Shown one piece after another: positions 1 to 27,028 of a stretch of DNA of 27,028 nt. The position numbers and the translations under genes were made by a program. The notes under the pieces were generated by a model. It saw only the letters and a program-made list of their open reading frames with translations, did no database searches and was not told where the DNA came from. This DNA comes from a virus. Taxonomy: Duplodnaviria > Heunggongvirae > Uroviricota > Caudoviricetes. How positions within the stretch are numbered: position 1 is the stretch's first letter; the number at the start of each line of letters is the position of its first letter. The stretch lies in IMG/VR virus record IMGVR_UViG_2579778989_000013. The stretch is one strand, 5' to 3'.

Positions 1-1530
1 CTGTGGCCCCGCCGGACCTGCTGGTCCAGCCACCCCCGGATCGCCTTTGTCACCTTTTGGCCCCGGCGCACCTGCCGGACCTGCTGGTCCAGCCACCCCC
101 GGATCGCCTTTGTCACCTTTTGGCCCCTGTGCGCCTGCCGGGCCTGCGGCTCCCGTATCCCCTTTCGGTCCCTGTGGGCCTGCCGGACCCGTATCGCCCT
201 TGTCTCCCTTCGGGCCGGGAACGCCACCACCTGCAGCAACCTCTTCTGCCTTCTGTCTCGCCGCCTTGGCCTCATCCATTGCCGCCTTCACAGCCTTCGA
301 CGTGGCAGCCTTTGTTTCGTCATTACTGGCAGTATCACTACTTAGCTGCACAATTCCCTTCTGTGCCGTCGTCGCGTCCACCACATTTGCTGCGCTGCCC
401 GCCGGACCAGGCTCCCCGCGGGGGCCCTGAGGCCCAGCTTCGCCTCGTTCACCTTTCGGACCTGCCGGACCTGTCGCACCGGCATCTCCTTTCGGTCCCT
501 GCGGCCCCGCCGGGCCTCTCTCTCCTGCAGGTCCGCGTAGCCCCTGCTCTCCCTGAGGCCCTCGTTCTCCCGGCTCACCTTTTTCACCTGCGGGACCGGC
601 TGGGCCGGGGTCACCTTTAGGTCCCGCATCACCTTTCGGCCCGGGTGGTCCCCCCGGGTCTCCGGGGGCTCCTTTTTCACCTCTGGCCCCGGTTTCACCT
701 CGTGGACCAGCAGGCCCCTGAATCCCCCGCTCTCCTTGCGGCCCCACCGGTCCTGTTTCACCGCGTGGTCCTTGTGCGCCTTGTGGACCTGTTTCTCCAC
801 GAGGGCCTGCATCACCTTTCGGTCCGGTATCACCTTTAGGGCCTCTGGCATTCTCTGCCATACGCCTGGCCTCTTCAGCACTAACCGTAGCAGCCTCAGC
901 ACGTTTAAGAACGTCTCCGGCGGCCTCATGAGCCACTCTGGCGGTTTCAGCATGTTGTCTGGCATCATTCGCGTCTGCTGCCGCGGCCTTTTCAGATTCG
1001 CATGCCCGGGTCGCCGCTTCTGCAGCTTCACTGGCTTTTTGTCCGGCTTCAGCCGCCCTGCTGGTTGCCGTCTTTGCACTGTCAGATGCACTCTTCGCAC
1101 TGGCTGCTGCACTGTCTTTTGACTGTGTGGCCTGAGTGTTTTTTGTCGCCGTGTCTTCATTCAGGCGACGAATAGTGGCAAGGTCATCAGCCACATTATT
1201 CTGTATCTGCCGGAAATCTGTCAGCAGTTCTCCGGGTATGCTCACCTCAACAAGACTGCGGCGTAACAGCATATTGAGCGTCACCGTACTTTCGGTCCCC
1301 TCAATACGCACACGTCCGTAGACAGCAGTCTTCCCTTTCACCGTCACCGAAACCGCATACTCCCCCGGATCCATCGTCATTCCGTAATATCCACCTTCAC
1401 GGGTCACTGCCGACGCACTGGTGCCGCTGAGCGCATCCGGTGAAACTGTCAGCGCCGTCAGGGTAATATTTGCTCCTGATATCGCCTCACCATCAGGAGA
1501 TTTCAGCGTCCCCGAAACAACAACACTCAC
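1..1530 (-). CDS. phage side tail fiber protein, N-terminal part (gene continues beyond window start); contains collagen-like Gly-X-Y repeats
   Basis: Minus-strand frame is open from GTG at 1530 (RBS GGAGGTGGAG just upstream) to the window edge. My translation reads [24 protein letters not shown]..., then an Ala/Ser-rich segment, then long [22 protein letters not shown]... repeats, as in lambdoid Stf-type fibers. Not in the ORF track because it has no in-window stop; track ORFs 3..620(+) and 342..1160(-) are other frames of the same repeats. Confidence 0.8.
12..125. repeat. near-perfect 63-bp tandem direct repeat (two copies) inside the collagen-like region of the tail fiber gene
   Basis: Sequence ccggacctgctggtccagccacccccggatcgcctttgtcaccttttggcccc occurs at 12-62 and again at 75-125, a period of 63 bp (21 codons). 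Confidence 0.8.
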
Positions 1531-1601
1531 ACTCCACCTCCGTTAAACACTTTTTTACGGGCAGACAATGCACTGTCTGCCCCCTGTTTGATCCCAAGTT
1601 G

Positions 1602-1773
1602 CTCAACAAAACTCTGATAATGCTGCGCAGCCACCCGCACCATCACGGTATGCCGTGGTGTGGTTACCTTCTTTTTCGTCAAGAAACTGGTCGAGGATTT
1701 CAGGCGCAGAAGCGCCCGCAGCAATCAGCGCCAGAACGACCGCTGATAAACCATAGCGGAATTTCCTGCTCAT
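1602..1773 (-). pseudogene. truncated SAR-endolysin (phage lysozyme) N-terminal fragment, about 56 codons
   Basis: ATG at 1773 lies 4 nt after the holin stop. Translation MSRKFRYGLSAVVLALIAAGASAPEILDQFLDEKEGNHTTAYRDGAG matches the signal-anchor-release N-terminus of pinholin-associated endolysins, then diverges (GCAALSEFC) and stops. The catalytic domain is absent. Confidence 0.6.
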
Positions 1774-1777
1774 CAGC

Positions 1778-1993
1778 TTACTCTCCCCGCGCCGCCTTAC
1801 GCCGGTCCTCTTTGATTTTGAAATACAGGTTAGTCAGGTACGTCAGCAGCCCAAACAGCAGACTCCCCAGCACGCCTATTGCCGCCCACTGAGACGGGGA
1901 AACCCTGTCCAGCAACTGCAGGAACCAGTAGCCCGTTCCCACCGCTGACGTGGTGTATGACACACCTGTTGTGATTTTTTCCATCTGGTACAT
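1778..1993 (-). CDS. class II pinholin (phage 21 S21-like), 71 aa with dual-start motif MYQM
   Basis: Translation [71 protein letters not shown] has the same length and architecture as S21 (two TMDs, Met1/Met4 dual start, charged C-terminus). Lies inside track ORF 1778..2047. Confidence 0.8.
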
Positions 1994-2069
1994 ACCCCGT
2001 CTCCCGCAATCCGGAAGCTCACAACAATATAAAGACCACCGGCACACACCGATGGTCCCTTGCGCATGC

Positions 2070-2315
2070 TTACATCATCATGTCGCTGTCAGGTGTAGGT
2101 TCACCGCCATCTGAAGCACTCCCGTCACCCGCGATACCTTCCGGCTCAGGAACCGCTGGTACGCCCAGCAGCTCATCCAGAATGGCATCCACTTCTGCAT
2201 CAAGACGCGACTCAAGGTTCTGGCGGAGTTTCTGTTTCAGTGCGCTCCGGACTTCTTCAGAGCGCAGGACTTCCTTCACTGCCTCAGCAGTGACCAGGGA
2301 TGTGATTTCTGACAT
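2070..2315 (-). CDS. hypothetical acidic protein (81 aa) between nanS-p and the holin
   Basis: In-frame ATG within track ORF 2070..2477, translation [30 protein letters not shown]... Same orientation as the late operon; no recognisable motif; weak RBS. Confidence 0.4.
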
Positions 2316-2340
2316 GGGATTTTCTCGCTGAAAGGGGTTG

Positions 2341-2523
2341 TTAAGGAGTAACGGGTTCTTCGGGCTTGCTTCCGGCTGACTGACTGGCGCTGATTTTCTC
2401 AGCGGCCCTTTTATCAATCTGCCTGCACCAGAAATCGCGCACAGCCCTGTACCCACCCGAAAGAAGATACAGCACACAGACCGCCGTACAGAAGTACAGC
2501 ATCACCTGATGAATAAATGTCAT
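2341..2523 (-). CDS. hypothetical small membrane protein (60 aa)
   Basis: Track ORF with a hydrophobic stretch VMLYFCTAVCVLYLLSGG (one predicted TM helix); positioned in the late operon. Confidence 0.35.
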   Translation of the reverse strand: MTFIHQVMLYFCTAVCVLYLLSGGYRAVRDFWCRQIDKRAAEKISASQSAGSKPEEPVTP

Positions 2524-2619
2524 AATTTCTTACCGTTATGGTTGACAATGAGAATTGTTTTCATTTAAAAACCAATGTACGAAAGCATCTTTTCTTTACA
2601 TTCTCCATTGGGATTACCT

Positions 2620-2656
2620 CCGCCAGCTTCCATTCCTGCCGCTGGCGGCTTTTTTT
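2620..2656 (+). terminator. intrinsic-terminator-like hairpin with T-tract, plus-strand orientation
   Basis: ccgccagc-ttccattcctgc-cgctggcgg followed by cttttttt; a TTGACA -35-like hexamer lies at about 2542-2547 upstream. Confidence 0.35.
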
Positions 2657-2661
2657 AGCAA

Positions 2662-4572
2662 TTATGCGGCTGCTCCAGCTTTGTTTGCTTTAACTTCCAC
2701 CGTATCAATAAGTACAGGGTAGGTTTCTGCACTACCTGTAATATCCGTAATGACAAACCTGTTGAGTCCATTAGCAGTATTGGCCCATTTCACCAGGTCA
2801 AACGCCTGTCCATCCACACCATCAAGCACCGGAGTAACATTAATGCTGTTACTGCCCTTAAATTTAAATGCAAGCGTATGCCAGTCATGGTCGAATGCGC
2901 CAAACGTGCCAAGTTCTTTTTGTTGATTAACTGTATGATGGTATGCAACATTAATACTGGCTTTATCTGTCTGGACAAAGAAAGAACTCAGATGGCCTTC
3001 ACCACCCTCACCCGGCCATTCCGCTATTCGCCAGTACAAACCAAAGGCATACTTGTTTCTGGTTGTCTCAAGATTGACGTTTTCGGGGATTTTAAACCGG
3101 ACAGCAATTTCTCCGCCTTTTTCCAGTAAAAGTTTTGCCTTGTCTGCAGCAATATCACAGTACATTGACCAGGATTTCGCGCTGTTATTTTTCTCAATTC
3201 GCAGAGCTTTATTGCCGCTGTCATCAACCAGTGTGCGCCTGCCATACACACCGTCCCAGCCATAGGGTTTCAGCTGATTGTCTGTAGCTTTTTTGGCATC
3301 GTAAAAAATTACAGACTCTGAGGTGGTAACCGGTCTGTCTGGAACAACCACCCCGGCAGTACCATTAACAAACGCAGAAGACTTACCCGCGCAGCTCAGA
3401 ATCGCCGTTGCCAGACGGTCGGAAATAATCCCACGGCGAGCCCATGAACTGAAATGGCTCGCCCTGTCCTGTGACGTCCAGGTGGCTGAGCTGTCACGCC
3501 ATTTCGAACCGTAATAACCGATACCCGGAATGTCCGGGTCTTCTTCCGGTTTGTTCGTCGGCACATTCACCCCGTTCTCATCGGTCATGAACGGTACGAA
3601 ATGGATATTCTTTTCCGTTTTATTTTTATAGCTGCCGTACACCGTCTGGTACGTGGATTCGTTCTTCTGCTTCCAGAAATACGTCGTGTCCCCGCATATC
3701 CAGGGAACACCGCCAGCAGAGCCACCGACGCACTGGCCTGCCATATCCGCCAGGTCTGCACGGAATTTATCAACCAGCGCACCAAACTGTGCGGCATGAT
3801 TTGCCGGCGTACCGCCAAAATCAAATTCCCCCTGCATCCACACCACGGCAAACAGCACATTTTTCGGGTTCTTCTCCAGTGCCGCTTTTGTTCGACCGAT
3901 AAGGTCCTTATACAGCGGCTTGTCCACACCCCAGCGGGTTGAATTCTCCGAGGCGCCACTCGCGTCACTGTATGTGCCATCAGCTCCGGTGGTGAACGCT
4001 GAACCACCACGACAGCACGGAACCAGCAGAATGCCCGCATTCGCCGGTATAAACGGCAGCAGTTTTTTGGCGATATGCAGCCCCTGCCCCACGGTTCCGT
4101 ACTGCCCCTTTGACAGGTCCGCTTTCGGATGGTTAAGACGGCTCATGTCCTGCACATCATGCAGACAATGGTCCGCCGGAATGATGTCGTTATATTTGCA
4201 TGCTGCACCGCCCGGTGTCACCGTACTGCGACGCGCTAACTGTTTAATACGTGGATCAGGGCTGTCGAATGTATCCGGTAATGGCAGTCCCTCACCGTAT
4301 GACATACCATTGGACTGACCAGCAAGCGCGATCACATAGTAATATTCTGGCGCAACAGAAGGCGCTGAGGTCGTCGGACGGTTGCCTGGCTCCTCTGGTG
4401 ATGAGATGCTCCCCTCACTCACAACTGGCTGGATGAACTCCGCACCATAACCAGCTGTCGAAATCAGCGCACTACCATAAGGCTGCCACCCTTCCTTCAG
4501 TTTTTGAGTTATTCGTTTCGCAAGGTCTGACGGCGACGCCGCCCTGACAACATCATAGTGTTTAAATGCCAT
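2662..4572 (-). CDS. nanS: prophage 9-O-acetyl sialate esterase NanS-p-like protein (DUF1737 N-terminus plus SGNH/GQSN esterase domain), 636 aa
   Basis: Track ORF with RBS GGAGGA before the ATG. N-terminus MAFKHYDVVRAASPSDLAKRITQKLKEGWQPYGS resembles DUF1737; the motif VIALAGQSNGMSYG is the GQSN esterase signature. Size and position (between Q and the holin) match nanS-p genes of Stx-type prophages. Confidence 0.8.
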   Translation of the reverse strand: MAFKHYDVVRAASPSDLAKRITQKLKEGWQPYGSALISTAGYGAEFIQPVVSEGSISSPEEPGNRPTTSAPSVAPEYYYVIALAGQSNGMSYGEGLPLPDTFDSPDPRIKQLARRSTVTPGGAACKYNDIIPADHCLHDVQDMSRLNHPKADLSKGQYGTVGQGLHIAKKLLPFIPANAGILLVPCCRGGSAFTTGADGTYSDASGASENSTRWGVDKPLYKDLIGRTKAALEKNPKNVLFAVVWMQGEFDFGGTPANHAAQFGALVDKFRADLADMAGQCVGGSAGGVPWICGDTTYFWKQKNESTYQTVYGSYKNKTEKNIHFVPFMTDENGVNVPTNKPEEDPDIPGIGYYGSKWRDSSATWTSQDRASHFSSWARRGIISDRLATAILSCAGKSSAFVNGTAGVVVPDRPVTTSESVIFYDAKKATDNQLKPYGWDGVYGRRTLVDDSGNKALRIEKNNSAKSWSMYCDIAADKAKLLLEKGGEIAVRFKIPENVNLETTRNKYAFGLYWRIAEWPGEGGEGHLSSFFVQTDKASINVAYHHTVNQQKELGTFGAFDHDWHTLAFKFKGSNSINVTPVLDGVDGQAFDLVKWANTANGLNRFVITDITGSAETYPVLIDTVEVKANKAGAAA

Positions 4573-4765
4573 GAATCCTCCCGGCCGGGATAATATTGTG
4601 AGTAAAATAAGGAGCGGGCTGAAGTCCGGAAGTTACAGGACAATGGCAGAAGGGAGACTACAGCCCGCAATTCGAAAAAGGTCGCGCAGTTGCGCAGAGT
4701 GATTACTATAGGGTATTATTCGCCAGCTGAAATATTACTTCACGTTTCATTGTTTATTCCTTGCC

Positions 4766-4794
4766 GCCCGCGTCTCCCAGCGCGGGCTTTTTTG
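4766..4794 (+). terminator. intrinsic terminator hairpin, plus-strand orientation, in the Q-nanS intergenic region
   Basis: gcccgcg-tctcccag-cgcgggc followed by ttttttg; a second hairpin agcccctc-cgga-gaggggct lies at 4805-4824. Confidence 0.4.
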
Positions 4795-5055
4795 TCCATA
4801 AGAAAGCCCCTCCGGAGAGGGGCTGGAGAGTGGCGCTATGTGCCATTGCATGGTGCCGGGTGCCTCCCGGTGAGTTCAGCCCGGTGCCACTAAACCCGCG
4901 TCATTCTCGTTTTGATAATCAGAGATTATACCGTCACCAGTCGCCCCTCCGCTCAGGGGGATTCACCATGCAGTTTTTTTCTAACAAATTCTCATCCGGG
5001 CAGACAACATTCAACTGACTTAATTGTGAGGTATGTAACATTCCTGTTGAACGGA

Positions 5056-5088
5056 TACAAAAAAAGCCAGCCACCAGGGGAGGCTGGC
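5056..5088 (-). terminator. intrinsic terminator on the minus strand, candidate tR' of the late short transcript
   Basis: Minus-strand RNA would read gccagcc-ucccc(u)ggu-ggcuggc followed by uuuuuuugu. Confidence 0.55.
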
Positions 5089-5265
5089 AAACTCGTAGAG
5101 CAAAATGCTGTTACGCAAACTTCGTTACAGGGTTATCCTGCAATACTTAAAATATACAATATTTAGAAAACTAATAGTGCCACATGAGATTTTTAAGATT
5201 TTGTTATTAATTGCGGTCGTACCTTCCTTTCTGTGTACTTTCCGTATAGCTCACAGGATTCTGGG

Positions 5266-5293
5266 TACAAAAAAACCCGCGCATCGGCGGGTT
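5266..5293 (-). terminator. intrinsic terminator on the minus strand immediately downstream of Q
   Basis: Minus-strand hairpin aacccgc-cgaugc-gcggguu followed by uuuuuuug, about 45 nt after the Q stop. Confidence 0.55.
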
Positions 5294-5338
5294 CGGCTGC
5301 GTGGCAATGTAACCACTCTTATCATGATATGCAGATTT

Positions 5339-5773
5339 TTACGATCGTAAACTATTTTTTCGCTGATAAAATACAGAGCTTCTCCCTCCCGGCAATTCAC
5401 GCTCAACATACCGATCCATCTCAAGCCTCACTCCCAGCATCATCAGCATGCCTTCAACAATCCCCTCCGCTTTGTGAAGGCGTTTACCTATACAGGTGTC
5501 AGAGCACCCATGTTTCCGTGCCAGCGCCATGAACGTCTCCCCCAACACGTAGTAATCAACCAGCAAGTCATGCAGATCGCGATTGTTCCGGTAAAGGCGG
5601 GCTATGCACCCGCATATCACCATCGCATCATCGTCACAGCACTGTGGACGTGATTTTACTTTTTCGGGGATCAGTCCCTTAAATCCGGCAGCAATGGGCG
5701 ACCATGTAACATCCTCATAGTTATTTACCGCCCATGCCCCCCAGCGCTCAAGAACCTGCCGGATATCACGCAT
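5339..5773 (-). CDS. Q: late-gene antiterminator Q (phage 82-type Q family), 144 aa
   Basis: Translation [60 protein letters not shown]... with a Cys-rich zinc-binding core, as I recall for Q82-family proteins. Lies immediately after rusA as in DLP12/Stx-phage nin-Q modules. Internal start inside track ORF 5339..5872. Confidence 0.75.
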
Positions 5774-5960
5774 CAGTATCTTTACCCCATCCGCGATGAA
5801 CCATAAGGACGCCATTGACGACGGCGTGCTTTTTCGCATCTTTATCATCAATGTATTTTCTGACTGTAGCACGATTGCAGTTCAGTATTCTGGCGACTTC
5901 TGTCTGATTTCCCCTGGTGCAGATCAGTAATTCAGGTATCGTTTGAATTTTAGCATTCAT
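5766..5960 (-). CDS. small helix-turn-helix protein (64 aa), overlaps rusA stop (1 nt) and Q start (8 nt)
   Basis: Translation [44 protein letters not shown]; HTH-like segment [19 protein letters not shown]; track ORF 5766..5963. Confidence 0.45.
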
Positions 5961-6322
5961 CAAATGTTCTCCAGTTCGGTGATTTTTATCCCCACTCTAC
6001 CGCCAGGCACTTTCACGCCGCGAATTACGCGAATGTCATCGAATTGCTCGTCGTCTTCCGCAAATCCGGCGTGGATAAGAGAGTCGAGTAAACCTTTCAG
6101 GATGTTATCGAGGTCGCGACGGCGGGAATCTGGTGGTTCAGCAATAATTGTGATGCGAAGTCGTGATTTAGTGAAAATGTCTAATCTGAGTTGCCGGATG
6201 ATTTGCTGTACGTCTTTTCGGTATTTCTGGCCTTTATCGCTGATGTAGTACTGGCTTCCCCGTCTTCGCCAGTAGGTATTCACCGTCGGCGGCCAGGGAA
6301 GCACAAACTCATATTCATTCAT
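5960..6322 (-). CDS. rusA: Holliday-junction resolvase RusA
   Basis: Translation MNEYEFVLPWPPTVNTYWRRRG...RRRDLDNILKGLLDSL matches RusA signature motifs (LPWPPS/TxN, RRRDLDN). ATGA overlap with the upstream YbcO-like gene. Confidence 0.9.
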   Translation of the reverse strand: MNEYEFVLPWPPTVNTYWRRRGSQYYISDKGQKYRKDVQQIIRQLRLDIFTKSRLRITIIAEPPDSRRRDLDNILKGLLDSLIHAGFAEDDEQFDDIRVIRGVKVPGGRVGIKITELENI

Positions 6323-6612
6323 GACTTAATCTTCCCCTCCTTCAGCAATATCGCCTGCGTCCTGATCACGCCTTCCAGGTGGTAAAGTCTGGCGTCGTTG
6401 TTGTCGAGAATGCGAGTACGGCGATCGATTTCATTATGGCAGTCACTACAGGCCCATGCAGCCAACAGGTCATCTGGCTTCATTCCCGTTCCGCAAATTC
6501 CAGCTATTCGGTAATGCGCCAAAACTGTAGTTTCAGGATTGCCATTGCATACGCCGTAAATCCGTACCTGACATTCTCTGCCACGCGCTTCTTTGCGTAG
6601 GTTTGCCATCAT
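6319..6612 (-). CDS. YbcO-like putative nuclease (DUF1364 family)
   Basis: Track ORF with Cys/His-rich motifs (CQVRIYGVCNGNPETTVLAHYR...CSDCHNEID); positioned between ninE and rusA as ybcO is in DLP12; RBS GAGGAA. Confidence 0.7.
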   Translation of the reverse strand: MMANLRKEARGRECQVRIYGVCNGNPETTVLAHYRIAGICGTGMKPDDLLAAWACSDCHNEIDRRTRILDNNDARLYHLEGVIRTQAILLKEGKIKS

Positions 6613-6632
6613 CTTATTCCTCGTACATTGAA

Positions 6633-6824
6633 CTATCCGGAGTGACTATTAAATCTTGCACGACGTCTGAGCCACCGGACATCCCACAGGTGAGACGTAT
6701 AATTGAAGGTTTTTACATCAGATTCGTTGGGGATTGGCCTGGGTTTATTTCGGGAGCGTTTCGTTGGAAGGTAATTGCAGTTTTCACAGACTATATCGGT
6801 AATGCTTCGTCGCTGTCGTCTCAT
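6633..6824 (-). CDS. ninE: NinE protein
   Basis: Translation [57 protein letters not shown] is near-identical in pattern to lambda NinE as recalled; ATGA overlap with the ninB stop. Confidence 0.8.
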
Positions 6825-7231
6825 TCATACCTCCTGTCGGTAAATCTGACACCCTGCTCCACAGCCCAGGAAGTTGTGTACTCAATCAGGCTTGCCATAC
6901 GCTTCACGCTCATCTGCGCACTGCTTTCGCGGATATTGACGTATTCACCTTCAAGACCTGGCAAAACATCAGCTTCCTGTTTTGTAGCCACGGCATGACC
7001 GCTGATTAACAAAACTTTCCACTGTTCTGGTTTTAGCCATCTGCCGCACCACTGAACCTGTCGGGAGATATCAGCGACCATCGCGTGAAATTTGGCATTT
7101 TGATCGAGATTCCGCTTGTAATCGGTGATGCGGATCGTAACGGGTTTGTCTTTATCGAGAGTTGTTGCAAGGATGGCGTTAATGGCGAATTGTTGCTGCT
7201 GTTTACTTCGGAGGAAGATAGTCTGGTTCAT
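6821..7231 (-). CDS. ninB: NinB (Orf-family recombination mediator)
   Basis: Translation shows NinB-like motifs ([26 protein letters not shown]) comparable to lambda NinB RSLDQNRKLWACLGDVSRQVEWHGRWL. Confidence 0.85.
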
Positions 7232-7285
7232 TATTCCCTCTCACTGGATTTTCCCAACAAAAAAGGAGCCGAAGCTCCTTTAGTT

Positions 7286-7951
7286 TCAGAATTCAAATTG
7301 TCTTGCCCGCAGGCTTTTCAGCATTGGCATGGCCCGCTGGATAACGGAACTTGACATGTCGAGACGTGTTACCTCCCTTAGTAGCGCGTCTCTGTTCTTC
7401 GTCACCATGTAGATGGTCTCAAACGCAATGTCATACAGCTTGTTCGTGTATGAGGAGTTCAGCTCTTTCATAATGGGATACAGGTGTTTGCTGAGGTCCT
7501 GGGCTTTTTCCATCCAGAGCTGCATGTAGCAAAGGAGGATGATTTCTTCGGCTGTGAATTGTGGCTGAATCTGCGGCTGCTGTTCGGTTGGTGCTGTTTT
7601 TCCCTGGCTGAAATAGCAGTCTTCCAGTTTTTCGAATACCTCCCACGCCCGATCGGTTTCGAGCATTTTTGCGTGACGGGCTGCGCCGCGTTCTGTCCAG
7701 AGGATGAGGGAGCGGGCATTTTTACCAACTAACCCGATTGTTTCGGGTCTGTTCTTAAACTCGCGTAATTCGTTTTTTTCAATTTTAAAGTAATGCTTTC
7801 CGGGCATGAATCGCGTCGTGTTGTTCAGAAAGTTATCAGAAATGTTTTTGATTTTTGTTCCGTAAAGGTGAGCCAACAGTTCAGTAGTAATTACGGGGAT
7901 CTGGTTATAGGTAACAGGGGAAAGGTTTTCGACAGAAATTTGAACAGCCAT
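7286..7951 (-). CDS. ORF6N/KilA-N-like domain protein (antirepressor-like), 221 aa
   Basis: N-terminus PVITTELLAHLYG...FMPGKHYFKIEKNELREFK...LWTERGAARHAKMLETDRAWEVFEKLE follows the ORF6N pattern; RBS GAGGT. Confidence 0.6.
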   Translation of the reverse strand: MAVQISVENLSPVTYNQIPVITTELLAHLYGTKIKNISDNFLNNTTRFMPGKHYFKIEKNELREFKNRPETIGLVGKNARSLILWTERGAARHAKMLETDRAWEVFEKLEDCYFSQGKTAPTEQQPQIQPQFTAEEIILLCYMQLWMEKAQDLSKHLYPIMKELNSSYTNKLYDIAFETIYMVTKNRDALLREVTRLDMSSSVIQRAMPMLKSLRARQFEF

Positions 7952-8112
7952 AATGACCTCGCGTTTCGATAATTTTTACCTCGCCACCGTCAGGTGCTAA
8001 TCATCGTGGTGGCGAACTGTGCGGGGTTAGCACTACCGGTCGAAACATCCGGCGAGCCTTTCGGCTCCCCCACACAGCCCGCCATAAATCGCGAATGTGA
8101 CTGTGCTTAGCG

Positions 8113-8136
8113 CATAAAAAAACCGCCAGCGCGGTT
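8113..8136 (-). terminator. intrinsic terminator on the minus strand
   Basis: Minus-strand hairpin aaccgc-gcug-gcgguu followed by uuuuuuuaug. Confidence 0.5.
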
Positions 8137-8293
8137 ATGCACCGTTTCGATATCCGGGGTGCTAATCCCGACGCCAGGTTTTGCTGGCGCGTGAGGAATA
8201 TAGCCCCGAACACGCGACGTTGTCAAACTGATGGCATTGCAGATCCCTACGCAATGTAACACTATGTGTTATACATTAATAACGGAACAAAAA

Positions 8294-8601
8294 ATGCGCA
8301 TTTTTAAAAACGCCTGGTTTGAGCGACTTGCACGCAAAACAAAATATCCGACCAATCACTGCGCGAAATTGTTAAACAGGCTGATAACGGGCTTATCTCA
8401 GCAAACCTGGGTAACGGCGTTATCAAGCAACGTCTGCCACGAGTCGGTGGCGGCAAATCTGGCGGTTATCGCACAATCATTTTCTATCGCGTCGGCACAA
8501 GGGCCTTTTTCGTATATGCATACGCAAAAAATGAACGTGAAAATATAACCGCTACTGAGGAAAGTGCATTTCGGAAGGGGCTCCTCACGTACTCAATCTA
8601 A
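8294..8601 (+). pseudogene. RelE/ParE-superfamily (HigB-like) toxin gene disrupted by a frameshift
   Basis: N-terminal frame MRIFKNAWFERLARKTK... (track ORF 8231..8548). The conserved toxin core KISDQSLREIVKQADNGLISANLGNGVIKQRLPRVGGGKSGGYRTIIFYRVGTRAFFVYAYAKNERENITATEESAFRK is in the -1 frame and ends at stop 8599-8601. The frames meet in the A-run around 8339-8345. Confidence 0.6.
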
Positions 8602-8655
8602 CAGATGAACAACTGGCACAACTGATTCTACAGGGTCAGTTTACGGAGGTACCCA

Positions 8656-8973
8656 ATGAGTAAAAATTACCGCAGTGATGCGCTTGCATCCGTACATGAA
8701 ATGATGGAATCGCTTCATGATATCGGCGCAGTAACGAAACAGACTATGCGAGAATTCGATGAAACTTGTCTCCAGCCAGCGCCGGTAATGTCTCCGGAAA
8801 GGATCCGTGCACTGCGCGAACGAGAGCATCTGTCTCAACCTGTTTTTGCCAGATACCTCAACGTCAGTAAAAACCTGATATCAGACTGGGAACGTGGTGT
8901 AAAACGGCCGGGAGGTGCCGCTCTTCGCCTTCTTTCAGTCGTAGAGAAAAACGGAATCCAGGTAATATCATGA
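8656..8973 (+). CDS. HTH (XRE-family) antitoxin partner of the HigB-like toxin
   Basis: Track ORF; C-terminal HTH PERIRALREREHLSQPVFARYLNVSKNLISDWERGVKRPGGAALRLL; follows the toxin by about 55 bp in HigB-HigA order. Confidence 0.7.
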   Translation: MSKNYRSDALASVHEMMESLHDIGAVTKQTMREFDETCLQPAPVMSPERIRALREREHLSQPVFARYLNVSKNLISDWERGVKRPGGAALRLLSVVEKNGIQVIS

Positions 8974-8987
8974 TACTCCAATACAAC

Positions 8988-9010
8988 AAAACCCGCCGAA
9001 GCGGGTTTTC
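8988..9010. terminator. bidirectional intrinsic terminator between the convergent higA-like and doc-like genes
   Basis: aaacccgc-cgaa-gcgggttttc, with A-tract upstream and T-tract downstream. Confidence 0.6.
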
Positions 9011-9023
9011 ATTAGAAGCACCT

Positions 9024-9509
9024 TTAGTTTTGCTGTTCTATTTTAAGCTTGATAGTTTCATACAAAACAACAGTTGCGCCTGTTTTACATAATTCCCGGC
9101 CGTCATACGCACGAGACCAATAACACAACCAGTTCTCGAGATCTTCTCGAGTATAGGTTTTGCAGGCCAGTCCCTCTGCCATTTCCACGATTTCATCGCC
9201 TGGTGCTGTTAACTCATAGCCATTCAACAACAAGAAGACATAACCAGCCATCATAGCTGTTCGTTTGTTTGCATTAGCAAATGGATGATTCTGAATCAGA
9301 CTTTCAATCAATACTGATGCCAGTACAAACATGTCATTAGTCTGTTCATACCATCGAACCATGCTGGGACGAGACTGAGAAGAACTTAAATTATCAACAC
9401 TCAGCACACTAACAGGTTCATCTGGTGTTTGAAGCTCAATTAAAAGGCGATTAATTTCGGTAAGATCATCAAACGAAAGGTAGTGCACTCCTTCAACAAT
9501 ATCAGCCAT
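9024..9509 (-). CDS. doc: Doc (death-on-curing)/Fic-family toxin, 161 aa
   Basis: Motif HPFANANKRTA fits the Doc-type signature HxFx(D/N)(A/G)NKR rather than the Fic motif HPFx(D/E)GNGR. ATG at 9509 inside track ORF 9024..9518. Confidence 0.75.
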   Translation of the reverse strand: MADIVEGVHYLSFDDLTEINRLLIELQTPDEPVSVLSVDNLSSSQSRPSMVRWYEQTNDMFVLASVLIESLIQNHPFANANKRTAMMAGYVFLLLNGYELTAPGDEIVEMAEGLACKTYTREDLENWLCYWSRAYDGRELCKTGATVVLYETIKLKIEQQN

Positions 9510-9527
9510 AGAGCACAATACCCATCA

Positions 9528-9707
9528 TTACACTTTTGAAAGTTCTTCCATTGCCTTCTCGTAACGAGAAAAACCGAAATCGAAAGCATTTTTCACCTGC
9601 TCACGATGAGTGCAATTTTCATCGATAGCCGGGCGCGGAGCTGCCACAACGCTTTTATCGCGAGGGGGAATAGTCAATCGCGGGTGTTTTTTTAGTGCGT
9701 AGCTCAT
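9528..9707 (-). CDS. putative antitoxin partner of Doc (unrecognised family), 59 aa
   Basis: Small ORF whose stop (9528-9530) lies 18 nt upstream of the doc ATG; translation MSYALKKHPRLTIPPRDKSVVAAPRPAIDENCTHREQVKNAFDFGFSRYEKAMEELSKV. Assignment rests on position only. Confidence 0.4.
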   Translation of the reverse strand: MSYALKKHPRLTIPPRDKSVVAAPRPAIDENCTHREQVKNAFDFGFSRYEKAMEELSKV

Positions 9708-9822
9708 TGGGTGTACCCTTACTTCTCCGTCCTGTTCTTTAACAAAAATCAAGTCAATACAAAATTAGTCAGGCTAATGTTGTTAGCATAGCCTAATACC
9801 AATCGTATTCACAACCACAGTA

Positions 9823-9848
9823 AGTGAAAAAACCCGCCGAAGCGGGTT
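9823..9848 (-). terminator. intrinsic terminator downstream of hok (minus strand)
   Basis: Minus-strand hairpin aacccgc-uucg-gcggguu followed by uuuuuca; same stem sequence as the 8988-9010 terminator. Confidence 0.6.
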
Positions 9849-9916
9849 AAGTGCGGGTGCGTTGAGGATGCCTGACACATCAGAGGTGGCGAGGGGTTTC
9901 TCCCCCGCCAGGGCTC

Positions 9917-10072
9917 TTACTCCTCAGGTTCGTAAGCTGTGAAGACAGCAACCTCCGTCTGACCGGTTCGGATTCGTACCTCGCAGAGGTCTTTCCTCGT
10001 TACCAGTGCCGTCACTACGACGGTAATACAGATGACGATCAGGGCGACTAACATCGCCTTTTGCTGCTTCAT
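9917..10072 (-). CDS. hok: Hok/Gef-family type I toxin (51 aa)
   Basis: Translation MKQQKAMLVALIVICITVVVTALVTRKDLCEVRIRTGQTEVAVFTAYEPEE closely matches the HokD/RelF sequence as I recall it. An in-frame upstream ATG at 10129 gives a Mok-like leader (track ORF 9917..10129). Fold-back hairpins lie in the leader at about 10190-10230. Confidence 0.85.
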   Translation of the reverse strand: MKQQKAMLVALIVICITVVVTALVTRKDLCEVRIRTGQTEVAVFTAYEPEE

Positions 10073-10317
10073 AGCCTGCTTCTCCTTGCCTTTCGGCGCG
10101 TAAGAGGCTAACCTACATGTGTCTAGCATGAAATTGGCCTCAGATTAATGTTAGGCGTCTTGCAGGACGCGTAATGTTAACTGGGGCTTTTCTCTGTCTG
10201 CCTTACGGTGGCATGCCCGAGGCAGACAGCCTCAAGCACCCGCAGCAATTCTACTTAACTCTCGCTTTACCGCAAACCGTTTTTACCCGATATGGGAATT
10301 CCCATATCGTAATGAAT

Positions 10318-10422
10318 TCAGTTCCCTAGTCGATCCATCAAAAACACAACCAGGCAGTAAACGCCCACAACAGCAATAACAGCCAGCGCACCTTCCATTG
10401 CCAGTGATATATCATCCGACAT
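10318..10422 (-). CDS. small hydrophobic peptide (34 aa), putative membrane protein
   Basis: RBS AAGGAGG 6 nt before the ATG; translation MSDDISLAMEGALAVIAVVGVYCLVVFLMDRLGN (one TM helix). Shorter than the ORF-track cutoff. Confidence 0.4.
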   Translation of the reverse strand: MSDDISLAMEGALAVIAVVGVYCLVVFLMDRLGN

Positions 10423-10457
10423 ATTCCCTCCTTTGGTGTTAATCCCGGCGAACGTTT

Positions 10458-10541
10458 TTACCCCCACCGACAAATAACATATACTAAAAAAGCGATAGCC
10501 ATAGCAACGCCTGTAATTGCAAATGCTTCAGGCCAGTTCAT
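10458..10541 (-). CDS. small hydrophobic peptide (27 aa), translationally coupled to the upstream DUF551 gene
   Basis: ATGA start/stop overlap with the DUF551 gene; RBS AGGAGG; translation MNWPEAFAITGVAMAIAFLVYVICRWG. Confidence 0.35.
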   Translation of the reverse strand: MNWPEAFAITGVAMAIAFLVYVICRWG

Positions 10542-11122
10542 TGGCGCACCTCCTGCGGCGGTTCTGGTAGCGGCATCCAGTCGGTTACATTGCGGCTCTG
10601 TGTTTCGAAAAATTCATCACCATCACGGACTACATCAAAAAACTCACCGTCTCGATATTGCGCATAAAGAACGAATGCGCCATCACATAAAATAATTACG
10701 TGCTGACCGTCATCCGGCATTCGCTCACTACAGCTTATCCAACCATCCAGAGTTACCGGATGGTTGGTTGACGTTTCCGAGATTTCCCGAAAATTATTGG
10801 TTGACGAACCCTTCTTTTCCCGAAAGTTTCCAGCCTGAAGCATGGCGGCGCTGTCTGGCGGGGCAGCATATAGCGGCACGTATATTTCCGGTTCCTTATC
10901 AGCACCGGGTTGCTCTTCCAGTGAGAATGTCTTTCCGGTAAATCGATTCATATAAAGCACGGGCTCTGCTTCCAGCGAAGCCTGAGCAACAAGGGCCAGT
11001 GCTAAATCCAACTCAATTGCCTCGAGAGAATTTTTGAATGCTGTCTGTTTTACTGCAAATTTCATCGCCTTTACATTTTCACTAACATGACTGATTAACT
11101 GCTCTTTTGTAAAAGTGGTCAT
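10538..11122 (-). CDS. DUF551-domain phage protein
   Basis: Strong RBS AAGGAGA before ATG at 11122 (inside track ORF 10538..11182). C-terminal region GWISCSERMPDDGQHVIILCDGAFVLYAQYRDGEFFDV...WMPLPEPP is typical of DUF551. Confidence 0.6.
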   Translation of the reverse strand: MTTFTKEQLISHVSENVKAMKFAVKQTAFKNSLEAIELDLALALVAQASLEAEPVLYMNRFTGKTFSLEEQPGADKEPEIYVPLYAAPPDSAAMLQAGNFREKKGSSTNNFREISETSTNHPVTLDGWISCSERMPDDGQHVIILCDGAFVLYAQYRDGEFFDVVRDGDEFFETQSRNVTDWMPLPEPPQEVRQ

Positions 11123-11178
11123 CTCATTCTCCTTTGATGCGAATGCCAGCGACAATTGAAGCCTGATAGCTAATTTAC

Positions 11179-11574
11179 TCACAGTACCGCCTCCTGAAAA
11201 TTCCCCTGATAGAAAGCCAGCACGCGCTGCATAACTTCACTATTCCGGCACTCGCGACAGATTATGTTCAGGCGTCTATCGTAGCGGCGAATTTCTCCGT
11301 CTGGTAACTTTCGAATCAATGTCTGGTCAGTTGTTTTCTCCGGTGTCTTACGCCATACGCGATACACCTGTTCTGATGCAAAAACACCGTATTTACCGGA
11401 CATGTATAAATCGCCACAAGCCAGTACATCCACAAGGCAACGTCTGACTGAATGCCAGCCTGCTCCCGTCGCTCTCTCCAGTTGCGATATCGTCATGCGT
11501 TCATTTTTGCGTACCAATCCGATAATTCGTGCCTTCAGTTCTTCCCGCTGTTCGTGTGTAAAAGGTTTCGCCAT
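11179..11574 (-). CDS. hypothetical nin-region protein (131 aa)
   Basis: RBS GGAGG before ATG at 11574; translation MAKPFTHEQREELKARIIGLVRKNERMTISQLERATGAGWHSVRRC...; within track ORF 11179..11589. Confidence 0.5.
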   Translation of the reverse strand: MAKPFTHEQREELKARIIGLVRKNERMTISQLERATGAGWHSVRRCLVDVLACGDLYMSGKYGVFASEQVYRVWRKTPEKTTDQTLIRKLPDGEIRRYDRRLNIICRECRNSEVMQRVLAFYQGNFQEAVL

Positions 11575-11589
11575 AAGCGCCTCCGGCAA

Positions 11590-12360
11590 TCACTTTTCCG
11601 ACACAATACGACCGGATGAATCGACAATCTGTCGAACAATATCCCGGTGCTTGTTCAGCTCCCGCAGCGCGGCGCAGACTCGCTCCCACTTCTGGACCTG
11701 TTTTTTGGCGCGACGAAGTTCTCGACTGGCAGCATGCAGCGATGGAAGCATCACCGAACTGGCAGATTTTTCGGTGAATGATGGAACTTCTCGGATAAAC
11801 TCATCTGTACTGGCCTTTGCCGTGCTCTCTGATGCCAACGGAAAACGATTCATTTCATCGCCTGCCGCGCTGTTTTCTGCGTCATGGTGTGATTGCTTAT
11901 TCTGCGATGATAAAGCGCTCAAATCGCCGTTTTCGACATCAGGCATTTTGTAACGGAATTTTCCGTTGCTGATCTCGCGTACCAGGCGTCTCGTTGCTGT
12001 TACCACCGCCAACGTGGAAGCAACCTTACGAGTGCTGACACCGAACTTCCCCGCCAGTTCCTCACACGTTTTAGCCCCATCCTGATCGATAAACTCAATC
12101 ATCATGTCTGCGGTAACTTTTGGAGCGACCTCTTCGGTTACCACATCCGGCGCTTCAGGTTGTAGTGCCTGCCCTTCGGTTACCCCGGCTTCACCTTCGA
12201 CAGCCAGAAACCAGGTGTGACCCGTTTTATCAACAACGCCATTTTTTTTGAGCTCCCACAGTTCGTTGAGAACTTCTTCACGGCTGATATCAAGCCGCGC
12301 CGCCAGTTCAACAGAATTGGCTTTTCCCATCGCTTTCAGTGCATGCAATACGGTTTCCAT
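11590..12360 (-). CDS. hypothetical phage protein with N-terminal winged-helix-like region (possibly DUF1627 family)
   Basis: Track ORF, 256 aa; follows the DnaC-like gene as in Stx-type prophages; family assignment from memory only. Confidence 0.55.
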   Translation of the reverse strand: METVLHALKAMGKANSVELAARLDISREEVLNELWELKKNGVVDKTGHTWFLAVEGEAGVTEGQALQPEAPDVVTEEVAPKVTADMMIEFIDQDGAKTCEELAGKFGVSTRKVASTLAVVTATRRLVREISNGKFRYKMPDVENGDLSALSSQNKQSHHDAENSAAGDEMNRFPLASESTAKASTDEFIREVPSFTEKSASSVMLPSLHAASRELRRAKKQVQKWERVCAALRELNKHRDIVRQIVDSSGRIVSEK

Positions 12361-12385
12361 CGAAAATTTACCTCGTCAAAAATTC

Positions 12386-13126
12386 TCACATACCCTGACG
12401 TCCAACGTTTGACCGCCAGCTCTCCCAGTTAAAATTCACCCAACGACCACCGTTCATGGTCATCCGGTCCATAATCCTCTCACCAAGAAGCGTGCTCATT
12501 GCGGCATGATTCAGGTTTGTCAGCATCCCGACACTGCGCAGTGATGCCGTCCGGCGGTCAACAATCTGGTGCAGTACCACCTGCTCGTTTTTCGTCTCAC
12601 GCTGGATGCCAATTTCGTCAAGAACCAGGAGGTCCACTTCGCACAGTTCACGCAAAAATTTTTCCCCTGACAGTCCGTCGTCATAGCTGGCATGTAACGC
12701 GCTCATCACATCCGCCACGGTGACCACTATCACGGATTTACCGGCCTTCAGCAGACGATTACCCACAGCCGCCGCCAGATGATTTTTTCCGGTTCCCGGA
12801 TTCCCGCTGAACACGAAGTTTGTATAACCGGTCATTAATTCATCGACAATGGATTTCGCCTGGCTCAGAGCATGGCGCTGACCGTCGTTCTGCACCCGGT
12901 AGTTCCCGAATGAGCACTTCCTGTGAAGCGGCTGGATGCCCGAACGATTCAGGATTTTTTCAACCCGCGTCTGGTGATTCTGGCGGTTAACTTCCTCGCT
13001 GCGCTTCCGGCCCTCAGCCAGTTGCCATTCCCGCCATTCGTCGGTCGTCCGGAACGGTGCTGCCACGTGCGGTGGTGCCAGACGGCGCACCCGTTCAAGA
13101 ATCCCTCCTGTCGAAATGTTTTTCAT
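12386..13126 (-). CDS. DnaC/IstB-like AAA+ helicase loader (phage replication protein)
   Basis: Walker A FSGNPGTGKNHLAAAVG and Walker B LLVLDEIG; located directly after the initiator gene. Confidence 0.85.
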   Translation of the reverse strand: MKNISTGGILERVRRLAPPHVAAPFRTTDEWREWQLAEGRKRSEEVNRQNHQTRVEKILNRSGIQPLHRKCSFGNYRVQNDGQRHALSQAKSIVDELMTGYTNFVFSGNPGTGKNHLAAAVGNRLLKAGKSVIVVTVADVMSALHASYDDGLSGEKFLRELCEVDLLVLDEIGIQRETKNEQVVLHQIVDRRTASLRSVGMLTNLNHAAMSTLLGERIMDRMTMNGGRWVNFNWESWRSNVGRQGM

Positions 13127-13132
13127 GGCTGA

Positions 13133-14215
13133 TTACCCCCTGAAACCCGGCGGAATTTCGGTGTCCGGTTCAGAAATGTGATTCACGCAACGCAGGCTGA
13201 CTGCGCCAGCCTTCGGCAGCGACCACGGATTTTCGAAATTCCTGTTCGGGCCAAAAAACGTCGATGCCTGCTGAACAAATTCAGTTCCCGCTTTCCCGGT
13301 AGCCTCCAGGTATCTTGCGTAACGCCTCACGCCATCCAGCACGACATCCGGTGACACCCCTTCGCGTAATCTGGCCCTCCAGGCATTGAACGCGGATTTC
13401 TTCGGGTTTGACCCTGCCCGATGCGGATATTCACGCCAGACCCGTTCGAACACGTCAGGATAATCAACTCGTCCCGCAGACGGTCCCGGCATCGCCCGGG
13501 TTAACCCAATCGGCTTCCCGCTCATCGCGGAATCGGCTTCAGGCTGCTGCGGTTGGCGTTGTTGCTCCGGTTCGACGATCAGCACCTGCTGCACACAACG
13601 CCCGGAATCTGCTTCCGGTGTCGTGCCATCTGGTCCTGGACGTTCAGTCAGAACAGGACAAAAATCCCCCTGTGGGTCCGTGGCGATTTTTTCGCCATGG
13701 ACCAGAAGGGTTTTATCCCTTTCCTGTTCCTGTTCCTGTTCCTGTTCTTGGCTTGAAAGGGGCTCTGAAGGGGCTTCAATTTTCCGACATGATTCACGTC
13801 TGACATCCAGGTGGAAATCATCCTTATATCTATCATAAAAGGATGATAAAAAAGGATTTTCCAGCAACGCGGAATATTCATTTCTTACCCCAGCACAACG
13901 GTTATCGCCAGGTTTCAGCGATTCACCAACCTGCCATGCTGCCATTTCATGCACCCATACAACCTCAGAATCATGGTCATAGCTGCAAAAACCAGCCTCG
14001 CAAGCCATTTGAAGCCCCTTAGAAGCCCCTTCAGGAGCAAGTCCGGTTTCGTGAGCAATGTACAAAACAGGCAGGTAATAAAGGCCCAGCATATTGGAAT
14101 GAGGCGAGGTCATCATATACAACGCCACTACCATACATTCCGGACCAGACTTCCTTAGTTTTCGCCCTGTATCGCCTAACCAGAACTGAGGTGAAATTGT
14201 TGCGTAATTACGCAT
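13133..14215 (-). CDS. phage replication initiator / replisome organiser (O-like), 360 aa
   Basis: Position between cII and the DnaC-like loader; RBS GAGGGGA; internal QE-repeat linker and internal repeats/AT-rich patch suggest an ori within the gene. Family not firmly identified. Confidence 0.7.
   Translation of the reverse strand: MRNYATISPQFWLGDTGRKLRKSGPECMVVALYMMTSPHSNMLGLYYLPVLYIAHETGLAPEGASKGLQMACEAGFCSYDHDSEVVWVHEMAAWQVGESLKPGDNRCAGVRNEYSALLENPFLSSFYDRYKDDFHLDVRRESCRKIEAPSEPLSSQEQEQEQEQERDKTLLVHGEKIATDPQGDFCPVLTERPGPDGTTPEADSGRCVQQVLIVEPEQQRQPQQPEADSAMSGKPIGLTRAMPGPSAGRVDYPDVFERVWREYPHRAGSNPKKSAFNAWRARLREGVSPDVVLDGVRRYARYLEATGKAGTEFVQQASTFFGPNRNFENPWSLPKAGAVSLRCVNHISEPDTEIPPGFRG
13723..13746. 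repeat. hexanucleotide microsatellite (CCTGTT)x4 inside the initiator gene, encoding (QE)n
   Basis: Perfect tandem cctgtt copies at 13723-13746 with degenerate flanks; in-frame, read as EQEQEQEQ on the minus strand. Confidence 0.8.
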
Positions 14216-14247
14216 AGTCCCCTCGCATACAAGATTTACTCCATACC

Positions 14248-14404
14248 GCAGACGGTCCCGGTATCTCCCGGGTTAACCCAATCGGCTTCAGGCTGCTGCG
14301 GTTGGTGTGACTGCACATTGGTGTGACTGCACATCTTCACAGACGGTCCCGGTATCTCCGGGTTAACCCAATCGGCTTCAGGCTGCTGCGGTTGGTGTTG
14401 TTGC
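14248..14404. repeat. two tandem partial copies (about 60 bp each) of an internal initiator-gene segment, located in the cII-O intergenic region
   Basis: cgcagacggtcccggtatctcccgggttaacccaatcggcttcaggctgctgcggttggtg at 14248-14307 and again at 14340-14404; both match 13475-13565 inside the initiator gene. Separated by a duplicated 14-mer gtgtgactgcacat. Confidence 0.8.
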
Positions 14405-14468
14405 TGGCGAAATTCTTCCAGATGTGGCAGAATTATTCCCGTGTATTGCTCCATGCCCTGCCTGAATA

Positions 14469-14765
14469 TCAGATATTCATCAGGATTTGCTCAGAACGTC
14501 CGGCCCCAACCGGACGTTTTTTATTTGCATGAACGTTAATGGCATGCTGGAAAGCCCGGCTGATCGGACTGATATCAGATGCCATCTGAAACGCGCATAA
14601 AATCGCCGCGATGTATCGCCAGTCGGTACGACTGACCTTCGATTCATGACAGCCAATCATCTTCGCCAGTCCCCTTTGCGTCAGAGCTGACAGGTTGATA
14701 AGTAAATCCGTTTCAGCGCGATCGATATCGCGCTGTGACAGTTTGCTGTAACTTGTTTGTTCCAT
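14469..14765 (-). CDS. cII: CII-like transcriptional activator
   Basis: Track ORF; C-terminus NKKRPVGAGRSEQILMNI resembles lambda CII NKKRPAATERSEQIQMEF; located after cro and nutR. Confidence 0.75.
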   Translation of the reverse strand: MEQTSYSKLSQRDIDRAETDLLINLSALTQRGLAKMIGCHESKVSRTDWRYIAAILCAFQMASDISPISRAFQHAINVHANKKRPVGAGRSEQILMNI

Positions 14766-14850
14766 TTCTTAAGATTTCCAATAGTGAATAGCTAGTTGAA
14801 AGGTATGCGTGGAAACGCATATGGCCTTAGTTGGTCAGATATCTTGGGGC

Positions 14851-14865
14851 TCGCTTTGTCAGCGA
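14851..14865 (-). promoter_or_regulatory. nutR boxB-like hairpin (N-utilisation site)
   Basis: Minus-strand tcgctgacaaagcga between cro and cII shares the 13-mer CGCTGACAAAGCG with the element upstream of N at 18366-18380. Confidence 0.55.
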
Positions 14866-14903
14866 CGTAGGACGAATGTCCATTGTGAAAATAGCGGTGT
14901 TAC

Positions 14904-15131
14904 TTATGCAGCCAGAAGGTTCTTTTTGCTTATTTCAAGCATTTCGCTTGCTTGATATTTGCCACCAGAAATCTCTTCGATTTTTGATGCGTATTTCGTT
15001 TTCCCAAAAAACTCAGTCTTAGGGAGGAAGCCGTTTTTGAGCCACTTATAGACAGCCCTTTCGCTAACTCCACAAGCCTTCGCAACTTCAGGGATGCCGA
15101 CACCTTTAATCGGCTCATCAAGATTTTGCAT
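14904..15131 (-). CDS. cro: Cro-like HTH repressor (75 aa)
   Basis: Divergent from cI; RBS AAGGA; HTH GIPEVAKACGVSERAVYKWL; internal start within track ORF 14904..15164. Confidence 0.7.
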   Translation of the reverse strand: MQNLDEPIKGVGIPEVAKACGVSERAVYKWLKNGFLPKTEFFGKTKYASKIEEISGGKYQASEMLEISKKNLLAA

Positions 15132-15209
15132 AGGGATATCCTTTTTCGTACTTTCAGTACGCATTATGATTGAACTGAAAGTTTTTGCAAGTGCTTTAGT
15201 ATCGTACTC
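15132..15209. promoter_or_regulatory. OR-type divergent promoter/operator region between cro and cI
   Basis: 78-bp intergenic region containing the palindrome CGTACT-TTC-AGTACG and further TCGTAC-containing repeats. Confidence 0.5.
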
Positions 15210-15917
15210 ATGGTTCAGAATGAAAAAGTGCGCAAAGAATTCGCCCAGCGGCTAGCGCAAGCCTGTAAAGAAGCTGGTCTTGATGAACATGGTAGGGGAA
15301 TGGCTATAGCCCGTGCCCTTTCTCTTTCGTCCAAAGGCGTTAGCAAATGGTTTAATGCTGAGTCTTTACCGCGTCAGGAAAAAATGAATGCGCTTGCGAA
15401 ATTTCTAAACGTTGATGTTGTTTGGCTTCAGCACGGCACTTCGTTAAATGGAGCGAATGATGAAGATACTCTTTCATTTGTTGGCAAATTAAAAAAAGGG
15501 TTAGTGCGCGTGGTTGGTGAGGCAATTCTTGGTGTTGATGGTGCCATCGAGATGACCGAAGAGCGCGATGGGTGGCTCAAAATTTATAGCGATGATCCAG
15601 ATGCCTTTGGCCTTCGTGTGAAAGGAGACAGCATGTGGCCCAGAATAAAATCAGGAGAATATGTACTCATTGAGCCTAACACCAAAGTATTCCCGGGTGA
15701 TGAGGTGTTTGTCAGAACCGTTGAAGGACACAACATGATTAAGGTTCTTGGCTATGACAGAGATGGAGAATACCAATTTACAAGCATTAACCAGGATCAC
15801 AGGCCTATAACGTTGCCTTATCATCAAGTAGCAAAGGTGGAGTATGTAGCTGGTATTCTGAAGCAATCTCGCCATCTGGATGACATCGAGGCAAGGGAGT
15901 GGCTGAAAAGTTCGTGA
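15210..15917 (+). CDS. cI: CI-like repressor (N-terminal HTH plus C-terminal S24 LexA-type autopeptidase domain)
   Basis: Track ORF, 235 aa; S24 motifs GDSMWP and downstream Lys (NMIKVL); N-terminal HTH; divergent from cro. Confidence 0.85.
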   Translation: MVQNEKVRKEFAQRLAQACKEAGLDEHGRGMAIARALSLSSKGVSKWFNAESLPRQEKMNALAKFLNVDVVWLQHGTSLNGANDEDTLSFVGKLKKGLVRVVGEAILGVDGAIEMTEERDGWLKIYSDDPDAFGLRVKGDSMWPRIKSGEYVLIEPNTKVFPGDEVFVRTVEGHNMIKVLGYDRDGEYQFTSINQDHRPITLPYHQVAKVEYVAGILKQSRHLDDIEAREWLKSS

Positions 15918-15977
15918 CTTCATCGTCACATAGCTGGTAACCAGTGGCCAGAAGAAACGTTTGGGTGAGGAGGATAG

Positions 15978-16319
15978 ATGGCGTTCACTGACCTTGAATA
16001 TCAAGCGGTCAAAAAAGAAGTTCACCAATTCATTGAAAGCATAAGGCCGCCTGAACATATCCGCAATGAACTGGATATTGTTTATAGCATCAATGACCAA
16101 ACGATAGATATCGGCGAACAGCGCCCCGTGTGGCAGGGCAACCCAGGTGAAACAAACATCCTGCCATCAGCAAGAATCAAGTACATACGTTCTCTGGATA
16201 GATGGAAAATCTATTGGATGCGGAAGGATATGAAATGGCATCAGTACAGTACTGAACTTTCGCTGACTGATGCGCTTGAGCTTGTGCGTGCTGACCCGGA
16301 TTGCTGCTTCTTCGGATGA
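15978..16319 (+). CDS. hypothetical protein (113 aa), first gene downstream of cI
   Basis: Track ORF with strong RBS GAGGAGG; same strand as cI; no motif recognised. Confidence 0.6.
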   Translation: MAFTDLEYQAVKKEVHQFIESIRPPEHIRNELDIVYSINDQTIDIGEQRPVWQGNPGETNILPSARIKYIRSLDRWKIYWMRKDMKWHQYSTELSLTDALELVRADPDCCFFG

Positions 16320-16386
16320 GTGAAGAGACGTTTGGATGATGGATGGTCGCAGAGATGCGGCCTGATTCTAAAATAGGATATAAAAA

Positions 16387-16848
16387 ATGAGAATACTAGG
16401 TGTTAGAGCGGCGCCCAAAGTTACATCTTTTGTTGTATATTGCACTAATGAGTCTGCACTCAAATGTGTTGATGTTATTAAAATACCTTCGACCTTAGAC
16501 ACACCAGAAAAATTAAAGTATGTGAGAAATAACATCCTCGACATTCTTAATTTATATAATGTTGAATTAGCTGCCATACGCGTTACTGAATCAAACTCTG
16601 ATAATCTTAGCATTGACCGCCTTTATATAGAAGCTGTTATTCAAGAAGCATTTTCAAGCAGTGATGTAAGAAAATATTACACTATTAGAAAATCTGGCAT
16701 GAAATCATCATTGAACCTAACAGAGATCGAGTATAAAGAAATATTGAAGTCACACCGCAATATAAATGGAATCGATAATTCTGGTTTTACAACTGAAACA
16801 AATGAAGCTGTTTTGGCTGCTCTATCTGCGGAGGTAAGGGGATGCTAA
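16387..16848 (+). CDS. hypothetical protein (153 aa), translationally coupled to the downstream kinase gene
   Basis: Track ORF; its 3' end overlaps the kinase start by 7 nt; AT-rich codon usage unlike flanking phage genes. Confidence 0.55.
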   Translation: MRILGVRAAPKVTSFVVYCTNESALKCVDVIKIPSTLDTPEKLKYVRNNILDILNLYNVELAAIRVTESNSDNLSIDRLYIEAVIQEAFSSSDVRKYYTIRKSGMKSSLNLTEIEYKEILKSHRNINGIDNSGFTTETNEAVLAALSAEVRGC

Positions 16849-17888
16849 CTCCATACAAAAGAGCTGATGTAGAATTCGAATGGATTAGTGATCTAGAAGA
16901 ACAGGGTTGTTTTTCAAAAGTATATCTGGCTCATGACAGACACCTAGCTCATGACTTGGTGATTAAAGAAATAGAAAAAAAAGAAAACACTAACCACGAC
17001 GACTACTTTAATGAAGCAAGGCTTCTCTATAAACATGCACATCCAAATATTGTGCAAGTTCAGTATGCTGCTCAATGTGAGAGCAATATCTATATAGCCA
17101 TGCCATTTTATCATAATGGTTCGCTAAACCAATTAATGAAAAAAAATAATCTTACAAGCAGGGAGATAATACGGTATTCCATTCAATTTTTAAGTGGACT
17201 TTATCATATACACTCAAAAGGTCTTATGCATTTTGATATAAAACCTAATAACATTATGATATCAAACAGAAATGAGGCCATGCTATCTGACTTTGGATTA
17301 TCTCAGTTAGTCAATGAGGAATCGAGAGCTGCGCCTGAGTTTGGATATCATTTTCATGTGCCACCGGAATATTTTTCTTTATCAACAAATGATTATAATT
17401 TCACATATGACATATATCAGGCAGGATTAACCATATATAGAATGTGTGTTGGACATGATAATTTTGAAAGAGAAAGATCTGCATTTAGCACGATTGAACA
17501 ACTCAGAGAGTCGATAATTAATGGCTGCTATCCATTAAAAGAGTATCCTCCCCATATACATAAAAAATTAATAACAATAGTGAACAAATGCATTCATGTA
17601 GATCCAAATGAAAGATATCAATCCGTACTAGATGTACTAAACGATCTCTCAGCTATAAGTGATGGCGTTCTTGACTGGCGTCTACAGATGACGAAACCAA
17701 CTAACGGCACATGCGAATGGCAAAAAAAGTCTGGGGACGCTATACTGTCTATAGTTTTTGACGCAGAAAATTCGTCTACTACTGGTTTTCGTTTATACGA
17801 TGATGGGCGGAAAAGGCGTGCTACGAACTTAACAATATCCTCAGGATGTACCCCTACAAAACTGTATAGGTTATTAAAGGATAACTGA
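16842..17888 (+). CDS. Hanks-type (eukaryotic-like) Ser/Thr protein kinase, 348 aa
   Basis: Track ORF with RBS GGAGGTAAGGGG. Kinase subdomains: Gly-rich loop region EEQGCFSKVY, lysine in LVIKEI, catalytic loop HFDIKPNN (non-RD), SDFG, VPPEY; about 90-aa C-terminal extension of unknown function. Confidence 0.85.
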   Translation: MLTPYKRADVEFEWISDLEEQGCFSKVYLAHDRHLAHDLVIKEIEKKENTNHDDYFNEARLLYKHAHPNIVQVQYAAQCESNIYIAMPFYHNGSLNQLMKKNNLTSREIIRYSIQFLSGLYHIHSKGLMHFDIKPNNIMISNRNEAMLSDFGLSQLVNEESRAAPEFGYHFHVPPEYFSLSTNDYNFTYDIYQAGLTIYRMCVGHDNFERERSAFSTIEQLRESIINGCYPLKEYPPHIHKKLITIVNKCIHVDPNERYQSVLDVLNDLSAISDGVLDWRLQMTKPTNGTCEWQKKSGDAILSIVFDAENSSTTGFRLYDDGRKRRATNLTISSGCTPTKLYRLLKDN

Positions 17889-17890
17889 TC

Positions 17891-18031
17891 ATGAAAAAGC
17901 GCGAGGAAGTAAGCAAGCTGCCTCGCAGACGTGATGCAGCATTAGCGGTTCCCTACAAAAAAGATGAGTTCATAAGCCCTTCTGATGACAAAAAATTTTC
18001 AAAGGCGAAAAGTTTTACATCTACATCTCTA
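17891..18031 (+). CDS. possible small basic ORF (46 aa) after the kinase gene
   Basis: ATG 3 nt after the kinase stop; translation MKKREEVSKLPRRRDAALAVPYKKDEFISPSDDKKFSRRKVLHLHL; no independent support. Confidence 0.2.
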
Positions 18032-18054
18032 AAAGATAAATACTTTAAAATCTA

Positions 18055-18080
18055 GCCCGGCCTCAGCGCCGGGTTTTCTT
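18055..18080 (+). terminator. intrinsic terminator closing the cI-kinase block
   Basis: cccggc-ctcagc-gccggg followed by ttttcttt. Confidence 0.6.
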
Positions 18081-18255
18081 TGCCTCACGATCCCCCACCT
18101 AAAAAAACATAACTCATTGTATTTATTGATGTAACTCGCTAAACCATGCAGTTCTGATCCCTGCCGCATAACCTTCATCAGCCACATTTTCAAAAATAAA
18201 TTTCCTTATATATCAGAATCATACTTCGTAGAGTTAATAAATCACCAAAATTCGT

Positions 18256-18290
18256 ACCAATAGTTCTTGATAATGTCGAACTATTGGTTC
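18256..18290. promoter_or_regulatory. 11-bp perfect inverted repeat in the putative pL/OL region
   Basis: ACCAATAGTTC-(11 nt)-GAACTATTGGT; it contains TTGATA; nearby TTCGTAC motifs resemble those in OR. Confidence 0.35.
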
Positions 18291-18365
18291 ACTATTATCG
18301 TCATCAGCAGGACGCATTACTCACCAGGGCGGTGAATATACAACGATTCGAATATGAATCTACGG

Positions 18366-18380
18366 CGCTGACAAAGCGCA
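18366..18380 (+). promoter_or_regulatory. nutL boxB-like hairpin
   Basis: gcgctgacaaagcgc, about 165 nt upstream of N; same 13-mer as the nutR candidate; resembles the P22-type boxB stem-loop as recalled. Confidence 0.55.
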
Positions 18381-18544
18381 ATAACCAAAGTGAACTTTGG
18401 GGTGTGGTGAAGGGTTCATGGACGGGAATATGTCGCACGTAAAGCGGCGAGGCCTGTGGGACTATTGCCGAATTGAAGTAGGCCGAAACAGGTCGAAATG
18501 GGTCTCCCACCTACCACACCACCAAAGTTCATCAGGAGGTCTAT

Positions 18545-18928
18545 ATGACACGCAGAACTCAGTTCAAAGGCAATTCACGTTCTCGTCGTCGTGAGCGTTT
18601 AAAGGCAAAGGCATTAGCTAACTGCGTACTGGCCCGCGAAGAAGCAATAAGTTCAGAAGTATTACACCGCCCTACTCTAAGCAGAGCGCAGATTCAGGCT
18701 AAAGGTACTCACGAAACGCCTGAGCGCATAGAAGACGCTAAGCCAATTAAGTTCATGGCACAGGACGTGATCTGGCAACAGAAAGAATACAGACGCAATC
18801 TGGAGCGAGCAGCCATTGTGTACGCGAATGAGTTTGGACATAAGCAACCAGAAACTGGTGTATGTCTTCCAAACGTAGCCATTTACGCGGCAGGCTACCG
18901 GAAATCAAAACAACTGACGGCGAGGTGA
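18545..18928 (+). CDS. N: N-like transcription antitermination protein (H-19B/933W-type), 127 aa
   Basis: Track ORF with RBS AGGAGG; N-terminal arginine-rich motif TRRTQFKGNSRSRRRERLKAKALA; first gene after the nutL candidate. Confidence 0.8.
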   Translation: MTRRTQFKGNSRSRRRERLKAKALANCVLAREEAISSEVLHRPTLSRAQIQAKGTHETPERIEDAKPIKFMAQDVIWQQKEYRRNLERAAIVYANEFGHKQPETGVCLPNVAIYAAGYRKSKQLTAR

Positions 18929-18931
18929 TTG

Positions 18932-19645
18932 ATGACCACGCCTTCAGTTTTGCCGCAAAAGTTATGGCGTCCGCTTGCAGAGATTAAAAACTTCGTTGAA
19001 AAAATGCCTGATGGAGTTCGCCTTACGGAAGTTACTAAAAAAGTTAAGACATTTGCCGAACTGTCAGGAAAGGAGAGAAACCAGCTCATAGATTTTATCG
19101 ATAAACGGGAAAGCATCATTGTATTTAAGGTCAGAAAAGAAGGTTCTGGTAACGGAGTAACCTTTTTCCGCCACAAAAAATATGGATATCCCAAACGGGA
19201 AGGAAACGTCACAATCACTAAGGACCTTCAATCAAAATTATGTACCAGATGCGGGCAGACAAAATCAGTCAATGATTTTTATTCAGATGCCAGCAAGCGT
19301 GACGGGAGAGCCATTTATTGCAAGAAGTGCGAATCTGCAATGAAACGCTCACGCAGAAAATGCAACAAATTAATTCTGCAACAACAGGAACCTGAAATGA
19401 ATAACCTCAAAGCAGTTTCACCTTCACCAGAAATACTCAGAAAACAGGCTGAAGAATTGCTGAAAGCCGCCGAAATTGCGGAGAAAAAACGCCAGGAAGA
19501 TGATGCATTCAACAAAAAACTTGCGCCCTTAAAACTTGAAATCCTTCAGGCCGCCGGAAAAATGCAGCTTAAACTGGACGAATTCATCGACTGTATGGAT
19601 GAAATGAATAAAGCAGTTCAGAAGCTTAAAGAGCTGACCGCCTGA
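18932..19645 (+). CDS. hypothetical pL-operon protein (237 aa) with a CxxC...CxxC pair
   Basis: ATG at 18932 (track ORF 18929..19645); motif CTRCGQ...CKKCESAMK; start overlaps the N stop. Confidence 0.5.
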   Translation: MTTPSVLPQKLWRPLAEIKNFVEKMPDGVRLTEVTKKVKTFAELSGKERNQLIDFIDKRESIIVFKVRKEGSGNGVTFFRHKKYGYPKREGNVTITKDLQSKLCTRCGQTKSVNDFYSDASKRDGRAIYCKKCESAMKRSRRKCNKLILQQQEPEMNNLKAVSPSPEILRKQAEELLKAAEIAEKKRQEDDAFNKKLAPLKLEILQAAGKMQLKLDEFIDCMDEMNKAVQKLKELTA

Positions 19646-19676
19646 TATTAATAAATTGCAACTACCGGAGTTAACT

Positions 19677-20036
19677 ATGAACGAAACAGAACTGAAGCAC
19701 ATTATCGCCCTGCTTCTGGAAGATGCCAGACAGGTTTATCGACTTAGCCCAAATTCCGCAACGCTGACACGCATCCAGATGGCAGAAAAAGCACTGAAAC
19801 AGGATAATGAAAACAGCGCATCCGAAGTTGATGCTAATGGTGAAAATGAAGTAATAGAAATAAACAGCAATATCAGCGATAGTTGCGTCGCTTACAGCCA
19901 CCAAATAATTCGTGTAAGTGCAAGAATAATGGAAGTGATGGCAAGTGAGCTTGAAAAGAACAACATCAAGCCCACTGATTGTTGTTTAAGAACCGTAATG
20001 AACGTTATTTATTACTCGATGTTCCGAAGTCGCTAA
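19677..20036 (+). CDS. hypothetical pL-operon protein (119 aa)
   Basis: RBS GGAG before ATG at 19677 within track ORF 19656..20036. Confidence 0.45.
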   Translation: MNETELKHIIALLLEDARQVYRLSPNSATLTRIQMAEKALKQDNENSASEVDANGENEVIEINSNISDSCVAYSHQIIRVSARIMEVMASELEKNNIKPTDCCLRTVMNVIYYSMFRSR

Positions 20037-20214
20037 CAGCGTCGAGTTTTTCATCAAAAAATGATTCAAATGCATCGTAAAATACGGCAATAGCACCGCC
20101 CTTATCTACCGCGGCAGGAACTGCCTTTTGAGGTATATCTTTCTCCCTGAATTGTGTGTTGTAGGTATCGACAGCCAGCCGCATCAGAAACATCACTTTT
20201 TCTTCTTGTGTCAT
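20005..20214 (-). CDS. hypothetical small acidic protein (69 aa) encoded antisense within the pL operon
   Basis: Track ORF with strong RBS AAGGAGAG 7 nt before the ATG; its 3' end overlaps the convergent 19677-20036 gene by 32 bp. Confidence 0.45.
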   Translation of the reverse strand: MTQEEKVMFLMRLAVDTYNTQFREKDIPQKAVPAAVDKGGAIAVFYDAFESFFDEKLDAVSDFGTSSNK

Positions 20215-20453
20215 AAATTCACTCTCCTTACGGGGTTTGTAGTTGAGGAGTTCTCCACGGGTGAGGTGGAGATCGTGCGCCGGACACGGGTAAGTTCCGG
20301 CACTCTCAGTTTACTGAACAGACATTACCCTGAAAGCCAGGGTACAACACGAAAGTGCACGGCGAAGACTCTTTCCCATTGAAGGCTTGTCGTTAGATTT
20401 CTTCGACCGTGCGCTTCCGGTTGTGAATAACAACATTGCTGTGTGTAGCCCTT

Positions 20454-20497
20454 GGCGGACATCGGTTTGCCGATTGCTGATGTCCGCCCTTTTTAAA
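20454..20497 (+). terminator. intrinsic terminator in a 430-bp non-coding stretch of the pL operon; candidate 3' end of a DicF-like processed sRNA
   Basis: ggcggacatc-ggtttgccgattgct-gatgtccgcc followed by ctttttaaa; no convincing ORF between 20215 and 20650. Confidence 0.5.
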
Positions 20498-20670
20498 GTG
20501 AATTTTGTGATGCGGTGAATGCGGCTATGCGCACGCGGAACAGTTAAACCGACAGGATGTCACGGAAAGTCATCGTCCCCTGACCCGGCGTTAGTTGTTA
20601 ACTGGTTAACGTCACCTGGAGGTACCAGGCACCGCATCAACAAAGTTCATTTGTGAAAATGGAGATAATT

Positions 20671-20892
20671 ATGATTGTTCATCACTTCGGAACTGATGAA
20701 ATACCACGTCAGTGCGTGACGCCTGGCGATTATGTTCTTCATGAAGGTCGGACATATATCGCTTCAGCAAACAATATTGAAAAGAGAAAACTCTATATTC
20801 GTAACTTCACAACAAAAACATGCATTACCGACTGCATGATTAAAGTTTTCATCGGGCGCGATGGCTTACCCGTAAAAGCAGCGTCGTTGTGA
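20671..20892 (+). CDS. Kil-like small protein (73 aa), possible KilR-type cell-division inhibitor
   Basis: RBS GGAGA; translation [45 protein letters not shown]...; length and position (before the recombination genes) match Rac KilR as recalled. Internal start in track ORF 20653..20892. Confidence 0.5.
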
Positions 20893-20975
20893 CGAGTAAT
20901 AAAATACCCCTTCCATATCTGTAACAGACAAGCCGAAATAAAACCGCATTAATTATCAATCACGGAAAAATCAAA

Positions 20976-21362
20976 ATGAAAGAACTTGCGCAAAATGAAA
21001 TATTTTCCGAAACCAGTCCTGATGCAATAAATGAACTCAAAGAAATTGCAGAACGCATCAGTAAAATATGCAAAGAATACAAAATCGACTTTGTATTTTC
21101 TTTTTCAGTGCTTACAGAAGTTGGAAATAACGAATATAAGGACAGTCGTTTTGTTTTATGTGGGTTAAATGGCAAAACACCAAGCCCATATATTCATGCT
21201 GCACGTGAAGTTGTCAGAAGCAACATTGGAGTACAACAAATCCATACACTTGCACAGGCTCTTGAGTTTGCAAGAGAAAATTCTGAGTGCGACTGCCCTG
21301 AATGCCAGCACGAAAAGGGAAAAACAACTCACAAAACAGCAAACCAGGCAACCTTCCACTGA
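20976..21362 (+). CDS. hypothetical protein (128 aa) with C-terminal CxC-PxC motif
   Basis: Track ORF; motif ECDCPECQHEKGK suggests a small zinc-binding module. Confidence 0.5.
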   Translation: MKELAQNEIFSETSPDAINELKEIAERISKICKEYKIDFVFSFSVLTEVGNNEYKDSRFVLCGLNGKTPSPYIHAAREVVRSNIGVQQIHTLAQALEFARENSECDCPECQHEKGKTTHKTANQATFH

Positions 21363-21469
21363 AATAAAAATCCGGCAGCGCAGGCTACCGGATTTCTCCC
21401 TGCGTCACCGTATTCGGAGAAATCAGACAAAGGGCCGCTAATTCTAATCCAGCCAGAGGTTTAAATACA

Positions 21470-23542
21470 ATGAGCGCTGATAAACAGACTTTTGCACTAC
21501 ACTGCGAAGCAAAAAACGATAAAGTCAGAAAACGCCTTGGCATCAAAGGCGGTTTTTTCTGGACCGAGGCCAGAAAACTTTCTGTCGCAGTTTCCCGCTG
21601 CATTGCAGCCATGGACGATGCAGGCTACGACGAGGATGATTTCAAAAAACCCGTTCGCGTAAATTTCCCCGTCGTGAATGACCTTCCACCGGAAGGCGTG
21701 TTTGATACTGAATTCTGCAACCGCTATGAAAAAGGCGGGGAAGATGGCATCACCATGATGGCTATATCCTTCAATGACAACATCAACGGTGAAGATGCCA
21801 CAACTGCTGGCGATGACAACGATGACCCGGACGGAACTATTCCGGATGATGTGGAGAAAAGCGAATCCCCGGACAGCGACGATGACTGTTCTGAGTGTGA
21901 AATTCCCGTCGCCACTCTGAGCCTTACTCATCGCTTCCTTCACCTCTTCTTCTTCAGCAAGGATGAAGATGGAAAATACCGGCATCACGCCACACCAGAA
22001 CAACGCAATAACGTGATCCGTATGGAGATGGACACAGAGGACAGTTACCTTCAGAGCCTGCTTACTGCTGTGCGCGCCGCACATCATGAACTGGATAAAC
22101 TGACGAACTATCACCTTAGTCGCCTGGCTGAATCTGTAGGGAAAGCATTCCCCCACTCTGCAAATCATCGCATCAGCCCGGCTGAATTCGACAAGTTCAT
22201 TTCCACCTGGATGAAAACTGACTACCTTGATCAGGGCCTGCTGACAAAAGAATGGCAGAACGGAAATTATGTTTCAGGCATTACCCGTACGCCTTCCGGT
22301 GCTAACGCTGGCGGCGGAAATCTTACCGATCGTGGTGAAGGATTCAAACATGATAAGACATCACTCGCACGAGATGTAGCCACCGGCGTTCTGGCCCGTT
22401 CAATGGATGTGGATATTTATAACCTGCACCCAGCACACGCAAAACGCGTTGAAGAAATCGTGTCAGAGAATAAGCCGCCCTTTTCTGTTTTTCGCGACAA
22501 ATTTATCGCCATGCCCGGTGGGCTGGATTATTCCCGCGCCATTGTGGTGGCTTCCGTGAAAGAAGCACCAATCGGCATTGAGGCCATCCCGGCACGCGTG
22601 ACTGAATATCTCAACAAAGTGTTGACCGAAACCGATCACGCTAACCCGGATCCGGAAATCGTGGAAATTGCCTGCGGTCGCTCATCAGCACCGATGCCGC
22701 AGCGCGGAACAGCAGAAGGAAAACATGGCGATGAAGAAAAGCAACAAGCATCGGACACAATGGCTAATGAACAGGCAGCGCCTGAATCAGTGGAAGAAAT
22801 TCCAGTTAAACATAATGAGGACACGCAATCACTGGAAAATGTCTCATCTGTAGAAACGAAATACCAGGAACTGAGGGAGGAACTCAATAAAGCCAGGGAA
22901 AACATCCCCCCAAAAAATCCAGTCGATGCCGACAAATTACTGGCTGCCTCGCGTGGAGAATTCGTTGAAGGCATCAGTAACCCTGCTGATCCGAAGTGGG
23001 TGAAGGGGATCCAGACTCGCGACACTGAGGACCAGAATCAGTCCAAAGTGGAACAAATTGCCCCAGAAGCGGGACAAAACAGCCCGGATACGCAACAAAA
23101 CGGGTCAGAAGAGCAACAGCCAGGGCCAGTAGCGCAACCGGAGCTGGAAAAAAACTGCCGCGTCTGTGGTCAGACTGGCGGGGGTAACTGCCCTGACTGT
23201 AGTGCGGTAATGGGCGATAGCACTTACACAGAAACTTTTGGAGAAAATGACGCCGCTGATGGAGAAGACTCAGCACAAACTGAGGAGAAGATCATTCAGG
23301 AAAACTCTGTTGATGCCGCTCAGGAGGGCGAAACCGTTGTTCAGAACGAGCCAGGCAGTGATACGTCCGGCGATGACGCCAATTCTGAGCCAGTAACTCT
23401 CGACTGGAAAAGACAGCTCGTGATTGCCGCCGTCTATGGTTTGTGCGCCAACCCCGCATGTATAGCCACAGCGCCAGCAATCCCTGATATCGCCATCATG
23501 ATTGCCAACAGGCTTGAAAATTTCGGAGGTGATAAATCATGA
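21470..23542 (+). CDS. large acidic protein of unknown function (690 aa), translationally coupled to gam; possibly related to the non-catalytic N-terminal region of RecE
   Basis: Track ORF; acidic low-complexity tracts ([30 protein letters not shown]), conserved-looking core [17 protein letters not shown]-terminal CRVCGQ...CPDC; stop overlaps the gam start (ATGA). Confidence 0.7.
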
Positions 23543-23835
23543 ATGCCTGGCTTATCCCCGATCGCATTGAAGAGCAGTCATGGGCACGACACTACCAGCA
23601 AATTGCCCGTGAAGAAACTGAAGCTGAGCTGGCAGACGACCTGGAAAAAGGTCTGCCCCAACACCTGTTTGAATCGCTATGCATCGATAATCTGCAACGT
23701 CACGGGGCCAGCAAAAAAGCTATTTCCCGTGCATTTGATGACGATGTCGATTTTCAGGAACGCATGGCAGAACACATCCGCTACATGGCTGAAACCATCG
23801 CCCGTCACCAAATTAATATTGATTCAGAGGTATAA
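23539..23835 (+). CDS. gam: Gam, RecBCD inhibitor (GamS-length form, 98 aa)
   Basis: Translation [60 protein letters not shown]... is near-identical to lambda GamS as recalled. Confidence 0.9.
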
Positions 23836-23840
23836 AACTG

Positions 23841-24626
23841 ATGAGTACAGCACTCGCAACGCTGGCAGGGAAGCTGGCTGAACGTGTCGGCATGGATTCT
23901 GTCGACCCACAGGAACTAATCACCACTCTTCGCCAGACGGCATTTAAAGGTGATGCCAGCGATGCGCAATTTATCGCATTGTTGATCGTCGCCAACCAGT
24001 ACGGCCTTAATCCCTGGACGAAAGAAATTTACGCCTTCCCTGACAAGCAGAACGGCATCGTTCCGGTGGTTGGCGTTGATGGCTGGTCCCGCATTATCAA
24101 TGAAAACCAGCAGTTTGATGGCATGGACTTTGAGCAGGACAATGAGTCCTGTACATGCCGGATTTACCGCAAAGATCGCAATCACCCGATCTGCGTTACC
24201 GAGTGGATGGATGAATGTCGCCGCGCACCATTCAAAACCCGCGAAGGCAGAGAAATCACCGGACCGTGGCAGTCGCATCCCAAACGGATGTTACGGCACA
24301 AAGCCATGATTCAGTGTGCTCGCCTGGCCTTCGGATTTGCTGGCATCTATGACAAGGATGAAGCCGAGCGTATTGTCGAAAATACTGCATATACTACAGA
24401 ACGTCAGCCGGAACGCGACATCACCCCGGTTAACGAAGAAACCATGTCGGAAATTAACGCCCTTCTTACTTCCATGGAAAAAACGTGGGATGACGACCTG
24501 TTGCCGCTCTGTTCCCAGATTTTTCGCCGCAACATTTACACATCTTCAGAACTAACACAGGCTGAAGCTGTGAAGGTTCTTGGATTCCTGAAACAGAAAG
24601 TCACAGAGCAGAAGGTAGCAGCATGA
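23841..24626 (+). CDS. bet: Red beta single-strand annealing protein (Bet)
   Basis: Translation [72 protein letters not shown]... matches lambda Bet almost residue for residue as recalled; 261 aa. Confidence 0.95.
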
Positions 24627-25300
24627 CACCGGACATTATCCTGCAACGTACAGGGATCGACGTGAGAGCTGTCGAACAGGGGGATGATGCGTGGCACAAA
24701 TTACGGCTCGGCGTCATCACCGCTTCAGAAGTTCACAACGTGATAGCAAAACCCCGCTCAGGAAAGAAATGGCCTGACATGAAAATGTCCTACTTCCACA
24801 CCCTGCTGGCTGAGGTTTGCACCGGTGTGGCTCCGGAAGTTAACGCTAAAGCGCTGGCCTGGGGAAAACAGTACGAGAACGACGCCAGAGCCCTCTTTGA
24901 GTTCACTTCCGGCGTGAATGTTACTGAATCCCCGATCATCTATCGCGACGAAAGTATGCGCACCGCTTGCTCTCCCGATGGTTTATGCAGTGACGGCAAC
25001 GGCCTTGAACTGAAATGCCCGTTTACCTCCCGGGATTTCATGAAATTCCGGCTCGGTGGTTTCGAGGCCATAAAGTCGGCTTACATGGCCCAGGTGCAGT
25101 ACAGCATGTGGGTGACACGAAAAGATGCCTGGTACTTTGCCAACTATGACCCGCGTATGAAGCGTGAAGGACTGCATTATGTCGTGGTCGAACGGGATGA
25201 AAAATACATGGCTGGTTTTGACGAAATGGTGCCAGAGTTCATCGAAAAAATGGACGAGGCACTGGCTGAAATTGGTTTTGTATTTGGGGAGCAATGGTGA
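24623..25300 (+). CDS. exo: lambda-type exonuclease (Red alpha / Exo)
   Basis: Translation [65 protein letters not shown]... matches lambda Exo; ATGA overlap with bet. Confidence 0.95.
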
Positions 25301-25351
25301 TAGCCAGTAGCAACGAGGTGCAAATGATATGACAATTAAGGAATACTACAG

Positions 25352-25603
25352 GTGTTCGTTCTAATCCAGCGCGGGCAGTCTTTCGTCGATGCCAACAACT
25401 ATCCGGTTGAAGTCTGCAAAATCACTCTGACGCAGGTAATCTTCCGCAGGCTGGATGGGAGAACCAGAGCCGCTTCAATTAGCGCATTTAATGCAGAATT
25501 TGAGCGAATCGATCACAACGAACTACACATGATTAAAGCAGAAATTGAGAAGGAAAAGCATATTGCCAGCCTTCGAAAAATGCGCCGCATATCAATCAAC
25601 TGA
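25352..25603 (+). CDS. hypothetical protein between exo and xis (GTG start)
   Basis: Track ORF only; no RBS or motif support. Confidence 0.25.
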   Translation: MFVLIQRGQSFVDANNYPVEVCKITLTQVIFRRLDGRTRAASISAFNAEFERIDHNELHMIKAEIEKEKHIASLRKMRRISIN

Positions 25604-25637
25604 CAACCGCCTTCGGGTGGTTTTTAATGGCGAAAAT

Positions 25638-26009
25638 ATGGATTCACACAGTATCACCCTCAAAGAGGCCTGTAAGTTTCTCAAGATATCAAGGCCAACA
25701 GCTGTTAACTGGATACGAACGGGCCGACTACAGGCAACCCGAAAAAATTCTTCCGGTAAAAGATCACCTTATCTCACAACCCGGCAAGCCTGCATTGCAG
25801 CACTTCATTCACCGCTGCATACTGTCCAGGTGAGCGCGGGTGATGGCATAACAGAGGAAAGAAAATGTCACTCTTCCGCAGAGGTGAAATATGGTACGCC
25901 TCGTACTCGCTCCCGGGCGGGAAGCGAATTAAGGAGTCTCTTGGCACAAAGGACAAGCGGCAAGCTCAGGAGTTGCACGACAAGCGAAAAGCAGAACTCT
26001 GGCGAGTAG
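25638..26009 (+). CDS. xis: excisionase (AlpA/Xis-like HTH); reading frame overlaps int by about 145 nt
   Basis: ATG at 25638 inside track ORF 25545..26009; [31 protein letters not shown] typical of AlpA-type excisionases. True C-terminus uncertain. Confidence 0.5.
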
Positions 26010-27028
26010 ACAGACTGGGGGATATGCCAGATGTCACTTTCGAAGAAGCCTGCCTGAGATGGCTTGAGGAAAAAGCCGACAAGAAATCCATCGATTCCGA
26101 TAAATCCAGAATCGCATTCTGGATTGAGCATTTCGAGGGAATAAGGATTAAGGATATATCGGAGGCAATGATCTACTCAGTTATCAGCAAAGCGTATAAC
26201 CGAAAAACAAAGGAGAGATGGAAGTTGCAGGTGGAGGCTGCATTAAGAAAAGGGAAAGAACCACCAGCCTATATACCTAAATCGGTGAGCACGCAAACAA
26301 AAGCAACACACCTGGCAATGATCAAGGCTATTCTGCGCGCCGCAGAGCGAGACTGGAAATGGCTTGAAAAAGCACCTGTAATCAAAATCCCTGCCGTAAA
26401 AAACAAACGCGTGAGATGGCTGGAAAAAGAAGAAGCCAGGAGACTCATTGATGCATGTTCTGATCCCCTGAAATCTGTAGTTAAATTTGCACTGGCAACT
26501 GGCCTGAGGAGATCAAACATTATTAATCTGGAGTGGCAACAAATCGATATGCAGCGACGTGTTGCCTGGGTAAACCCTGAAGACAGTAAGTCAAACCGCG
26601 CTATTGGGGTCGCACTGAATGACACTGCCTGCAAGGTGTTGCGTGATCAAATAGGCAAACATCACCGCTGGGTGTTTGTTTATACCACTGCTGCCAGAAG
26701 GCCTGACGGGACAATGACACCAAGCATCAGAAAGATGCGCCTGGACTATAACACATCGTGGTTAACAGCATGTCGTCGGGCAGGAATTGAAAATTTCCGT
26801 TTTCATGACCTCCGCCATACCTGGGCCAGTTGGTTAATTCAGTCAGGTGTACCACTGTCAGTACTTCAGGAAATGGGCGGCTGGGAGTCTATCGAAATGG
26901 TGCGTAGGTACGCACACCTTGCACCTAATCATTTGACAGAGCACGCGAGGAAAATTGACGACATATTGGGTGACGATGTCCCAAATTTGTCCCACCCTGA
27001 GGTTTTTGAGGATGCAAAGAAAGCATAA
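25865..27028 (+). CDS. int: tyrosine-type site-specific integrase (phage integrase family), 387 aa
   Basis: RBS GAGGAAAG; catalytic region motifs ...LRRSN..., [11 protein letters not shown], ...VRRYAHL (R...HxxR...Y); stop codon is the last codon of the window. Confidence 0.9.

Follow-up and report, generated by a model that had tools for sequence, protein, structure and literature searches.

A probable single 11,547-bp deletion in the late operon of a defective, stx-negative 933W-like prophage of Escherichia coli

In bacteriophage 21, the S21 pinholin is paired with the SAR endolysin R21 (PDB 3HDE, 3HDF). S21-type holes measure about 2 nm; the proton-motive force collapses, and the lambda R endolysin is too large to pass (PMC6116005). 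The catalytic triad of T4-type lysozymes follows the pattern Glu-8X-Asp/Cys-5X-Thr (PMC3556154), and the intact form of the lysozyme R considered here is an R21 homologue with an N-terminal SAR segment and a Glu35/Asp44/Thr50 triad (PMC6116005, PMC3556154). The short-tailed Stx phages of the Sepvirinae, amongst them PA2 (KP682371), TL-2011c and VT2-Sakai, share a late-operon order of Q, esterase, DUF1378, DUF826, S, R, Rz, terminase, portal, capsid, adaptor and tail fibre. The DLP12 prophage of E. coli K-12 (essD, rrrD, rzpD, rzoD) is a defective lambdoid element whose endolysin RrrD (PDB 4ZPU) is a homologue of intact R, and it keeps a complete holin-endolysin-spanin operon that has been proposed to be domesticated (PMC7918800).

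The window analyzed here, i.e., the whole stretch of 27,028 nucleotides, was compared with these systems and with intact prophages in E. coli genomes. We place a probability of about 0.92 on the reading that it represents most of a stx-negative, 933W-like (Sepvirinae-like) lambdoid prophage from whose late operon 11,547 bp were deleted once, at position 1633. The closest intact relative is the prophage of strain FORC_069 (NZ_CP023061.1, about 2.495-2.511 Mb), a stx-negative, 933W-like element located beside ynfG, a selenate-reductase subunit gene; the same kind of intact prophage lies beside ynfG in the O104:H4-type strains SCPM-O-B-9427 and 2011C-3493. From the integrase (annotated intD) to the tail fibre, the gene order of these prophages is that of the whole window, with most shared proteins 93-100% identical. 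In them, 11,547 bp absent from the window stretch between codon 48 of R and codon 182 of the adaptor gene, and their immunity region also differs. On the R side, 468 bp of FORC_069 are 100% identical to the window; on the tail side the figure is 99.9% for 934 bp. Relatedness to the Sepvirinae is indicated by nucleotide identities of 95-99.5% to PA2 (Sepvirinae, Oslovirus) and other phages on both sides of the junction, with synteny of the late genes; the Sepvirinae-like head and tail morphogenesis genes fall in the deleted interval, and the element is a remnant of a Sepvirinae-like phage and not a viable member.

Alignment to PA2, SCPM-O-B-9427 and FORC_069 by blastn and by hand showed that homology to R ends, and homology to the adaptor gene begins, at the same base. 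The first-pass annotation of this DNA had put a junction near 1630 and proposed such an alignment; the position is exactly 1633, a single T common to both parental sequences (GCGGGT versus GGGGCT, imperfect). A search at the breakpoints for repeats or microhomology that could explain the deletion returned only this one shared base and an unrelated 6-mer nearby. The missing sequence amounts to 11,547 bp relative to the FORC_069 and SCPM-O-B-9427 prophages and 11,673 bp relative to Stx phage PA2, the flanking segments keeping their order and orientation. Its gene content, taken from the annotation of SCPM-O-B-9427 and FORC_069, comprises eleven genes lost entirely and two that are truncated, namely R (residues 48-177 lost) and the adaptor gene (residues 1-182 lost). 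Those lost entirely are a 37-codon ORF, an annotated lysis protein that by its position next to R would be an Rz-type spanin, an LPS-core heptose(II)-phosphate phosphatase gene read in the opposite direction, both terminase subunits, the portal, a 335-aa protein, the N4-gp56-type major capsid protein and three small structural genes. Searches of the whole window by tblastn with each of the lost proteins, the annotated lysis protein, terminase, portal and capsid among them, returned no homologue. The original proposal that everything between R and the tail fibers was missing is thus correct for the protein in the Rz position, the terminase and the head genes, and has to be amended for the 3' end of the adaptor gene, which stays. 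The proposal of one large internal deletion is supported by collinearity on both sides of one breakpoint and by the absence of the intervening genes. A single event and a nested series of successive deletions that leaves one final junction have the same end product and cannot be told apart.

The two sides of the junction could also have come from different elements, if R of this prophage recombined illegitimately with the adaptor gene of another 933W-like prophage located elsewhere in the chromosome. Partners for such an exchange are available, with S-R-like places numbering a median of 2 and up to 17 per E. coli genome and the tail-fibre segment occurring at 2-3 places in some genomes; in the O104:H4-type relative, moreover, the R side is 100% identical and the tail side only 98.1%. 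However, one and the same FORC_069 prophage matches both sides (100% and 99.9%) without change of order or orientation, with a gap of exactly 11,547 bp, and we regard an origin from two prophages as quite unlikely. An internal deletion is the more economical explanation. A rearrangement between prophages would make the event a chromosomal deletion, or the product a two-element hybrid, rather than an internal deletion.

The deletion joins R codon 47, out of frame, to approximately codon 183 of the adaptor gene. The resulting chimeric 56-codon ORF, here termed R' (1603..1773, minus strand; MSRKFRYGLSAVVLALIAAG...AYRDGAGGCAALSEFC), consists of codons 1-47 of the SAR lysozyme and nine out-of-frame codons from the adaptor gene (GCAALSEFC), followed by TGA. 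Over residues 1-47, R' does not differ from the intact lysozyme (100% identity); this part includes the SAR segment, with the Ala/Gly-rich stretch YGLSAVVLALIAAGASAP preceding the R21-aligned domain, as well as the catalytic residues Glu35 and Asp44. The triad is incomplete, as Thr50 is missing because the sequence diverges after Gly47. The intact 177-aa homologue aligns with the phage 21 lysozyme (PDB 3HDE) and matches PF00959 Phage_lysozyme at residues 33-167, whereas a Pfam search of the 56-aa R' gave no match. When the full-length lysozyme was searched against all frames of the whole window by tblastn, only residues 1-47 were matched (1773-1633, 100% identity), so that no full-length endolysin was found in another frame. 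These results bear out the initial description of an endolysin ORF that keeps only its SAR N-terminus and stops after 56 codons, of which 47 are native and 9 foreign. R' would be at most a membrane-tethered SAR peptide without an enzyme domain, and the 56-aa product, labelled 'putative lysozyme' in NCBI records, is predicted to be a non-functional fusion fragment.

On the other side of the junction lies the 3' remnant of the head-tail adaptor gene (SU10_adaptor / DUF6682; 1527..1633, minus strand), made up of the last 34 codons (AAQHYQSFVEQ...NGGGV) and the stop codon. It has no start of its own, is in a different frame from R' and corresponds by tblastn to residues 182-216 of a 216-aa protein that, when intact, matches Pfam PF24175. 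The approximately 100 bp from the junction to the tail-fibre start are therefore the coding 3' end of the adaptor gene and not a spacer. A truncated lysis cassette fused to the tail-fiber gene had been reported; R is truncated, and its direct partner is the adaptor 3' end.

Within the adaptor remnant, folding recovered the previously noted hairpin (1559..1582, minus strand), with a 9-bp G+C-rich stem and a 6-nt loop. The 56-nt segment that contains it reaches -21 kcal/mol (z = -3.7), and none of 200 shuffled sequences folded as well. Two explanations for this structure were considered and rejected. It was not created by the junction, as it is identical, and in the same place, inside the adaptor coding sequence of intact PA2. 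Nor is it a canonical terminator for the late transcript, because an A run follows on the coding strand; the terminator-like call belongs to the opposite strand and has a poor T tail.

The tail-fibre gene begins with GTG at 1530, which is the annotated start in PA2, SCPM-O-B-9427 and FORC_069, and its first 510 codons (1..1530, minus strand) are open to the window edge. A GGAGG Shine-Dalgarno sequence lies 6 nt upstream, the start overlaps the adaptor stop (GTGA), and the distance past the stop of the 56-codon ORF is 72 nt. The start and the spacing of about 70 bp given earlier were therefore accurate; the designation as a side tail fiber was not, as this is the collagen-repeat fibre of 933W-like phages and not a lambda-type fibre. 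In the encoded protein, an N-terminal CarboxypepD_reg-like domain is accompanied by collagen Gly-X-Y repeats and a Phage_fiber_2 repeat. The gene leaves the window within a 63-bp tandem repeat, and both NCBI contigs that carry the junction likewise break in the collagen-like fibre repeats, which leaves the far end of the prophage outside view. Amongst the junction-bearing contigs, only one metagenome contig reads through the repeats; its fibre is 677 aa long, and a 170-aa Gp38_N-like gene comes next.

Upstream of R', the holin gene S (1778..1993, minus strand) is intact and encodes a 71-aa protein of the phage-21 type (class II, pinholin family). It matches PF04971, 'Bacteriophage P21 holin S' (Phage_holin_2_1), over positions 1-63 of the 64 in the model (E 7e-33; 112.8 bits against a cut-off of 26), as expected from its first identification as an intact S21-like pinholin. 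Two hydrophobic segments and the Met1/Met4 dual starts (MYQMEK...) were read by eye from the sequence. The intact relative has the same holin (100% protein identity), and the DNA is identical across all ten junction-bearing contigs. In two of these (L006 and L007) no holin gene was called; a disruption was considered there and rejected, and the absence is an omission of gene calling because the DNA matches the window exactly. By homology with S21, the window holin would form pinholes of about 2 nm that depolarize the membrane and are impassable to a soluble endolysin (PMC6116005).

The remainder of the prophage is well preserved. All annotated genes of the relative that lie outside the gap and the exchanged immunity region were found at full length in the window by tblastn, most at 93-100% identity, the two lowest values being 57% and 81%. 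Full-length genes include the integrase, recombination genes, N, cI, cro, cII, replication genes, toxin-antitoxin genes, Q, the esterase and the holin, and the tail-fibre gene is intact at its start; intact cI (Peptidase_S24), cII, N and Q were confirmed by Pfam. The immunity region that differs from the relatives (14911-18302) holds cro, cI, DUF3024, a 153-aa protein and a Ser/Thr kinase. The antiterminator Q of lambdoid phages turns on the late operon, and here it is intact in its 144-aa form (5339..5773, minus strand; PF06530). Just downstream of it is an STnc100-type RNA (5000-4794; Rfam RF02076, 168.7 bits), in the position where Stx phages carry stx; neither stx nor tRNA genes were found between Q and the esterase in the window. 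The upstream late-operon block (2070..4572, minus strand) consists of a 636-aa SASA-family carbohydrate esterase (4572-2662), a DUF1378 gene (2523-2341) and a DUF826 gene (2315-2070), all on the minus strand, assigned by Pfam, intact and 100% identical at the protein level to the intact relative. The integrase stop codon (27028) forms the end of the window, which contains no host DNA; the two near-identical contigs measure 110 kb and 249 kb, and the relatives adjoin ynfG/ynfH.

The exact 56-aa chimeric protein has been called on 14 contigs by exact protein look-up. In all ten contigs that were fetched, from two NCBI draft genomes and eight ENA metagenome assemblies, the 41-mer at the junction is identical, as are the approximately 570 bp from S to the tail-fibre start, and the outer flanks differ. 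Megablast found no record spanning the junction amongst 5,426 complete E. coli genomes and 50,697 phage records, and exact scans for the 41 bases in genome_contigs (one genome per species), viral_contigs and the JGI metagenome_contigs gave nothing. The allele is rare, given its absence from the complete genomes, the phage records and three large contig collections, and the assemblies that support it are drafts and metagenomes.

With that distribution, and with a window that ends in a repeat, where short-read assemblies break, a misjoin at 1633 of contigs from distant parts of one prophage or from two prophages has to be weighed, as the first-pass annotation had already cautioned. Yet the same 41-mer occurs in ten contigs from different studies, some with diverged outer flanks, and the naming styles of the contigs (NCBI drafts; k119, k127, k141; NODE_; scaffolds) point to different assemblers. 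A graph assembler needs k-1 bases of overlap to misjoin, and the two sides have one base in common. An assembly join, exceedingly improbable at best, is excluded because ten independently assembled contigs carry the junction and because a 1-base overlap cannot mislead an assembler. The ten contigs and the 1-bp overlap indicate that the junction is real in the organism; it is a heritable scar circulating in E. coli from human samples.

A real and repeatedly recovered junction raises the question of whether the S, R' and tail-fibre arrangement is neutral debris or a domesticated module under selection, for instance as a pinholin-based suicide or abortive-infection device or as a tail-fibre allele reservoir for recombination. 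Complete identity from S to the tail-fibre start in ten samples with mosaic outer flanks, together with the lack of decay in the other window genes, would fit selection. There is also precedent in the co-option of lysis modules of defective prophages such as DLP12 (PMC7918800), and a preferential conservation of tail genes has been reported for lambdoid remnants (Bobay et al. 2014, as cited in PMC6379469). However, zero substitutions carry no signal of purifying selection and are fitted equally by a recent event, mosaic flanks are what gene conversion between co-resident lambdoid prophages should produce, the allele is rare, and the prophage at the same site in strain LZHX12 decayed quite differently, which looks like haphazard decay. 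We consider domestication highly improbable. A related and still very unlikely scenario is that the pinholin/SAR-peptide/tail-fibre allele persists by spreading between co-resident 933W-like prophages through homologous recombination via the conserved S and tail-fibre flanks, where its effect could be to inactivate related prophages, or to give the host a death-without-lysis device. Spread of this kind would explain the identical core and mosaic flanks in the ten samples, and with such a device the cell would die on induction or superinfection with no release of phage. The element is otherwise an ordinary, apparently recent, defective stx-negative 933W-like prophage; the deletion looks recent because no further decay is visible.

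Under the deletion reading, one illegitimate-recombination event with 1 bp of microhomology at 1633 would have removed the 11,547 bp, leaving an element that appears to keep its immunity and accessory genes. Derepression, replication and late-gene transcription are probably still possible, whereas DNA packaging and head building would not be; from the loss of the terminase, portal and capsid genes, the element should be unable to make virus particles. With its lysis cassette reduced to the pinholin, it would depolarize and kill the cell and not lyse it, death without lysis being predicted because the muramidase and the spanin are gone. Lysis by its own endolysin and spanin is not expected, and a co-resident lambdoid prophage could supply both in trans. 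The main value of these observations lies in correct annotation, as the element should be labelled a defective prophage, and they have little significance beyond that. Still, it offers a clean textbook case of early prophage decay, with a single illegitimate 1-bp-microhomology deletion in an otherwise intact element, and the exact 41-base junction is a handy clonal marker, tagging one E. coli lineage that occurs in ENA metagenome assemblies, those of human gut among them. That an intact pinholin without endolysin and spanin predicts death without lysis on induction is mildly interesting.

Compared with phage 21, the window has a holin that is a full-length member of the S21 Pfam family, and unlike phage 21 it keeps only the holin half of the system, with R cut after residue 47 and the spanin genes gone. 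The Stx Sepvirinae PA2, TL-2011c and VT2-Sakai are 95-98% identical to the window in S-R and 99.4-99.5% in the adaptor and tail-fibre sequence; unlike them, the window lacks stx, tRNA genes between Q and the esterase and the 11.7-kb morphogenesis block, and it cannot be a viable phage because that block is missing. The defective prophage of E. coli LZHX12 (NZ_CP155555.1), at the same ynfG site, is 98.8% identical over 84% of the query and shares with the window the integrase, the immunity type (cI, DUF3024, kinase) and the early and replication genes. Its lesion is independent and different: S, R and the lysis protein are kept, and all terminase, head, adaptor and tail-fibre genes are absent. 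DLP12 likewise combines an S21-type holin with a large loss of morphogenesis genes; unlike in DLP12, the endolysin and spanin of the window are destroyed. Missing from DLP12 as well are the immunity and replication modules, both intact in the window.

The window carries an ordinary defective lambdoid prophage that arose through an internal deletion. The first-pass annotation had placed the junction near 1630, and alignment of this region to intact Stx phages and prophages located the exact breakpoint at position 1633. In megablast searches against phage records, the match of window 2100-1300 stopped at 1633, with 95-98% identity to many Stx phages on the side of holin gene S and lysozyme gene R. 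Window 1660-1100 matched only from about 1636 downward, and on this adaptor/fibre side the same Stx phages were 99.4-99.5% identical in the region labelled 'structural protein / tail fiber'. Base-level alignment to the intact Stx phage PA2 traced the R gene to ...GATGGTGCGGGT, with the adaptor gene resuming at TGGCTGCGCAG... and a single T at 1633 common to both sides. Identical breakpoint results were obtained with the prophages of E. coli strains SCPM-O-B-9427 and FORC_069. The absent interval measures 11,673 bp relative to PA2 and 11,547 bp relative to both prophages. On sequence grounds the FORC_069 prophage is the best parent model: its R side is 100% identical over 468 bp, and its tail side matches at 99.9% across 934 bp. 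No repeats or microhomology longer than 1 base were found flanking the junction, and the breakpoint sequences identify the deletion as illegitimate recombination.

The single large internal deletion that had been proposed thus corresponds to an interval present in intact relatives and gone from the window. As read from the relatives' annotation, it contains lysozyme residues 48-177, a 37-codon ORF, a 152-aa 'lysis protein' in the Rz position, an LPS-core heptose(II)-phosphate phosphatase in opposite orientation, two terminase subunits, the portal, a 335-aa protein, a major capsid protein of the N4-gp56 family, three small proteins and residues 1-182 of a 216-aa protein (SU10_adaptor by Pfam). 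Searching the window by tblastn with each of these proteins gave no match beyond lysozyme residues 1-47 (1773-1633) and adaptor residues 182-216 (1634-1530), which bears out the reported loss of Rz, terminase and head genes.

It had also been cautioned that the junction might be an assembly join. Neither the 50,697 phage genomes nor the 5,426 complete E. coli genomes searched contained a record spanning the junction, and the exact 41-base sequence across the breakpoint (junction 41-mer) was absent from three contig collections. An exact look-up of the chimeric 56-aa protein, which is specific to the junction, returned 14 contigs, two of them NCBI draft genomes (110 kb and 249 kb). Ten contigs were examined in sequence; eight were ENA metagenome assemblies, one labelled human gut, and the way the contigs are named suggests that they come from different projects and assemblers. 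All ten carried the identical 41-mer and were 100% identical between a point slightly upstream of S and the fibre start, with at least three types of outer flank upstream of S and one contig deviating within the fibre gene. Because the two sides overlap by just 1 base and the same 41-mer recurs in ten contigs, an assembler artefact was excluded. Such flank mosaicism is what one would expect from gene conversion between lambdoid prophages in the same cell, since an E. coli genome can hold up to 17 S-R-like places. The last ~45 bases of metagenome contig ERZ916001 k127_12231 depart from all others ~40 bp into the tail-fibre gene, either because the fibre allele is another one or because the contig end is chimeric.

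All genes relevant to the deletion lie on the minus strand, in the order antiterminator Q (144-aa form, 5773-5339), a 636-aa SASA-family carbohydrate esterase (4572-2662), DUF1378 (2523-2341), DUF826 (2315-2070), the 71-aa holin S (1993-1778), the 56-codon ORF R' (1773-1603), a hairpin (1582-1559) and the tail-fibre gene, which starts at GTG 1530 and continues past the window start. The first-pass description of the pinholin, stub endolysin, hairpin and GTG start was right in every particular, as judged by ORF, Pfam and folding evidence; the holin is a full-length match to PF04971 'Bacteriophage P21 holin S' (E 7e-33). Directly downstream of Q, at 5000-4794 (-), lies a strong Rfam match to the sRNA STnc100 (168.7 bits), at the site where Stx phages have the late promoter leader, tRNA genes and stx. 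No stx or tRNA genes were found in the window.

A full-length endolysin in another frame would have contradicted the reading of a truncated gene, and tblastn found none in any frame of the window. The intact lysozyme is homologous to the phage 21 SAR endolysin (PDB 3HDE), and by alignment the Glu-8X-Asp/Cys-5X-Thr triad of T4-type lysozymes (PMC3556154) corresponds to its Glu35, Asp44 and Thr50. R' keeps residues 1-47, including the SAR segment, Glu35 and Asp44, but Thr50 and the entire catalytic domain are gone, and its last nine codons are read out of frame (GCAALSEFC). Its product, which has no Pfam match and is named 'putative lysozyme [Escherichia coli 2-011-08_S3_C3]' at NCBI, would be at most a small membrane-tethered peptide.

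The ~100 bp between junction and fibre start are the native 3' end of the adaptor gene, and the fibre gene also retains its native start context, with GGAGG six bases ahead of the start codon and the adaptor stop overlapping it in the sequence GTGA. A 9-bp stem and a 6-nt loop make up the hairpin, and the 56-nt segment around it folds at -21 kcal/mol (z = -3.7; 0/200 shuffles as stable). An origin of the hairpin at the junction was rejected, as it lies inside the adaptor gene and is identical in PA2; nor is it a canonical terminator on the coding strand, because it is followed by an A run and not a T run. The fibre fragment contains CarboxypepD_reg, Collagen and Phage_fiber_2 domains (Pfam). 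The far end of the element is out of view because window position 1 falls within a 63-bp tandem repeat of this gene (1-220 (-), 2.2 copies, 94% matches), which encodes collagen-like Gly-X-Y triplets; this edge is probably a short-read assembly break. Both near-identical NCBI contigs likewise terminate within the tail-fibre gene, and the fibres of relatives measure 635, 645, 671 and 677 aa.

Apart from the deletion and the immunity region (14911-18302), the window and SCPM-O-B-9427 are collinear, with 98-99% identity. All genes common to both are full length, including integrase, exonuclease, Bet, Gam, RecE, Kil, replication proteins, cII, NinB, NinE, RusA, NinH and Q. The immunity region is swapped relative to the O104:H4-type relative and encodes cro, an intact LexA-type cI (Peptidase_S24), DUF3024, a 153-aa protein without family and a eukaryotic-type Ser/Thr protein kinase (16842-17888), a gene set resembling the cI-stk arrangement of phage 933W. 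The prophage of E. coli LZHX12 has an equal immunity gene set. With the shared genes full length, the immunity genes intact and an intact N adjoining them, the deletion is the single visible lesion in the prophage.

Several other features were observed in this part of the element. A 221-aa ORF6N/P22_AR_C antirepressor-like gene (7286-7951; protein 81% identical to the intact relative's) adjoins Rfam matches to C4 antisense RNA, isrK and the c4 a1/b1 target (8005-8203 (-)), a combination that suggests a P1/P7-style RNA-controlled antirepressor module. A toxin-antitoxin-type cluster (8231-10241) comprises a RelE/ParE-like protein together with an HTH protein (8395-8973), a 'death-on-curing' toxin of the Doc/Fic type (9027-9509) and hok with sok RNA (9920-10241; Rfam 116.9 bits). 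At 21470-25300 (+), a 690-aa RecE-family exonuclease stands beside lambda-type Gam, Bet and Exo, forming two adjacent recombination systems. Just 5' of the integrase, an excisionase-like HTH frame (25545-25870 (+)) continues into the integrase gene, and the corresponding sequence of both relatives is listed at NCBI as an incomplete HTH pseudogene; the excisionase may be unusual or damaged throughout this prophage family. The integrase stop codon is the exact window end (27026-27028), placing the attachment site and host DNA outside; in relatives, a shortened ynfG and then ynfH come after the integrase.

For the consequences of the observed lesion and gene content, we draw on lambdoid phage biology and the S21/R21 system (PMC6116005). 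The prophage would still supply immunity and accessory functions, and SOS cleavage of cI could probably still lead to N- and Q-dependent transcription and replication. DNA packaging and head building would be impossible. The lysis cassette would be reduced to the pinholin, whose holes would, by analogy with the ~2-nm holes of S21 (PMC6116005), collapse the proton-motive force. Since the spanin is missing and so is a muramidase that could be activated, cells would be expected to die without lysis, unless another prophage provided both functions. That the allele is maintained, or spread by recombination, as a death-without-lysis device seems highly improbable.

Internal deletion is the ordinary path to cryptic prophages (reviewed in PMC6379469). 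In DLP12 of K-12, the best-known remnant with an S21-type cassette, the full set of holin, endolysin and spanins persists intact, and its domestication has been proposed (PMC7918800), whereas in the window the holin alone remains. The LZHX12 prophage (NZ_CP155555.1, locus 4096-13000), in which a few early-type genes (Ea22-like, DUF4752, TraR, antirepressor) adjoin the ynfG remnant, shares the ynfG site and immunity type but carries a different deletion, retaining S, R, the lysis protein and the phosphatase while lacking all terminase, head, adaptor and fibre genes. This different lesion supports haphazard decay over a designed architecture.

Follow-up and report, generated by a model that had tools for sequence, protein, structure and literature searches.

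A probable 933W-type late-gene leader without tRNA or Shiga-toxin cargo in a defective lambdoid prophage of Escherichia coli

In the annotated record of phage 933W (AF125520), the antiterminator gene Q is followed, in this order, by the late promoter pR', a qut site, two possible rho-independent terminators, pT, the tRNA genes ileZ-argN-argO, a third terminator, stx2AB and L0105, the NanS-p gene. Transcription of the corresponding region has been mapped in EHEC Sakai using dRNA-seq, Term-seq, RLM-RACE and an rne-ts strain (Sy et al. 2020, PMC7547250), with a primary pR' start near Q and a 3' end located 258 nt downstream at the terminator tR'. [quoted passage not shown] This end between the hairpins is a processing site rather than a promoter start, because RLM-RACE recovers it without TAP and because the long form accumulates in rne-ts cells. 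Cleavage at GU/AUU, at position +173, releases the stable, Hfq-binding StxS_S, which activates rpoS in EHEC, and StxS has been found in non-toxigenic phages as well (PMC7547250).

The site downstream of pR' has been described by Tree et al. (2014) as an insertion site for morons, situated between convergent small-RNA genes. STnc100 is known from downstream of stx2B (PMC12370729) and has been described as a relative of PasD which adjoins esterase genes. The RNAs EcOnc08 and EcOnc21 are antisense, measure about 271 nt on northern blots and are tabulated together with EcOnc42 (Tree et al. 2014), which Sy et al. placed 3' of stx1AB (PMC7547250). The antiterminators of such phages have been divided by Ebright's group into families that include the Q21 family (PF06530) and the Q82 family (PF06323) (PMC9388147), and a preprint from that group words the PF06530 family as 'Q21/Q933W'.

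The window analysed here is a stretch of 27,028 nucleotides from a virus of the class Caudoviricetes (IMG/VR record IMGVR_UViG_2579778989_000013), and the locus of interest is the gap of 765/766 bp at positions 4573-5338, located between an antiterminator gene and an esterase gene which are both encoded on the minus strand. According to our analysis, this is very likely the leader that regulates the late genes of a lambdoid E. coli prophage, which is 933W-like (Traversvirus-type), carries the Q933 allele and is devoid of tRNA or Shiga-toxin cargo. It has the layout of a Q-dependent cassette, with a promoter directly 3' of Q, 258 nt upstream of the end of tR', and with two terminators, t1 and tR', placed before the late genes. 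A toxin-less arrangement of the 933W type is already known and ordinary, and the RNAs of the leader belong to known small-RNA genes.

The antiterminator gene (5339-5773, minus strand) encodes a protein of 144 amino acids. PF06530 is the sole family reported for this protein in a Pfam search at E <= 0.001, with 170 bits against a cut-off of 26 and with profile positions 1-118 of 118 covered, and PF06323 of the Q82 family is not matched in that search. Alignment with 933W Q reveals identity in 142 of 144 residues (99%), and a phmmer search against the PDB matches residues 8-86 to the Q21 structures 6P18 and 6JNX (E 1.3e-7). On these grounds the gene is assigned to the Q21 family, as the Q933 allele, and not to the Q82 family. 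The first-pass annotation of this DNA had located the 144-aa minus-strand ORF correctly but had typed it as Q82, an identity that is ruled out by the match to PF06530 alone together with the 142/144 identity to 933W Q. Placement of pR' by the properties of the phage 82 promoter (initial AAA, an extended -10-like element, GCC at +15-17 and U at +25; PMC5001585) was also tried, and neither candidate site fits well, because the Q of the window is not of the Q82 family.

Homology of the window to 933W, Sakai Sp5, the Stx1 phage and phi296 runs from Q to position 5060 without gaps. For these four relatives as well as for Nil3 it ends just past the U-tract of tR' (in the shared '...CCGT', about 5051) and restarts at about 5041 ('AATGTTA.AT.C.TCACAATT'), in a segment that is located 3' of stxB in the stx-bearing relatives. 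The junction between the Q/pR'/tR' block and the STnc100/nanS-p block is thus formed by about 9 window-specific bases (5042-5050), at a place where the relatives hold cargo ('moron') DNA: 473 bp with three tRNA genes in phi296, Nil3, TL-2011a and Lahn2, 1494 bp with stx1AB in the Stx1 phage, and about 1.8 kb with tRNAs and stx2AB in 933W and Sp5. ARAGORN finds no tRNA in the whole window. Stx1A/B and Stx2A/B give no tblastn match in the leader (the best E in the window is 0.12 and lies elsewhere), and the tRNA/stx cargo DNA of 933W, the Stx1 phage and phi296 gives no blastn match there at word size 7. Taken with Rfam at E <= 1, these searches detect no remnant of a tRNA or a toxin gene in the leader. 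Stx-converting phages have stxA and stxB between Q/tR' and nanS-p; in the window, the tRNA/stxAB position is vacant between homologous flanks. The first-pass annotation had reported no tRNA-like cloverleaf, had judged the gap too short for stxA plus stxB and the toxin slot to be empty, and had regarded the DNA as an stx-negative relative of Stx-converting phages, and all of this is borne out; the leader also holds none of the tRNA or toxin-gene remnants that it had listed as contrary evidence.

A 301-bp probe spanning the vacant junction is found contiguous in 113 of 5426 complete E. coli genomes. The contiguous vacant form is present in no record of the phage collection, where the seven best matches all carry the tRNA block. 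It is possible, though somewhat unlikely in our view, that the vacancy is secondary, an Stx- or tRNA-carrying ancestor having lost its cargo by recombination between the flanking modules. Loss of stx from prophages has been discussed (bioRxiv 10.64898/2026.05.13.724894), this prophage has at least one other large deletion, and the near identity of its Q, pR', StxS and nanS-p to those of Stx2a/Stx1 phages would suit such a history. However, neither the tRNA and stx genes nor their flanks have left a remnant, vacancy is common, being seen in the 113 genomes, and the boundaries coincide with the module boundaries of every relative, as would be expected for mosaic exchange either way. In the cargo-bearing relatives, the sequence after tR' corresponds to a 99-bp fragment which PHANOTATE calls 'DNA methyltransferase' (phi296 L001 3303-3401; 933W 20958-21080), and this fragment is absent from the window. 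Because it directly follows tR' in the relatives, the tRNA module seems to have come with the gene fragment.

The first late ORF downstream of the leader (2662-4572, minus strand) encodes 636 amino acids and is preceded by the Shine-Dalgarno sequence GGAGG (4581-4577). Its product contains DUF1737, SASA and DUF6645 domains and is 74% identical to 933W L0105, with residues 1-390 almost identical; its copy in a prophage of E. coli O104:H4 is annotated by PGAP as 'SASA family carbohydrate esterase'. This domain architecture and the similarity to L0105 agree with the NanS-p-like esterase proposed in the first-pass annotation, and the product is predicted to be a NanS-p sialate O-acetylesterase. 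Further downstream, the class II holin gene S (1778-1993, minus strand; PF04971, 111.8 bits) has its equivalent in a 216-bp holin gene of that O104:H4 prophage. The next ORF (1603-1773, minus strand) is an endolysin gene which is cut off at a deletion junction at position 1633, its 56 aa including 47 native codons.

Comparison with the O104:H4 prophage defines this deletion. Positions 1633-6000 of the window are 99.7% identical to it and positions 44-1633 match its tail-fibre end, while 11,546 bp of that prophage are missing at the junction. With this DNA the prophage has lost the remainder of the endolysin gene, together with Rz, a gene for an LPS heptose-phosphate phosphatase, the two terminase genes, the portal and an N4-gp56-type capsid gene, and the endolysin stub has become fused to the DUF6682/tail-fibre end. 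Of the lysis genes noted at first pass, only the holin is therefore complete; the endolysin retains 47 native codons and Rz has gone with the deletion. The prophage is defective and cannot make virions, so that selection on its late switch may be relaxed. A reading of the late region as a decaying remnant without current function, in a prophage unable to make virions or to lyse properly, would be in keeping with a deletion that takes most of the endolysin, Rz, the terminases, the portal and the capsid gene. It appears improbable, however, since Q, pR', t1, tR', StxS, STnc100, nanS-p and the holin are all intact and 97-100% identical to those of functional phages, and since StxS and STnc100-type RNAs act in lysogens independently of virions (PMC7547250; Tree 2014).

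A consensus scan of positions 4300-5900 gives a single sigma-70-like match on the minus strand, TTTACG-16-TATCAT (5351-5324), whose -35 element lies within the last codons of Q. The 'pR' putative late promoter' of AF125520 (20666-20693) maps exactly to these positions, and the element is 100% identical in the six relatives aligned. As 933W and the window can be aligned gap-free from within Q through the whole of the second terminator, with 97% identity over the last 301 bp, the pR', qut and two terminators of 933W map to 5351-5324, 5310-5303, 5291-5269 and 5088-5060, respectively; alignment of the leader with 933W, which the first-pass annotation had proposed as a check, thus finds all four at the same offsets. 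Over six phages and prophages the region from pR' to tR' is 98% identical, and the promoter, the initial transcribed region and the stem of t1 are invariant. The initial transcribed region (5300-5312, minus strand) contains a -10-like TGgTTACATT (+3 to +12) and the qut sequence ACATTGCC (5310-5303; AF125520 20707-20714), and the hexamers TTACAT/TACATT with the preceding TG are unchanged in the six relatives. [quoted passage not shown]

The start of the pR' transcript was transferred by homology from Sakai, whose Sp5 is 95.8% identical to the window over 841 bp without gaps; the transfer includes an inferred 142-bp offset between Sakai genome versions and places +1 at 5317. With this start, GUAUU falls at 5146-5142 (+173 being 5145) and +258 falls at 5060 in the U-tract, so that two independent landmarks fit. 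Because the 933W annotation maps there and the Sakai start aligns without gaps, pR' can be placed over the end of Q, upstream of both hairpins, with transcription starting at about 5317. The first-pass annotation had expected the late promoter between the terminators, at about 5090-5265, and had named a promoter elsewhere as the finding that would speak against its view; the 933W annotation, the scan and the start mapping in Sakai all put pR' outside this interval, at 5351-5324. Its layout, which lets the early operon end past Q at the hairpin 5294-5266, puts the promoter within 5090-5265 and takes the second hairpin alone as tR', is very improbable. The putative -35 and -10 of the Stx1 phage record AP005153 do map to 5189-5183 and 5163-5158, and an extended-10-like TGTATATT occurs at 5158-5151, but no promoter is detected on the minus strand between the hairpins by the consensus scan, the primary start in Sakai is 258 nt from tR' and the 933W record has pR' at the end of Q.

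Scanning of positions 4300-5900 for terminators yields 7 terminator-like sites in 1.6 kb, compared to 1.5 +/- 1.4 in shuffled sequences. The first intrinsic terminator-like hairpin, t1 (5266-5294, minus strand; -14.8 kcal/mol, z -2.6), spans +24 to +52 of the pR' transcript. It has the sequence GAACCCGC-CGAUGC-GCGGGUUU followed by a U-rich stretch, and is equivalent to AF125520 20726-20748, annotated as a possible rho-independent terminator. The second, tR' (5059-5088, minus strand; -17.3 kcal/mol, z -4.35), consists of a GCCAGCC...GGCUGGC hairpin followed by U7 and forms the 3' end of StxS. It is equivalent to the 933W terminator at 20929-20957, and the Term-seq 3' end of Sakai maps here. The stems of t1 and tR' do not differ among six related phages and prophages, and variation is limited to two loop bases of tR'. 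Two minus-strand intrinsic terminators had already been recognised at first pass, and both hairpins with their U-tracts, at 5294-5266 and 5088-5059, are conserved. It may be added that t1 is canonical and only 24-52 nt from the pR' start, yet the 258-nt StxS_L is the species detected in Sakai.

The interval between the two hairpins, which both lie downstream of pR', makes up the body of stxS. By gap-free alignment with Sp5, and with +1 inferred at 5317, the 258-nt transcript from pR' to tR', StxS_L, would be encoded by positions 5060-5317 (minus strand), which we assign as the StxS small RNA gene. GUAUU occurs at +172 to +176 of StxS_L (5142-5146, minus strand) and the U-tract ends at +258; both the motif and its position match the RNase E site described in PMC7547250, and a cut after +173 (5145) would give an StxS_S of 5144-5060. 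The 86 nt at the 3' end of StxS differ from Sp5 in 2 terminator-loop bases only, and the fold of StxS_S has a z of -3.25. The StxS unit is present in 686 genomes. Expression of StxS, its binding to Hfq and activation of rpoS may be regarded as candidate functions in this host. Rfam also returns 'Qrr' for the region, at 23 bits and far below the gathering score, a match which arises because StxS_S has the shape of a small RNA plus terminator; the matches to snoZ13 (21 bits) and anti-hemB (19 bits) are likewise far below their gathering scores, and all three identities were rejected.

Beyond the vacant junction, a gene for a small RNA of the STnc100 family (4794-5000, minus strand) is located in sense orientation to the late operon. 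It matches RF02076 over model positions 1-206 of 206 with 168.7 bits, against a gathering score of 47 (E 8.8e-40), and has its own terminator hairpin at 4824-4805. A conserved CACAAT (5028-5023) is possibly its -10 element. Sp5, the Stx1 phage and phi296 have the STnc100 element in the corresponding place, and the sense Hfq peak EcOnc05 of Sakai maps inside it, at 4940-4815.

The opposite strand probably carries a region of convergent, antisense RNA (4629-4793, plus strand). A plus-strand terminator at 4766-4793 (-16.9 kcal/mol, z -4.0) abuts STnc100, and two Hfq-CRAC peaks from Sakai Sp4 map to the region, EcOnc08 at 4720-4792 (70/73 identical) and EcOnc21 at 4629-4714 (77/86 identical). Candidate plus-strand promoters are TTGCGC-18-TATTAT (4690-4719) and ATGCCA-17-GATAAT (4566-4594). 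A plus-strand RNA of about 271 nt that ended at 4793 would overlap the start codon of nanS-p. The region sits at the position occupied by AsxR in Sp5, where AsxR itself scores 88 bits. An AsxR/AgvB homologue on the plus strand is ruled out, as Rfam gives no match to RF02703 or RF02702 in 4300-5900 at E <= 1 and the EcOnc08/21 type is matched instead; with the AsxR/AgvB class the window shares only the position and the convergent orientation.

A more speculative proposal, which we consider unlikely, is that the plus-strand RNA is the counterpart of EcOnc08/21/42 and lies antisense across the ribosome-binding site and start codon of nanS-p, possibly as a prophage-encoded regulator of the esterase. 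It would then represent a second, longer type of convergent RNA at the AsxR/AgvB position, and the toxin-less leader would be a self-contained regulatory module of three RNAs instead of an empty expression slot. The leader thus holds a pair of known late-strand RNA genes, to which an RNA gene of the opposite strand can probably be added. Its earlier description as non-coding holds for proteins but fails for RNA, given the STnc100 and StxS genes, and, with known small-RNA genes throughout, the leader is not a plain or empty spacer.

The late switch might work as follows. [quoted passage not shown] Without Q, the polymerase would halt at t1 (+24 to +52) or at tR' (+258). The 258-nt product would be StxS_L, from which RNase E, cutting at +173 as it does in the near-identical Sakai sequence, would generate the Hfq-binding StxS_S. 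Upon induction, Q made from the early operon would load onto the paused polymerase and might narrow its RNA exit channel in the manner of Q21. The polymerase modified in this way could then pass t1, tR' and the STnc100 terminator and proceed into nanS-p, DUF1378, DUF826 and the holin gene. The interval between tR' and STnc100 would serve as a boundary of recombination modules, which is filled with ileZ-argN-argO and/or stxAB in relatives and is empty here.

These observations show that a prophage can carry the Q933 allele, pR' and stxS while lacking a toxin gene, and even while being defective. As the vacant junction is carried by 113 of 5426 genomes, markers based on Q933 or pR' alone do not signal a toxin phage. 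The host keeps small-RNA genes of the StxS, STnc100 and EcOnc08/21 types, and core genes, for example rpoS, may be among the targets of these. PGAP leaves the 766-bp stretch blank despite its two late-strand RNA genes and the likely antisense one, which invites misreading.

Some features elsewhere in the window were also recorded. At 8005-8203 (minus strand), Rfam gives gathering-level matches to C4 antisense RNA (75 bits), isrK (74 bits) and the c4 target a1b1 (47 bits), just upstream of an ORF6N/P22_AR antirepressor-like gene (7286-7951); together these form an immI-like antirepressor control module of the P1/Gifsy type. A sok antitoxin RNA (10067-10241, minus strand; 117 bits) has its counterpart in the O104:H4 prophage, where a hokD/sok locus is annotated and Doc- and RelE/ParE-type toxin genes lie nearby. 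Plus-strand frames at 3-620 translate into collagen-like Gly-Pro repeats; this stretch corresponds to a tail-fibre gene which the O104:H4 prophage has on the minus strand and which here runs off the end of the window.

Among the known systems, the best match to the window is a non-Stx prophage of E. coli O104:H4 2011C-3493/FDAARGOS_349 (NC_018658, 2.546-2.549 Mb), from the outbreak lineage, which is 99.7% identical over 4300-5900 and has the same vacant junction; PGAP annotates nothing between its Q and the esterase. The O104:H4 prophage has kept its full lysis cassette and head genes, whereas the window bears the 11.5-kb deletion. The tRNA-only, stx-negative phages phi296, TL-2011a, Lahn2 and Nil3 are 95.8% identical to the window on both sides of the slot, and differ from it by the 473 bp with ileZ(Met-CAT)-argN-argO in their slot. 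In the 933W late region (AF125520), Q (142/144) and the gap-free pR'-tR' segment (97%) are shared with the window and are likewise followed by STnc100 and nanS-p. Unlike 933W, the window lacks about 1.8 kb comprising the methyltransferase-gene fragment, pT, the three tRNA genes, the third terminator and stx2AB, and the segment 3' of the slot is only about 75% identical between the two.

The RNA genes of the leader can be compared in the same way. StxS of EHEC Sakai resembles that of the window in being a 258-nt pR'-tR' unit which lies 3' of a 144-aa Q and has the RNase E motif at +173; in contrast to Sakai, the window has no stx1B target in cis. The pairs of convergent RNAs described by Tree et al. 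(2014), namely EcOnc27/AsxR in Sp5 and EcOnc05/EcOnc08-21 in Sp4, show the arrangement seen in the window, where a sense RNA of the STnc100 type abuts an antisense RNA, each has its own terminator, and the pair is situated directly upstream of nanS-p. The antisense partner in the window is of the type found in Sp4 and Sp15 (EcOnc08/21/42), as opposed to the AsxR/AgvB type of 54-60 nt.

Follow-up and report, generated by a model that had tools for sequence, protein, structure and literature searches.

A lambdoid prophage island of toxin-antitoxin cassettes in Escherichia coli: two candidate active modules and one orphan antitoxin

Three apparent toxin-antitoxin (TA) modules lie side by side within about 2 kb of the nin region of a lambda-like (lambdoid) Escherichia coli prophage, bracketed by a DUF551 gene (10538-11182) and an ORF6N antirepressor gene (ORF6N/P22AR_C; 7286-7951), both recognized by Pfam matches. 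Such a stack raises the question of whether it represents three working systems held together by selection or a site at which accessory cassettes have gathered and in part decayed. This question was addressed in a window of 27,028 nucleotides (IMG/VR record IMGVR_UViG_2579778989_000013), the whole stretch of viral DNA that was analyzed. An earlier note on this DNA had described the three modules; its coordinates and its family calls (Hok, Doc, the HTH antitoxin and the DUF551/ORF6N flanks) were confirmed by Pfam, TIGR01550 and Rfam. The families to which the genes belong, their state (intact or decayed), the folds of the RNAs, and the boundaries and distribution of the cassettes were computed directly. 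The island is a real moron or TA hot spot with components that are all of known kinds and, judged from the sequence, it yields two candidate active modules (plausibly hok/sok and Doc) and one orphan antitoxin, the RelE module having decayed.

The RelE-type toxin gene (PF06296, HigB-2-like; 8294-8663, plus strand) was analyzed by translation in three frames and by DNA alignments, and is a double-frameshift pseudogene. The ORF that begins at the native ATG comprises 84 aa (8294-8548), beyond which the gene runs on in the other two frames. One base has been lost from an A run that is A4 in the window (8336-8339) and A5 in intact genes (deletion 1), and a second base is missing between positions 8578 and 8579 (GGAAGG^GGCT; deletion 2). 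When both bases are restored the gene encodes a protein of 123 aa that matches PF06296 end to end (155.9 bits), is 98% identical to the intact 123-aa toxin of E. coli 2013C-3033 and has Vibrio cholerae HigB-2 as its nearest solved structure (E 0.004, core aligned). In the profile searches which the earlier note had proposed as a check, Hok, Doc and the HTH antitoxin were matched, but the native RelE ORF aligned with PF06296 over residues 1-34 only and scored 18.6 bits, under the gathering score of 27. Programmed frameshifting is an unlikely way to restore the product, as a slippery heptamer was not seen on reading the sequence and the ribosome would have to shift by +1 on two separate occasions. 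In related genomes the PGAP annotation calls an internal fragment of 68-89 aa a "RelE/ParE family toxin", and some residual activity of this fragment may exist. The RelE-fold toxin gene has lost its reading frame twice, leaving a decayed HigB2/HigA2-like module.

The second gene of this module, which encodes an XRE-type HTH antitoxin of 105 aa (HigA-2-like; 8656-8973, plus strand), is intact. The protein matches HTH_3 (E 1e-7), phrog_2104 (147 bits) and, via its C-terminal HTH, the V. cholerae HigA-2 in the PDB (E 7.9e-8). The end of the toxin gene and the start of the antitoxin gene overlap by 8 nt, as in intact loci, and the length of 105 aa is also annotated in genomes with intact toxins. 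The antitoxin is now an orphan, and its persistence is probably due to a role in autorepression or in the neutralization of incoming related toxins.

At the opposite end of the island a hok/mok/sok locus has the features of a complete type I TA. The full-length hok mRNA (9826-10241, minus strand), delimited with the help of Rfam, its fold and an alignment with hokW and two hokD loci, holds mok, hok and the pairing between its 5' and 3' ends. The mok gene (9917-10129, minus strand) was taken from the ORF list; it is a 70-aa ORF that contains hok in frame and matches the mokW feature of phage 933W in length and position. The hok product (9917-10072, minus strand) matches the Hok/gef family PF01848 (E 1.4e-23, 42 of 42 profile positions) and phrog_251, and the Rfam hok/sok model RF01794 is matched over its full length on the strand of hok (10067-10241, minus; 116.9 bits versus a gathering score of 59). 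In the minimum-energy fold predicted for the mRNA (-176.4 kcal/mol, z -7.3) the first 12 nucleotides are paired with the 3' end, and the fbi element is represented by GGGUGCUUGAGG, which pairs with CCUCAACGCACCC. A promoter-like TTGCGG-16-TAGAAT, recognized by eye only, is located just upstream of the mRNA (10275-10248). The Sok antisense RNA is predicted on the plus strand (10121-10191), a position transferred from the sokW annotated in 933W, which is nearly identical in sequence to this region. Its 5' tail, single-stranded and reaching over the start of mok, would be followed by a long hairpin and then UUUU (predicted fold -32.9 kcal/mol, z -6.2), and the RNA is preceded by a promoter-like TTGCCT-17-TAACCT (10087-10115) seen by eye and absent from the promoter-scan output. 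The homologous hokW-sokW has been validated experimentally as a type I TA in which Hok kills and Sok neutralizes (PMC8621323). In the island, a stable hok mRNA would be made from its own promoter and kept translationally inert by the pairing of its ends, and the short-lived Sok RNA would block translation of mok and therefore of hok. Loss of the prophage, its induction, or an infecting phage that shuts off transcription would each end Sok synthesis, after which the processed mRNA would be translated and Hok would depolarize the inner membrane. For the island as a whole, it is by inference that the toxins are called toxic and the antitoxins neutralizing and labile, and the same applies to any benefit from addiction, defence or lysis timing.

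Between these two modules lies doc (death-on-curing, a Fic-fold kinase; 9024-9509, minus strand), which encodes 161 aa and has an alternative TTG start at 9518. The protein matches TIGR01550 at 122.1 bits (cutoff 38.65) over profile positions 2-122 of 122, as well as PF02661 and phrog_577 ("Doc-like toxin", 171.9 bits). Its intact motif HPFANANKRTA can be aligned to the corresponding motifs of P1 Doc and PDB 9vzc; with the signature H-x-F-x-N-A-N-K-R preserved, the protein is classed by its sequence as a Doc-type toxin. P1 Doc phosphorylates EF-Tu, arresting translation, and from its family the island Doc would likewise phosphorylate EF-Tu and halt translation.

The gene directly upstream of doc (9528-9707, minus strand) encodes a candidate antitoxin of 59 aa, which matches phrog_2208 (143.9 bits), a family of unknown function; 18 nt separate the end of its ORF from the doc ATG. 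The protein belongs to no named family in Pfam, NCBIfam or the PDB, and neither phmmer nor a profile search against the PDB gave anything relevant, Phd and every other solved antitoxin included. A Phd/YefM identity was rejected, as hhalign gave a probability of 0.2% against a P1 Phd sequence that was not taken from a database. No DNA-binding domain is recognizable. Alignment of 14 homologues shows a nearly invariant stretch of 24 C-terminal residues and a variable N-terminal half, and in the AF2 model residues 1-33 lack regular structure and residues 34-57 form a single helix (block-mean pLDDT 84-93). The order of partner and then Doc is kept in an Ewingella tail-gene cluster, in a Salmonella prophage and in a DinI/UmuDC neighbourhood, with a spacing of 4-18 nt across unrelated contexts, and in two Pseudomonas phages the pair, at about 55% identity, adjoins an integrase. 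Between Enterobacterales and Pseudomonas phages the pair is conserved at about 55% identity with both genes intact, which would imply purifying selection on the pair. The pair also decays, as illustrated by L014, where a 76-aa ORF without a Fic match comes after the partner, and by Salmonella phage SW-37, where the Doc match is split in three pieces. By its synteny and shape, the 59-aa protein is likely the antitoxin of Doc; it would bind the toxin via the conserved C-terminal helix, and the unstructured N-terminal half would make it labile.

How the cassettes came to be joined is suggested by their boundaries. The terminator scan detected only two hairpins inside the island, both scored on the minus strand, one downstream of doc and also 3' of the HTH gene (8988-9009) and one at the end of the hok mRNA (9831-9848 in the scan). 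Both correspond to a perfect 20-nt direct repeat, AAAACCCGCCGAAGCGGGTT (copy 1, 8988-9007; copy 2, 9829-9848), that is the terminator hairpin itself, and the two copies bracket an 841-bp unit made up of partner and doc. Homology breakpoints fall on terminator hairpins, at 8983 and 9007; homology to a prophage with Doc and hok begins at 8983, and O157:H7 TX 265-1 has a single hairpin copy at the junction of HTH gene and hok and no Doc cassette. The shared hairpin would permit the gain and loss of cassettes by recombination. The GC content of the doc cassette is slightly lower (42% versus 46-52%). The statement that each module is bounded by intrinsic terminators holds for doc and hok, but the plus-strand relE-HTH operon shares the doc hairpin (8988-9009), its only terminator, in which the T tract is poor. 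Neither the relE-HTH nor the partner-doc operon had a sigma-70-like promoter in a consensus scan, and no inverted-repeat operators were found upstream of relE or of the doc partner at seed 6. The island is separated from the ORF6N gene by a C4/isrK antisense-RNA cassette (8005-8203, minus strand; RNA-model match), and the promoter-like site of this cassette (8226-8197, consensus promoter scan) overlaps the island start at 8200 that the earlier note gave.

Of 5426 complete E. coli genomes, 217 carry the relE/HTH module, 125 the doc module and 34, O104:H4 included, all three modules. Closely related prophages show presence/absence polymorphism for the modules which, with the breakpoints on terminator hairpins, bears out the earlier description of a variable moron island in the early-right (nin) region. 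That the stacking is unusual finds little support: stacks of two are far commoner at this site than stacks of three (RelE, HTH and hok in O157:H7; Doc and hok in ERL06-2442), and a Salmonella prophage has four side by side (hok, the same Doc pair, ParDE and VapBC). Among sequenced phages no record carries the whole island, the best covering 37% of it (relE-HTH in PhiR12_3) and others hok only. A chimeric 400-nt query for the empty site (8055-8254 joined to 10262-10461) retrieved, from all E. coli complete genomes, no record with both halves within joining distance; a cassette-free prophage with exactly these flanks is absent from this collection. Literature searches found no paper describing this particular TA stack.

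Errors of sequencing or assembly in the RelE-type gene, with an intact toxin in the living strain, would be suggested by deletion 1, which shortens a run of five A residues to four, the sort of place at which homopolymer errors typically arise. However, the site of deletion 2 is not a homopolymer in intact genes, and both deletions lie in a 691-bp segment that is 100% identical in finished O104:H4 genomes from different laboratories. Deletion 1 is present in all the near-identical genomes aligned, O104:H4 among them, and in the induced phage PhiR12_3, and deletion 2 is shared by the window, cM8a and O104:H4 and is absent from NCCP15648 and PhiR12_3, which thus have the first deletion without the second. 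This nested sharing across independent assemblies fits descent and not error, and an artefact is extremely improbable. The same evidence weighs against the view of the earlier note, in which selection for defence or stabilization of the prophage would have stacked three unrelated TA modules, all of them functional. Three cassettes are indeed there: every gene pair is present, RefSeq labels the toxin genes as parts of TA systems, the RelE module retains an intact antitoxin, and TA stacks recur at comparable prophage sites; nevertheless, with two frameshifts in the RelE-type toxin and its native-start ORF under the Pfam threshold, they do not amount to three active modules. The first frameshift is common to independently sequenced genomes and to an induced phage, and the toxin has been split separately in another lineage (GE3; "(x2)" toxin annotations in 8 sampled records), which argues against selection keeping this toxin. 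As to defence, PADLOC matched no island component to any dedicated defence-system protein, returning weak generic matches to the antitoxin HTH domain and two marginal ones to Doc, and hokW-sokW doubled phage release after induction, an effect on release rather than on defence (PMC8621323). Selection for defence or stabilization as first stated goes beyond these data, and three functional modules so maintained are very unlikely.

The cassettes could instead be selfish hitch-hikers at a permissive recombination site, serving only their own retention, of no benefit to phage or host, and decaying when that retention fails. This is a possibility of the weaker sort: their patchy distribution, their junctions at the shared 20-nt hairpin and the recurrent toxin decay agree with it, but the doubled release given by hokW-sokW (PMC8621323) indicates that hok/sok at least can act at the level of the phage, and the Doc pair kept intact at about 55% identity suggests purifying selection. 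Regarding Doc alone, the toxin might be a solitary Fic-type effector that modifies a host target in lytic growth, the small gene upstream being an unrelated regulator or leader peptide. The strictly kept adjacency and order of the two genes in unrelated contexts makes this improbable, as does the combination of an invariant amphipathic C-terminal helix with a variable disordered N-terminus, the usual build of a toxin-binding antitoxin, and the upstream hok terminator isolates the pair from hok transcription; on the other side, the partner lacks a family, Phd similarity and a DNA-binding fold, and both genes point the same way as the early-right operon and could therefore be read from PR in lytic growth. 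Taken together, the island is probably best explained as a recombination hot spot at which moron cassettes have accumulated, three TA cassettes among them, one of which has decayed. This hot spot would lie between the replication genes and ninB, where self-contained accessory cassettes would collect.

With one toxin broken and the cassettes of known kinds, the find is an ordinary one, except for the uncharacterized Doc partner; the component kinds are well known and the biology is unsurprising. If the partner neutralizes Doc, the phrog_2208 protein could be a new type of antitoxin. A wider reading, to be held only tentatively, is that phrog_2208 founds a family of minimal Doc antitoxins (a disordered, degron-like N-terminal half and an invariant toxin-binding helix, with no DNA-binding domain), that a partner-doc cassette of about 0.8 kb moves among Enterobacterales and Pseudomonas phages via the shared terminator hairpin, and that its stacking with an orphan HigA2-like anti-addiction factor makes the site a hot spot of abortive infection or superinfection exclusion. 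The island also shows that active TA content is overstated by counting annotated toxin genes: RefSeq calls internal fragments of the double-frameshifted gene a "RelE/ParE family toxin" with no pseudogene flag, the O104:H4 outbreak strain included. Additionally, it illustrates a mechanism of prophage mosaicism in which cassettes are swapped with a 20-nt terminator hairpin as the shared junction.

The morons of lambdoid phages, a concept derived from the comparative genomics of HK97 and HK022, are accessory cassettes that interrupt rows of conserved genes and carry their own transcription signals. The island cassettes resemble them in that they come and go among collinear prophages, are terminator-bounded and lie partly on the opposite strand, but differ in that the consensus scan demonstrated no own promoter for two of the three. 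The RelE module shares with HigB-2/HigA-2 of V. cholerae the order of toxin first and antitoxin second with overlapping stop and start; however, the similarity is distant and the island toxin belongs to PF06296 and is a pseudogene. Like Phd-Doc of P1, the Doc module has a toxin of the TIGR01550/Fic-Doc family with the motif HxFx[DN]ANKR and a small same-strand gene directly upstream. The two toxins are distant (E 1e-4 over 63 residues), the island Doc being about 35 aa longer, and the partner, of 59 aa against 73 aa for Phd, is not a Phd/YefM protein and lacks a predicted folded N-terminal DNA-binding domain. The island hok locus has the layout of hokW-sokW of the Stx2 phages (933W and Sakai Sp5), with promoter, leader, in-frame mok, hok, 3' fold-back element and antisense Sok, at about 91% DNA identity across promoter, leader, coding region and 3' element; the Hok proteins are 86% identical. 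Homology to 933W ends just before the terminator hairpin, which differs between the two, and hokW-sokW is located near the right end of 933W beyond the tail genes, whereas the island locus occupies the nin region, as hok does in mEp460 and other lambdoid phages.

The early-right operon of this lambdoid E. coli prophage lies on the minus strand and, read along that strand, begins with the replication genes, followed by DUF1627 (11590-12360), DUF977 (11179-11589) and DUF551 (10538-11182), which precedes the toxin-antitoxin (TA) island. After the island come a C4/isrK antisense-RNA cassette (8005-8203), the ORF6N/P22AR_C antirepressor gene (7286-7951) and NinB (6821-7231), all on the minus strand, and then the rest of the nin genes and Q. 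The three gene pairs described in the earlier note are present where it had placed them, and their family assignments were right (PF01848/RF01794 for hok, PF02661/TIGR01550 for doc and HTH_3 for the antitoxin). Among complete genomes, E. coli cM8a (99.7% across the island) and several more, the O104:H4 outbreak lineage among them, come closest; in these, RefSeq annotates the toxin genes as TA components, calls the HTH gene no more than a helix-turn-helix protein or a DNA-binding regulator, and lists the gene for the 59-aa partner of Doc as hypothetical.

The claim that all three modules are active is not supported for the RelE-type toxin, whose gene is broken by two 1-bp deletions. From the native ATG (8294) only 84 codons are open, and the match to PF06296 is confined to the first 34 residues (18.6 bits, below the Pfam threshold of 27); in frame translations, toxin-family-like sequence resumes in another frame (…GGGKSGGYRTIIFYR…AYAKNEREN…) before shifting to a third (…LNLTDEQLAQLILQGQFTEVPNE*). 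Alignment with the intact 372-nt genes of E. coli 2013C-3033 and O157:H7 TX 265-1 located the frameshifts at an A5 run shortened to A4 (8336-8339) and at one base missing between 8578 and 8579. The repaired toxin (123 aa) is 98% identical to that of 2013C-3033 and matches 120/120 positions of PF06296 with 155.9 bits. The sampled O104:H4 genomes carry both deletions in a 100% identical 691-bp relE-HTH segment; the first deletion also occurs in cM8a and, without the second, in NCCP15648 and the induced phage PhiR12_3. This nested pattern rules out sequencing error as the cause of the frameshifts and argues for real, stepwise decay. The toxin gene has been split independently in an approximately 84% identical lineage (GE3), and two toxin CDS fragments with the same split signature occur in 8 records among those sampled for relE-HTH. 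The antitoxin measures 105 aa throughout the lineages, including those with a split toxin; the HTH protein (8656-8973) matches HTH_3 and, among solved proteins, comes closest to V. cholerae HigA-2 (E 7.9e-8). Since the relE-type gene is doubly frameshifted, its toxin would be dead, leaving an island of two candidate active modules and one orphan antitoxin. In cM8a (L001 9196-9402, with a non-canonical start codon) and in two related E. coli genomes (L002 4196-4465; L003 4140-4397), RefSeq/PGAP annotates a different piece (68-89 aa) from within the frameshifted gene each time, labels it 'type II toxin-antitoxin system RelE/ParE family toxin' and does not mark it as a pseudogene.

Doc (9024-9509, minus strand) matches PF02661 and TIGR01550 (122 bits, cutoff 38.65), and its HPFANANKRTA stretch is the Fic motif in its Doc form, aligning with P1 Doc and the solved protein 9vzc. 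The upstream 59-aa partner (9528-9707, minus strand) has no relative in Pfam, NCBIfam or PDB and belongs to a small family (17 clusters in a search among 5.8 billion proteins) corresponding to phrog_2208, which carries no function label. Among 14 aligned members the C-terminal 24 residues (EQVKNAFDFGFSRYEKAMEELSKV) hardly change, and the N-terminal 33 are variable; AlphaFold2 predicts residues 1-33 without regular structure and one helix at 34-57 (pLDDT block means 84-93 over residues 31-59, overall mean 76.8). The order partner-then-Doc recurs in Ewingella amid tail and baseplate genes, in a Salmonella prophage adjoining hok, ParDE and VapBC, adjoining DinI/UmuDC, and next to the integrase in the Pseudomonas phages Sirocco and LPPA56, where both proteins show about 55% identity. 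Its conservation across such unrelated neighborhoods indicates that the pair behaves as a two-gene module; decayed copies of the pair were found too. The predicted build of the partner fits a toxin-binding antitoxin. A relationship to Phd/YefM was sought by profile search of the PDB and by hhalign against Phd, both negative, and no DNA-binding domain was seen in the partner. On the Salmonella enterica contig DAAWNC010000008.1 (L010, 3496-6009), the early region of a prophage contains four adjacent TA modules: a Hok-family peptide, this 59-aa partner with Doc, ParE/ParD and VapC/VapB.

A perfect 20-nt direct repeat (AAAACCCGCCGAAGCGGGTT) occurs at 8988-9007 and 9829-9848, 841 bp apart. Each copy makes up the stem-loop of a hairpin resembling a terminator; both hairpins score on the minus strand, one downstream of doc and the other downstream of hok. 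In O157:H7 TX 265-1 RelE-HTH is followed directly by hok, and the 20 repeat bases are exactly the overlap between its two homology blocks with the window; in a prophage with Doc and hok and without the RelE module, homology begins at 8983. From the overlap and this breakpoint, the terminator hairpin is the common junction for gain or loss of the Doc unit. The Doc unit is slightly poorer in GC (42% vs 46-52%). Among 5426 complete E. coli genomes the relE-HTH segment occurs in 217 and the Doc unit (coverage at least 80%) in 125; the whole island is in none of the sequenced phage records, and no record among the complete E. coli genomes searched has the flanks joined without a cassette. The earlier claim of unusual stacking is not supported: the triple stack itself is uncommon (34/5426), stacking as such is common at this site, and a stack of four modules occurs in Salmonella. 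The reading of the island as a moron and TA hot spot is supported.

Hok (9917-10072) and its in-frame mok extension (to 10129) match PF01848 (E 1.4e-23). The Rfam hok/sok model RF01794 matches 10067-10241 (116.9 bits); this match is on the hok strand and stops at the hok AUG, so that it captures the leader of the hok mRNA and not the antisense RNA itself. The locus aligns with hokW-sokW of the Stx2 phage 933W and with hokD of two other E. coli prophages; the alignment starts immediately upstream of a conserved promoter-like element (TTGCGG-16-TAGAAT, read by eye) and ends immediately beyond a conserved 3' element. In the folded 416-nt transcript (10241 to 9826; MFE -176.4 kcal/mol, z -7.3) the first 12 nt (GGGUGCUUGAGG) pair with CCUCAACGCACCC near the 3' end, a predicted pairing that corresponds to fold-back inhibition, the hallmark of hok mRNAs. 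The annotated 933W sokW RNA maps with near-identical sequence onto 10121-10191 (plus strand); the predicted Sok segment folds into an unpaired 5' tail over the mok start, then a long hairpin and U tract (z -6.2), and is preceded by a TTGCCT-17-TAACCT element. A perfect 22-nt palindrome (CGATATGGGAATTCCCATATCG, 10288-10309) is found immediately upstream of the hok promoter region; kept in two other hokD loci and not in 933W, it could be a protein-binding site or cassette boundary. Two tiny minus-strand ORFs between DUF551 and hok (10318-10422, 34 aa, a hypothetical protein in RefSeq; 10458-10541, 27 aa) are hydrophobic, with one predicted membrane-spanning stretch each and no family matches.

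Further features occur elsewhere in the window. Rfam models place a C4 antisense RNA at 8005-8089 (75 bits), isrK at 8116-8190 (74 bits) and a c4 a1/b1 target element at 8151-8203, all on the minus strand, preceded by a near-consensus promoter-like TTGACA-18-TATATT (8226-8197, minus strand) and lying upstream of the ORF6N/P22AR_C gene. Together, 8005-8226 and this gene look like an RNA-controlled antirepressor cassette of the P1 immI or Gifsy-1 isrK type within the nin region. The sRNA family STnc100 is matched strongly and at full length at 4794-5000 (minus strand, 168.7 bits), downstream of the antiterminator Q gene. Adjoining a LexA-like repressor gene, a further accessory cluster at about 16000-17930 (plus strand; L001 16817-18727) encodes DUF3024, a RuvC-family protein and a serine/threonine protein kinase, and recalls the 933W kinase; these genes are identified solely from how RefSeq annotates the 98.6%-identical region of cM8a.

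The components of the island are of known kinds, the small Doc partner family alone being undescribed in the sources searched. PADLOC returned no dedicated defense-system protein matches among them, and the promoter scan found none for the two protein operons (relE-HTH and partner-doc). We infer that the modules may benefit phage or host; candidate roles are post-segregational retention of the prophage, abortive infection upon host transcription shut-off by an incoming phage, and, by analogy with what is reported for hokW-sokW, lysis tuning after induction. That locus is an experimentally established type I TA system in which Sok RNA vanishes upon mitomycin C treatment, HokW reaches the inner membrane and phage release is doubled (PMC8621323).

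Follow-up and report, generated by a model that had tools for sequence, protein, structure and literature searches.

When a toxin gene is broken and the antitoxin gene next to it is whole, one must ask whether the break is real, whether the toxin could still be made by some other route, and why the antitoxin has been kept. These questions are raised by a two-gene toxin-antitoxin (TA) operon, toxin gene first, which lies on the plus strand at 8294-8973 of the 27,028-nucleotide stretch of phage DNA analysed here (IMG/VR record IMGVR_UViG_2579778989_000013; hereafter the window). We put forward, with a probability of about 0.9, that this is a decayed type II TA operon of the HigB2/HigA2 kind (PF06296), located within the nin region of an Escherichia coli prophage of lambdoid type, and that its toxin gene is a true pseudogene inactivated by two independent 1-nt deletions. 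The features on which the argument draws are collected in table 1.

Table 1. Features in and around the toxin-antitoxin operon of the window
Feature	Positions	Strand	Basis
sRNA STnc100, further upstream in the late region	4794-5000	-	169 bits
ORF6N/P22AR antirepressor gene, with isrK / C4 antisense RNA cassette upstream	7286-7951	-
C4 antisense RNA	8005-8089	-	Rfam gathering-level match
isrK	8116-8190	-	Rfam gathering-level match
c4 a1/b1 target element	8151-8203	-	Rfam gathering-level match
Near-consensus promoter, TTGACA-18-TATATT	8226 to 8197	-	Promoter scan
Toxin pseudogene segment 1, codons 1-15 (MRIFKNAWFERLARK)	8294..8338	+	Translation; identical to intact N-terminus except F12L
ORF beginning at the toxin ATG, 15 native residues followed by 69 out of frame, ending at TAA 8546-8548	8294..8548	+
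First lesion, A4 run against A5 in intact alleles, -1 frame change	8336..8339	+	Alignment with 2013C-3033, HCP4S3_I4 and L031
Toxin pseudogene segment 2 (core), codons 17-95 + first base of codon 96	8341..8578	+	Translation, tblastn
Second lesion, one C deleted in codon 96	between 8578 and 8579	+	Alignments with intact alleles
Toxin pseudogene segment 3, codons 97-123 (APHVLNLTDEQLAQLILQGQFTEVPNE), ancestral stop TAA 8661-8663	8580..8663	+	Third frame; tblastn
GGAGG Shine-Dalgarno, 6 nt 5' of the antitoxin ATG	8645..8649	+	Sequence read
Antitoxin, 105 aa, C-terminal XRE-type HTH, HigA2-like, intact	8656..8973	+	ORF; ATG overlaps ancestral toxin stop
Intact Doc (death-on-curing) toxin, Fic domain	9024-9518	-	TIGR01550, E 1.4e-35
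Small ORF upstream of Doc	9528-9752	-	No Pfam/NCBIfam match; RefSeq: shorter, 59-aa 'hypothetical protein'
sok antisense RNA	10067-10241	-	117 bits

Reading Frames of the Toxin Gene

Three-frame translation places the opening of the toxin reading frame at ATG 8294, from which MRIFKNAWFERLARK is encoded, and the conserved core of the protein (KISDQSLREIVKQ...AYAKNERENI, including ...KISDQSLREIVKQADNGL...GGGKSGGYRTIIFYRVGTRAFFVYAYAKNERENITATEESAFRK) in the -1 frame relative to that ATG. An earlier note on this DNA had described precisely this displacement of the core from the N-terminus, and both the translation and a tblastn search agree with it. The same search goes further, since residues 1-15, 15-96, and 95-123 of the intact toxin match the window in three different frames, the core segment (residues 15-96) with 97.6% identity. 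The toxin is thus distributed over three frames and not two, and the single lesion of the earlier note has to be supplemented with a second 1-nt deletion (a C, 8578/8579) that it had missed, which shifts the last 27 toxin codons (APHVLNLTDEQLAQLILQGQFTEVPNE and the stop, 8580-8663) to the third frame. The first junction between frames is the run AAAACAAAAT; the earlier note had named this run correctly but placed it at about 8339-8345 instead of 8336-8345. The second junction is CGGAAGG/GGCTCC, at 8572-8584. The core frame is limited upstream by TGA 8320-8322 and ends downstream at TAA 8599-8601 after a non-native tail, GLLTYSI; between these two stops it contains no ATG, GTG, or TTG. The native toxin therefore lacks a single open frame of about 120 aa with its own start: its sequence lies in three frames, and the core is startless. 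For these reasons we regard the gene as a pseudogene of PF06296 and not as a functional member of the family.

Family Assignment of Toxin and Antitoxin

With both deleted bases put back, and only then, the toxin matches the Pfam family PF06296 (RelE) over its full length (positions 1-120 of 120, E 5.5e-46, with a score of 156.1 bits where 27 would suffice). This is the only Pfam family found at E <= 0.01 for the repaired toxin; the classical HigB families PF05015 (HigB-like) and PF09907 (HigB) gave no match, and NCBIfam yielded no model for the toxin. PF06296 comprises HigB2-type toxins, which act by ribosome-dependent mRNA degradation and whose genes precede those of their antitoxins (PMC11980606). 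The same arrangement is found here, the toxin gene being upstream of an HTH antitoxin gene and overlapping it (TAA 8661-8663 and ATG 8656, ATGAGTAA). The closest solved structures are those of Vibrio cholerae HigB2 (E 0.004, toxin) and HigA2 (E 7.9e-8, antitoxin HTH; PDB 5JA8, 5JA9, 5JAA, 5J9I), a system with which the window has in common both the toxin family and the upstream position of the toxin gene. HigA2 residues 39-93 align with residues 45-99 in the C-terminal HTH of the window antitoxin, whereas the similarity of HigB2 to the E. coli toxin is remote and confined to residues 41-91. The E. coli toxin furthermore has a longer C-terminus than HigB2 (123 vs. 110 aa), and in the window its gene is a pseudogene. 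As judged from the sequence, the name "HigB-like" used in the earlier note is acceptable in the HigB2/PF06296 sense only, not in that of classical HigB; the other parts of its description, a split toxin and an intact antitoxin, are borne out by the translation and by the 105-aa antitoxin ORF.

The antitoxin protein matches HTH_3 at residues 50-94 (E 1e-7), its 32.3 bits exceeding the cut-off of 23. Its residues 1-44, the segment that would bind and neutralise the toxin in a HigA2-like antitoxin, are also present and moderately conserved, with a mean identity of 63% across 79 loci of other species and zero PDB match for that part. The window protein is identical to WP_000042397.1, the partner of the intact toxin in E. 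coli HCP4S3_I4, and differs by a single amino acid from the partner of WP_001217944.1, the O145/O157-type toxin.

Comparison with Intact Alleles

Uninterrupted toxin genes of 372 nt, encoding 123 aa, occur in E. coli strains 2013C-3033 (WP_106894428.1) and HCP4S3_I4 (WP_077168034.1; antitoxin WP_000042397.1), where the locus and its neighbours are as in the window: the ORF6N antirepressor is shared and, in HCP4S3_I4, hokD as well. At the first junction the intact close alleles read CGCAAAAACAAAAT, with an A5 run, and the window reads CGCAAAACAAAAT, with A4; at the second they read CGGAAGGCGGCTCC and the window CGGAAGGGGCTCC. Given these readings in the intact genes, the window has suffered two 1-nt deletions, of an A in the A5 run and of the C in codon 96. 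The intact copies, unlike the window, thus form one 372-nt ORF whose stop overlaps the antitoxin start. Apart from the two deleted bases, F12L, and one synonymous change, the HCP4S3_I4 toxin gene shows no difference from that of the window, and the toxin DNA of 2013C-3033 shares 97.0% identity with that of the window once both lesions are repaired.

Comparison with intact homologues, which the earlier note had itself proposed, therefore yields single ORFs and not genes that are naturally two separate ORFs. It also alters the expected product. The earlier note held that one added A would restore a continuous toxin of about 101 aa; such an addition gives only 96 native residues followed by GLLTYSI and a stop, so that the figure of about 101 aa corresponds roughly to this truncated product, the intact toxin having 123 aa.

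Distribution of the Lesions in E. coli

A megablast search of 5,426 complete E. coli genomes returned matches to the locus in 217, and all locus copies in these were chromosomal. A plasmid origin was considered and rejected, with zero matches in PLSDB. Among phage records there was one match, PhiR12_3, which carries the A4 run and in which the window's 84-aa out-of-frame product is annotated as a "hypothetical protein."

Thirty-eight of the complete genomes carry the window's allele, and these were sorted by the match length of short queries across each lesion. Six are intact at both sites and ten have the A deletion only (FORC_069 aligned directly). Twenty, including O104:H4 strains, have the same match length as the window at both sites (AST198 and O104:H4 2011C-3493 aligned directly). 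The remaining two have a run of A5 length and are one base shorter than the window around 8578; the one that was aligned carries the C deletion together with deletion of an A at 8561. The A4 run is thus found in 30 of the 38 genomes, which come from many independent projects, and in seven IMG/VR contigs besides. IMG/VR contigs also supply alleles with the C deletion alone, and one allele (L039) with an extra 6-nt deletion. All four combinations of the two lesion sites occur. On this ground we discarded a simple order of events in which the C deletion arose only on alleles that had already lost the A; the lesions must have been shuffled by recombination or have arisen recurrently.

These counts bear directly on the suggestion, also made in the earlier note, that the frameshift is a homopolymer sequencing or assembly error in a genome whose toxin is really intact. 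Short A-runs are a typical place of long-read indel errors, and the first lesion does sit within such a run. Against this, the identical A4 recurs in PhiR12_3, in the seven IMG/VR contigs, and in 30 complete genomes that were sequenced by many laboratories on many platforms; the second lesion, a C lost between two GG pairs, is no homopolymer slip and is present in 20 complete genomes; and haplotype-specific SNPs travel with the lesions. Recurrence across independent projects excludes an artefact, and we attach practically no probability to one. What stood of the earlier note is its first option, an inactivating deletion with the antitoxin kept: the A4 allele is genuine, and its A5 counterpart with a 372-nt gene exists in six genomes. 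The qualification "recent" fits less well, as the lesion occurs on several different prophage backgrounds, where other lesions accompany it.

Decay of the toxin gene extends beyond the two deletions. Within a toxin remnant carrying both of them, E. coli O10:H32 NMBU-W12E19 has an IS66-family element (tnpA, tnpB, tnpC; positions 1022-3664 of locus copy L010), and the adjoining antitoxin is intact. The amino-acid changes F12L, R14H, and E89A, the only ones found, are restricted to dead alleles. Overall, at least six distinct toxin lesions were seen at this prophage locus across E. coli, and zero antitoxin lesions.

Second Allele and Other Species

A second E. coli allele, identical to the window's at 77% of toxin DNA, 85% of toxin protein, and 99% of antitoxin protein positions, is present in 169 genomes, including O157, O145, and O26 strains. 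It is affected by a recurrent lesion of its own, one extra G in GATAAGGGG (locus copies L006 and L007), which splits the toxin into pieces of 40 and 85 aa. An identity of 95-99% was obtained for 56 of the 169 genomes; of the 20 rows listed from this group, 19 exceed the query by one base, and in many of them the toxin is annotated by PGAP in two parts. The longer rows and the PGAP splits together fit an extra G in the G-run, which we estimate to be present in roughly 50 of the 169.

The survey of other species took one genome per species, with loci anchored on the antitoxin, and left 77 usable loci. The toxin is intact in 46-49 of these; 8 loci have a frameshifted toxin, 11 a truncated one, and 1 a toxin with a stop, and 8 have no toxin. 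Toxin loss of this kind, in E. coli and in other species, agrees with what surveys have reported on the erosion of TA systems and on orphan antitoxins (PMC13617665, PMC10790755).

Two side observations concern conservation within the pair. The antitoxin is closer to its E. coli counterpart than is the toxin in 49 of 49 intact-toxin pairs (loci L058-L137; mean 75% vs. 60% aa), a comparison that is biased, the antitoxin having served both to find the loci and to rank them. An antitoxin more conserved than its toxin is unusual for TA pairs. Within the antitoxins of other species, conservation is higher in the HTH half (83%) than towards the N-terminus (63%).

The two genes of the window also differ in their affinities. 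For the toxin, the nearest relative is the 2013C-3033 allele (97% nt), whereas the antitoxin most resembles that of the O145-type allele (92.6% nt, with a single amino-acid difference) and shares only 85.8% nucleotide identity with that of 2013C-3033. The affinity changes sharply some 108 nt downstream of the antitoxin start. Such mosaic affinities (with respect to L005, L006, and L004) indicate recombination inside the operon.

Can a Toxin Still Be Produced?

The earlier note had mentioned, as a less likely option, a frameshift-dependent expression switch. In its most explicit form, tRNA-Lys on AAA 8342-8344 would slip to AAA 8341-8343, a programmed -1 frameshift giving a low, regulated level of toxin. 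Perfect re-pairing is indeed possible on A_AAA (8341-8344) and, from a reading of the sequence, alleles with the A deletion only would then give a 123-aa toxin differing by N16T only. The window, however, would require a second shift at 8578. The zero frame, CGC AAA ACA AAA TAT, offers only the four-base A_AAA slip and no X XXY YYZ heptamer, a Shine-Dalgarno-like stimulator is absent upstream, and the downstream RNA (8346-8420) is no more stably folded than its shuffled versions (-13.8 kcal/mol, the shuffles averaging -15.25; z = +0.54). Nor is the arrangement conserved among homologues: the gene is uninterrupted in the 6 close alleles, in the 113 second-allele genomes without an indel in the G-run, and in the 46-49 of 77 species, and the lesions vary by lineage. 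Finally, additional indels, an IS element, and amino-acid substitutions have accumulated on the dead alleles, in keeping with a gene that is no longer read. The switch is therefore unsupported, and we consider it extremely improbable.

Equally in need of consideration is a truncated toxin, initiated at an internal non-canonical start and retaining some activity. This finds a basis in RefSeq, where PGAP annotates "RelE/ParE family toxin" CDSs of 68, 85, and 112 aa on these alleles, contrary to a pseudogene. Yet the starts so annotated are ATC, ATA, and ATT, Shine-Dalgarno sequences were not seen before them, and the core frame of the window has no standard start codon. The product would moreover miss Pfam model positions 1 to about 16 as well as the conserved C-terminal 27 residues. 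An active product of this kind seems to us very unlikely. The CDSs concerned are L001 1696-1902, L002 1627-1965, and L003 1640-1897 (equivalent to 8395, 8326, and 8344 of the window onwards), which begin with ATC, ATT, and ATA, respectively (WP_228355587.1, WP_226867305.1, WP_309487867.1).

Under the decayed-operon reading that we prefer, ribosomes starting at ATG 8294 would make an 84-residue product of which the first 15 residues alone are native. With a start codon unavailable to the core and the C-terminal 27 residues lost, no active mRNA-cleaving toxin would be expected from the window. The complete antitoxin gene, by contrast, has its own GGAGG and is thus translatable without coupling to the toxin; the antitoxin is probably made from this Shine-Dalgarno sequence, and its production would be independent of translational coupling.

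Operon Control and Prophage Context

Upstream of 8294 on the plus strand, a simple promoter scan found, at its thresholds, zero sigma-70 consensus; transcription as an operon is accordingly an assumption. No convincing operator palindrome was found in 8180-8300. A 6-bp inverted repeat at 8235-8256 (CATTGC-N10-GCAATG) was considered but taken as chance, being broken in HCP4S3_I4 at 8251. By means of its HTH domain, the antitoxin presumably continues to repress the operon promoter.

The window is a mosaic lambdoid prophage, whose best whole-window match is to an E. coli chromosome (86% of the query, 98.5% identity); its O104:H4 relative adjoins ynfH. The TA remnant is located in the nin region between the ORF6N/P22AR antirepressor gene and the gene of a Doc toxin, beyond which hok/sok follows. 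The RNA elements at 8005-8203, directly upstream of the antirepressor gene, together with the minus-strand promoter at 8226-8197, look like a P1/P7 immI-like antisense control cassette with transcription divergent from the TA operon. The small ORF at 9528-9752 may encode a Phd-like partner of Doc. Since hokD is annotated in related genomes at the position equivalent to that of the sok match, a third toxin-antitoxin module lies within about 2 kb.

Retention of the Antitoxin

Among 60 evenly sampled rows of the 217 genomes, the antitoxin is without net length change in every one: 56 aligned over the full 318 nt and the remaining 4 as far as the point where the 3' end diverges, and all 60 have an annotated HTH protein. 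One explanation is that the orphan antitoxin is actively maintained and has not just escaped decay so far, either by protecting the lysogen or prophage, in an anti-addiction or anti-defence role, against HigB2-family toxins of competing lambdoid phages or by regulating other genes. Several observations point in this direction. The dead-toxin alleles examined have zero antitoxin lesions against at least four secondary toxin lesions; the antitoxin is identical to, or 1 aa different from, the partners of intact toxins in other E. coli prophages; and some genomes have two copies of the locus. Outside E. coli, 30 of 79 loci have a full-length antitoxin without an intact toxin, as conserved as the paired ones (74.4% vs. 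75.1%), and trans-acting roles have been proposed for orphan antitoxins (PMC10790755). However, the statistical case is weak: by our own arithmetic, neutrality would leave the antitoxin free of at least four secondary lesions with a P of about 0.08. Because the loci were found through the antitoxin, decayed antitoxins would be invisible. Sequence divergence since the death of the toxin is also very small, and O104:H4 genomes have one copy of the locus only and so no resident toxin to neutralise. Polymorphism adds little, as the 3 of 3 synonymous changes in the antitoxin come from a set of dead alleles chosen for an identical antitoxin protein, which biases the contrast of synonymous and nonsynonymous changes between toxin and antitoxin and makes it suggestive only. 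On balance we regard active maintenance as possible but rather unlikely.

Saavedra De Bast and colleagues, as cited in PMC13617665, are said to have described chromosomal anti-addiction modules in 2008. By analogy, a resident antitoxin could neutralise a related incoming toxin, and the leftover antitoxin of the window could do so with closely related toxins from other lambdoid phages. The more specific proposal that it has been kept as a stand-alone immunity factor, against HigB2-family toxins that rival lambdoid phages carry or that serve the host in abortive-infection defence, is in our opinion doubtful.

Implications

Loss of the toxin with survival of the antitoxin is an already known and expected route of TA decay, and the biological novelty of the locus is accordingly small. 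Toxin-first erosion of chromosomal TA systems has been documented in a survey of Photorhabdus (PMC13617665), and orphan antitoxins are abundant in a survey of E. coli (PMC10790755). Truncated or frameshifted toxins, persisting antitoxins, and independent recurrent lesions are found there as here; nothing essential differs, and the present locus is one more instance, borne by a prophage. The exact allele of the window is present in many public genomes, including those of O104:H4 outbreak strains. Because the remnants appear as toxin CDSs in the PGAP annotation, any census of TA systems that relies on annotated toxins will record a complete pair at this locus. The prophage locus is, in addition, a convenient natural series for testing selection on orphan antitoxins. 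Should the antitoxin prove to be an immunity factor, the repeated loss of the toxin with retention of the antitoxin in these prophages would be adaptive.

Follow-up and report, generated by a model that had tools for sequence, protein, structure and literature searches.

A frameshifted, copy-number-variable duplication of initiator linker DNA between cII and the replication initiator of an Eru4-type lambdoid prophage

Gene organization of the region and anatomy of the repeat array

The window analyzed here is the complete 27,028-nucleotide stretch of a virus genome (Caudoviricetes; IMG/VR record IMGVR_UViG_2579778989_000013), and all positions refer to it. The region of interest is the early-right operon of a lambdoid prophage, whose genes lie on the minus strand in the order cII, repeat array, initiator and DnaC-like loader, with a DUF1627 gene next after the loader. 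The genes are:

15210–15917, plus strand: cI-like repressor
14904–15164, minus strand: cro-like gene
14469–14765, minus strand: cII (Pfam Phage_CII PF05269, E 3.8e-26)
13133–14215, minus strand: replication initiator of 360 aa, chimeric as judged by similarity, matching phrog_1701 over its full length and phrog_3729 over its C-terminal half
12386–13126, minus strand: DnaC/IstB-like loader, directly after the initiator in gene order

The block comprising cII, an open reading frame (ORF), the initiator and the dnaC-like gene is 97.8% identical to that of phage 75/02 Stx, and identities of approximately 98–99% are found with the Shigella phages POCJ13 and 75/02 Stx and with the E. coli phages PhiR5_2 and phiSTEC1589. 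Among Stx phages, 75/02 Stx (NC_029120) serves as the type phage for the Eru4 replication region, which is typed by its proteins and whose first protein is called 'of unknown function' (Fagerlund et al., 2022; PMC8951638). Term searches of the Eru4 paper (PMC8951638) gave no occurrence of 'repeat' or 'iteron', the two Eru papers mention no repeats, iterons or origin of Eru4, and none of the papers citing POCJ13 deals with the cII-initiator region, judging by their titles and abstracts. The array is positioned at the joint of a lambda-like cI-cro-cII-oop block with a non-lambda replication module. In lambda itself, O begins at 38686, shortly after the end of cII at 38653, in agreement with the preliminary description of the window, which had noted that these genes adjoin without such an insert. 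An Rfam scan of positions 12000–16500 (E ≤ 1) returned nothing relevant.

The initiator has no Pfam match, and the PHROG 1701 label that covers its full length reads 'DnaD-like helicase loader'. Its N-terminal 155 aa are 70–80% identical to prophage proteins of Citrobacter and Raoultella and to proteins of many viral contigs, whereas the part from aa 165 to the end shares 64% identity with the phage Tritos replication protein, the N-terminal domain of which is unrelated. Judged by these similarities, the initiator is a chimera of an N-terminal DNA-binding domain common to Citrobacter/Raoultella prophages with the linker and C-terminal domain of Tritos-type replisome organisers.

Within and upstream of the initiator gene we identified the following repeated elements:

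14340–14406, minus strand: upstream copy A, a short-form unit from the initiator linker segment, next to cII and pO
14246/14249–14308, minus strand: upstream copy B, a short-form unit next to the initiator, its end 30 nt before the initiator ATG
14302–14333, minus strand: perfect 16-bp tandem pair (TTGGTGTGACTGCACA twice, TGTGCAGTCACACCAA twice on the minus strand), the spacer between the units
13474–13567, minus strand: internal source copy, long form, inside the initiator gene, corresponding to aa ~216–246 of the inter-domain linker

The element of about 60 bp that had been reported to occur twice between cII and the initiator is confirmed, as repeats at 14246–14308 and 14340–14406. The two copies share a 41-nt core with 100% identity, and their sole difference is a 1-bp indel (CCCGGG vs CCGGG). 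Copy A matches copy B over 14340–14398, and its homology to the internal copy extends to 14406. The start-to-start spacing of the units is 90/91 bp; this period comes from a repeat search, Tandem Repeats Finder being silent with fewer than ~1.8 full copies present. A duplicated 14-mer had also been described between the copies. The duplication is real, but its length is not 14 bp: the pair is perfect over 16 bp, and its first 6–7 nt overlap the end of the left-hand copy. Two matches to the 16-mer are present against 0.23 expected, a number reached in 0 of 100 shuffled sequences, and a chance origin of the repeats is excluded, as an exact repeat of 41–60 nt needs no statistical test. Each unit carries one perfect 10-bp palindrome (GGGTTAACCC) and one GAAGCCGATT motif.

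The internal copy is 92–93% identical to the upstream copies over their first 30–49 nt. As the preliminary description had it, this is a longer variant: 23 bp between two GAAGCCGAT(T) direct repeats are present here and absent from the upstream copies. Because they lack these 23 bp, the upstream copies are out of the initiator frame and read QQPEADWVNPGDTGTVCG, where the internal copy reads QQPEADSAMSGKPIGLTRAMPGPSAG. The duplicated segment falls between the match to phrog_25210 (aa 1–188) and that to phrog_26426 (aa 248–337). Assignment of the segment to a linker is based on these PHROG domain boundaries, on its absence from one group of relatives (group C, below) and on a compensated frameshift between two others (groups A and B). 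In the latter, 42 nt of the segment are in different frames as the result of a –1/+1 indel pair, so the segment appears to be a loosely constrained linker.

Distribution and copy number among related prophages

Related loci (n = 84) were sorted by the N-terminal domain of the initiator into groups A, B and C. Group A resembles the window (N-domain identity 97–100%) and has one or two upstream units in every locus among these 84; the upstream units carry bases specific to this group (GATTGGGTTAACCC, ACCGTCTG). Group B (N-domain identity 78–80%, 361–371 aa) has a long linker like that of group A with one internal copy, and zero upstream units in approximately 31 viral loci; its upstream genes differ from those of group A and cII is absent. 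The group B gene was found in 530 of 5426 complete E. coli genomes, and the group A element in 81. Group C, from Citrobacter and Raoultella (N-domain identity 72–74%, ~302 aa), is without the long linker segment and likewise has zero upstream units. Tritos-type loci have the linker and C-terminal module in common with the window, and an upstream copy was found in 0 of 80; the N-terminal domains of these 80 loci are 99–100% identical to the query, which leaves no power to detect co-variation of GAAGCCGAT with the N-domain. The array is confined to one shallow clade, made up of the Eru4 module of 75/02 Stx, POCJ13 and E. coli prophages. Since the sister lineages lack upstream copies, the array is not required by the initiator type, the linker or the host. 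The preliminary description had named absence from related phages as counting against its proposal, and as far as can be read from the sequences compared, groups B and C are indeed without the array. Comparison with the linkers of Tritos and group B also bears on the 16-mer spacer, which looks like a deletion junction of such linker sequence (TGTGCAG + TCACACCAAC).

Copy number is polymorphic within group A. One-unit alleles are present in five viral loci (L007, L015, L019, L023, L028) and in 5 of 13 metagenome loci; two-unit alleles occur in the window, POCJ13, 75/02 Stx, 26 other viral loci and the remaining 8 of 13 metagenome loci. Three short units of 90 bp are found in L006 (strain TOE17), and L005 (strain 23CRST047) has three long units of 113 bp that have kept the 23 bp. 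The number of 16-mers also differs between alleles in the protein database, with either one 16-mer or extra ones (P0002, P0004). The flanking genes of L005 are 95–100% identical to those of the window; because these flanks differ by only 0–5%, the clade is shallow and the variation recent. Of the two unit forms, the long one of L005 seems nearer to the ancestral state. Both the upstream and the internal copies of L005 have CCTGATGCC, and all copies of the window have CCTGAAGCC; this one shared lineage-specific base suggests gene conversion between upstream and internal copies.

The commonest allele has two units and is identical in 27 of 37 loci. This uniformity counts against reading the array as a scar, yet the flanks are about equally conserved.

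A product of recombination between upstream and internal copies is present in L004 (strain SW071619), in which sequence of the upstream type, on the left of the junction, is joined to sequence of the internal type on its right. The initiator of this locus is without its N-terminal domain and is listed as a pseudogene in RefSeq. A zero-copy allele was found in none of the group A loci and genomes examined. Its absence is expected if the last copy cannot easily be lost except by a lethal deletion, and it is equally expected under selection for at least one copy.

Coding, regulatory and origin-related alternatives

The array lies inside an open reading frame and adjoins features that resemble the oop/pO region of lambda:

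14236–14454, minus strand: 72-codon ORF, hypothetical protein, PHROG 2751, overlapping the array
14441–14523, plus strand: oop-like antisense RNA, placed by its terminator and by alignment to lambda oop/pO
14493–14520, plus strand: intrinsic terminator inside the 3' end of cII, from a terminator scan
~14404–14436, plus strand: putative pO-like promoter abutting the right end of the array, placed by alignment

The ORF is annotated as a CDS for a hypothetical protein in several GenBank and RefSeq records, including those of phages, and could specify a real small protein, or serve as an upstream ORF that tunes translation of the initiator by terminating 20 nt ahead of its ATG. Most alleles do end 20 nt upstream of this ATG, or just past it with an overlap. 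The alleles, however, encode 42, 46, 51, 58, 62, 72, 76, 88 or 102 aa with different C-terminal frames, and in L005, where RefSeq has no annotation for it, the ORF stops after 41 codons, some 275 nt before the initiator ATG. Reading of the alleles shows their point differences to be mostly non-synonymous, and reading of the sequence shows a Shine-Dalgarno element that is weak or badly spaced. A search of 5.8 billion proteins found only 10 clusters of homologues, all from E. coli; no homologue lies beyond the E. coli/Shigella clade, and Pfam and NCBIfam gave no match. Initiator DNA read out of frame makes up most of the ORF. Its first ~19 codons coincide with the pO-like promoter and the beginning of the oop-like RNA, which explain this part better; for the 19-codon stub (MEQYTGIILPHLEEFRQQ), conceivably the 5' end of a displaced initiator, no ancestor was found, matches being limited to the same clade (tblastn against 50,697 phage records, and the search of 5.8 billion proteins). 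The pre-array part of the ORF is probably kept for pO/oop and not for coding. Taken together, the 72-codon ORF is probably not a conserved protein-coding gene, and we consider either form of the translational reading quite improbable. That the repeats simply encode a real protein, the other outcome raised in the preliminary description, did not emerge, as the frame of the ORF is not conserved.

The period of 90 bp is divisible by 3, which leaves the ORF open over the short alleles of one, two and three units. This may be due to chance or to translation; it speaks for a coding function, and counts against a scar.

The array could alternatively act in cis on transcription or translation, as an upstream element of the pO-like promoter or as a structured leader that modulates read-through from pR into the replication genes. 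The 3' half of the oop-like RNA aligns closely with lambda oop, and in the alignment CAGAAT, preceded by TG, lies opposite lambda CATAAT; the inferred –35 of this promoter directly adjoins the array at its right end. The leader between cII and the initiator measures 163–412 nt depending on the allele, against ~30 nt in lambda. The promoter is putative; the consensus scan called none there and none in or beside the array. The fold of the leader RNA is no better than that of shuffled sequence (z = –0.43), and the terminator scan found no terminator-like site in the array. The free variation in copy number is moreover unlike that of a positioned element, so that a cis-regulatory role of this kind seems very improbable.

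A role in replication initiation had been proposed in the preliminary description, in which the repeats were regarded as a possible iteron-like array for initiator binding, at an origin or for autoregulation. Iterons consist of several short repeats of ~17–22 bp, regularly spaced at about two helical turns. Tried as such, the array does not qualify: its units are 60–83 bp with a period of 90 or 113 bp, and its sole short repeat is the variable 16-mer pair. An AT-rich flank is missing, with a GC content of 0.55–0.62 across 14210–14419, there is no DnaA box within 2 kb, and the GAAGGGGCT motif described below does not occur in the array. There is also no co-variation with the N-domain, groups B and C (72–80% identity) having zero upstream copies.

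In a broader form, the initiator or some host replication factor could bind the units as extra iteron-like sites, which would then belong to the origin, serve as an operator for autoregulation, or form an array for handcuffing or titration with the internal copy. In its favor, the source segment belongs to the linker-coding region of the initiator, as do the iterons of the lambda origin; a palindrome (GGGTTAACCC) and a GAAGCCGATT motif are present per unit, the latter five times within 13508–14379 and with a 24-bp phase in the linkers of group B and of the Tritos type; and a zero-copy allele was never seen. The enrichment of GAAGCCGATT in the window is not significant, however (6 vs 2.4 expected; 7 of 100 shuffles reach 6), and its count can be explained by the duplication itself together with an EADS peptide repeat. 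The palindrome is missing from the internal copies of group B and Tritos. Neither group B nor group C, whose N-domains are of the same type, has the array, nor does any of the 80 Tritos-type loci, and copy number, unit length (90 vs 113 bp) and number of 16-mers vary freely. On balance, this explanation is unlikely.

Better candidates for iterons and an origin are predicted inside the initiator gene itself:

14009–14032, minus strand: candidate iteron cluster 1, two copies of GAAGGGGCT with 11-bp spacing
13790–13879, no strand: AT-rich stretch (GC 0.32–0.35), candidate unwinding region between the candidate iteron clusters
13756–13779, plus strand: candidate iteron cluster 2, two copies of (G/A)AAGGGGCT with 11-bp spacing

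The AT-rich trough is the only one in the area. Clusters of GAAGGGGCT are found at equal gene positions in groups A, B and C. Cluster 2 of group B has three copies in three different frames, and cluster 2 is inverted with respect to cluster 1 in group A and direct in the sister lineages; the inverted cluster 2 of group A encodes EAPSEPL and not EGASKGL. Tritos, with its different N-terminal domain, lacks the motif. As it survives frame changes and inversion and tracks the DNA-binding domain, GAAGGGGCT appears iteron-like, and the clusters with the AT-rich stretch are predicted to be a better iteron or origin candidate than the array.

Proposed history of the array and comparison with known systems

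We consider the array to be a non-coding segmental duplication specific to its lineage, a scar of recombination that turned into a small variable-number tandem repeat (VNTR), and put the probability of this reading at roughly 0.68. A recombination scar was the other possibility offered in the preliminary description, and it is the one that the data support: the array is a frameshifted paralogue of the linker segment, it is restricted to one clade, polymorphic in copy number and without a conserved ORF frame, and it recombines with the internal copy, with one deletion product found.

As a first step, ~95–125 bp of linker-coding DNA of the initiator would have been placed just upstream of the initiator ribosome-binding site, the insertion point being the junction of the Eru4-type module with the lambda-like cII/oop/pO block. 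The piece would then have lost 23 bp between the GAAGCCGAT repeats, and probably ~30 bp more, leaving the 16-mer. Later expansion and contraction may have proceeded by unequal crossing-over or slippage, in steps of 90 bp for the short form and 113 bp for the long form, and gene conversion with the internal copy would keep the copies alike. Changes in upstream copy number are apparently tolerated. Homologous recombination between an upstream and the internal copy, on the other hand, would cause a deletion of 772 or 862 bp that removes the DNA-binding domain of the initiator and kills the replicon. The array would then persist probably for a mechanical reason, in that the last upstream copy can easily be lost only through a lethal deletion. 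We infer both this order of events and the selective neutrality of the array.

Alternatively, the array could be a functional cis element whose dose is set by the number of units, derived from origin-like DNA of a Tritos-type linker (GAAGCCGAT and GGGTTAACCC), which binds the initiator of the resident or a co-resident prophage, or a host factor, and pairs or titrates with the internal copy. Were this so, unit number would set replication or initiator expression, and the deletion between upstream and internal copies would work as an off switch, holding the prophage where it is. We regard this, too, as unlikely.

Read as a scar that became a VNTR, the array alone is of little import, as a short duplication that is unstable and marks the joint of two modules. 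Some practical consequences follow. The 'hypothetical protein' PHROG 2751 annotated in Stx-phage and E. coli records is very probably no gene, and the polymorphism of 1–3 units could be used for strain typing of Eru4-type Stx prophages. The array would also provide a built-in route to loss of the initiator, fixing the prophage in the chromosome. The more useful by-product is the testable origin prediction for the Eru4-type replicon found in Stx1 phages from Shigella and E. coli.

Compared with known systems, the array recalls the lambda origin, in which four 18-bp iterons and an AT-rich region lie within the stretch of gene O that codes for the linker. As in lambda, the segment concerned stems from linker-coding initiator DNA, and the initiator directly follows cII as O does. 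The units of the array, in contrast, are 60–83 bp with a period of 90/113 bp, lie outside the gene, are GC-rich and variable in number, and are absent from sister replicons. The feature of the window that would resemble the lambda origin is not the array, but the GAAGGGGCT clusters with the AT-rich stretch (13756–14032).

At the boundaries of their modules, lambdoid phages, as in the comparative genomics of HK97, HK022 and HK620, carry remnants of mosaic junctions and partially duplicated genes. The array fits this picture by its position at a module joint, next to an initiator that is itself a chimera of two module families. It differs in that the remnant copies the linker of the incoming module itself instead of a displaced gene, and now forms a tandem array.

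Finally, the array is like the loci used in VNTR/MLVA typing in its head-to-tail units, which number 1–3 among genomes that are 95–100% identical, and in its nested, variable 16-bp repeat. In contrast to these loci, an essential phage gene 770 bp away contains a paralogue of the unit, and recombination with this paralogue inactivates the gene.

Repeat clusters within the initiator gene

Both GAAGGGGCT clusters of the window are situated inside the replication-initiator gene, on either side of an AT-rich trough:

13756-13779, GAAGGGGCT cluster, 11-bp spacing
13790-13879, AT-rich trough, between both clusters
14009-14032, GAAGGGGCT cluster, 11-bp spacing

The motif is found 15 times in the window when at most one mismatch is allowed, versus 5.0 ± 2.4 expected matches. 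The clusters are kept in all three lineages that carry this family of N-terminal domain (3/3), as illustrated by the related loci L008 (3183-3210 and 3438-3465) and L043, a member of group B (nt 2684-2706 and 2940-2975). In group B the repeats are translated in three different frames, and the lineage of the window carries cluster 2 in inverted orientation. Phage Tritos, which has a similar linker and C-terminal half and an unrelated N-terminal domain, is without GAAGGGGCT repeats. Judged from the sequence, the clusters together with the AT-rich trough probably make up the site where the Eru4-type replicon starts replication.

Repeats and drift in the linker

A second motif, GAAGCCGAT, recurs in the linker, and a hexamer repeat marks the boundary between domain and linker:

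13508-13615, GAAGCCGAT recurrences (also at L043 3106-3235 and in L001, the Tritos replication gene)
13721-13747, hexamer repeat TTCCTG, 4.5 copies, encoding EQEQEQEQ

In the Tritos-type and group B genes the GAAGCCGAT copies keep a 24-bp phase, with two pairs 72 bp apart, and their number ranges from 2 to 5 across 80 otherwise identical Tritos-type loci. This recurrence may reflect either an EADS peptide repeat or, for the Tritos-type replisome organiser, an origin repeat. As the intact initiators of near-identical loci are 358-366 aa long, the copy number of the hexamer is suggested to be variable as well.

The linker also contains a compensated -1/+1 frameshift (window 13478-13535 versus L043 3205-3262). 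Approximately 42 nt read as KPIGLTRAMPGPSA in the window's lineage versus EADRVVPENTGRPV in group B and Tritos, so this part of the linker is tolerant of a complete change in protein sequence.

Initiator loss and neighbouring genes

In the prophage of E. coli SW071619 (L004, 2160-2571) the N-terminal domain of the initiator is gone, and the match table contains the same deleted structure in a second strain, SW07163. The domain was lost when an upstream repeat recombined with the internal one, a natural case of prophage immobilisation via this repeat pair.

Two further features of the window:

15978-17888, plus strand, three genes adjoining the cI-like repressor
14705-14744, inverted repeat in the 5' part of cII (18 nt, 78% complementary, 4-nt gap)

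In the matching locus of strain 23CRST047 (L005), RefSeq labels the three genes as a DUF3024 protein, a RuvC-family protein and a serine/threonine protein kinase (348 aa); they may form an accessory or defence cassette expressed in the lysogen. The inverted repeat could be fortuitous, or it could mark a regulatory site, for example pRE.

Antisense RNA at the cII 3' end

about 14441-14523, plus strand, oop-like antisense RNA, overlapping the cII 3' end
14493-14520, plus strand, its terminator

Rfam gave no match at the oop-like RNA (about 14441-14523). Lambda oop aligned closely with its 3' half and terminator, and the putative pO-like -10 element TGgCAGAAT of the window aligned opposite CATAAT of lambda.

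Follow-up and report, generated by a model that had tools for sequence, protein, structure and literature searches.

The prophage of phage 933W carries a tyrosine kinase, Stk, which is reported to abort infection by phage HK97 (Tyler and Friedman 2004; Friedman and collaborators 2011). Hanks-type kinases likewise serve as defence effector or signaller in staphylococcal Stk2, PD-T4-6, MAD6 and PglW, systems that come without a RuvC-fold partner, a small basic ORF or a Stk-type C-terminal domain. HipBST consists of three small genes, transcribed together and centred on a kinase that arrests growth. Published work describes Stk as an abortive-infection kinase that excludes HK97 (Friedman et al. 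2011, cited by PMC3681748), a statement also made in PMC6356687, and reports that it aborts HK97 infection and that stk is co-transcribed with cI (PMC3564112). In lambda the same slot, between cI and the tImm terminator/pL, is held by RexA and RexB, which are also transcribed in the lysogen with the repressor and, according to PMC3564112, share the abortive-infection logic of Stk. Lambda Rex is, however, an ion-channel-type two-component system, whereas the effector of 933W is a protein kinase.

Here we explore the repressor-proximal block of a 27,028-nucleotide stretch of viral DNA (IMG/VR record IMGVR_UViG_2579778989_000013, hereafter the window), for which an original prediction made from the letters alone had proposed a three-gene, lysogen-expressed exclusion module built on a kinase. 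The region is the pRM (lysogenic) operon of a 933W-type Shiga-toxin lambdoid prophage, with the order cI-L0084-L0083-stk-L0081-tM. Over positions 15200-18600 the DNA is 99.4% identical to 933W; pairwise comparison gave 100% protein identity for cI, L0083, Stk and L0081, while L0084 differs at two residues and N at one. The gene order is that of the annotated 933W record AF125520, including pM, tM and nutL. The prophage is a mosaic relative of 933W, and its replication region is covered by no single phage-record match. The cI repressor (15210..15917, + strand; Pfam HTH_3 and Peptidase_S24) opens the pRM transcript on which the block lies, and the 933W annotation places pM/oR just 5' of it. It is followed on the same strand by L0084 (113 aa, 15978..16319), L0083 (153 aa, 16387..16848), stk (348 aa, 16842..17888) and L0081 (54 aa, pI 10; 17891..18055), the first three of which were recovered exactly as the original prediction had placed them. 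The transcript is closed by an intrinsic terminator (18054..18085, +) with an 8-bp GC-rich stem, its hairpin spanning 18054-18075 and followed by a T-run. This is the annotated tM of AF125520 and matches the terminator originally noticed at 18055-18080. With cI, the block, the terminator and nutL/N following each other as in the 933W record, the placement in a rexAB-equivalent slot also stands. Expression in lysogens, which had been conjectured, agrees with the co-transcription of stk with cI (PMC3564112) and with what PMC3342100 reports for Phi24B lysogens, where the L0083 and L0084 proteins were detected, the latter as spot P3, with a cI-like expression pattern.

Comparison with 933W Stk (AAD25427) shows that the kinase is Stk itself, with 348 of 348 residues identical; the gene, its position in the cI operon, the flanking genes and the terminator are the same, and the kinase differs in nothing. 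It matches Pfam Pkinase (E = 2.2e-46), and the catalytic motifs read from the sequence are intact and invariant across Stk homologs, comprising K42, E58, the non-RD loop H130-F-D132-I-K134-P-N-N137, D150-F-G and P175-E176. The PADLOC models mad6 (E = 7e-50) and PD-T4-6 (E = 1e-37) match only residues ~20-295, that is, the generic kinase domain. Beyond it lies a C-terminal extension of ~80 aa, conserved in length and modelled with high confidence in a predicted structure as a four-strand sheet plus a helix. The kinase ATG at 16842 precedes the TAA stop of the 153-aa gene (16846-16848), so that the two genes share 7 nt, as had been noted, and a GGAGG ribosome binding site lies 5' of the ATG within the 153-aa gene. 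The catalytic loop D-I-K-P-N-N resembles that of Ser/Thr kinases; the name used in the literature is tyrosine kinase. No protein of the block matched the Rex family in Pfam, and there is no sequence or fold relationship to it; the likeness to RexAB at the sequence level is confined to where the genes lie.

The suggestion that the block encodes kinase-based abortive infection is thus borne out by the literature on 933W Stk and HK97 (PMC3681748, PMC3564112, PMC6356687). Since the kinase is identical to published Stk, the block is no new defence candidate; it is a textbook prophage exclusion gene rediscovered, and therefore should not be carried forward as new. While the defence function of Stk is already known, the tripartite architecture described below is apparently undescribed. 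In the accessible literature Stk appears as a lone gene, and a partnership with L0083 and L0081 goes unmentioned. Our literature search, whose reach ended short of the primary Stk papers, returned no description of L0083-Stk coupling, and nothing relevant on RuvC with kinase and abortive infection.

Base composition delimits the unit. GC is 0.354 over 16380-18050, as against 0.461 for cI plus the 113-aa gene and 0.487 for N, which agrees with the AT-richness originally noticed; the exact span from L0083 to L0081 has a GC of 0.353 between flanks of 0.46-0.49. This island leaves out the 113-aa gene, L0084, whose GC of 0.459 is flank-like. L0084 has the expected strong ribosome binding site, a GAGGAGG Shine-Dalgarno, and is a DUF3024 protein (Pfam PF11225, E = 2.4e-31, positions 2-112 of 112) that also matches the PADLOC candidate PDC-S43 (E = 7e-42, positions 1-115 of 115). 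It lies beside the cassette in only one of 39 genome loci, and in Salmonella phage SE1 and in Stx2 II a DUF3024 gene follows cI without Stk. A repeat search identified an 18-nt direct repeat around it on the + strand, with the left copy GAAGAAACGTTTGGGTGA at 15951..15968 and the right copy GAAGAGACGTTTGGATGA at 16322..16339 (16/18 matches); the right copy starts 3 nt past the DUF3024 stop, and the same pair is found in 933W. DUF3024 was considered as a cassette member and rejected because synteny, composition and flanking repeats argue otherwise. By these sequence criteria L0084 is a second, independent lysogen-expressed insert outside the kinase cassette. The literature search found no mention of DUF3024.

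The proposed three-gene unit consequently holds for the 153-aa protein and the kinase, loses its 113-aa member and gains a 54-aa one, L0081, that had been overlooked. L0081 is co-oriented, begins 2 nt past the stop codon of stk and runs up to the terminator. An ORF of 45-90 aa starting between -30 and +40 nt from the kinase stop is present in 84 of 85 distinct loci, as compared with 9.0 +/- 2.6 of 85 in shuffles and with 17% for small ORFs downstream of other long ORFs. The ORFs in this position share MKK at the N-terminus, an almost invariant Arg and an aromatic motif at the C-terminus, and leave-one-cluster-out ranking places their cross-cluster similarity, weak as it is, above decoys. An iterative HMM search from L0081 collected only 12 close relatives and failed to bring together the small ORFs of different clades; PADLOC, Pfam and NCBIfam gave no match. 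L0081 itself is small and basic and evolves fast. A role of its conserved C-terminal Tyr as general phospho-acceptor was considered and dropped because many homologs carry Phe.

The coupling of the 153-aa protein to the kinase receives strong support from synteny. A search with the L0083 profile gave 39 genome loci, each with a Stk homolog abutting downstream, and a search with the Stk profile gave 77 testable viral loci, each with L0083 upstream. The 39 loci span Gamma-, Beta- and Alphaproteobacteria, Bacteroidota, Clostridia and Acidobacteriota, with Stk identities of 35-57%, and in the majority of L0083-stk junctions the two genes either share 1-8 nt or lie no more than 10 nt apart. Pairwise identities of L0083 and of Stk correlate with r = 0.915, and L0083-type proteins form at least 442 clusters at 50% identity. 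We read Stk as the effector of a mobile and AT-rich cassette whose three genes, L0083, stk and L0081, are passed on together across bacterial phyla. Such strict synteny argues for co-inheritance and probably for co-function, and does not by itself single out the sensing partner. The cassette occupies prophage cargo slots (repressor-adjacent or in the tail region), integrative elements and sites beside restriction-modification genes. Thus, cI-like repressors lie directly 5' of it in Klebsiella, Acinetobacter and Haemophilus prophages, and in A. baumannii prophages it forms a tail-region insert; in Elizabethkingia it is found near a LlaJI restriction-modification system and ArdA, in Sessilibacter near an OLD-family ATPase, and the Flavobacterium locus has AAA_5 and RE_LlaJI genes only.

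In databases L0083 goes under the names 'RuvC-like Holliday junction resolvase' or 'RuvC family protein', and it indeed has a RuvC / RNase H-like fold, at 12-15% sequence identity to RuvC. Neither Pfam nor PADLOC gave a match, NCBIfam gave two far below cutoff, one of them a RuvC model (E = 0.098), and the L0083 profile met only chance matches among PDB sequences. In a profile alignment of modest confidence, consistent with the fold superposition and with its RuvC sequence checked against 1HJR, the RuvC catalytic acidic tetrad D7/E66/D138/D141 is not retained: R7 of L0083 aligns with D7, R65 with E66 and a variable residue with D138, so that the equivalent of D141 (E140) alone is kept. R7 is present in 115 of 116 L0083 members and position 65 is R or K in all 116. 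L0083 is predicted to be a RuvC-fold pseudo-nuclease, in which strictly conserved basic residues stand in place of lost metal-binding carboxylates. Basic residues at both the D7 and the E66 position across the family make canonical resolvase activity unlikely. In contrast to the resolvase, L0083 is encoded in a lysogenic defence operon.

The best overall explanation, which we hold to be quite probable, is that the region is the 933W pRM operon with Stk as effector of the L0083-Stk-L0081 cassette. According to published work, Stk, a eukaryote-like non-RD kinase, is made in the lysogen and kept essentially silent; upon infection by heterologous phage HK97 it is switched on and phosphorylates cellular proteins, so that infection is aborted and the cell dies, a RexAB-like altruistic exclusion from the RexAB slot. 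L0083 and/or L0081 might bind Stk and act as infection sensor and as a brake that holds the kinase off, the trigger being relayed by them or by the C-terminal domain of Stk. A sensing L0083 and a braking L0081 would account for the silence, in lysogens, of a lethal kinase that is expressed constitutively. The putative Stk trigger is gp68 of HK97; from gene order and numbering in the HK97 record it is presumably the Fis-like DNA-bending protein NinH, encoded beside the RusA resolvase. The prophage has a NinH of its own (window positions 5790-5960), 68% identical to that of HK97. L0083 might then recognise either a Fis-like/NinH protein of the phage or junction DNA, the substrate of real resolvases. 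The literature search gave nothing relevant linking HK97 gp68 or NinH to a kinase, and a query for Stk with HK97 likewise. That the cassette is an uncatalogued, phylum-spanning tripartite defence system, with an arginine-swapped RuvC fold as sensor or regulator and a small basic protein as threshold or brake, is put forward tentatively, as possible rather than probable. The residual value of the finding lies in a concrete and cheap hypothesis on the 15-year-old question of how Stk is held off and triggered. If the partners are sensor and regulator, the cassette is a defined three-gene defence family, occurring in E. coli, Klebsiella, Pseudomonas, Acinetobacter, Elizabethkingia and many environmental bacteria; present defence finders overlook or mislabel it, and if the tripartite reading is true a new family is missing from PADLOC.

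A three-gene architecture sets the cassette apart from the single-gene kinases PD-T4-6 and Stk2, and it is the cataloguing of these defence kinases as single genes, together with reviews presenting Stk by itself as exclusion factor (PMC3681748, PMC6356687), that favours a self-sufficient Stk. L0083 and L0081 would then be passengers or unrelated, L0083 for instance a true recombination nuclease as its resolvase annotation implies. We regard this as unlikely, given that L0083 is linked to Stk across phyla in both search directions (39/39 and 77/77), that their start and stop codons overlap in most lineages and that the two proteins co-diverge (r = 0.915). A recombination nuclease is further at odds with the basic residues that virtually all 116 representatives have in place of D7 and E66, and with a gene driven by the lysogenic promoter and not placed with recombination genes. 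Should stk alone on a plasmid exclude HK97, L0083 and L0081 would be dispensable there, and modulators at most.

The tripartite cassette could also be a kinase toxin-antitoxin or addiction module that serves chiefly to stabilise the prophage or mobile element, with Stk as toxin, L0081 and/or L0083 as labile antitoxin and exclusion as a by-product. The tight three-gene operon, the small, basic and fast-evolving third protein and the presence on many kinds of mobile element fit such a module, for which the tripartite kinase system HipBST is a formal precedent; this analogy is one of logic only, since the HipT/HipA kinase fold differs and homology is not expected. Yet the cassette has no HTH autoregulator, in 933W it is driven by the repressor promoter, and defence genes are found next to it no less often than maintenance genes. 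According to PMC3681748, Stk is silent unless perturbed, which would suit a toxin, but a specific infecting phage is reported to activate it, which would not. We therefore judge an addiction module to be quite improbable as the main role; it is compatible with abortive infection, neither role ruling out the other. Carriage by Shiga-toxin phages, finally, might suggest that Stk is a virulence factor, a eukaryote-like kinase directed at the mammalian host or at EHEC physiology. This is very hard to reconcile with the homologous cassettes in marine, soil and non-pathogenic species and in their prophages; no feature of a signal or of secretion stood out on informal inspection, and carriers number only 225 among 5426 complete E. 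coli genomes.

Between the cI-type repressor (15210-15917, +; Pfam HTH_3 and Peptidase_S24) and the downstream N antiterminator gene (18545-18928), the ORF listing contains L0084 (113 aa, 15978-16319, +), L0083 (153 aa, 16387-16848, +) and stk (348 aa, 16842-17888, +), named after phage 933W and all located as predicted from the sequence. These ORFs are real but do not form the three-gene block proposed: a fourth co-oriented ORF, L0081 (54 aa, 17891-18055, +), had been missed, and L0084, which encodes a DUF3024 protein, stands apart from the cassette of L0083, stk and L0081. L0084 has the strong ribosome-binding site ascribed to it, GAGGAGG. The stk ATG overlaps the L0083 stop by 7 nt, as noted before, with a GGAGG inside the L0083 gene; L0081 starts 2 nt past the kinase stop and ends at terminator tM, a GC-rich hairpin (18054-18075) with T-run that indeed closes the unit. 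The reported AT-richness was borne out, GC content being 0.354 in 16380-18050 but 0.461 in cI and L0084 taken together and 0.487 in N, and the AT-rich island (GC 0.353) corresponds exactly to L0083-Stk-L0081. Stk matches Pfam Pkinase with an E-value of 2.2e-46 and has the complete motif set, with K42, E58, H-F-D132-I-K-P-N-N137, D150-F-G and P-P-E176 invariant among homologs. Directly after N lies a 238-aa TTG-start ORF (18929-19645, +) without Pfam match, at the position of the 156-aa gene L0079 annotated in 933W.

Region 15200-18600 shares 99.4-99.5% identity with Stx-converting phages, 933W itself included, and the 933W records show the gene order cI, L0084, L0083, stk, L0081, then tM, nutL and N. 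cI, L0083, Stk and L0081 are each 100% identical to the 933W proteins; L0084 has two residue differences and N one. The original prediction named 933W Stk as an analogue, which was right as to kinship but too weak, as it is the same gene. PMC3564112 describes the 933W kinase as co-transcribed with cI and its activity as aborting HK97 superinfection, and PMC6356687 ranks Stk among well-characterised prophage Abi systems, beside Rex. According to the literature the lysogen produces Stk off the cI transcript, and the kinase is essentially inactive until HK97 infects, upon which it aborts the infection. Since the window kinase is the published 933W Stk, the prediction of a kinase-based abortive-infection module expressed in the lysogen is correct but describes something already known, a system of which this locus is the type specimen.

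Lysogens of Phi24B, which matches the window at 99.4% identity in the operon region, yield two lysogen-specific protein spots, P2 (17,096 Da, '933W p23') and P3 (13,472 Da, '933W p24'), the genes of which, L0083 and L0084, have cI-like expression profiles (Riley et al. 2012, PMC3342100). The mass computed for L0083 is exactly that of P2, and P3 is L0084. Taken in its entirety, the window is a mosaic lambdoid prophage; the E. coli strain ES5 chromosome carries the cassette at 100% identity with unchanged gene order, and the cassette was found in 225 of 5,426 complete E. coli genomes. In some otherwise near-identical enteric copies (IMG/VR contigs L080, L081, L084 and L086) the stk reading frame is interrupted with L0083 intact. 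Some lysogens may have an inactivated kinase.

Several lines of evidence indicate that the DUF3024 gene is an element separate from the kinase cassette. Its GC content (0.459) is at flank level and it is bracketed almost exactly by an 18-nt direct repeat (GAAGAAACGTTTGGGTGA at 15951-15968 and GAAGAGACGTTTGGATGA at 16322-16339, 16/18 matching), a pair also present in 933W. Salmonella phage SE1 (locus record L127, 1745-4054) has DUF3024 directly after the repressor, followed by a ParA-like gene, and Stx2 II (L128, 1764-3482) has a frameshifted, unannotated copy after the repressor, followed by a different gene; both phages lack Stk. In PADLOC the protein hits PDC-S43, a single-gene candidate (E = 7e-42), and DUF3024 is not mentioned in the literature searched. 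DUF3024 seems tied to the cI 3' end rather than to the kinase, and the repeat looks like a recombination junction for exchanging inserts behind cI. Just past the right repeat copy lies GGTCGCAGAG.TGCGGCC, conserved too in Stx2 II, ahead of a different cargo gene.

The 153-aa protein had been proposed as a coupled partner of the kinase, which synteny strongly supports. A profile of L0083 homologs, searched against one-genome-per-species contigs, identified 39 loci spanning Gamma-, Beta- and Alphaproteobacteria, Bacteroidota, Clostridia and Acidobacteriota. A Stk homolog (35-57% identity, full length where the contig permits, complete copies being 327-358 aa) lies immediately downstream in 39/39, with a junction of 1-8 nt overlap or a gap of at most 10 nt in all but one. 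Conversely, a Stk profile retrieved 80 viral contigs (Stk identity 37-100%), 77 of which have a L0083 homolog directly upstream; in the remaining three the contig breaks off where the kinase begins. Pairwise identities of L0083 and Stk correlate with r = 0.915 (496 pairs). L0084 and a recognisable L0081 accompany L0083-Stk in a single one of the 39 genome loci, that of Proteus penneri. In a search of 1.84 billion proteins at E <= 1e-3, the L0083 family comprises 442 representative clusters (50% identity); its best 150 matches are all <=243 aa, most of them around 150-165 aa, and in every case too short for a kinase fusion.

A small ORF at the kinase stop is nearly universal. An ORF of 45-90 aa starting between -30 and +40 nt of that stop occurs in 84 of 85 distinct downstream segments, compared with 9.0 +/- 2.6 of 85 in composition-matched shuffles and 17% after other long ORFs of these loci. 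The encoded proteins are basic (pI 10 for L0081) and have in common MKK at the N-terminus, an almost invariant Arg near residue 13-17 and an aromatic motif at the C-terminus. Their divergence is rapid, and iterative searching with L0081 as the start gives 12 relatives only; with leave-one-cluster-out profiles, the best held-out member was beaten by 0-3 of 4,501 decoy small ORFs in 12/15 clusters. We show here that Stk is co-inherited with L0083 and a small basic protein, to which it is also coupled in translation.

No Pfam, PDB-sequence or PADLOC match was obtained for L0083. Its AlphaFold model, of high confidence (pLDDT 91.6), superposes on RuvC with 143-145 residues aligned at 12-15% identity. 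A profile-profile alignment with three RuvC sequences (140 columns; E. coli RuvC sequence verified as 1HJR) places, with modest probability, R7, R65, E137 (variable) and E140 opposite RuvC D7, E66, D138 and D141, respectively. Across a diverse set of 116 representatives of the family (24-42% identity with L0083), position 7 is Arg in 115 and position 68 E in 114, whereas R47, R78, E82, E87, Arg or Lys at 65, and E or D at 140 occur in all 116. Where RuvC has an acidic metal-binding site L0083 has basic residues, the site being strongly conserved but remodelled. From model and alignment L0083 appears to have a RuvC fold but to lack the catalytic residues of RuvC, and with its remodelled basic site resolvase chemistry is unlikely. 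Databases label it 'RuvC-like Holliday junction resolvase' and 'RuvC family protein', which are therefore fold calls rather than function calls.

The cassette sits in cargo slots of many mobile elements. It directly follows unrelated repressors in Klebsiella Rac-like prophages and repressors in Acinetobacter and Haemophilus prophages, and lies between tail genes in A. baumannii prophages. In P. aeruginosa (L129/L130, 754-5925) it is directly downstream of three large same-strand genes, the first with a faint Phage_integrase match (integrase-like recombinase), the other two unannotated and without Pfam match. Three large same-strand genes also precede it in Flavobacterium (L027, 1318-5968), two of them LlaJI-type restriction subunits (AAA_5 and RE_LlaJI). 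In Elizabethkingia it adjoins a LlaJI-type R-M system, ArdA and resolvases, and in Sessilibacter an OLD-family ATPase. Various mobile or defence islands, unrelated to one another, seem to carry it. The residual lead is this conserved three-gene cassette with pseudo-RuvC partner, which is absent from PADLOC and the openly accessible literature searched and which we provisionally regard as undescribed.

In the likeliest mechanism L0083 and/or L0081 would bind Stk and supply sensing and restraint; upon release or allosteric activation, growth would then cease as the non-RD kinase phosphorylates its cellular targets. That Stk acts alone with its neighbours as passengers is contradicted by the perfect two-way L0083-Stk synteny across phyla, although it may do so for the HK97 phenotype. 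Much of the evidence is also compatible with a cassette serving chiefly as a kinase toxin-antitoxin or addiction module, a role that can coexist with Abi. That Stk is a virulence effector is unlikely given the cassette's environmental distribution and the lack of an attaching/effacing phenotype.

With L0083 and L0081 as putative regulators, the old question of Stk silencing and triggering becomes directly testable. The HK97 trigger is, we presume, gp68. The HK97 record lists roi as Gp65 and the Q-like protein as Gp69, therefore Gp68 is NinH, whose gene comes right behind that of the RusA resolvase. NinH is a Fis-like DNA-bending protein, and it is an attractive hypothesis that a dead resolvase fold might sense this resolvase-associated protein or the DNA structures it makes. 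The window prophage has its own NinH (5790-5960, -; 68% identical to HK97 Gp68) and RusA (5963-6322, -; 90% identical to Gp67), so self/non-self discrimination would be needed, or be irrelevant after induction. If NinH is the trigger, the resident phage would carry a diverged version of it.

The replication region does not have the 933W arrangement, since no single phage-record match covers >42% of the window. In this region (13133-14454, -), which rightward transcription reaches after cII, an ORF of 360 aa has a QEQEQEQEQE run; the peptide motif QPQQPEAD occurs once in this ORF and twice in an adjacent 72-aa ORF, and these repeats may be DNA iterons of an origin.

Follow-up and report, generated by a model that had tools for sequence, protein, structure and literature searches.

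The stretch upstream of the kil gene in the analysed DNA (the window, 27,028 nt in its whole length) had been put forward in the initial annotation as a candidate small RNA gene, and this is very probably correct: it shows homology to KilS, an sRNA of the Rac prophage of Escherichia coli K-12, and a covariance model of the KilS class matched it with 73 bits. We consider it probable that positions 20403-20494 (+) encode a KilS orthologue, a grading given to this explanation as a whole, including the mode of synthesis and action proposed below. Judged from the alignments, the element is a new copy of the known sRNA KilS, a variant in which the top of the terminator hairpin has been replaced. The gap at 20215-20650 consists of three parts, namely the upstream region of an opposite-strand gene, the KilS-type sRNA, and a structured kil leader (Table 1).

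Table 1 Features of the region between the N and kil genes of the window.
Feature	Coordinates	Strand	Basis or description
N gene	18545-18928	+	Pfam N_peptide, 57 bits
Opposite-strand gene, 69 aa	20005-20214	-	AAGGAG Shine-Dalgarno sequence 9 nt upstream of ATG
Divergent intergenic region	20215-20402	.	5' flank of the minus-strand gene; sequence upstream of the sRNA
KilS-type sRNA, ~90 nt	20403-20494	+	5' end by alignment to the K-12 KilS 5' end; 3' end at terminator T5
Small 5' hairpin of the sRNA	20405-20422	+	GACCG/CGGUU around UGCGCUUC; MFE fold of the 95-nt RNA
Seed region, single-stranded	20423-20453	+	Block 20435-20448, AUUGCUGUGUGUAG
Rho-independent terminator	20454-20494	+	13-bp stem, 9-nt loop, C, T5 (20490-20494), then AAAG
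Structured kil leader	20497-20651	+	21-bp closing helix, 20497-20517 with 20630-20651
kil gene, 73 aa	ATG 20671 to stop 20892	+	GGAG Shine-Dalgarno sequence at 20661-20664

The sequence of the window is that of a lambdoid E. coli prophage and apparently of an intact phage. The 456-bp query 20215-20670 was 99.6% identical to phage PhiR5_2, and bases 20400-20505 had 100% identity to an E. coli O104:H4 prophage. On the window's + strand, the gene order of PhiR5_2 is cro (-), cI, N, two hypotheticals, Kil, a hypothetical, exonuclease VIII, Gam, and Bet; kil is flanked in the window by N upstream and by recE/gam/bet downstream. A pL-type operon running rightwards was assigned on the basis of the N match and the PhiR5_2 annotation. 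The earlier placement of the stretch inside the pL operon agreed with this order, but on the left the stretch directly adjoins a real gene of the opposite strand. The product of this gene matched phrog_2605 over its full length (E = 1.5e-45), and the gene corresponds to CDS WP_000189936.1 in the O104:H4 RefSeq record; the PhiR5_2 annotation has no CDS there. It forms the left boundary of the non-coding stretch and occupies a slot equal to that of sieB next to kilS in Rac. On the right side, the 73-aa ORF that had been called Kil-like encodes a product 89% identical to K-12 KilR over the full length, with a match to phrog_294 'Kil' at 2e-35, and it is labelled Kil in both the PhiR5_2 and the O104:H4 annotations. 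By this homology, its product is taken to be an inhibitor of FtsZ and cell division. No annotation was found for the 456-bp gap in the RefSeq and phage records examined.

In the MG1655 RefSeq record, the ncRNA kilS (b4833, 'small RNA KilS') lies directly upstream of kilR in Rac and adjoins sieB on the opposite strand. The body of the window sRNA was approximately 82% identical to this gene (MG1655 1418394-1418496) over 97-103 nt. A covariance model (R1) was built from 15 distinct KilS-class sequences (K-12, IMG/VR prophages, and one other species), and the window and its near-identical copies were excluded from the training set. R1 matched the window at the sRNA coordinates with the 73-bit score mentioned above (E = 1.8e-16, model positions 1-97 of 97); it found no other credible match in the window, did not match dicF of the Qin prophage, and gave a weak match of 22.4 bits to rprA. 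R1 is to be regarded mainly as a sequence profile, because the terminator stem was placed out of register when RNAalifold was applied to the KilS alignment. Approximately 2000 of the 5426 complete E. coli genomes were found to carry a KilS-class element, which is annotated in MG1655 only.

The window copy resembles KilS in its position directly upstream of kil/kilR and beside an opposite-strand gene, in its identity over the whole RNA, in the seed CAUUGCUGUGUGUAG, and in the terminator base, T-run, and downstream leader, all of which are the same. It differs in the top of the terminator, which in K-12 is a longer imperfect stem with a U-rich loop instead of the 13-bp stem and 9-nt loop of the window, as well as in the 5' six nucleotides and the 5' hairpin. 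The small 5' hairpin listed in Table 1 should be viewed with caution, because K-12 forms a different one (GGAG/CUCC). Differences were also observed around the seed, where the window has AACAAC and UAGCCCUU and K-12 has AACGAC and UAGUCCU. Furthermore, the extended -10 element of K-12 is not conserved in the window copy, and whereas KilS belongs to the cryptic Rac prophage, the window copy is found in an apparently intact lambdoid phage.

KilS of K-12 was predicted from Hfq RIL-seq and then verified by northern blotting, with a band in the wild type and none in an hfq deletion (Bar et al., 2021, PMC8175672). The RNA builds up in stationary phase, published transcription start site data are compatible with KilS having its own promoter, and only three RIL-seq targets were reported, with yncL listed among them (PMC8175672). 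The small number of RIL-seq targets suggests low abundance or a minor role. At the level of sequence comparison, homology and synteny with KilS, an intact terminator, and a dicF-type 3' flank and leader were demonstrated for the window copy. Hfq dependence and a stable transcript of ~100 nt were established experimentally for K-12 KilS and, by analogy, would also apply to the window copy.

A terminator hairpin with a T-tract had been described at 20454-20497 with a 10-bp stem; the hairpin is present and stronger than described, with a stem of 13 bp formed by GGCGGACAUCGGU (20454-20466) and GCUGAUGUCCGCC (20476-20488), and it precedes the kil gene by approximately 180 nt. The fold had an energy of -25.7 kcal/mol (z = -3.35) and was equalled by one of 200 shuffles. 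A simple terminator scan missed this hairpin because its loop limit was 8 nt, compared to the 9-nt loop found here. DicF and KilS have the GGCGG/CCGCC stem base and the T-run in common with other classes; toward the top of the stem and in the loop the classes differ, with compensating changes. The terminator forms the predicted 3' end of the sRNA and would also be a barrier ahead of kil in the pL operon.

When the seed region was examined, the block AUUGCUGUGUGUAG was found to be an exact 14-mer match to RprA nt 60-73, within a wider likeness between window positions 20423-20454 and RprA nt 47-79; K-12 KilS and RprA agree at 25 of 26 nt. The local alignment between the seed and RprA reached z = 10-12 (5000 shuffles). 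The string GCUGUGUG-AGU was invariant in the 15 KilS-class copies, while the terminator top varies. In the predicted ensemble, bases 20441-20446 of the seed were only partly unpaired (probability 0.2-0.6). The window RNA has, like RprA, the block GUGAA-AACAAC-AUUGCUGUGUGUAG located 5-6 nt before a Rho-independent terminator. Unlike RprA, which is a core-genome, Rcs-controlled sRNA encoded at ydiK-ydiL, it is found at a prophage locus, has another terminator, and shows neither the RprA 5' hairpin, nor the anti-csgD site II (nt 28-45), nor the UCCCC...AACGAAUU arrangement. RNase E cleaves at the motif RN|WUU, and AC|AUU at 20433-20437 fits this motif at the same place as the cut generating RprA60-105.

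The corresponding RprA block is anti-site Ib for csgD mRNA, as proven by compensatory mutation of csgD CAGC (-90 to -87) (Mika et al., 2012, PMC3465796). The same block also contributes to the region pairing with ydaM and starts the processed form RprA60-105, and RprA control of csgD uses a second site too (nt 28-45) (PMC3465796). In the window RNA, positions 20434-20448 were predicted to form 15 contiguous pairs with csgD -97 to -83, including CAGC (-90 to -87). Binding energies with the csgD leader were calculated for the ensemble, with intramolecular structure allowed and seed-shuffled sequences as controls. The window sRNA gave -21.2 kcal/mol (controls -8.4 +/- 3.1) and RprA gave -24.0 kcal/mol (controls -9.5 +/- 2.6); the value for DicF (-4.6 kcal/mol) was indistinguishable from its own controls.

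RIL-seq and TRIC-seq both list the gene yncL as a target of RprA (bioRxiv 10.1101/2025.09.11.675593). When cofold energies with yncL were compared, no sRNA, RprA included, was separated from the shuffled controls. Because the energy model fails to make this separation, the case for yncL as a shared target of KilS and RprA comes from published interactome data only, in which some of the KilS-yncL chimeras could be mis-mapped RprA reads, because 16-25 nt are shared between the two RNAs. RNAduplex with unrestricted loops, using mononucleotide shuffles as controls, gave inflated energies and was informative only for csgD; dgcM, rpoS, and ftsZ, whose duplexes were no better than shuffles, were dropped as targets of the window seed. 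K-12 KilS keeps an RprA-like pairing of GUGUGUAGUC to dgcM +3 to +13, but the window copy, with AGCC, does not. RprA pairs with the rpoS leader through AACGAAUU plus an upstream UCCCC. No such pairing to rpoS was found in the window RNA (duplex z = 0.16), which has AACAACAUU instead of AACGAAUU and whose longest contiguous match, of 10 nt, is located elsewhere.

The divergent intergenic region presumably holds the promoter and 5' UTR of the minus-strand gene at 20005-20214. In a three-way alignment, the sequence from approximately 20339 onward was homologous to the regions upstream of kilS (Rac) and dicF (Qin). K-12 has an extended -10 element, TGTTAAATT, located 7 nt upstream of the mapped 5' end of KilS. 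Its counterpart in the window is a degraded CGTTAGATT at 20391-20399, within which TAGATT (20394-20399) could serve as a weak -10 element, and a consensus scan of the gap found no promoter. Autonomous transcription is uncertain, because of the degraded -10 element and the null result of the promoter scan; from its sequence, a promoter belonging to the sRNA itself is possible and would be weaker than that of K-12.

Inside the closing helix of the kil leader, hairpins were found at 20521-20536, 20585-20613, and 20615-20629, together with a variable insert. RNAalifold with 31 distinct homologues predicted 44 pairs, four of them with compensatory double changes, and the single-sequence MFE structure (-62 kcal/mol, z = -4.5) had the same fold. 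BLAST searches located the right part (window 20484-20651) in 4614 of the 5426 complete E. coli genomes and the left half or the whole stretch in only 82. RNase III yields a 72-nt form of DicF, which exceeds the terminated form of 53 nt by 19 nt (PMC5069750). Since the helix begins 3 nt after the T-run, a cut equivalent to that of the 72-nt DicF falls inside the leader helix, and by this analogy the 21-bp helix is probably the RNase III site of read-through transcripts.

We considered that, in the lysogen, the sRNA would either have its own weak promoter, like that proposed for K-12, or be released from longer transcripts by RNase E. Its transcript would end at the terminator, which would keep the toxic kil gene silent without N. 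On induction, the N-modified pL polymerase would read through the terminator, and RNase III would then cut the 21-bp leader helix, as it does for the 72-nt DicF, parting the sRNA from the kil mRNA. Hfq would bind the sRNA, which would act in trans via the single-stranded seed CAUUGCUGUGUGUAG. As this seed equals anti-site Ib of RprA, the sRNA should bind RprA targets, in particular the csgD 5' UTR at -97 to -83 and yncL. A DicF-style action on ftsZ would not be expected.

The stretch had been compared to DicF, and its position and 3' end do resemble that sRNA. In the alignment with Qin, near-identity extended from the 3' half of the hairpin through the end of dicF and the dicF-dicB spacer, in a run beginning with CCGCCCTTTTTAAAGTGAATTTTGTGATG; the 3' flank and leader were approximately 85% identical to the spacer, and the noted TTGGCGG...CCGCCCTTTTTAAAGTGAATTTTGTGATG agrees at every base with Qin dicF and the flank on its 3' side. 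By this alignment, the locus is the dicF slot, as had been suggested, and KilS is the positional homologue of DicF. The window RNA and DicF share a homologous early-left operon locus before a division-inhibitor gene, an identical stem base, T-run, and 3' flank, and the same structured leader, and RNase E could make the 5' end in both cases. However, it appears very improbable that the window RNA truly belongs to the DicF family and blocks division through pairing with ftsZ mRNA, although the locus and 3' flank of dicF, the GGCGG/CCGCCC stem base, and a sub-threshold Rfam match can be adduced for this. At gathering thresholds, Rfam found no family in 20215-20650. In a permissive scan covering 20100-20750 (651 nt), the DicF model (RF00039) scored 29.5 bits at 20440-20489 (E = 2e-4 in that 651-nt search), compared to its gathering score of 48, and the RprA model (RF00034) scored 29.7 bits at 20387-20498, compared to 70, with a meaningful alignment only at model positions ~47-108. 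The proposed membership of the DicF family was not sustained, because the DicF score is sub-threshold and the alignment covers essentially only the stem base UUGGCGG...CCGCCC. The window RNA has another seed and another hairpin top, and its body, already noted to differ from DicF in the target-pairing region, matches KilS instead. DicF pairs with ftsZ through its 3' part and with xylR and pykA through its 5' part; the window RNA has neither the 5' seed of DicF, UUUCUGGUGAC, nor its ftsZ-pairing loop. The predicted duplex with the ftsZ translation initiation region was no better than those of shuffles (z = +0.4), which speaks against ftsZ as a target, and Qin dicF itself goes undetected by the KilS-class model.

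Another explanation is that the hairpin serves only as a cis-acting, tL-like terminator of the pL transcript that is overridden by N, with the body upstream of it having no role in trans and any short RNA being a by-product. The toxic kil gene directly downstream in an N-antiterminated operon, a promoter that is weak or absent by consensus in the window copy, and the few RIL-seq partners of K-12 KilS are all compatible with it. We nevertheless consider it unlikely, since a mere terminator has no need of a sequence like the 11-14 nt located just 5' of the hairpin. These nucleotides are more conserved than the hairpin top and are invariant in the 15 KilS-class copies; in Citrobacter, Serratia, Trabulsiella, and others, they also precede hairpins of unrelated sequence, with no relationship in the sequence further upstream. 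The conserved block is moreover the validated RprA pairing site, and KilS is Hfq-dependent and present in Hfq-bound chimeras. Least probable, to a degree that makes it hardly credible, is that the stretch encodes small proteins, such as those of a 43-aa ORF at 20387-20518 or a 45-aa ORF at 20519-20656. These ORFs exist, and the first 10 codons of the latter (MRLSARGTVK) are conserved, but the conserved codons coincide with a conserved RNA helix and hairpin. Among the 31 homologous leaders, this ORF ranges from 11 to 50 aa with unrelated C-termini, its frame being changed by indels in the variable insert, in agreement with the initial annotation, which had seen no convincing ORF in the stretch. 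A Shine-Dalgarno sequence is lacking, and the 43-aa ORF begins with TTG and reads through the terminator.

The distribution of KilS-type and other bodies at this locus was examined by scanning IMG/VR for an invariant 29-mer comprising the 3' half of the stem and its flank. Approximately 120 prophage loci with the same chassis and differing bodies were obtained. At least three seed classes occurred on the shared chassis, namely DicF, KilS/RprA-like, and a third class, AUGUUGAUUACC, plus singletons and hybrids; in one hybrid (L011) a DicF seed is combined with a KilS-type hairpin, and in another (L103) a KilS seed is combined with another hairpin. Downstream of the DicF seed, dicB was found at 69 loci, kil at 3, and other genes at 3; the KilS/RprA-like seed was followed by kil at 21 loci, by other genes at 6, and by dicB at none; for the third-class seed, the counts were 4 (dicB), 1 (kil), and 1 (other). 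Seeds and downstream genes were mostly linked, and swaps occur.

A pattern scan using one genome per species returned 120 hits. The terminator filter left only 15 of them, and approximately 105 were attributed to chance, being in unrelated phyla. The filtered scan revealed a second class, represented in Citrobacter, Serratia, Trabulsiella, Superficieibacter, and others, in which (A)UUGCUGUGUGUAGUCUUGGCGG, a long hairpin, and CCGCCCUUUUU come after unrelated upstream sequence. The loci of this class are located in prophage early regions, with an opposite-strand ORF beside them and phrog_204 and phrog_210 genes downstream, and they matched no Rfam family. As conservation begins exactly at the seed, selection appears to act on the seed and not on the terminator alone. 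We propose tentatively, at slightly less than even confidence, that KilS-type RNAs are prophage mimics of the RprA seed and that the dicF/kilS slot is a cassette with interchangeable seeds and a fixed chassis made up of the terminator base, the RNase III leader, and the division-inhibitor gene. The RprA-like seed on a GGCGG...CCGCCCUUUUU terminator base was also seen in the early-left regions of unrelated prophages, in Citrobacter, Serratia, Trabulsiella, and Superficieibacter. AgvB, AsxR, and the EcOnc dyads were rejected, being located between the late promoter and the lysis genes.

The element joins three sRNAs that have been treated separately, since KilS has the position of DicF and the seed of RprA, and the recognition of KilS in the window fills a 456-bp annotation gap. 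A partial literature search found no mention of the positional homology between KilS and DicF, the seed shared by KilS and RprA, or the wider seed-plus-terminator module. Sequences resembling dicF in other prophages may already be described by Faubladier and Bouche in 1994 (J Bacteriol 176:1150). If KilS-type RNAs are mimics of the RprA seed, the lysogen would gain a second, Rcs-independent input to part of the RprA regulon, including csgD (curli, biofilm), yncL, and others. Should the seed function as it does in RprA, a phage-controlled copy of a host-sRNA targeting sequence could enable temperate phages to alter the biofilm and envelope-stress circuitry of the host, and the locus would illustrate how recombination exchanges sRNA seeds while the scaffold for processing and termination stays constant.

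The kil leader also resembles STnc100 in its closing helix, GGUG.../...CACC, and in the CCNGGAGGCACCNGG hairpin. In the permissive Rfam scan, the leader, and not the sRNA, aligned to the whole STnc100 model (RF02076) at 20491-20685 with a sub-threshold score of 29.3 bits, compared to a gathering score of 47. A true STnc100 copy is located elsewhere in the window, at 4794-5000 (-).

The leader that precedes kil, the division-inhibitor gene, is about 155 nt long and is closed by a 21-bp helix. Among 5426 E. coli genomes, 4614 carry this leader, which stands before differing genes (dicB, kil, and a gene encoding MLNVAIENQ...) and is probably an RNase III site. No Rfam family of its own matched this leader, which resembles the STnc100 family at a sub-threshold score. 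An ORF lies inside the leader, and comparison with its homologues showed that it always starts with MRL(S/C)ARGTVK and then varies in length from 11 to 50 aa, the conserved first 10 codons coinciding with the conserved RNA structure.

Coordinates of the leader, its ORF, and other features in the window
Feature	Position	Strand	Evidence or context
STnc100	4794-5000	-	Rfam, 168.7 bits; precedes a 636-aa ORF
C4 antisense RNA, isrK, and c4 a1b1 target	8005-8203	-	Rfam; P1/P7-type immunity module
sok antitoxin RNA (hok/sok)	10067-10241	-	Rfam
69-aa gene	20005-20214	-	Opposite to pL operon; strong Shine-Dalgarno, full-length phrog_2605 match
kil/dicB leader	20497-20651	+	21-bp closing helix
ORF inside leader	20519-20656	+	Homologues compared

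Searching with the covariance model built from KilS-class copies recovered the 3' two-thirds of rprA of MG1655 (L125 405-476; 22.4 bits, E ~1e-3 in 57 kb). The RprA 3' module and the prophage seeds may thus descend from a common ancestor or may have converged. Among IMG/VR prophage loci, the dicF/kilS chassis of terminator base, leader, and division-inhibitor gene also carries the class C seed (L044, L051, L071, L087, L092, and L114), singleton seeds (L101 and L019), and seed/hairpin hybrids (L011 and L103); one example among these further classes and hybrids is ...CAACAACCCAUGUUGAUUACCUUUUGGCGGG.... Prophage elements of a second class, which has no name, were found in Citrobacter (L141 and L167), Serratia (L143 and L251), and seven further loci (L180, L199, L213, L214, L223, L234, and L165), and matched no Rfam family. 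In these elements, unrelated upstream sequence gives way to (A)UUGCUGUGUGUAGUCUUGGCGG, a hairpin of 60-70 nt with CUUCAACC...GAAGAUAAUGUUC, and then CCGCCCUUUUU; they are located in early regions, adjoining cI-like repressors and upstream of phrog_204 and phrog_210 genes.

To the left of the sRNA, the 69-aa gene occupies the position that sieB holds next to kilS in Rac. It is annotated in the O104:H4 RefSeq entry and absent from the PhiR5_2 record. In Serratia and at L213, too, an opposite-strand ORF lies directly upstream of the sRNA locus, so this position looks like a recurrent, moron-like one.

Elsewhere in the window, the Rfam matches were all at the gathering threshold. In EHEC phages, Hfq-binding sRNA dyads have been described in the stretch that runs from the late promoter to the lysis genes (PMC7873438), and the STnc100 match may occupy the position of these dyads.

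Follow-up and report, generated by a model that had tools for sequence, protein, structure and literature searches.

RecE/RecT is a workhorse of recombineering. RecE, the exodeoxyribonuclease VIII of the Rac prophage (NF007259; PF06630 plus PF12684), carries a PD-(D/E)XK domain, and its gene is followed by recT. Its N-module is dispensable for exonuclease activity and raises linear-linear recombination, and reviews of 2023 still term the 600-residue N-terminal region 'of unknown function'. The same N-module is found in the ExoVIII-type/DnaQ-like (Rv2179c-like, PF16473) proteins of E. coli O157 lambdoid prophages, whose C-terminal part is a 3'-5' exonuclease domain and whose genes are not followed by Red genes. 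In addition, nuclease-less 'RecE-2' proteins were mentioned, with no role assigned, for lambdoid Rec modules in the accessible part of a 2025 paper (PMC12315714). That part contains no analysis of 'RecE-2', and the results given below on the tail, on selection and on genomic context are additions of this study. In PHROG, phrog_607 (annotated 'exonuclease VII', sic) groups members with and without a nuclease under the name of an exonuclease.

Here we describe a 690-aa gene of this kind in a 27,028-nt stretch of DNA (the window) from a virus of the Caudoviricetes (IMG/VR record IMGVR_UViG_2579778989_000013). The coordinates are given in Table 1.

The 690-aa gene, its neighbours and its conservation

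The 690-aa ORF is the largest of the window (the second largest has 636 aa), as the first-pass annotation had stated. The product has a pI of 4.57 and a mass of 75.4 kDa. The acidic tracts noticed at that time were located at aa ~101-144 and aa 592-643, and the Gly-rich motif was also found again. The CxxC...CxxC pair is present, but it is not C-terminal as had been described, since it lies ~115 aa short of the end. The reported overlap of the stop with the gam start was confirmed: the stop TGA (23540-23542) overlaps the gam ATG at 23539 in an ATGA (23539-23542), and a GGAGG lies 9 nt upstream of gam. As bet and exo overlap likewise (24623-24626), such coupling is a feature of the whole operon and does not set the 690-aa gene and gam apart.

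Table 1. Features of the 690-aa gene and of the genes around it in the window
Feature	Position	Strand	Remarks
kilR	20671-20892	+	upstream neighbour, always present in the close group
128-aa ORF, phrog_2016	20976-21362	+	upstream neighbour, always present in the close group
Shine-Dalgarno-like GAGG	21456..21459	+	10 nt 5' of the ATG at 21470; read from the sequence
Nuclease-less RecE-family gene, 690 aa	21470..23542	+	ATG start; product identical to RefSeq WP_032179076.1, 'RecE family exodeoxyribonuclease'
N-terminal alpha/beta domain, aa 1-100	21470..21769	+	pLDDT about 90-97; partly matches Pfam PF06630
Acidic disordered linker 1, aa 101-144	21770..21901	+	net -17; pN/pS 0.82, fast-evolving
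Helical domain, aa 145-410	21902..22699	+	pLDDT 88-98
Gly-rich loop, aa 277-292	22298..22345	+	family consensus SGAxxGGxNxTDR
Disordered acidic linker 2, aa 411-457	22700..22840	+	
Conserved helical segment, aa 458-510 (KYQELREEL...)	22841..22999	+	pN/pS 0.17
Q/E-rich disordered linker 3, aa 511-560	23000..23149	+	
CxxC-x7-CxxC zinc-knuckle-like motif, aa 563-577	23156..23200	+	
Acidic disordered linker 4, aa 592-643	23243..23398	+	net -15; fastest-evolving segment
Conserved C-terminal tail, aa 644-690	23399..23539	+	predicted two-helix hairpin (646-659, 662-683); stands in the place of the nuclease domain
gam, 98 aa, GamS-length	23539..23835	+	Gam PF06064
bet	23841-24626	+	Bet, RecT family, TIGR01913
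exo	24623-25300	+	Exo, YqaJ

The 690-aa gene occupies the Rec-module slot between kil and xis/int, and bet and exo (23841..25300) form a complete lambda Red pair 3' of gam. The results of the context survey showed that the overlap with gam is present in two clades, which differ downstream: one has Bet and Exo, and the other has an AAA_24/Sak4-like protein. Meanwhile, the gene of a distant tail-type clade has neither gam nor an annealase or exonuclease in its vicinity; it is flanked by the repressor or small ORFs on one side and by xis/int on the other. Therefore, the link to Red is not obligatory. Clustering of the neighbours brought out no family that invariably accompanies the tail-type gene, and only repressor, xis and int were broadly common. 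The first-pass annotation had proposed an accessory role in recombination from the place beside gam-bet-exo. This is still the best guess, but the argument is weakened, as tail-type relatives adjoin Gam and a Sak4-like ATPase or no recombination gene. In addition, PADLOC gave no match for the 690-aa protein or its neighbours, and we rejected membership in a defence system on this ground.

There are hundreds of intact homologues with 680-700 aa and 78-100% identity. Six alleles (78-100% amino acid identity) are all intact and share the same genomic context. Pooled pN/pS was 0.14-0.20 in the folded segments and the tail, versus 0.5-0.8 in the linkers. Given these intact homologues and this purifying selection, the ORF is far beyond chance. 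Disruption of the ORF in related functional phages, which had been named as a possible refutation, was not seen: the gene is intact in the isolated phages PhiR5_2, phiSTEC1589-Stx1c, 75/02 Stx and POCJ13. Disrupted copies were present at 9 of the 43 IMG/VR prophage loci, mostly in an IS-rich intermediate clade, and in these prophages gam, bet and exo are disrupted at a similar rate per kb. We conclude that the 690-aa ORF is a real gene of the early-left (pL) operon of the prophage, that selection maintains it, and that it is very probably a functional nuclease-less paralogue of RecE.

Relationship to RecE and the missing nuclease domain

The first-pass annotation had considered a likeness to the non-catalytic N-terminal region of RecE and had suggested BLASTP as a check. 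This likeness is real (~62% identity over aa 1-~610). In BLASTP, an 889-aa RecE was 61.9% identical over aa 1-605, and a 1049-aa RecE was 89% identical over aa 1-611. In the NCBIfam model NF007259, aa 1-637 align to profile positions 1-598 of 877, and the score of 739 bits is below the equivalog cut-off of 1269. Furthermore, the Gly-rich loop, the Zn knuckle and the operon place after kilR are the same as in RecE. The difference lies downstream of the homologous ~610 residues, where RecE has the PD-(D/E)XK domain followed by recT, whereas the 690-aa gene has a ~45-aa hairpin followed by gam-bet-exo.

The only Pfam match of the 690-aa protein was PF06630 (aa 55-197, E 5.7e-11, 43 bits against a cut-off of 25 bits), and the nuclease family PF12684 was not matched. 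A PDB sequence search (E<=1) gave no match, including the solved nuclease domain of RecE (606-866). Searching the whole window with three nuclease-domain types in tblastn gave nothing below E=1, and no recT remnant was found anywhere in the window. The AlphaFold2 (AF2) model of the protein contains no nuclease-like fold. Because the ~45-residue hairpin stands where RecE has its PD-(D/E)XK domain, the protein, as judged from sequence and model, is evidently not an exodeoxyribonuclease, and the RefSeq name appears to mislead.

As far as the accessible part of PMC12315714 describes 'RecE-2', the 690-aa protein resembles it in being RecE-related, nuclease-less and placed in a lambdoid early-left recombination module. 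It has detectable kinship to the RecE of Rac/Gifsy-1, and no nuclease domain appears in the predicted structures: the AF2 models of the 690-aa protein and of a distant member are made up solely of the N-module, helices, disorder and the tail hairpin. In PHROG, the whole protein matches phrog_607 (E 6.5e-258), and its helical core and tail match phrog_26058, which has no annotation and whose profile ends with the tail.

The N-module is found with many partners, including a PD-(D/E)XK nuclease plus RecT, an Rv2179c-like 3'-5' exonuclease, a fused RecT, coiled coils, or the tail. The 690-aa gene and the gene of the 1049-aa nuclease-bearing RecE share ~100% nucleotide identity over aa 61-510 (about 1350 nt), and this identity breaks at aa ~511, within linker 3. 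The ExoVIII-type/DnaQ-like proteins have 58% identity over aa 1-628, and their genes lie in the same operon slot, just 5' of xis-int; they differ from the 690-aa gene in having the 3'-5' exonuclease domain instead of the tail and Red. Thus, the N-module, as its sequence comparisons indicate, is portable, and swaps seem to occur at the predicted disordered linkers.

Domain architecture and the C-terminal tail

According to the AF2 model, the N-module consists of an alpha/beta domain, a helical domain with the Gly-rich loop, a helical segment and a Zn knuckle, strung on acidic disordered linkers. After aa 410 the model contains just short helices and disorder. The first 289 nt of the alpha/beta block have ~82% nucleotide identity with 3'-5' exonuclease-type proteins in >1000 E. 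coli genomes. Linker 1 holds a lone CxxC (aa 140-143). The helical domain is the most widely conserved part across the RecE-N family; it has no Pfam model and no match among solved folds. The helical segment also adjoins nuclease domains in short RecE-like proteins (phrog_412 and phrog_2082). The zinc-knuckle-like motif is common to RecE and the 3'-5' exonuclease type, and it is missing from the more distant tail-type proteins. Structure comparisons of the model found no matching solved or viral fold, and neither a PDB-sequence profile search nor a lax-threshold Pfam search with the sub-domains gave a match, so that no fold or profile match gives the protein a biochemical activity. Locally, 'TDRGEGF' resembles dUTPase motif V, and 'NxTD' resembles GTPase G4, but these residues are not conserved in distant members, and we regarded both likenesses as chance.

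Downstream of the last linker, we recognised a ~45-aa tail that defines a nuclease-less RecE-related subfamily in prophages of Escherichia, Shigella, Citrobacter, Lelliottia, Buttiauxella and Cedecea. The motif QQL(T/V)IAA(L/V)xG(L/M)CANP and a second helix occupy aa 644-686, at the extreme C-terminus after a disordered linker, and L650, A653, A654, G657, C659, N661 and P662 are invariant in the subfamily alignment. The pN/pS of the tail is 0.14 at a dS of 0.68. Even in relatives from other genera with 21-30% overall identity, the tail is the most conserved block. The hairpin was predicted in two independent AF2 models (the 690-aa protein and a distant member), after a disordered linker of 35-50 residues, and the model confidence of the tail is moderate (pLDDT about 60-66). 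The first-pass annotation had missed these C-terminal 45 aa 3' of the last acidic tract, which are the subfamily's most conserved element.

The tail could not be traced to another gene upstream of gam (kil or a GamL extension). A tblastn search of 50,697 phage records matched just six records, all of them carrying the 690-aa gene itself, and a profile search of 5.8 billion proteins returned just short fragments of the same family. A lipobox or transmembrane role of the hydrophobic tail was also rejected from reading the sequence, as a signal peptide is lacking, the residue at -1 does not suit a lipobox, and the short helices contain Pro and Asp. In addition, a docking peptide specific to lambda Exo, Bet or Gam was discarded as a general account, since tails that are conserved just as well adjoin a Sak4-like ATPase or no recombination gene.

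Possible roles and significance

We favour the view that the 690-aa protein serves the early-left recombination module as a non-catalytic accessory or adaptor, for which the chances seem about even. A role in recombination or DNA-end handling is more tentative and falls somewhat short of that. The folded N-module would act as in full-length RecE, and the tail would hang on its flexible linker and bind a partner. This partner would probably be another copy of the protein (oligomerisation) or a host protein that is conserved, and not Gam, Bet or Exo specifically, because the tail is conserved whatever the neighbouring genes are. Lambda Red functions without such a protein, and therefore the 690-aa protein is at most accessory.

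Since the gene of the distant clade has neither gam nor an annealase or exonuclease nearby, the protein could well have a role other than recombination. In that case, the gene would encode a host-takeover, anti-defence or regulatory early-left protein that is unrelated to homologous recombination and merely shares the ancestral RecE module, with the tail docking on a conserved host protein. The position of the distant members between repressor or small ORFs and xis/int points in this direction, and so do the kil-type host-killing gene and other small host-directed genes among the neighbours; a tail kept across genera while the neighbours vary would fit a conserved host target. However, the N-module is identical over the same 1350 nt in a bona fide RecE-RecT gene, all other known fusions of the N-module are to DNA nucleases or an annealase, and nothing, PADLOC included, indicates a specific non-DNA activity. 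We thus consider this role rather unlikely on the whole. It is improbable that the protein is an acidic DNA mimic or anti-nuclease (Gam-like or Abc-like) which protects phage DNA ends with Gam or backs it up. Like lambda Gam and other acidic anti-nuclease mimics (Gam, Ocr, ArdA type), it is acidic, and its gene adjoins and is co-transcribed with gam, translationally coupled in two clades. The tail-type family as a whole is strongly acidic (pI 4.5-5.2, net charge -15 to -57), and the clade without gam still retains a tail-type protein. Nevertheless, the four predicted-disordered, nearly neutrally evolving linkers carry the charge (-14 to -39 per 100 aa), and the folded domains have hardly any (about -2 per 100 aa). 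This speaks against a folded DNA mimic. We found nothing in sequence or fold that resembles Gam, Ocr or any solved structure, and there was no match to anti-nuclease families in Pfam, PHROG or PADLOC. The mimic idea of the first-pass annotation, for which an AlphaFold model had been proposed as a check, is therefore weakened. Furthermore, full-length RecE systems still add Gam in recombineering practice, so the common N-module does not replace Gam.

The gene could also be a decaying leftover, in which gam-bet-exo replaced the 3' nuclease part of recE and recT through illegitimate or homologous recombination and left an open, non-functional 5' remnant. The mosaic structure with its breakpoint at aa ~511 relative to full RecE is in line with such an event, as are the homology to lambda-type gam DNA, which starts only at about 23560 (just 21 nt inside gam), the defective state of the prophage of the window itself, and the disrupted IMG/VR copies. 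However, purifying selection acts on the folded parts and above all on the tail, the ORF is intact across alleles and in viable phages, and the same tail ends the divergent proteins of other genera. This explanation is largely refuted, and we give it very little weight. That the protein is an active exodeoxyribonuclease VIII whose catalytic site is cryptic, as the product names in RefSeq, GenBank and PHROG would have it, is hardly credible at all. The match to the RecE model ends at profile position 598 of 877 with a score under the curated cut-off, the searches and the model described above gave no PF12684, RecE nuclease domain or nuclease-like fold, and the gene of a complete lambda Exo lies 1 kb downstream.

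The 690-aa gene is a natural truncation experiment, as it presents a stand-alone RecE N-module without the nuclease. The N-module appears to work on its own, because there is purifying selection without the nuclease, exchange with nuclease-bearing RecE genes at ~100% nucleotide identity, and a conserved tail. The tail with its invariant G-x-C-A-N-P turn is a compact handle for finding the partner of the N-module. In addition, hundreds of database entries that call this protein 'exodeoxyribonuclease VIII' appear to be mistaken as to catalysis. A survey in which 'ExoVIII-type' genes stand for an alternative to lambda Exo would classify such prophages wrongly, as they also carry a complete Red. 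Should the 690-aa protein enhance end-to-end recombination in trans, Red-based cloning systems could be supplemented with it. One further reading, which we hold to be unlikely, is that the tail serves as a docking peptide, with a conserved DNA-processing protein of the host (a nuclease, helicase, SSB or clamp) as its partner, and that the N-module is autonomous, so that this 'RecE in trans' would recruit its enzyme. If this is true, the tail partner would reveal the role of the 600 N-terminal residues of RecE, and it would also explain the preference of full-length RecE for linear-linear recombination.

Kinship with RecE and setting of the gene

BLASTP aligned aa 1-605 of the window protein with an 889-aa RecE followed by recT (61.9% identity), aa 1-611 with a 1049-aa PD-(D/E)XK RecE followed by a larger RecT (89%), and aa 1-628 with an 814-aa O157 prophage 'exonuclease' (57.7%). 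The O157 protein ends in a Rv2179c-like 3'-5' exonuclease domain, whereas the window protein lacks a nuclease. The NCBIfam exonuclease VIII model aligned aa 1-637 with profile positions 1-598 of 877, and since the final third of the profile had no counterpart in the protein, the score (739 bits) fell far short of the curated 1269. In addition, PF06630 was the sole Pfam match, and neither sequence nor profile searches of PDB sequences returned a matching chain, though the RecE nuclease domain has been solved. Remnants of RecE-type or 3'-5' exonuclease domains, or of recT, were found nowhere in the window. The early end of RecE homology, together with the absence of any nuclease match or remnant, indicates that the protein corresponds to the non-catalytic N-terminal region of RecE (the N-module) without the nuclease. 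The first-pass annotation had suggested that such a correspondence might exist, and BLASTP, NCBIfam and Pfam bore it out. A prophage that lies within ynfG of E. coli G1/2 matches the window at 100% identity; there the gene is annotated 'RecE family exodeoxyribonuclease', a misleading product name.

The gene is the largest in the window, as first described, and its acidic product has a computed pI of 4.57; the glycine-rich core and the CxxC pair were also located (table). GAGG lies 10 nt 5' of the ATG, and GGAGG precedes gam (98-aa product). The 3' genes encode Gam (PF06064), Bet (TIGR01913) and a lambda-type Exo (YqaJ). The overlap of the stop with the gam start was confirmed, and since the bet-exo pair shows an overlap of the same kind, coupling is an operon-wide trait and not particular to this gene pair.

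Several other features were observed in the window. Lambda-type gam DNA homology starts only 21 nt into gam; the tail coding region (tail, aa 644-690) together with gam codons 1-7 is a unit peculiar to this phage group. The hairpins at the 5' end of the ORF fall in a very conserved coding stretch (11 residues); they could be due to chance, or could be an N-antiterminated or attenuating signal within the pL operon. Within the close group the 128-aa ORF invariably separates kilR from the RecE-like gene, and in distant relatives other small ORFs replace it, a zinc finger of YdaE-like type in many cases. The prophage appears to be defective: only 69 nt of the N gene remain, frameshifts affect both the O-like DNA-binding gene and the terminase, and the terminase also has an internal stop. 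Despite this, the RecE-like gene and gam-bet-exo are intact.

Features of the window and of the window protein, with AF2 predictions and pN/pS
Feature	Nucleotides (strand)	Residues	pN/pS	Remarks
Prophage	1-27028			ynfG, E. coli G1/2
238-aa ORF	18929-19645 (+)			phrog_2539; its aa 97-190 weakly match zinc fingers of Lar-like restriction alleviation, endonuclease VII and HNH families
128-aa ORF	20976-21362 (+)			phrog_2016, no Pfam; CDCPEC motif at end
RecE-family ORF	21470-23542 (+)	690 aa		ATG start
Terminator-like hairpins	21533-21577 (+)			two, then T-runs
Alpha/beta domain		1-100		pLDDT about 82-98 (high)
Segment		1-95	0.19
Disordered linkers		101-144, 411-457, 511-561, 592-643	0.5-0.8
Extra CxxC	21887-21898	140-143		directly before helical domain; separate from Zn knuckle
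Helical domain		145-410		pLDDT about 82-98 (high)
Two-form segment	21920-22255	151-262	0.20	part of helical domain
Segment		263-405	0.15
Gly-rich core		277-292
C402 (IACG)	22673-22675	402		nearly invariant; end of helical domain; separate from Zn knuckle
Helices		458-477, 487-494		moderate confidence
Segment		459-518	0.17
Zn knuckle, CxxC pair		563-577		modelled at low confidence
Tail		644-686	0.14	at dS 0.68
Terminal two-helix hairpin		646-659, 662-683		pLDDT about 60-66
Stop/gam start (ATGA)	23539-23542
5' end of gam before lambda-type homology	23539-23560

Domain layout, conserved tail and module exchange

The AF2 model was built on 104 sequences. A second model, of a 606-aa relative (23% identity), gave the same layout, with an N-domain, a helical domain, a differing third domain, a disordered linker and a terminal hairpin. 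Residues 151-262 occur in two deeply divergent forms: this segment is only 35-47% nt identical to K-12-type RecE and the O157 3'-5' exonuclease type, while most flanking segments reach 75-93%.

The family is small: from 1.84 billion cluster representatives, HMMER retrieved only 205 clusters at E<=1e-3. When C-termini were classified, many 450-740-aa members (29-66% identity in the search) ended in a common motif with the consensus LTYxQQLTIAALQGLCANPAyxxxxDD(I/L)PxMAxxLA. Among 21 aligned tail proteins, whose overall identity to the window protein was 21-30% with one exception, seven of the ten invariant columns fell in the tail (L650, A653, A654, G657, C659, N661, P662). The tail matches the end of phrog_26058, a family of unknown function, and no Pfam model covers it. 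Run alone as a profile against a large protein database, it returned nothing but short fragments of the same family, and tblastn against phage genomes matched only phages carrying the RecE-like gene. Since these searches return only its own family, the tail is a C-terminal element that is private to this family, under strong constraint, and present in place of the nuclease. Some distant tail-type proteins, from Buttiauxella and Cedecea (loci L018, 4498-6135, and L019, 4714-6135), have no Gly-rich core at all; they retain the N-terminal domain and the tail, together with a helical domain of another kind.

In a sliding comparison with the nuclease-bearing RecE of 1049 aa, the RecE-like gene was about 100% nt-identical over aa 61-510, and identity collapsed within disordered linker 3. 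Other blocks shared in E. coli genomes (nt 1-289, 749-1748 and 1450-1745) stop within or beside a disordered linker or the Zn knuckle. Furthermore, the N-module is also fused to RecT and to coiled-coil C-termini. The near-identity broken in a linker and the multiple fusions thus mark the N-module as a portable unit recombined at linkers, and one allele of it serves nuclease-bearing and nuclease-less genes alike. In P0124, a 703-aa cluster representative, the N-module and a RecT domain (PF06630 + PF03837) are joined directly, without an intervening nuclease; this could be a genuine architecture or the outcome of a deletion.

Selection and genomic contexts

A search of 5.8 billion proteins found thousands of relatives, and the best 120 of them were mostly 680-700 aa, 78-100% identical, and matched PF06630 only. 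Six alleles spanning 78-100% identity were all intact and had the same context (KilR, a 128-130-aa ORF, the RecE-like gene, Gam, Bet, Exo, DUF4222, Int); Nei-Gojobori counts were pooled across all allele pairs for pN/pS. Four isolated phages, PhiR5_2, phiSTEC1589-Stx1c, Shigella 75/02 Stx and POCJ13, carry the gene undisrupted. Among prophage fragments of IMG/VR it was intact in 34 of 43 loci assessable over the whole gene, compared with gam in 47/48, bet in 37/38 and exo in 33/35, and its disruption per kilobase was similar to theirs. Five of the nine disrupted copies belonged to an intermediate clade, in which several loci are broken by IS/transposase-like ORFs. The ORF is a working gene and not debris.

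Among 88 related loci from one-genome-per-species contigs and IMG/VR, 86 had the tail ORF and sorted into three groups. Group 1 (83-100% identity; Escherichia, Shigella) has the tail gene, Gam (ATGA overlap), Bet and Exo. Group 2 (53-63%) has a 646-aa tail gene, Gam (26-nt overlap), a 365-aa AAA_24 (Sak4-like) protein, DUF1187, xis and int, with no exonuclease at the loci. In group 3 (27-46%; Citrobacter, Lelliottia, Buttiauxella, Cedecea and IMG/VR contigs), a varying set of small ORFs (DUF7740, Rrf2-like, DUF4060, DUF1187) separates the 470-824-aa tail gene from xis and int; gam, annealase and exonuclease were undetectable near the tail gene. Neighbour clustering found no family accompanying the tail gene in every group except repressor, xis and int. 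Because groups 2 and 3 lack a full Red set, the Red association is clade-specific. The position beside gam-bet-exo, first taken as a pointer to recombination, thus holds in group 1 but not in group 3. A tail acting simply as a docking site for Exo, Bet or Gam is ruled out, since group 3 keeps the tail gene with none of these genes detected nearby.

Possible function

The window protein is very probably a functional nuclease-less RecE paralogue. Chances are even that it serves the early-left recombination module as a non-catalytic accessory or adaptor, and action in recombination or DNA-end handling is plausible, though short of an even chance. In such an adaptor, the N-module would perform its RecE role, and the tail, tethered by a linker, would bind itself or a conserved host partner. 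A role outside recombination, favoured by the group 3 contexts, is less probable. Lax Pfam scans of sub-domains and PADLOC were negative, and none of the fold, profile or family searches hinted at a biochemical activity.

The first-pass annotation had also suggested a DNA mimic or anti-nuclease factor. However, the acidity resides in the four disordered linkers (-14 to -39 per 100 aa), the net charge of the folded parts is close to zero (about -2 per 100 aa), and Foldseek against PDB and BFVD gave no match at E<=1e-3, so we consider this improbable. A decaying remnant is contradicted by the purifying-type pN/pS and by tail conservation across genera and is very improbable; a cryptic active exonuclease, in a protein with no nuclease match, is hardly credible.

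An O157 prophage study took ExoVIII-type proteins as an alternative to lambda Exo. An ExoVIII-type protein and a lambda-type Exo occur together in the window. The gene is not of a new kind, because databases already list and name it, and RecE relatives without a nuclease ('RecE-2') are mentioned once in passing in PMC12315714. What appears to be undescribed so far is the subfamily defined by the tail, the way selection acts on it, the fact that it is not tied to any one recombinase, and the exchange of a nearly identical N-module with true RecE genes. For a recombination specialist these results are useful rather than astonishing, and they make the old question of the role of the RecE N-terminus more directly testable.
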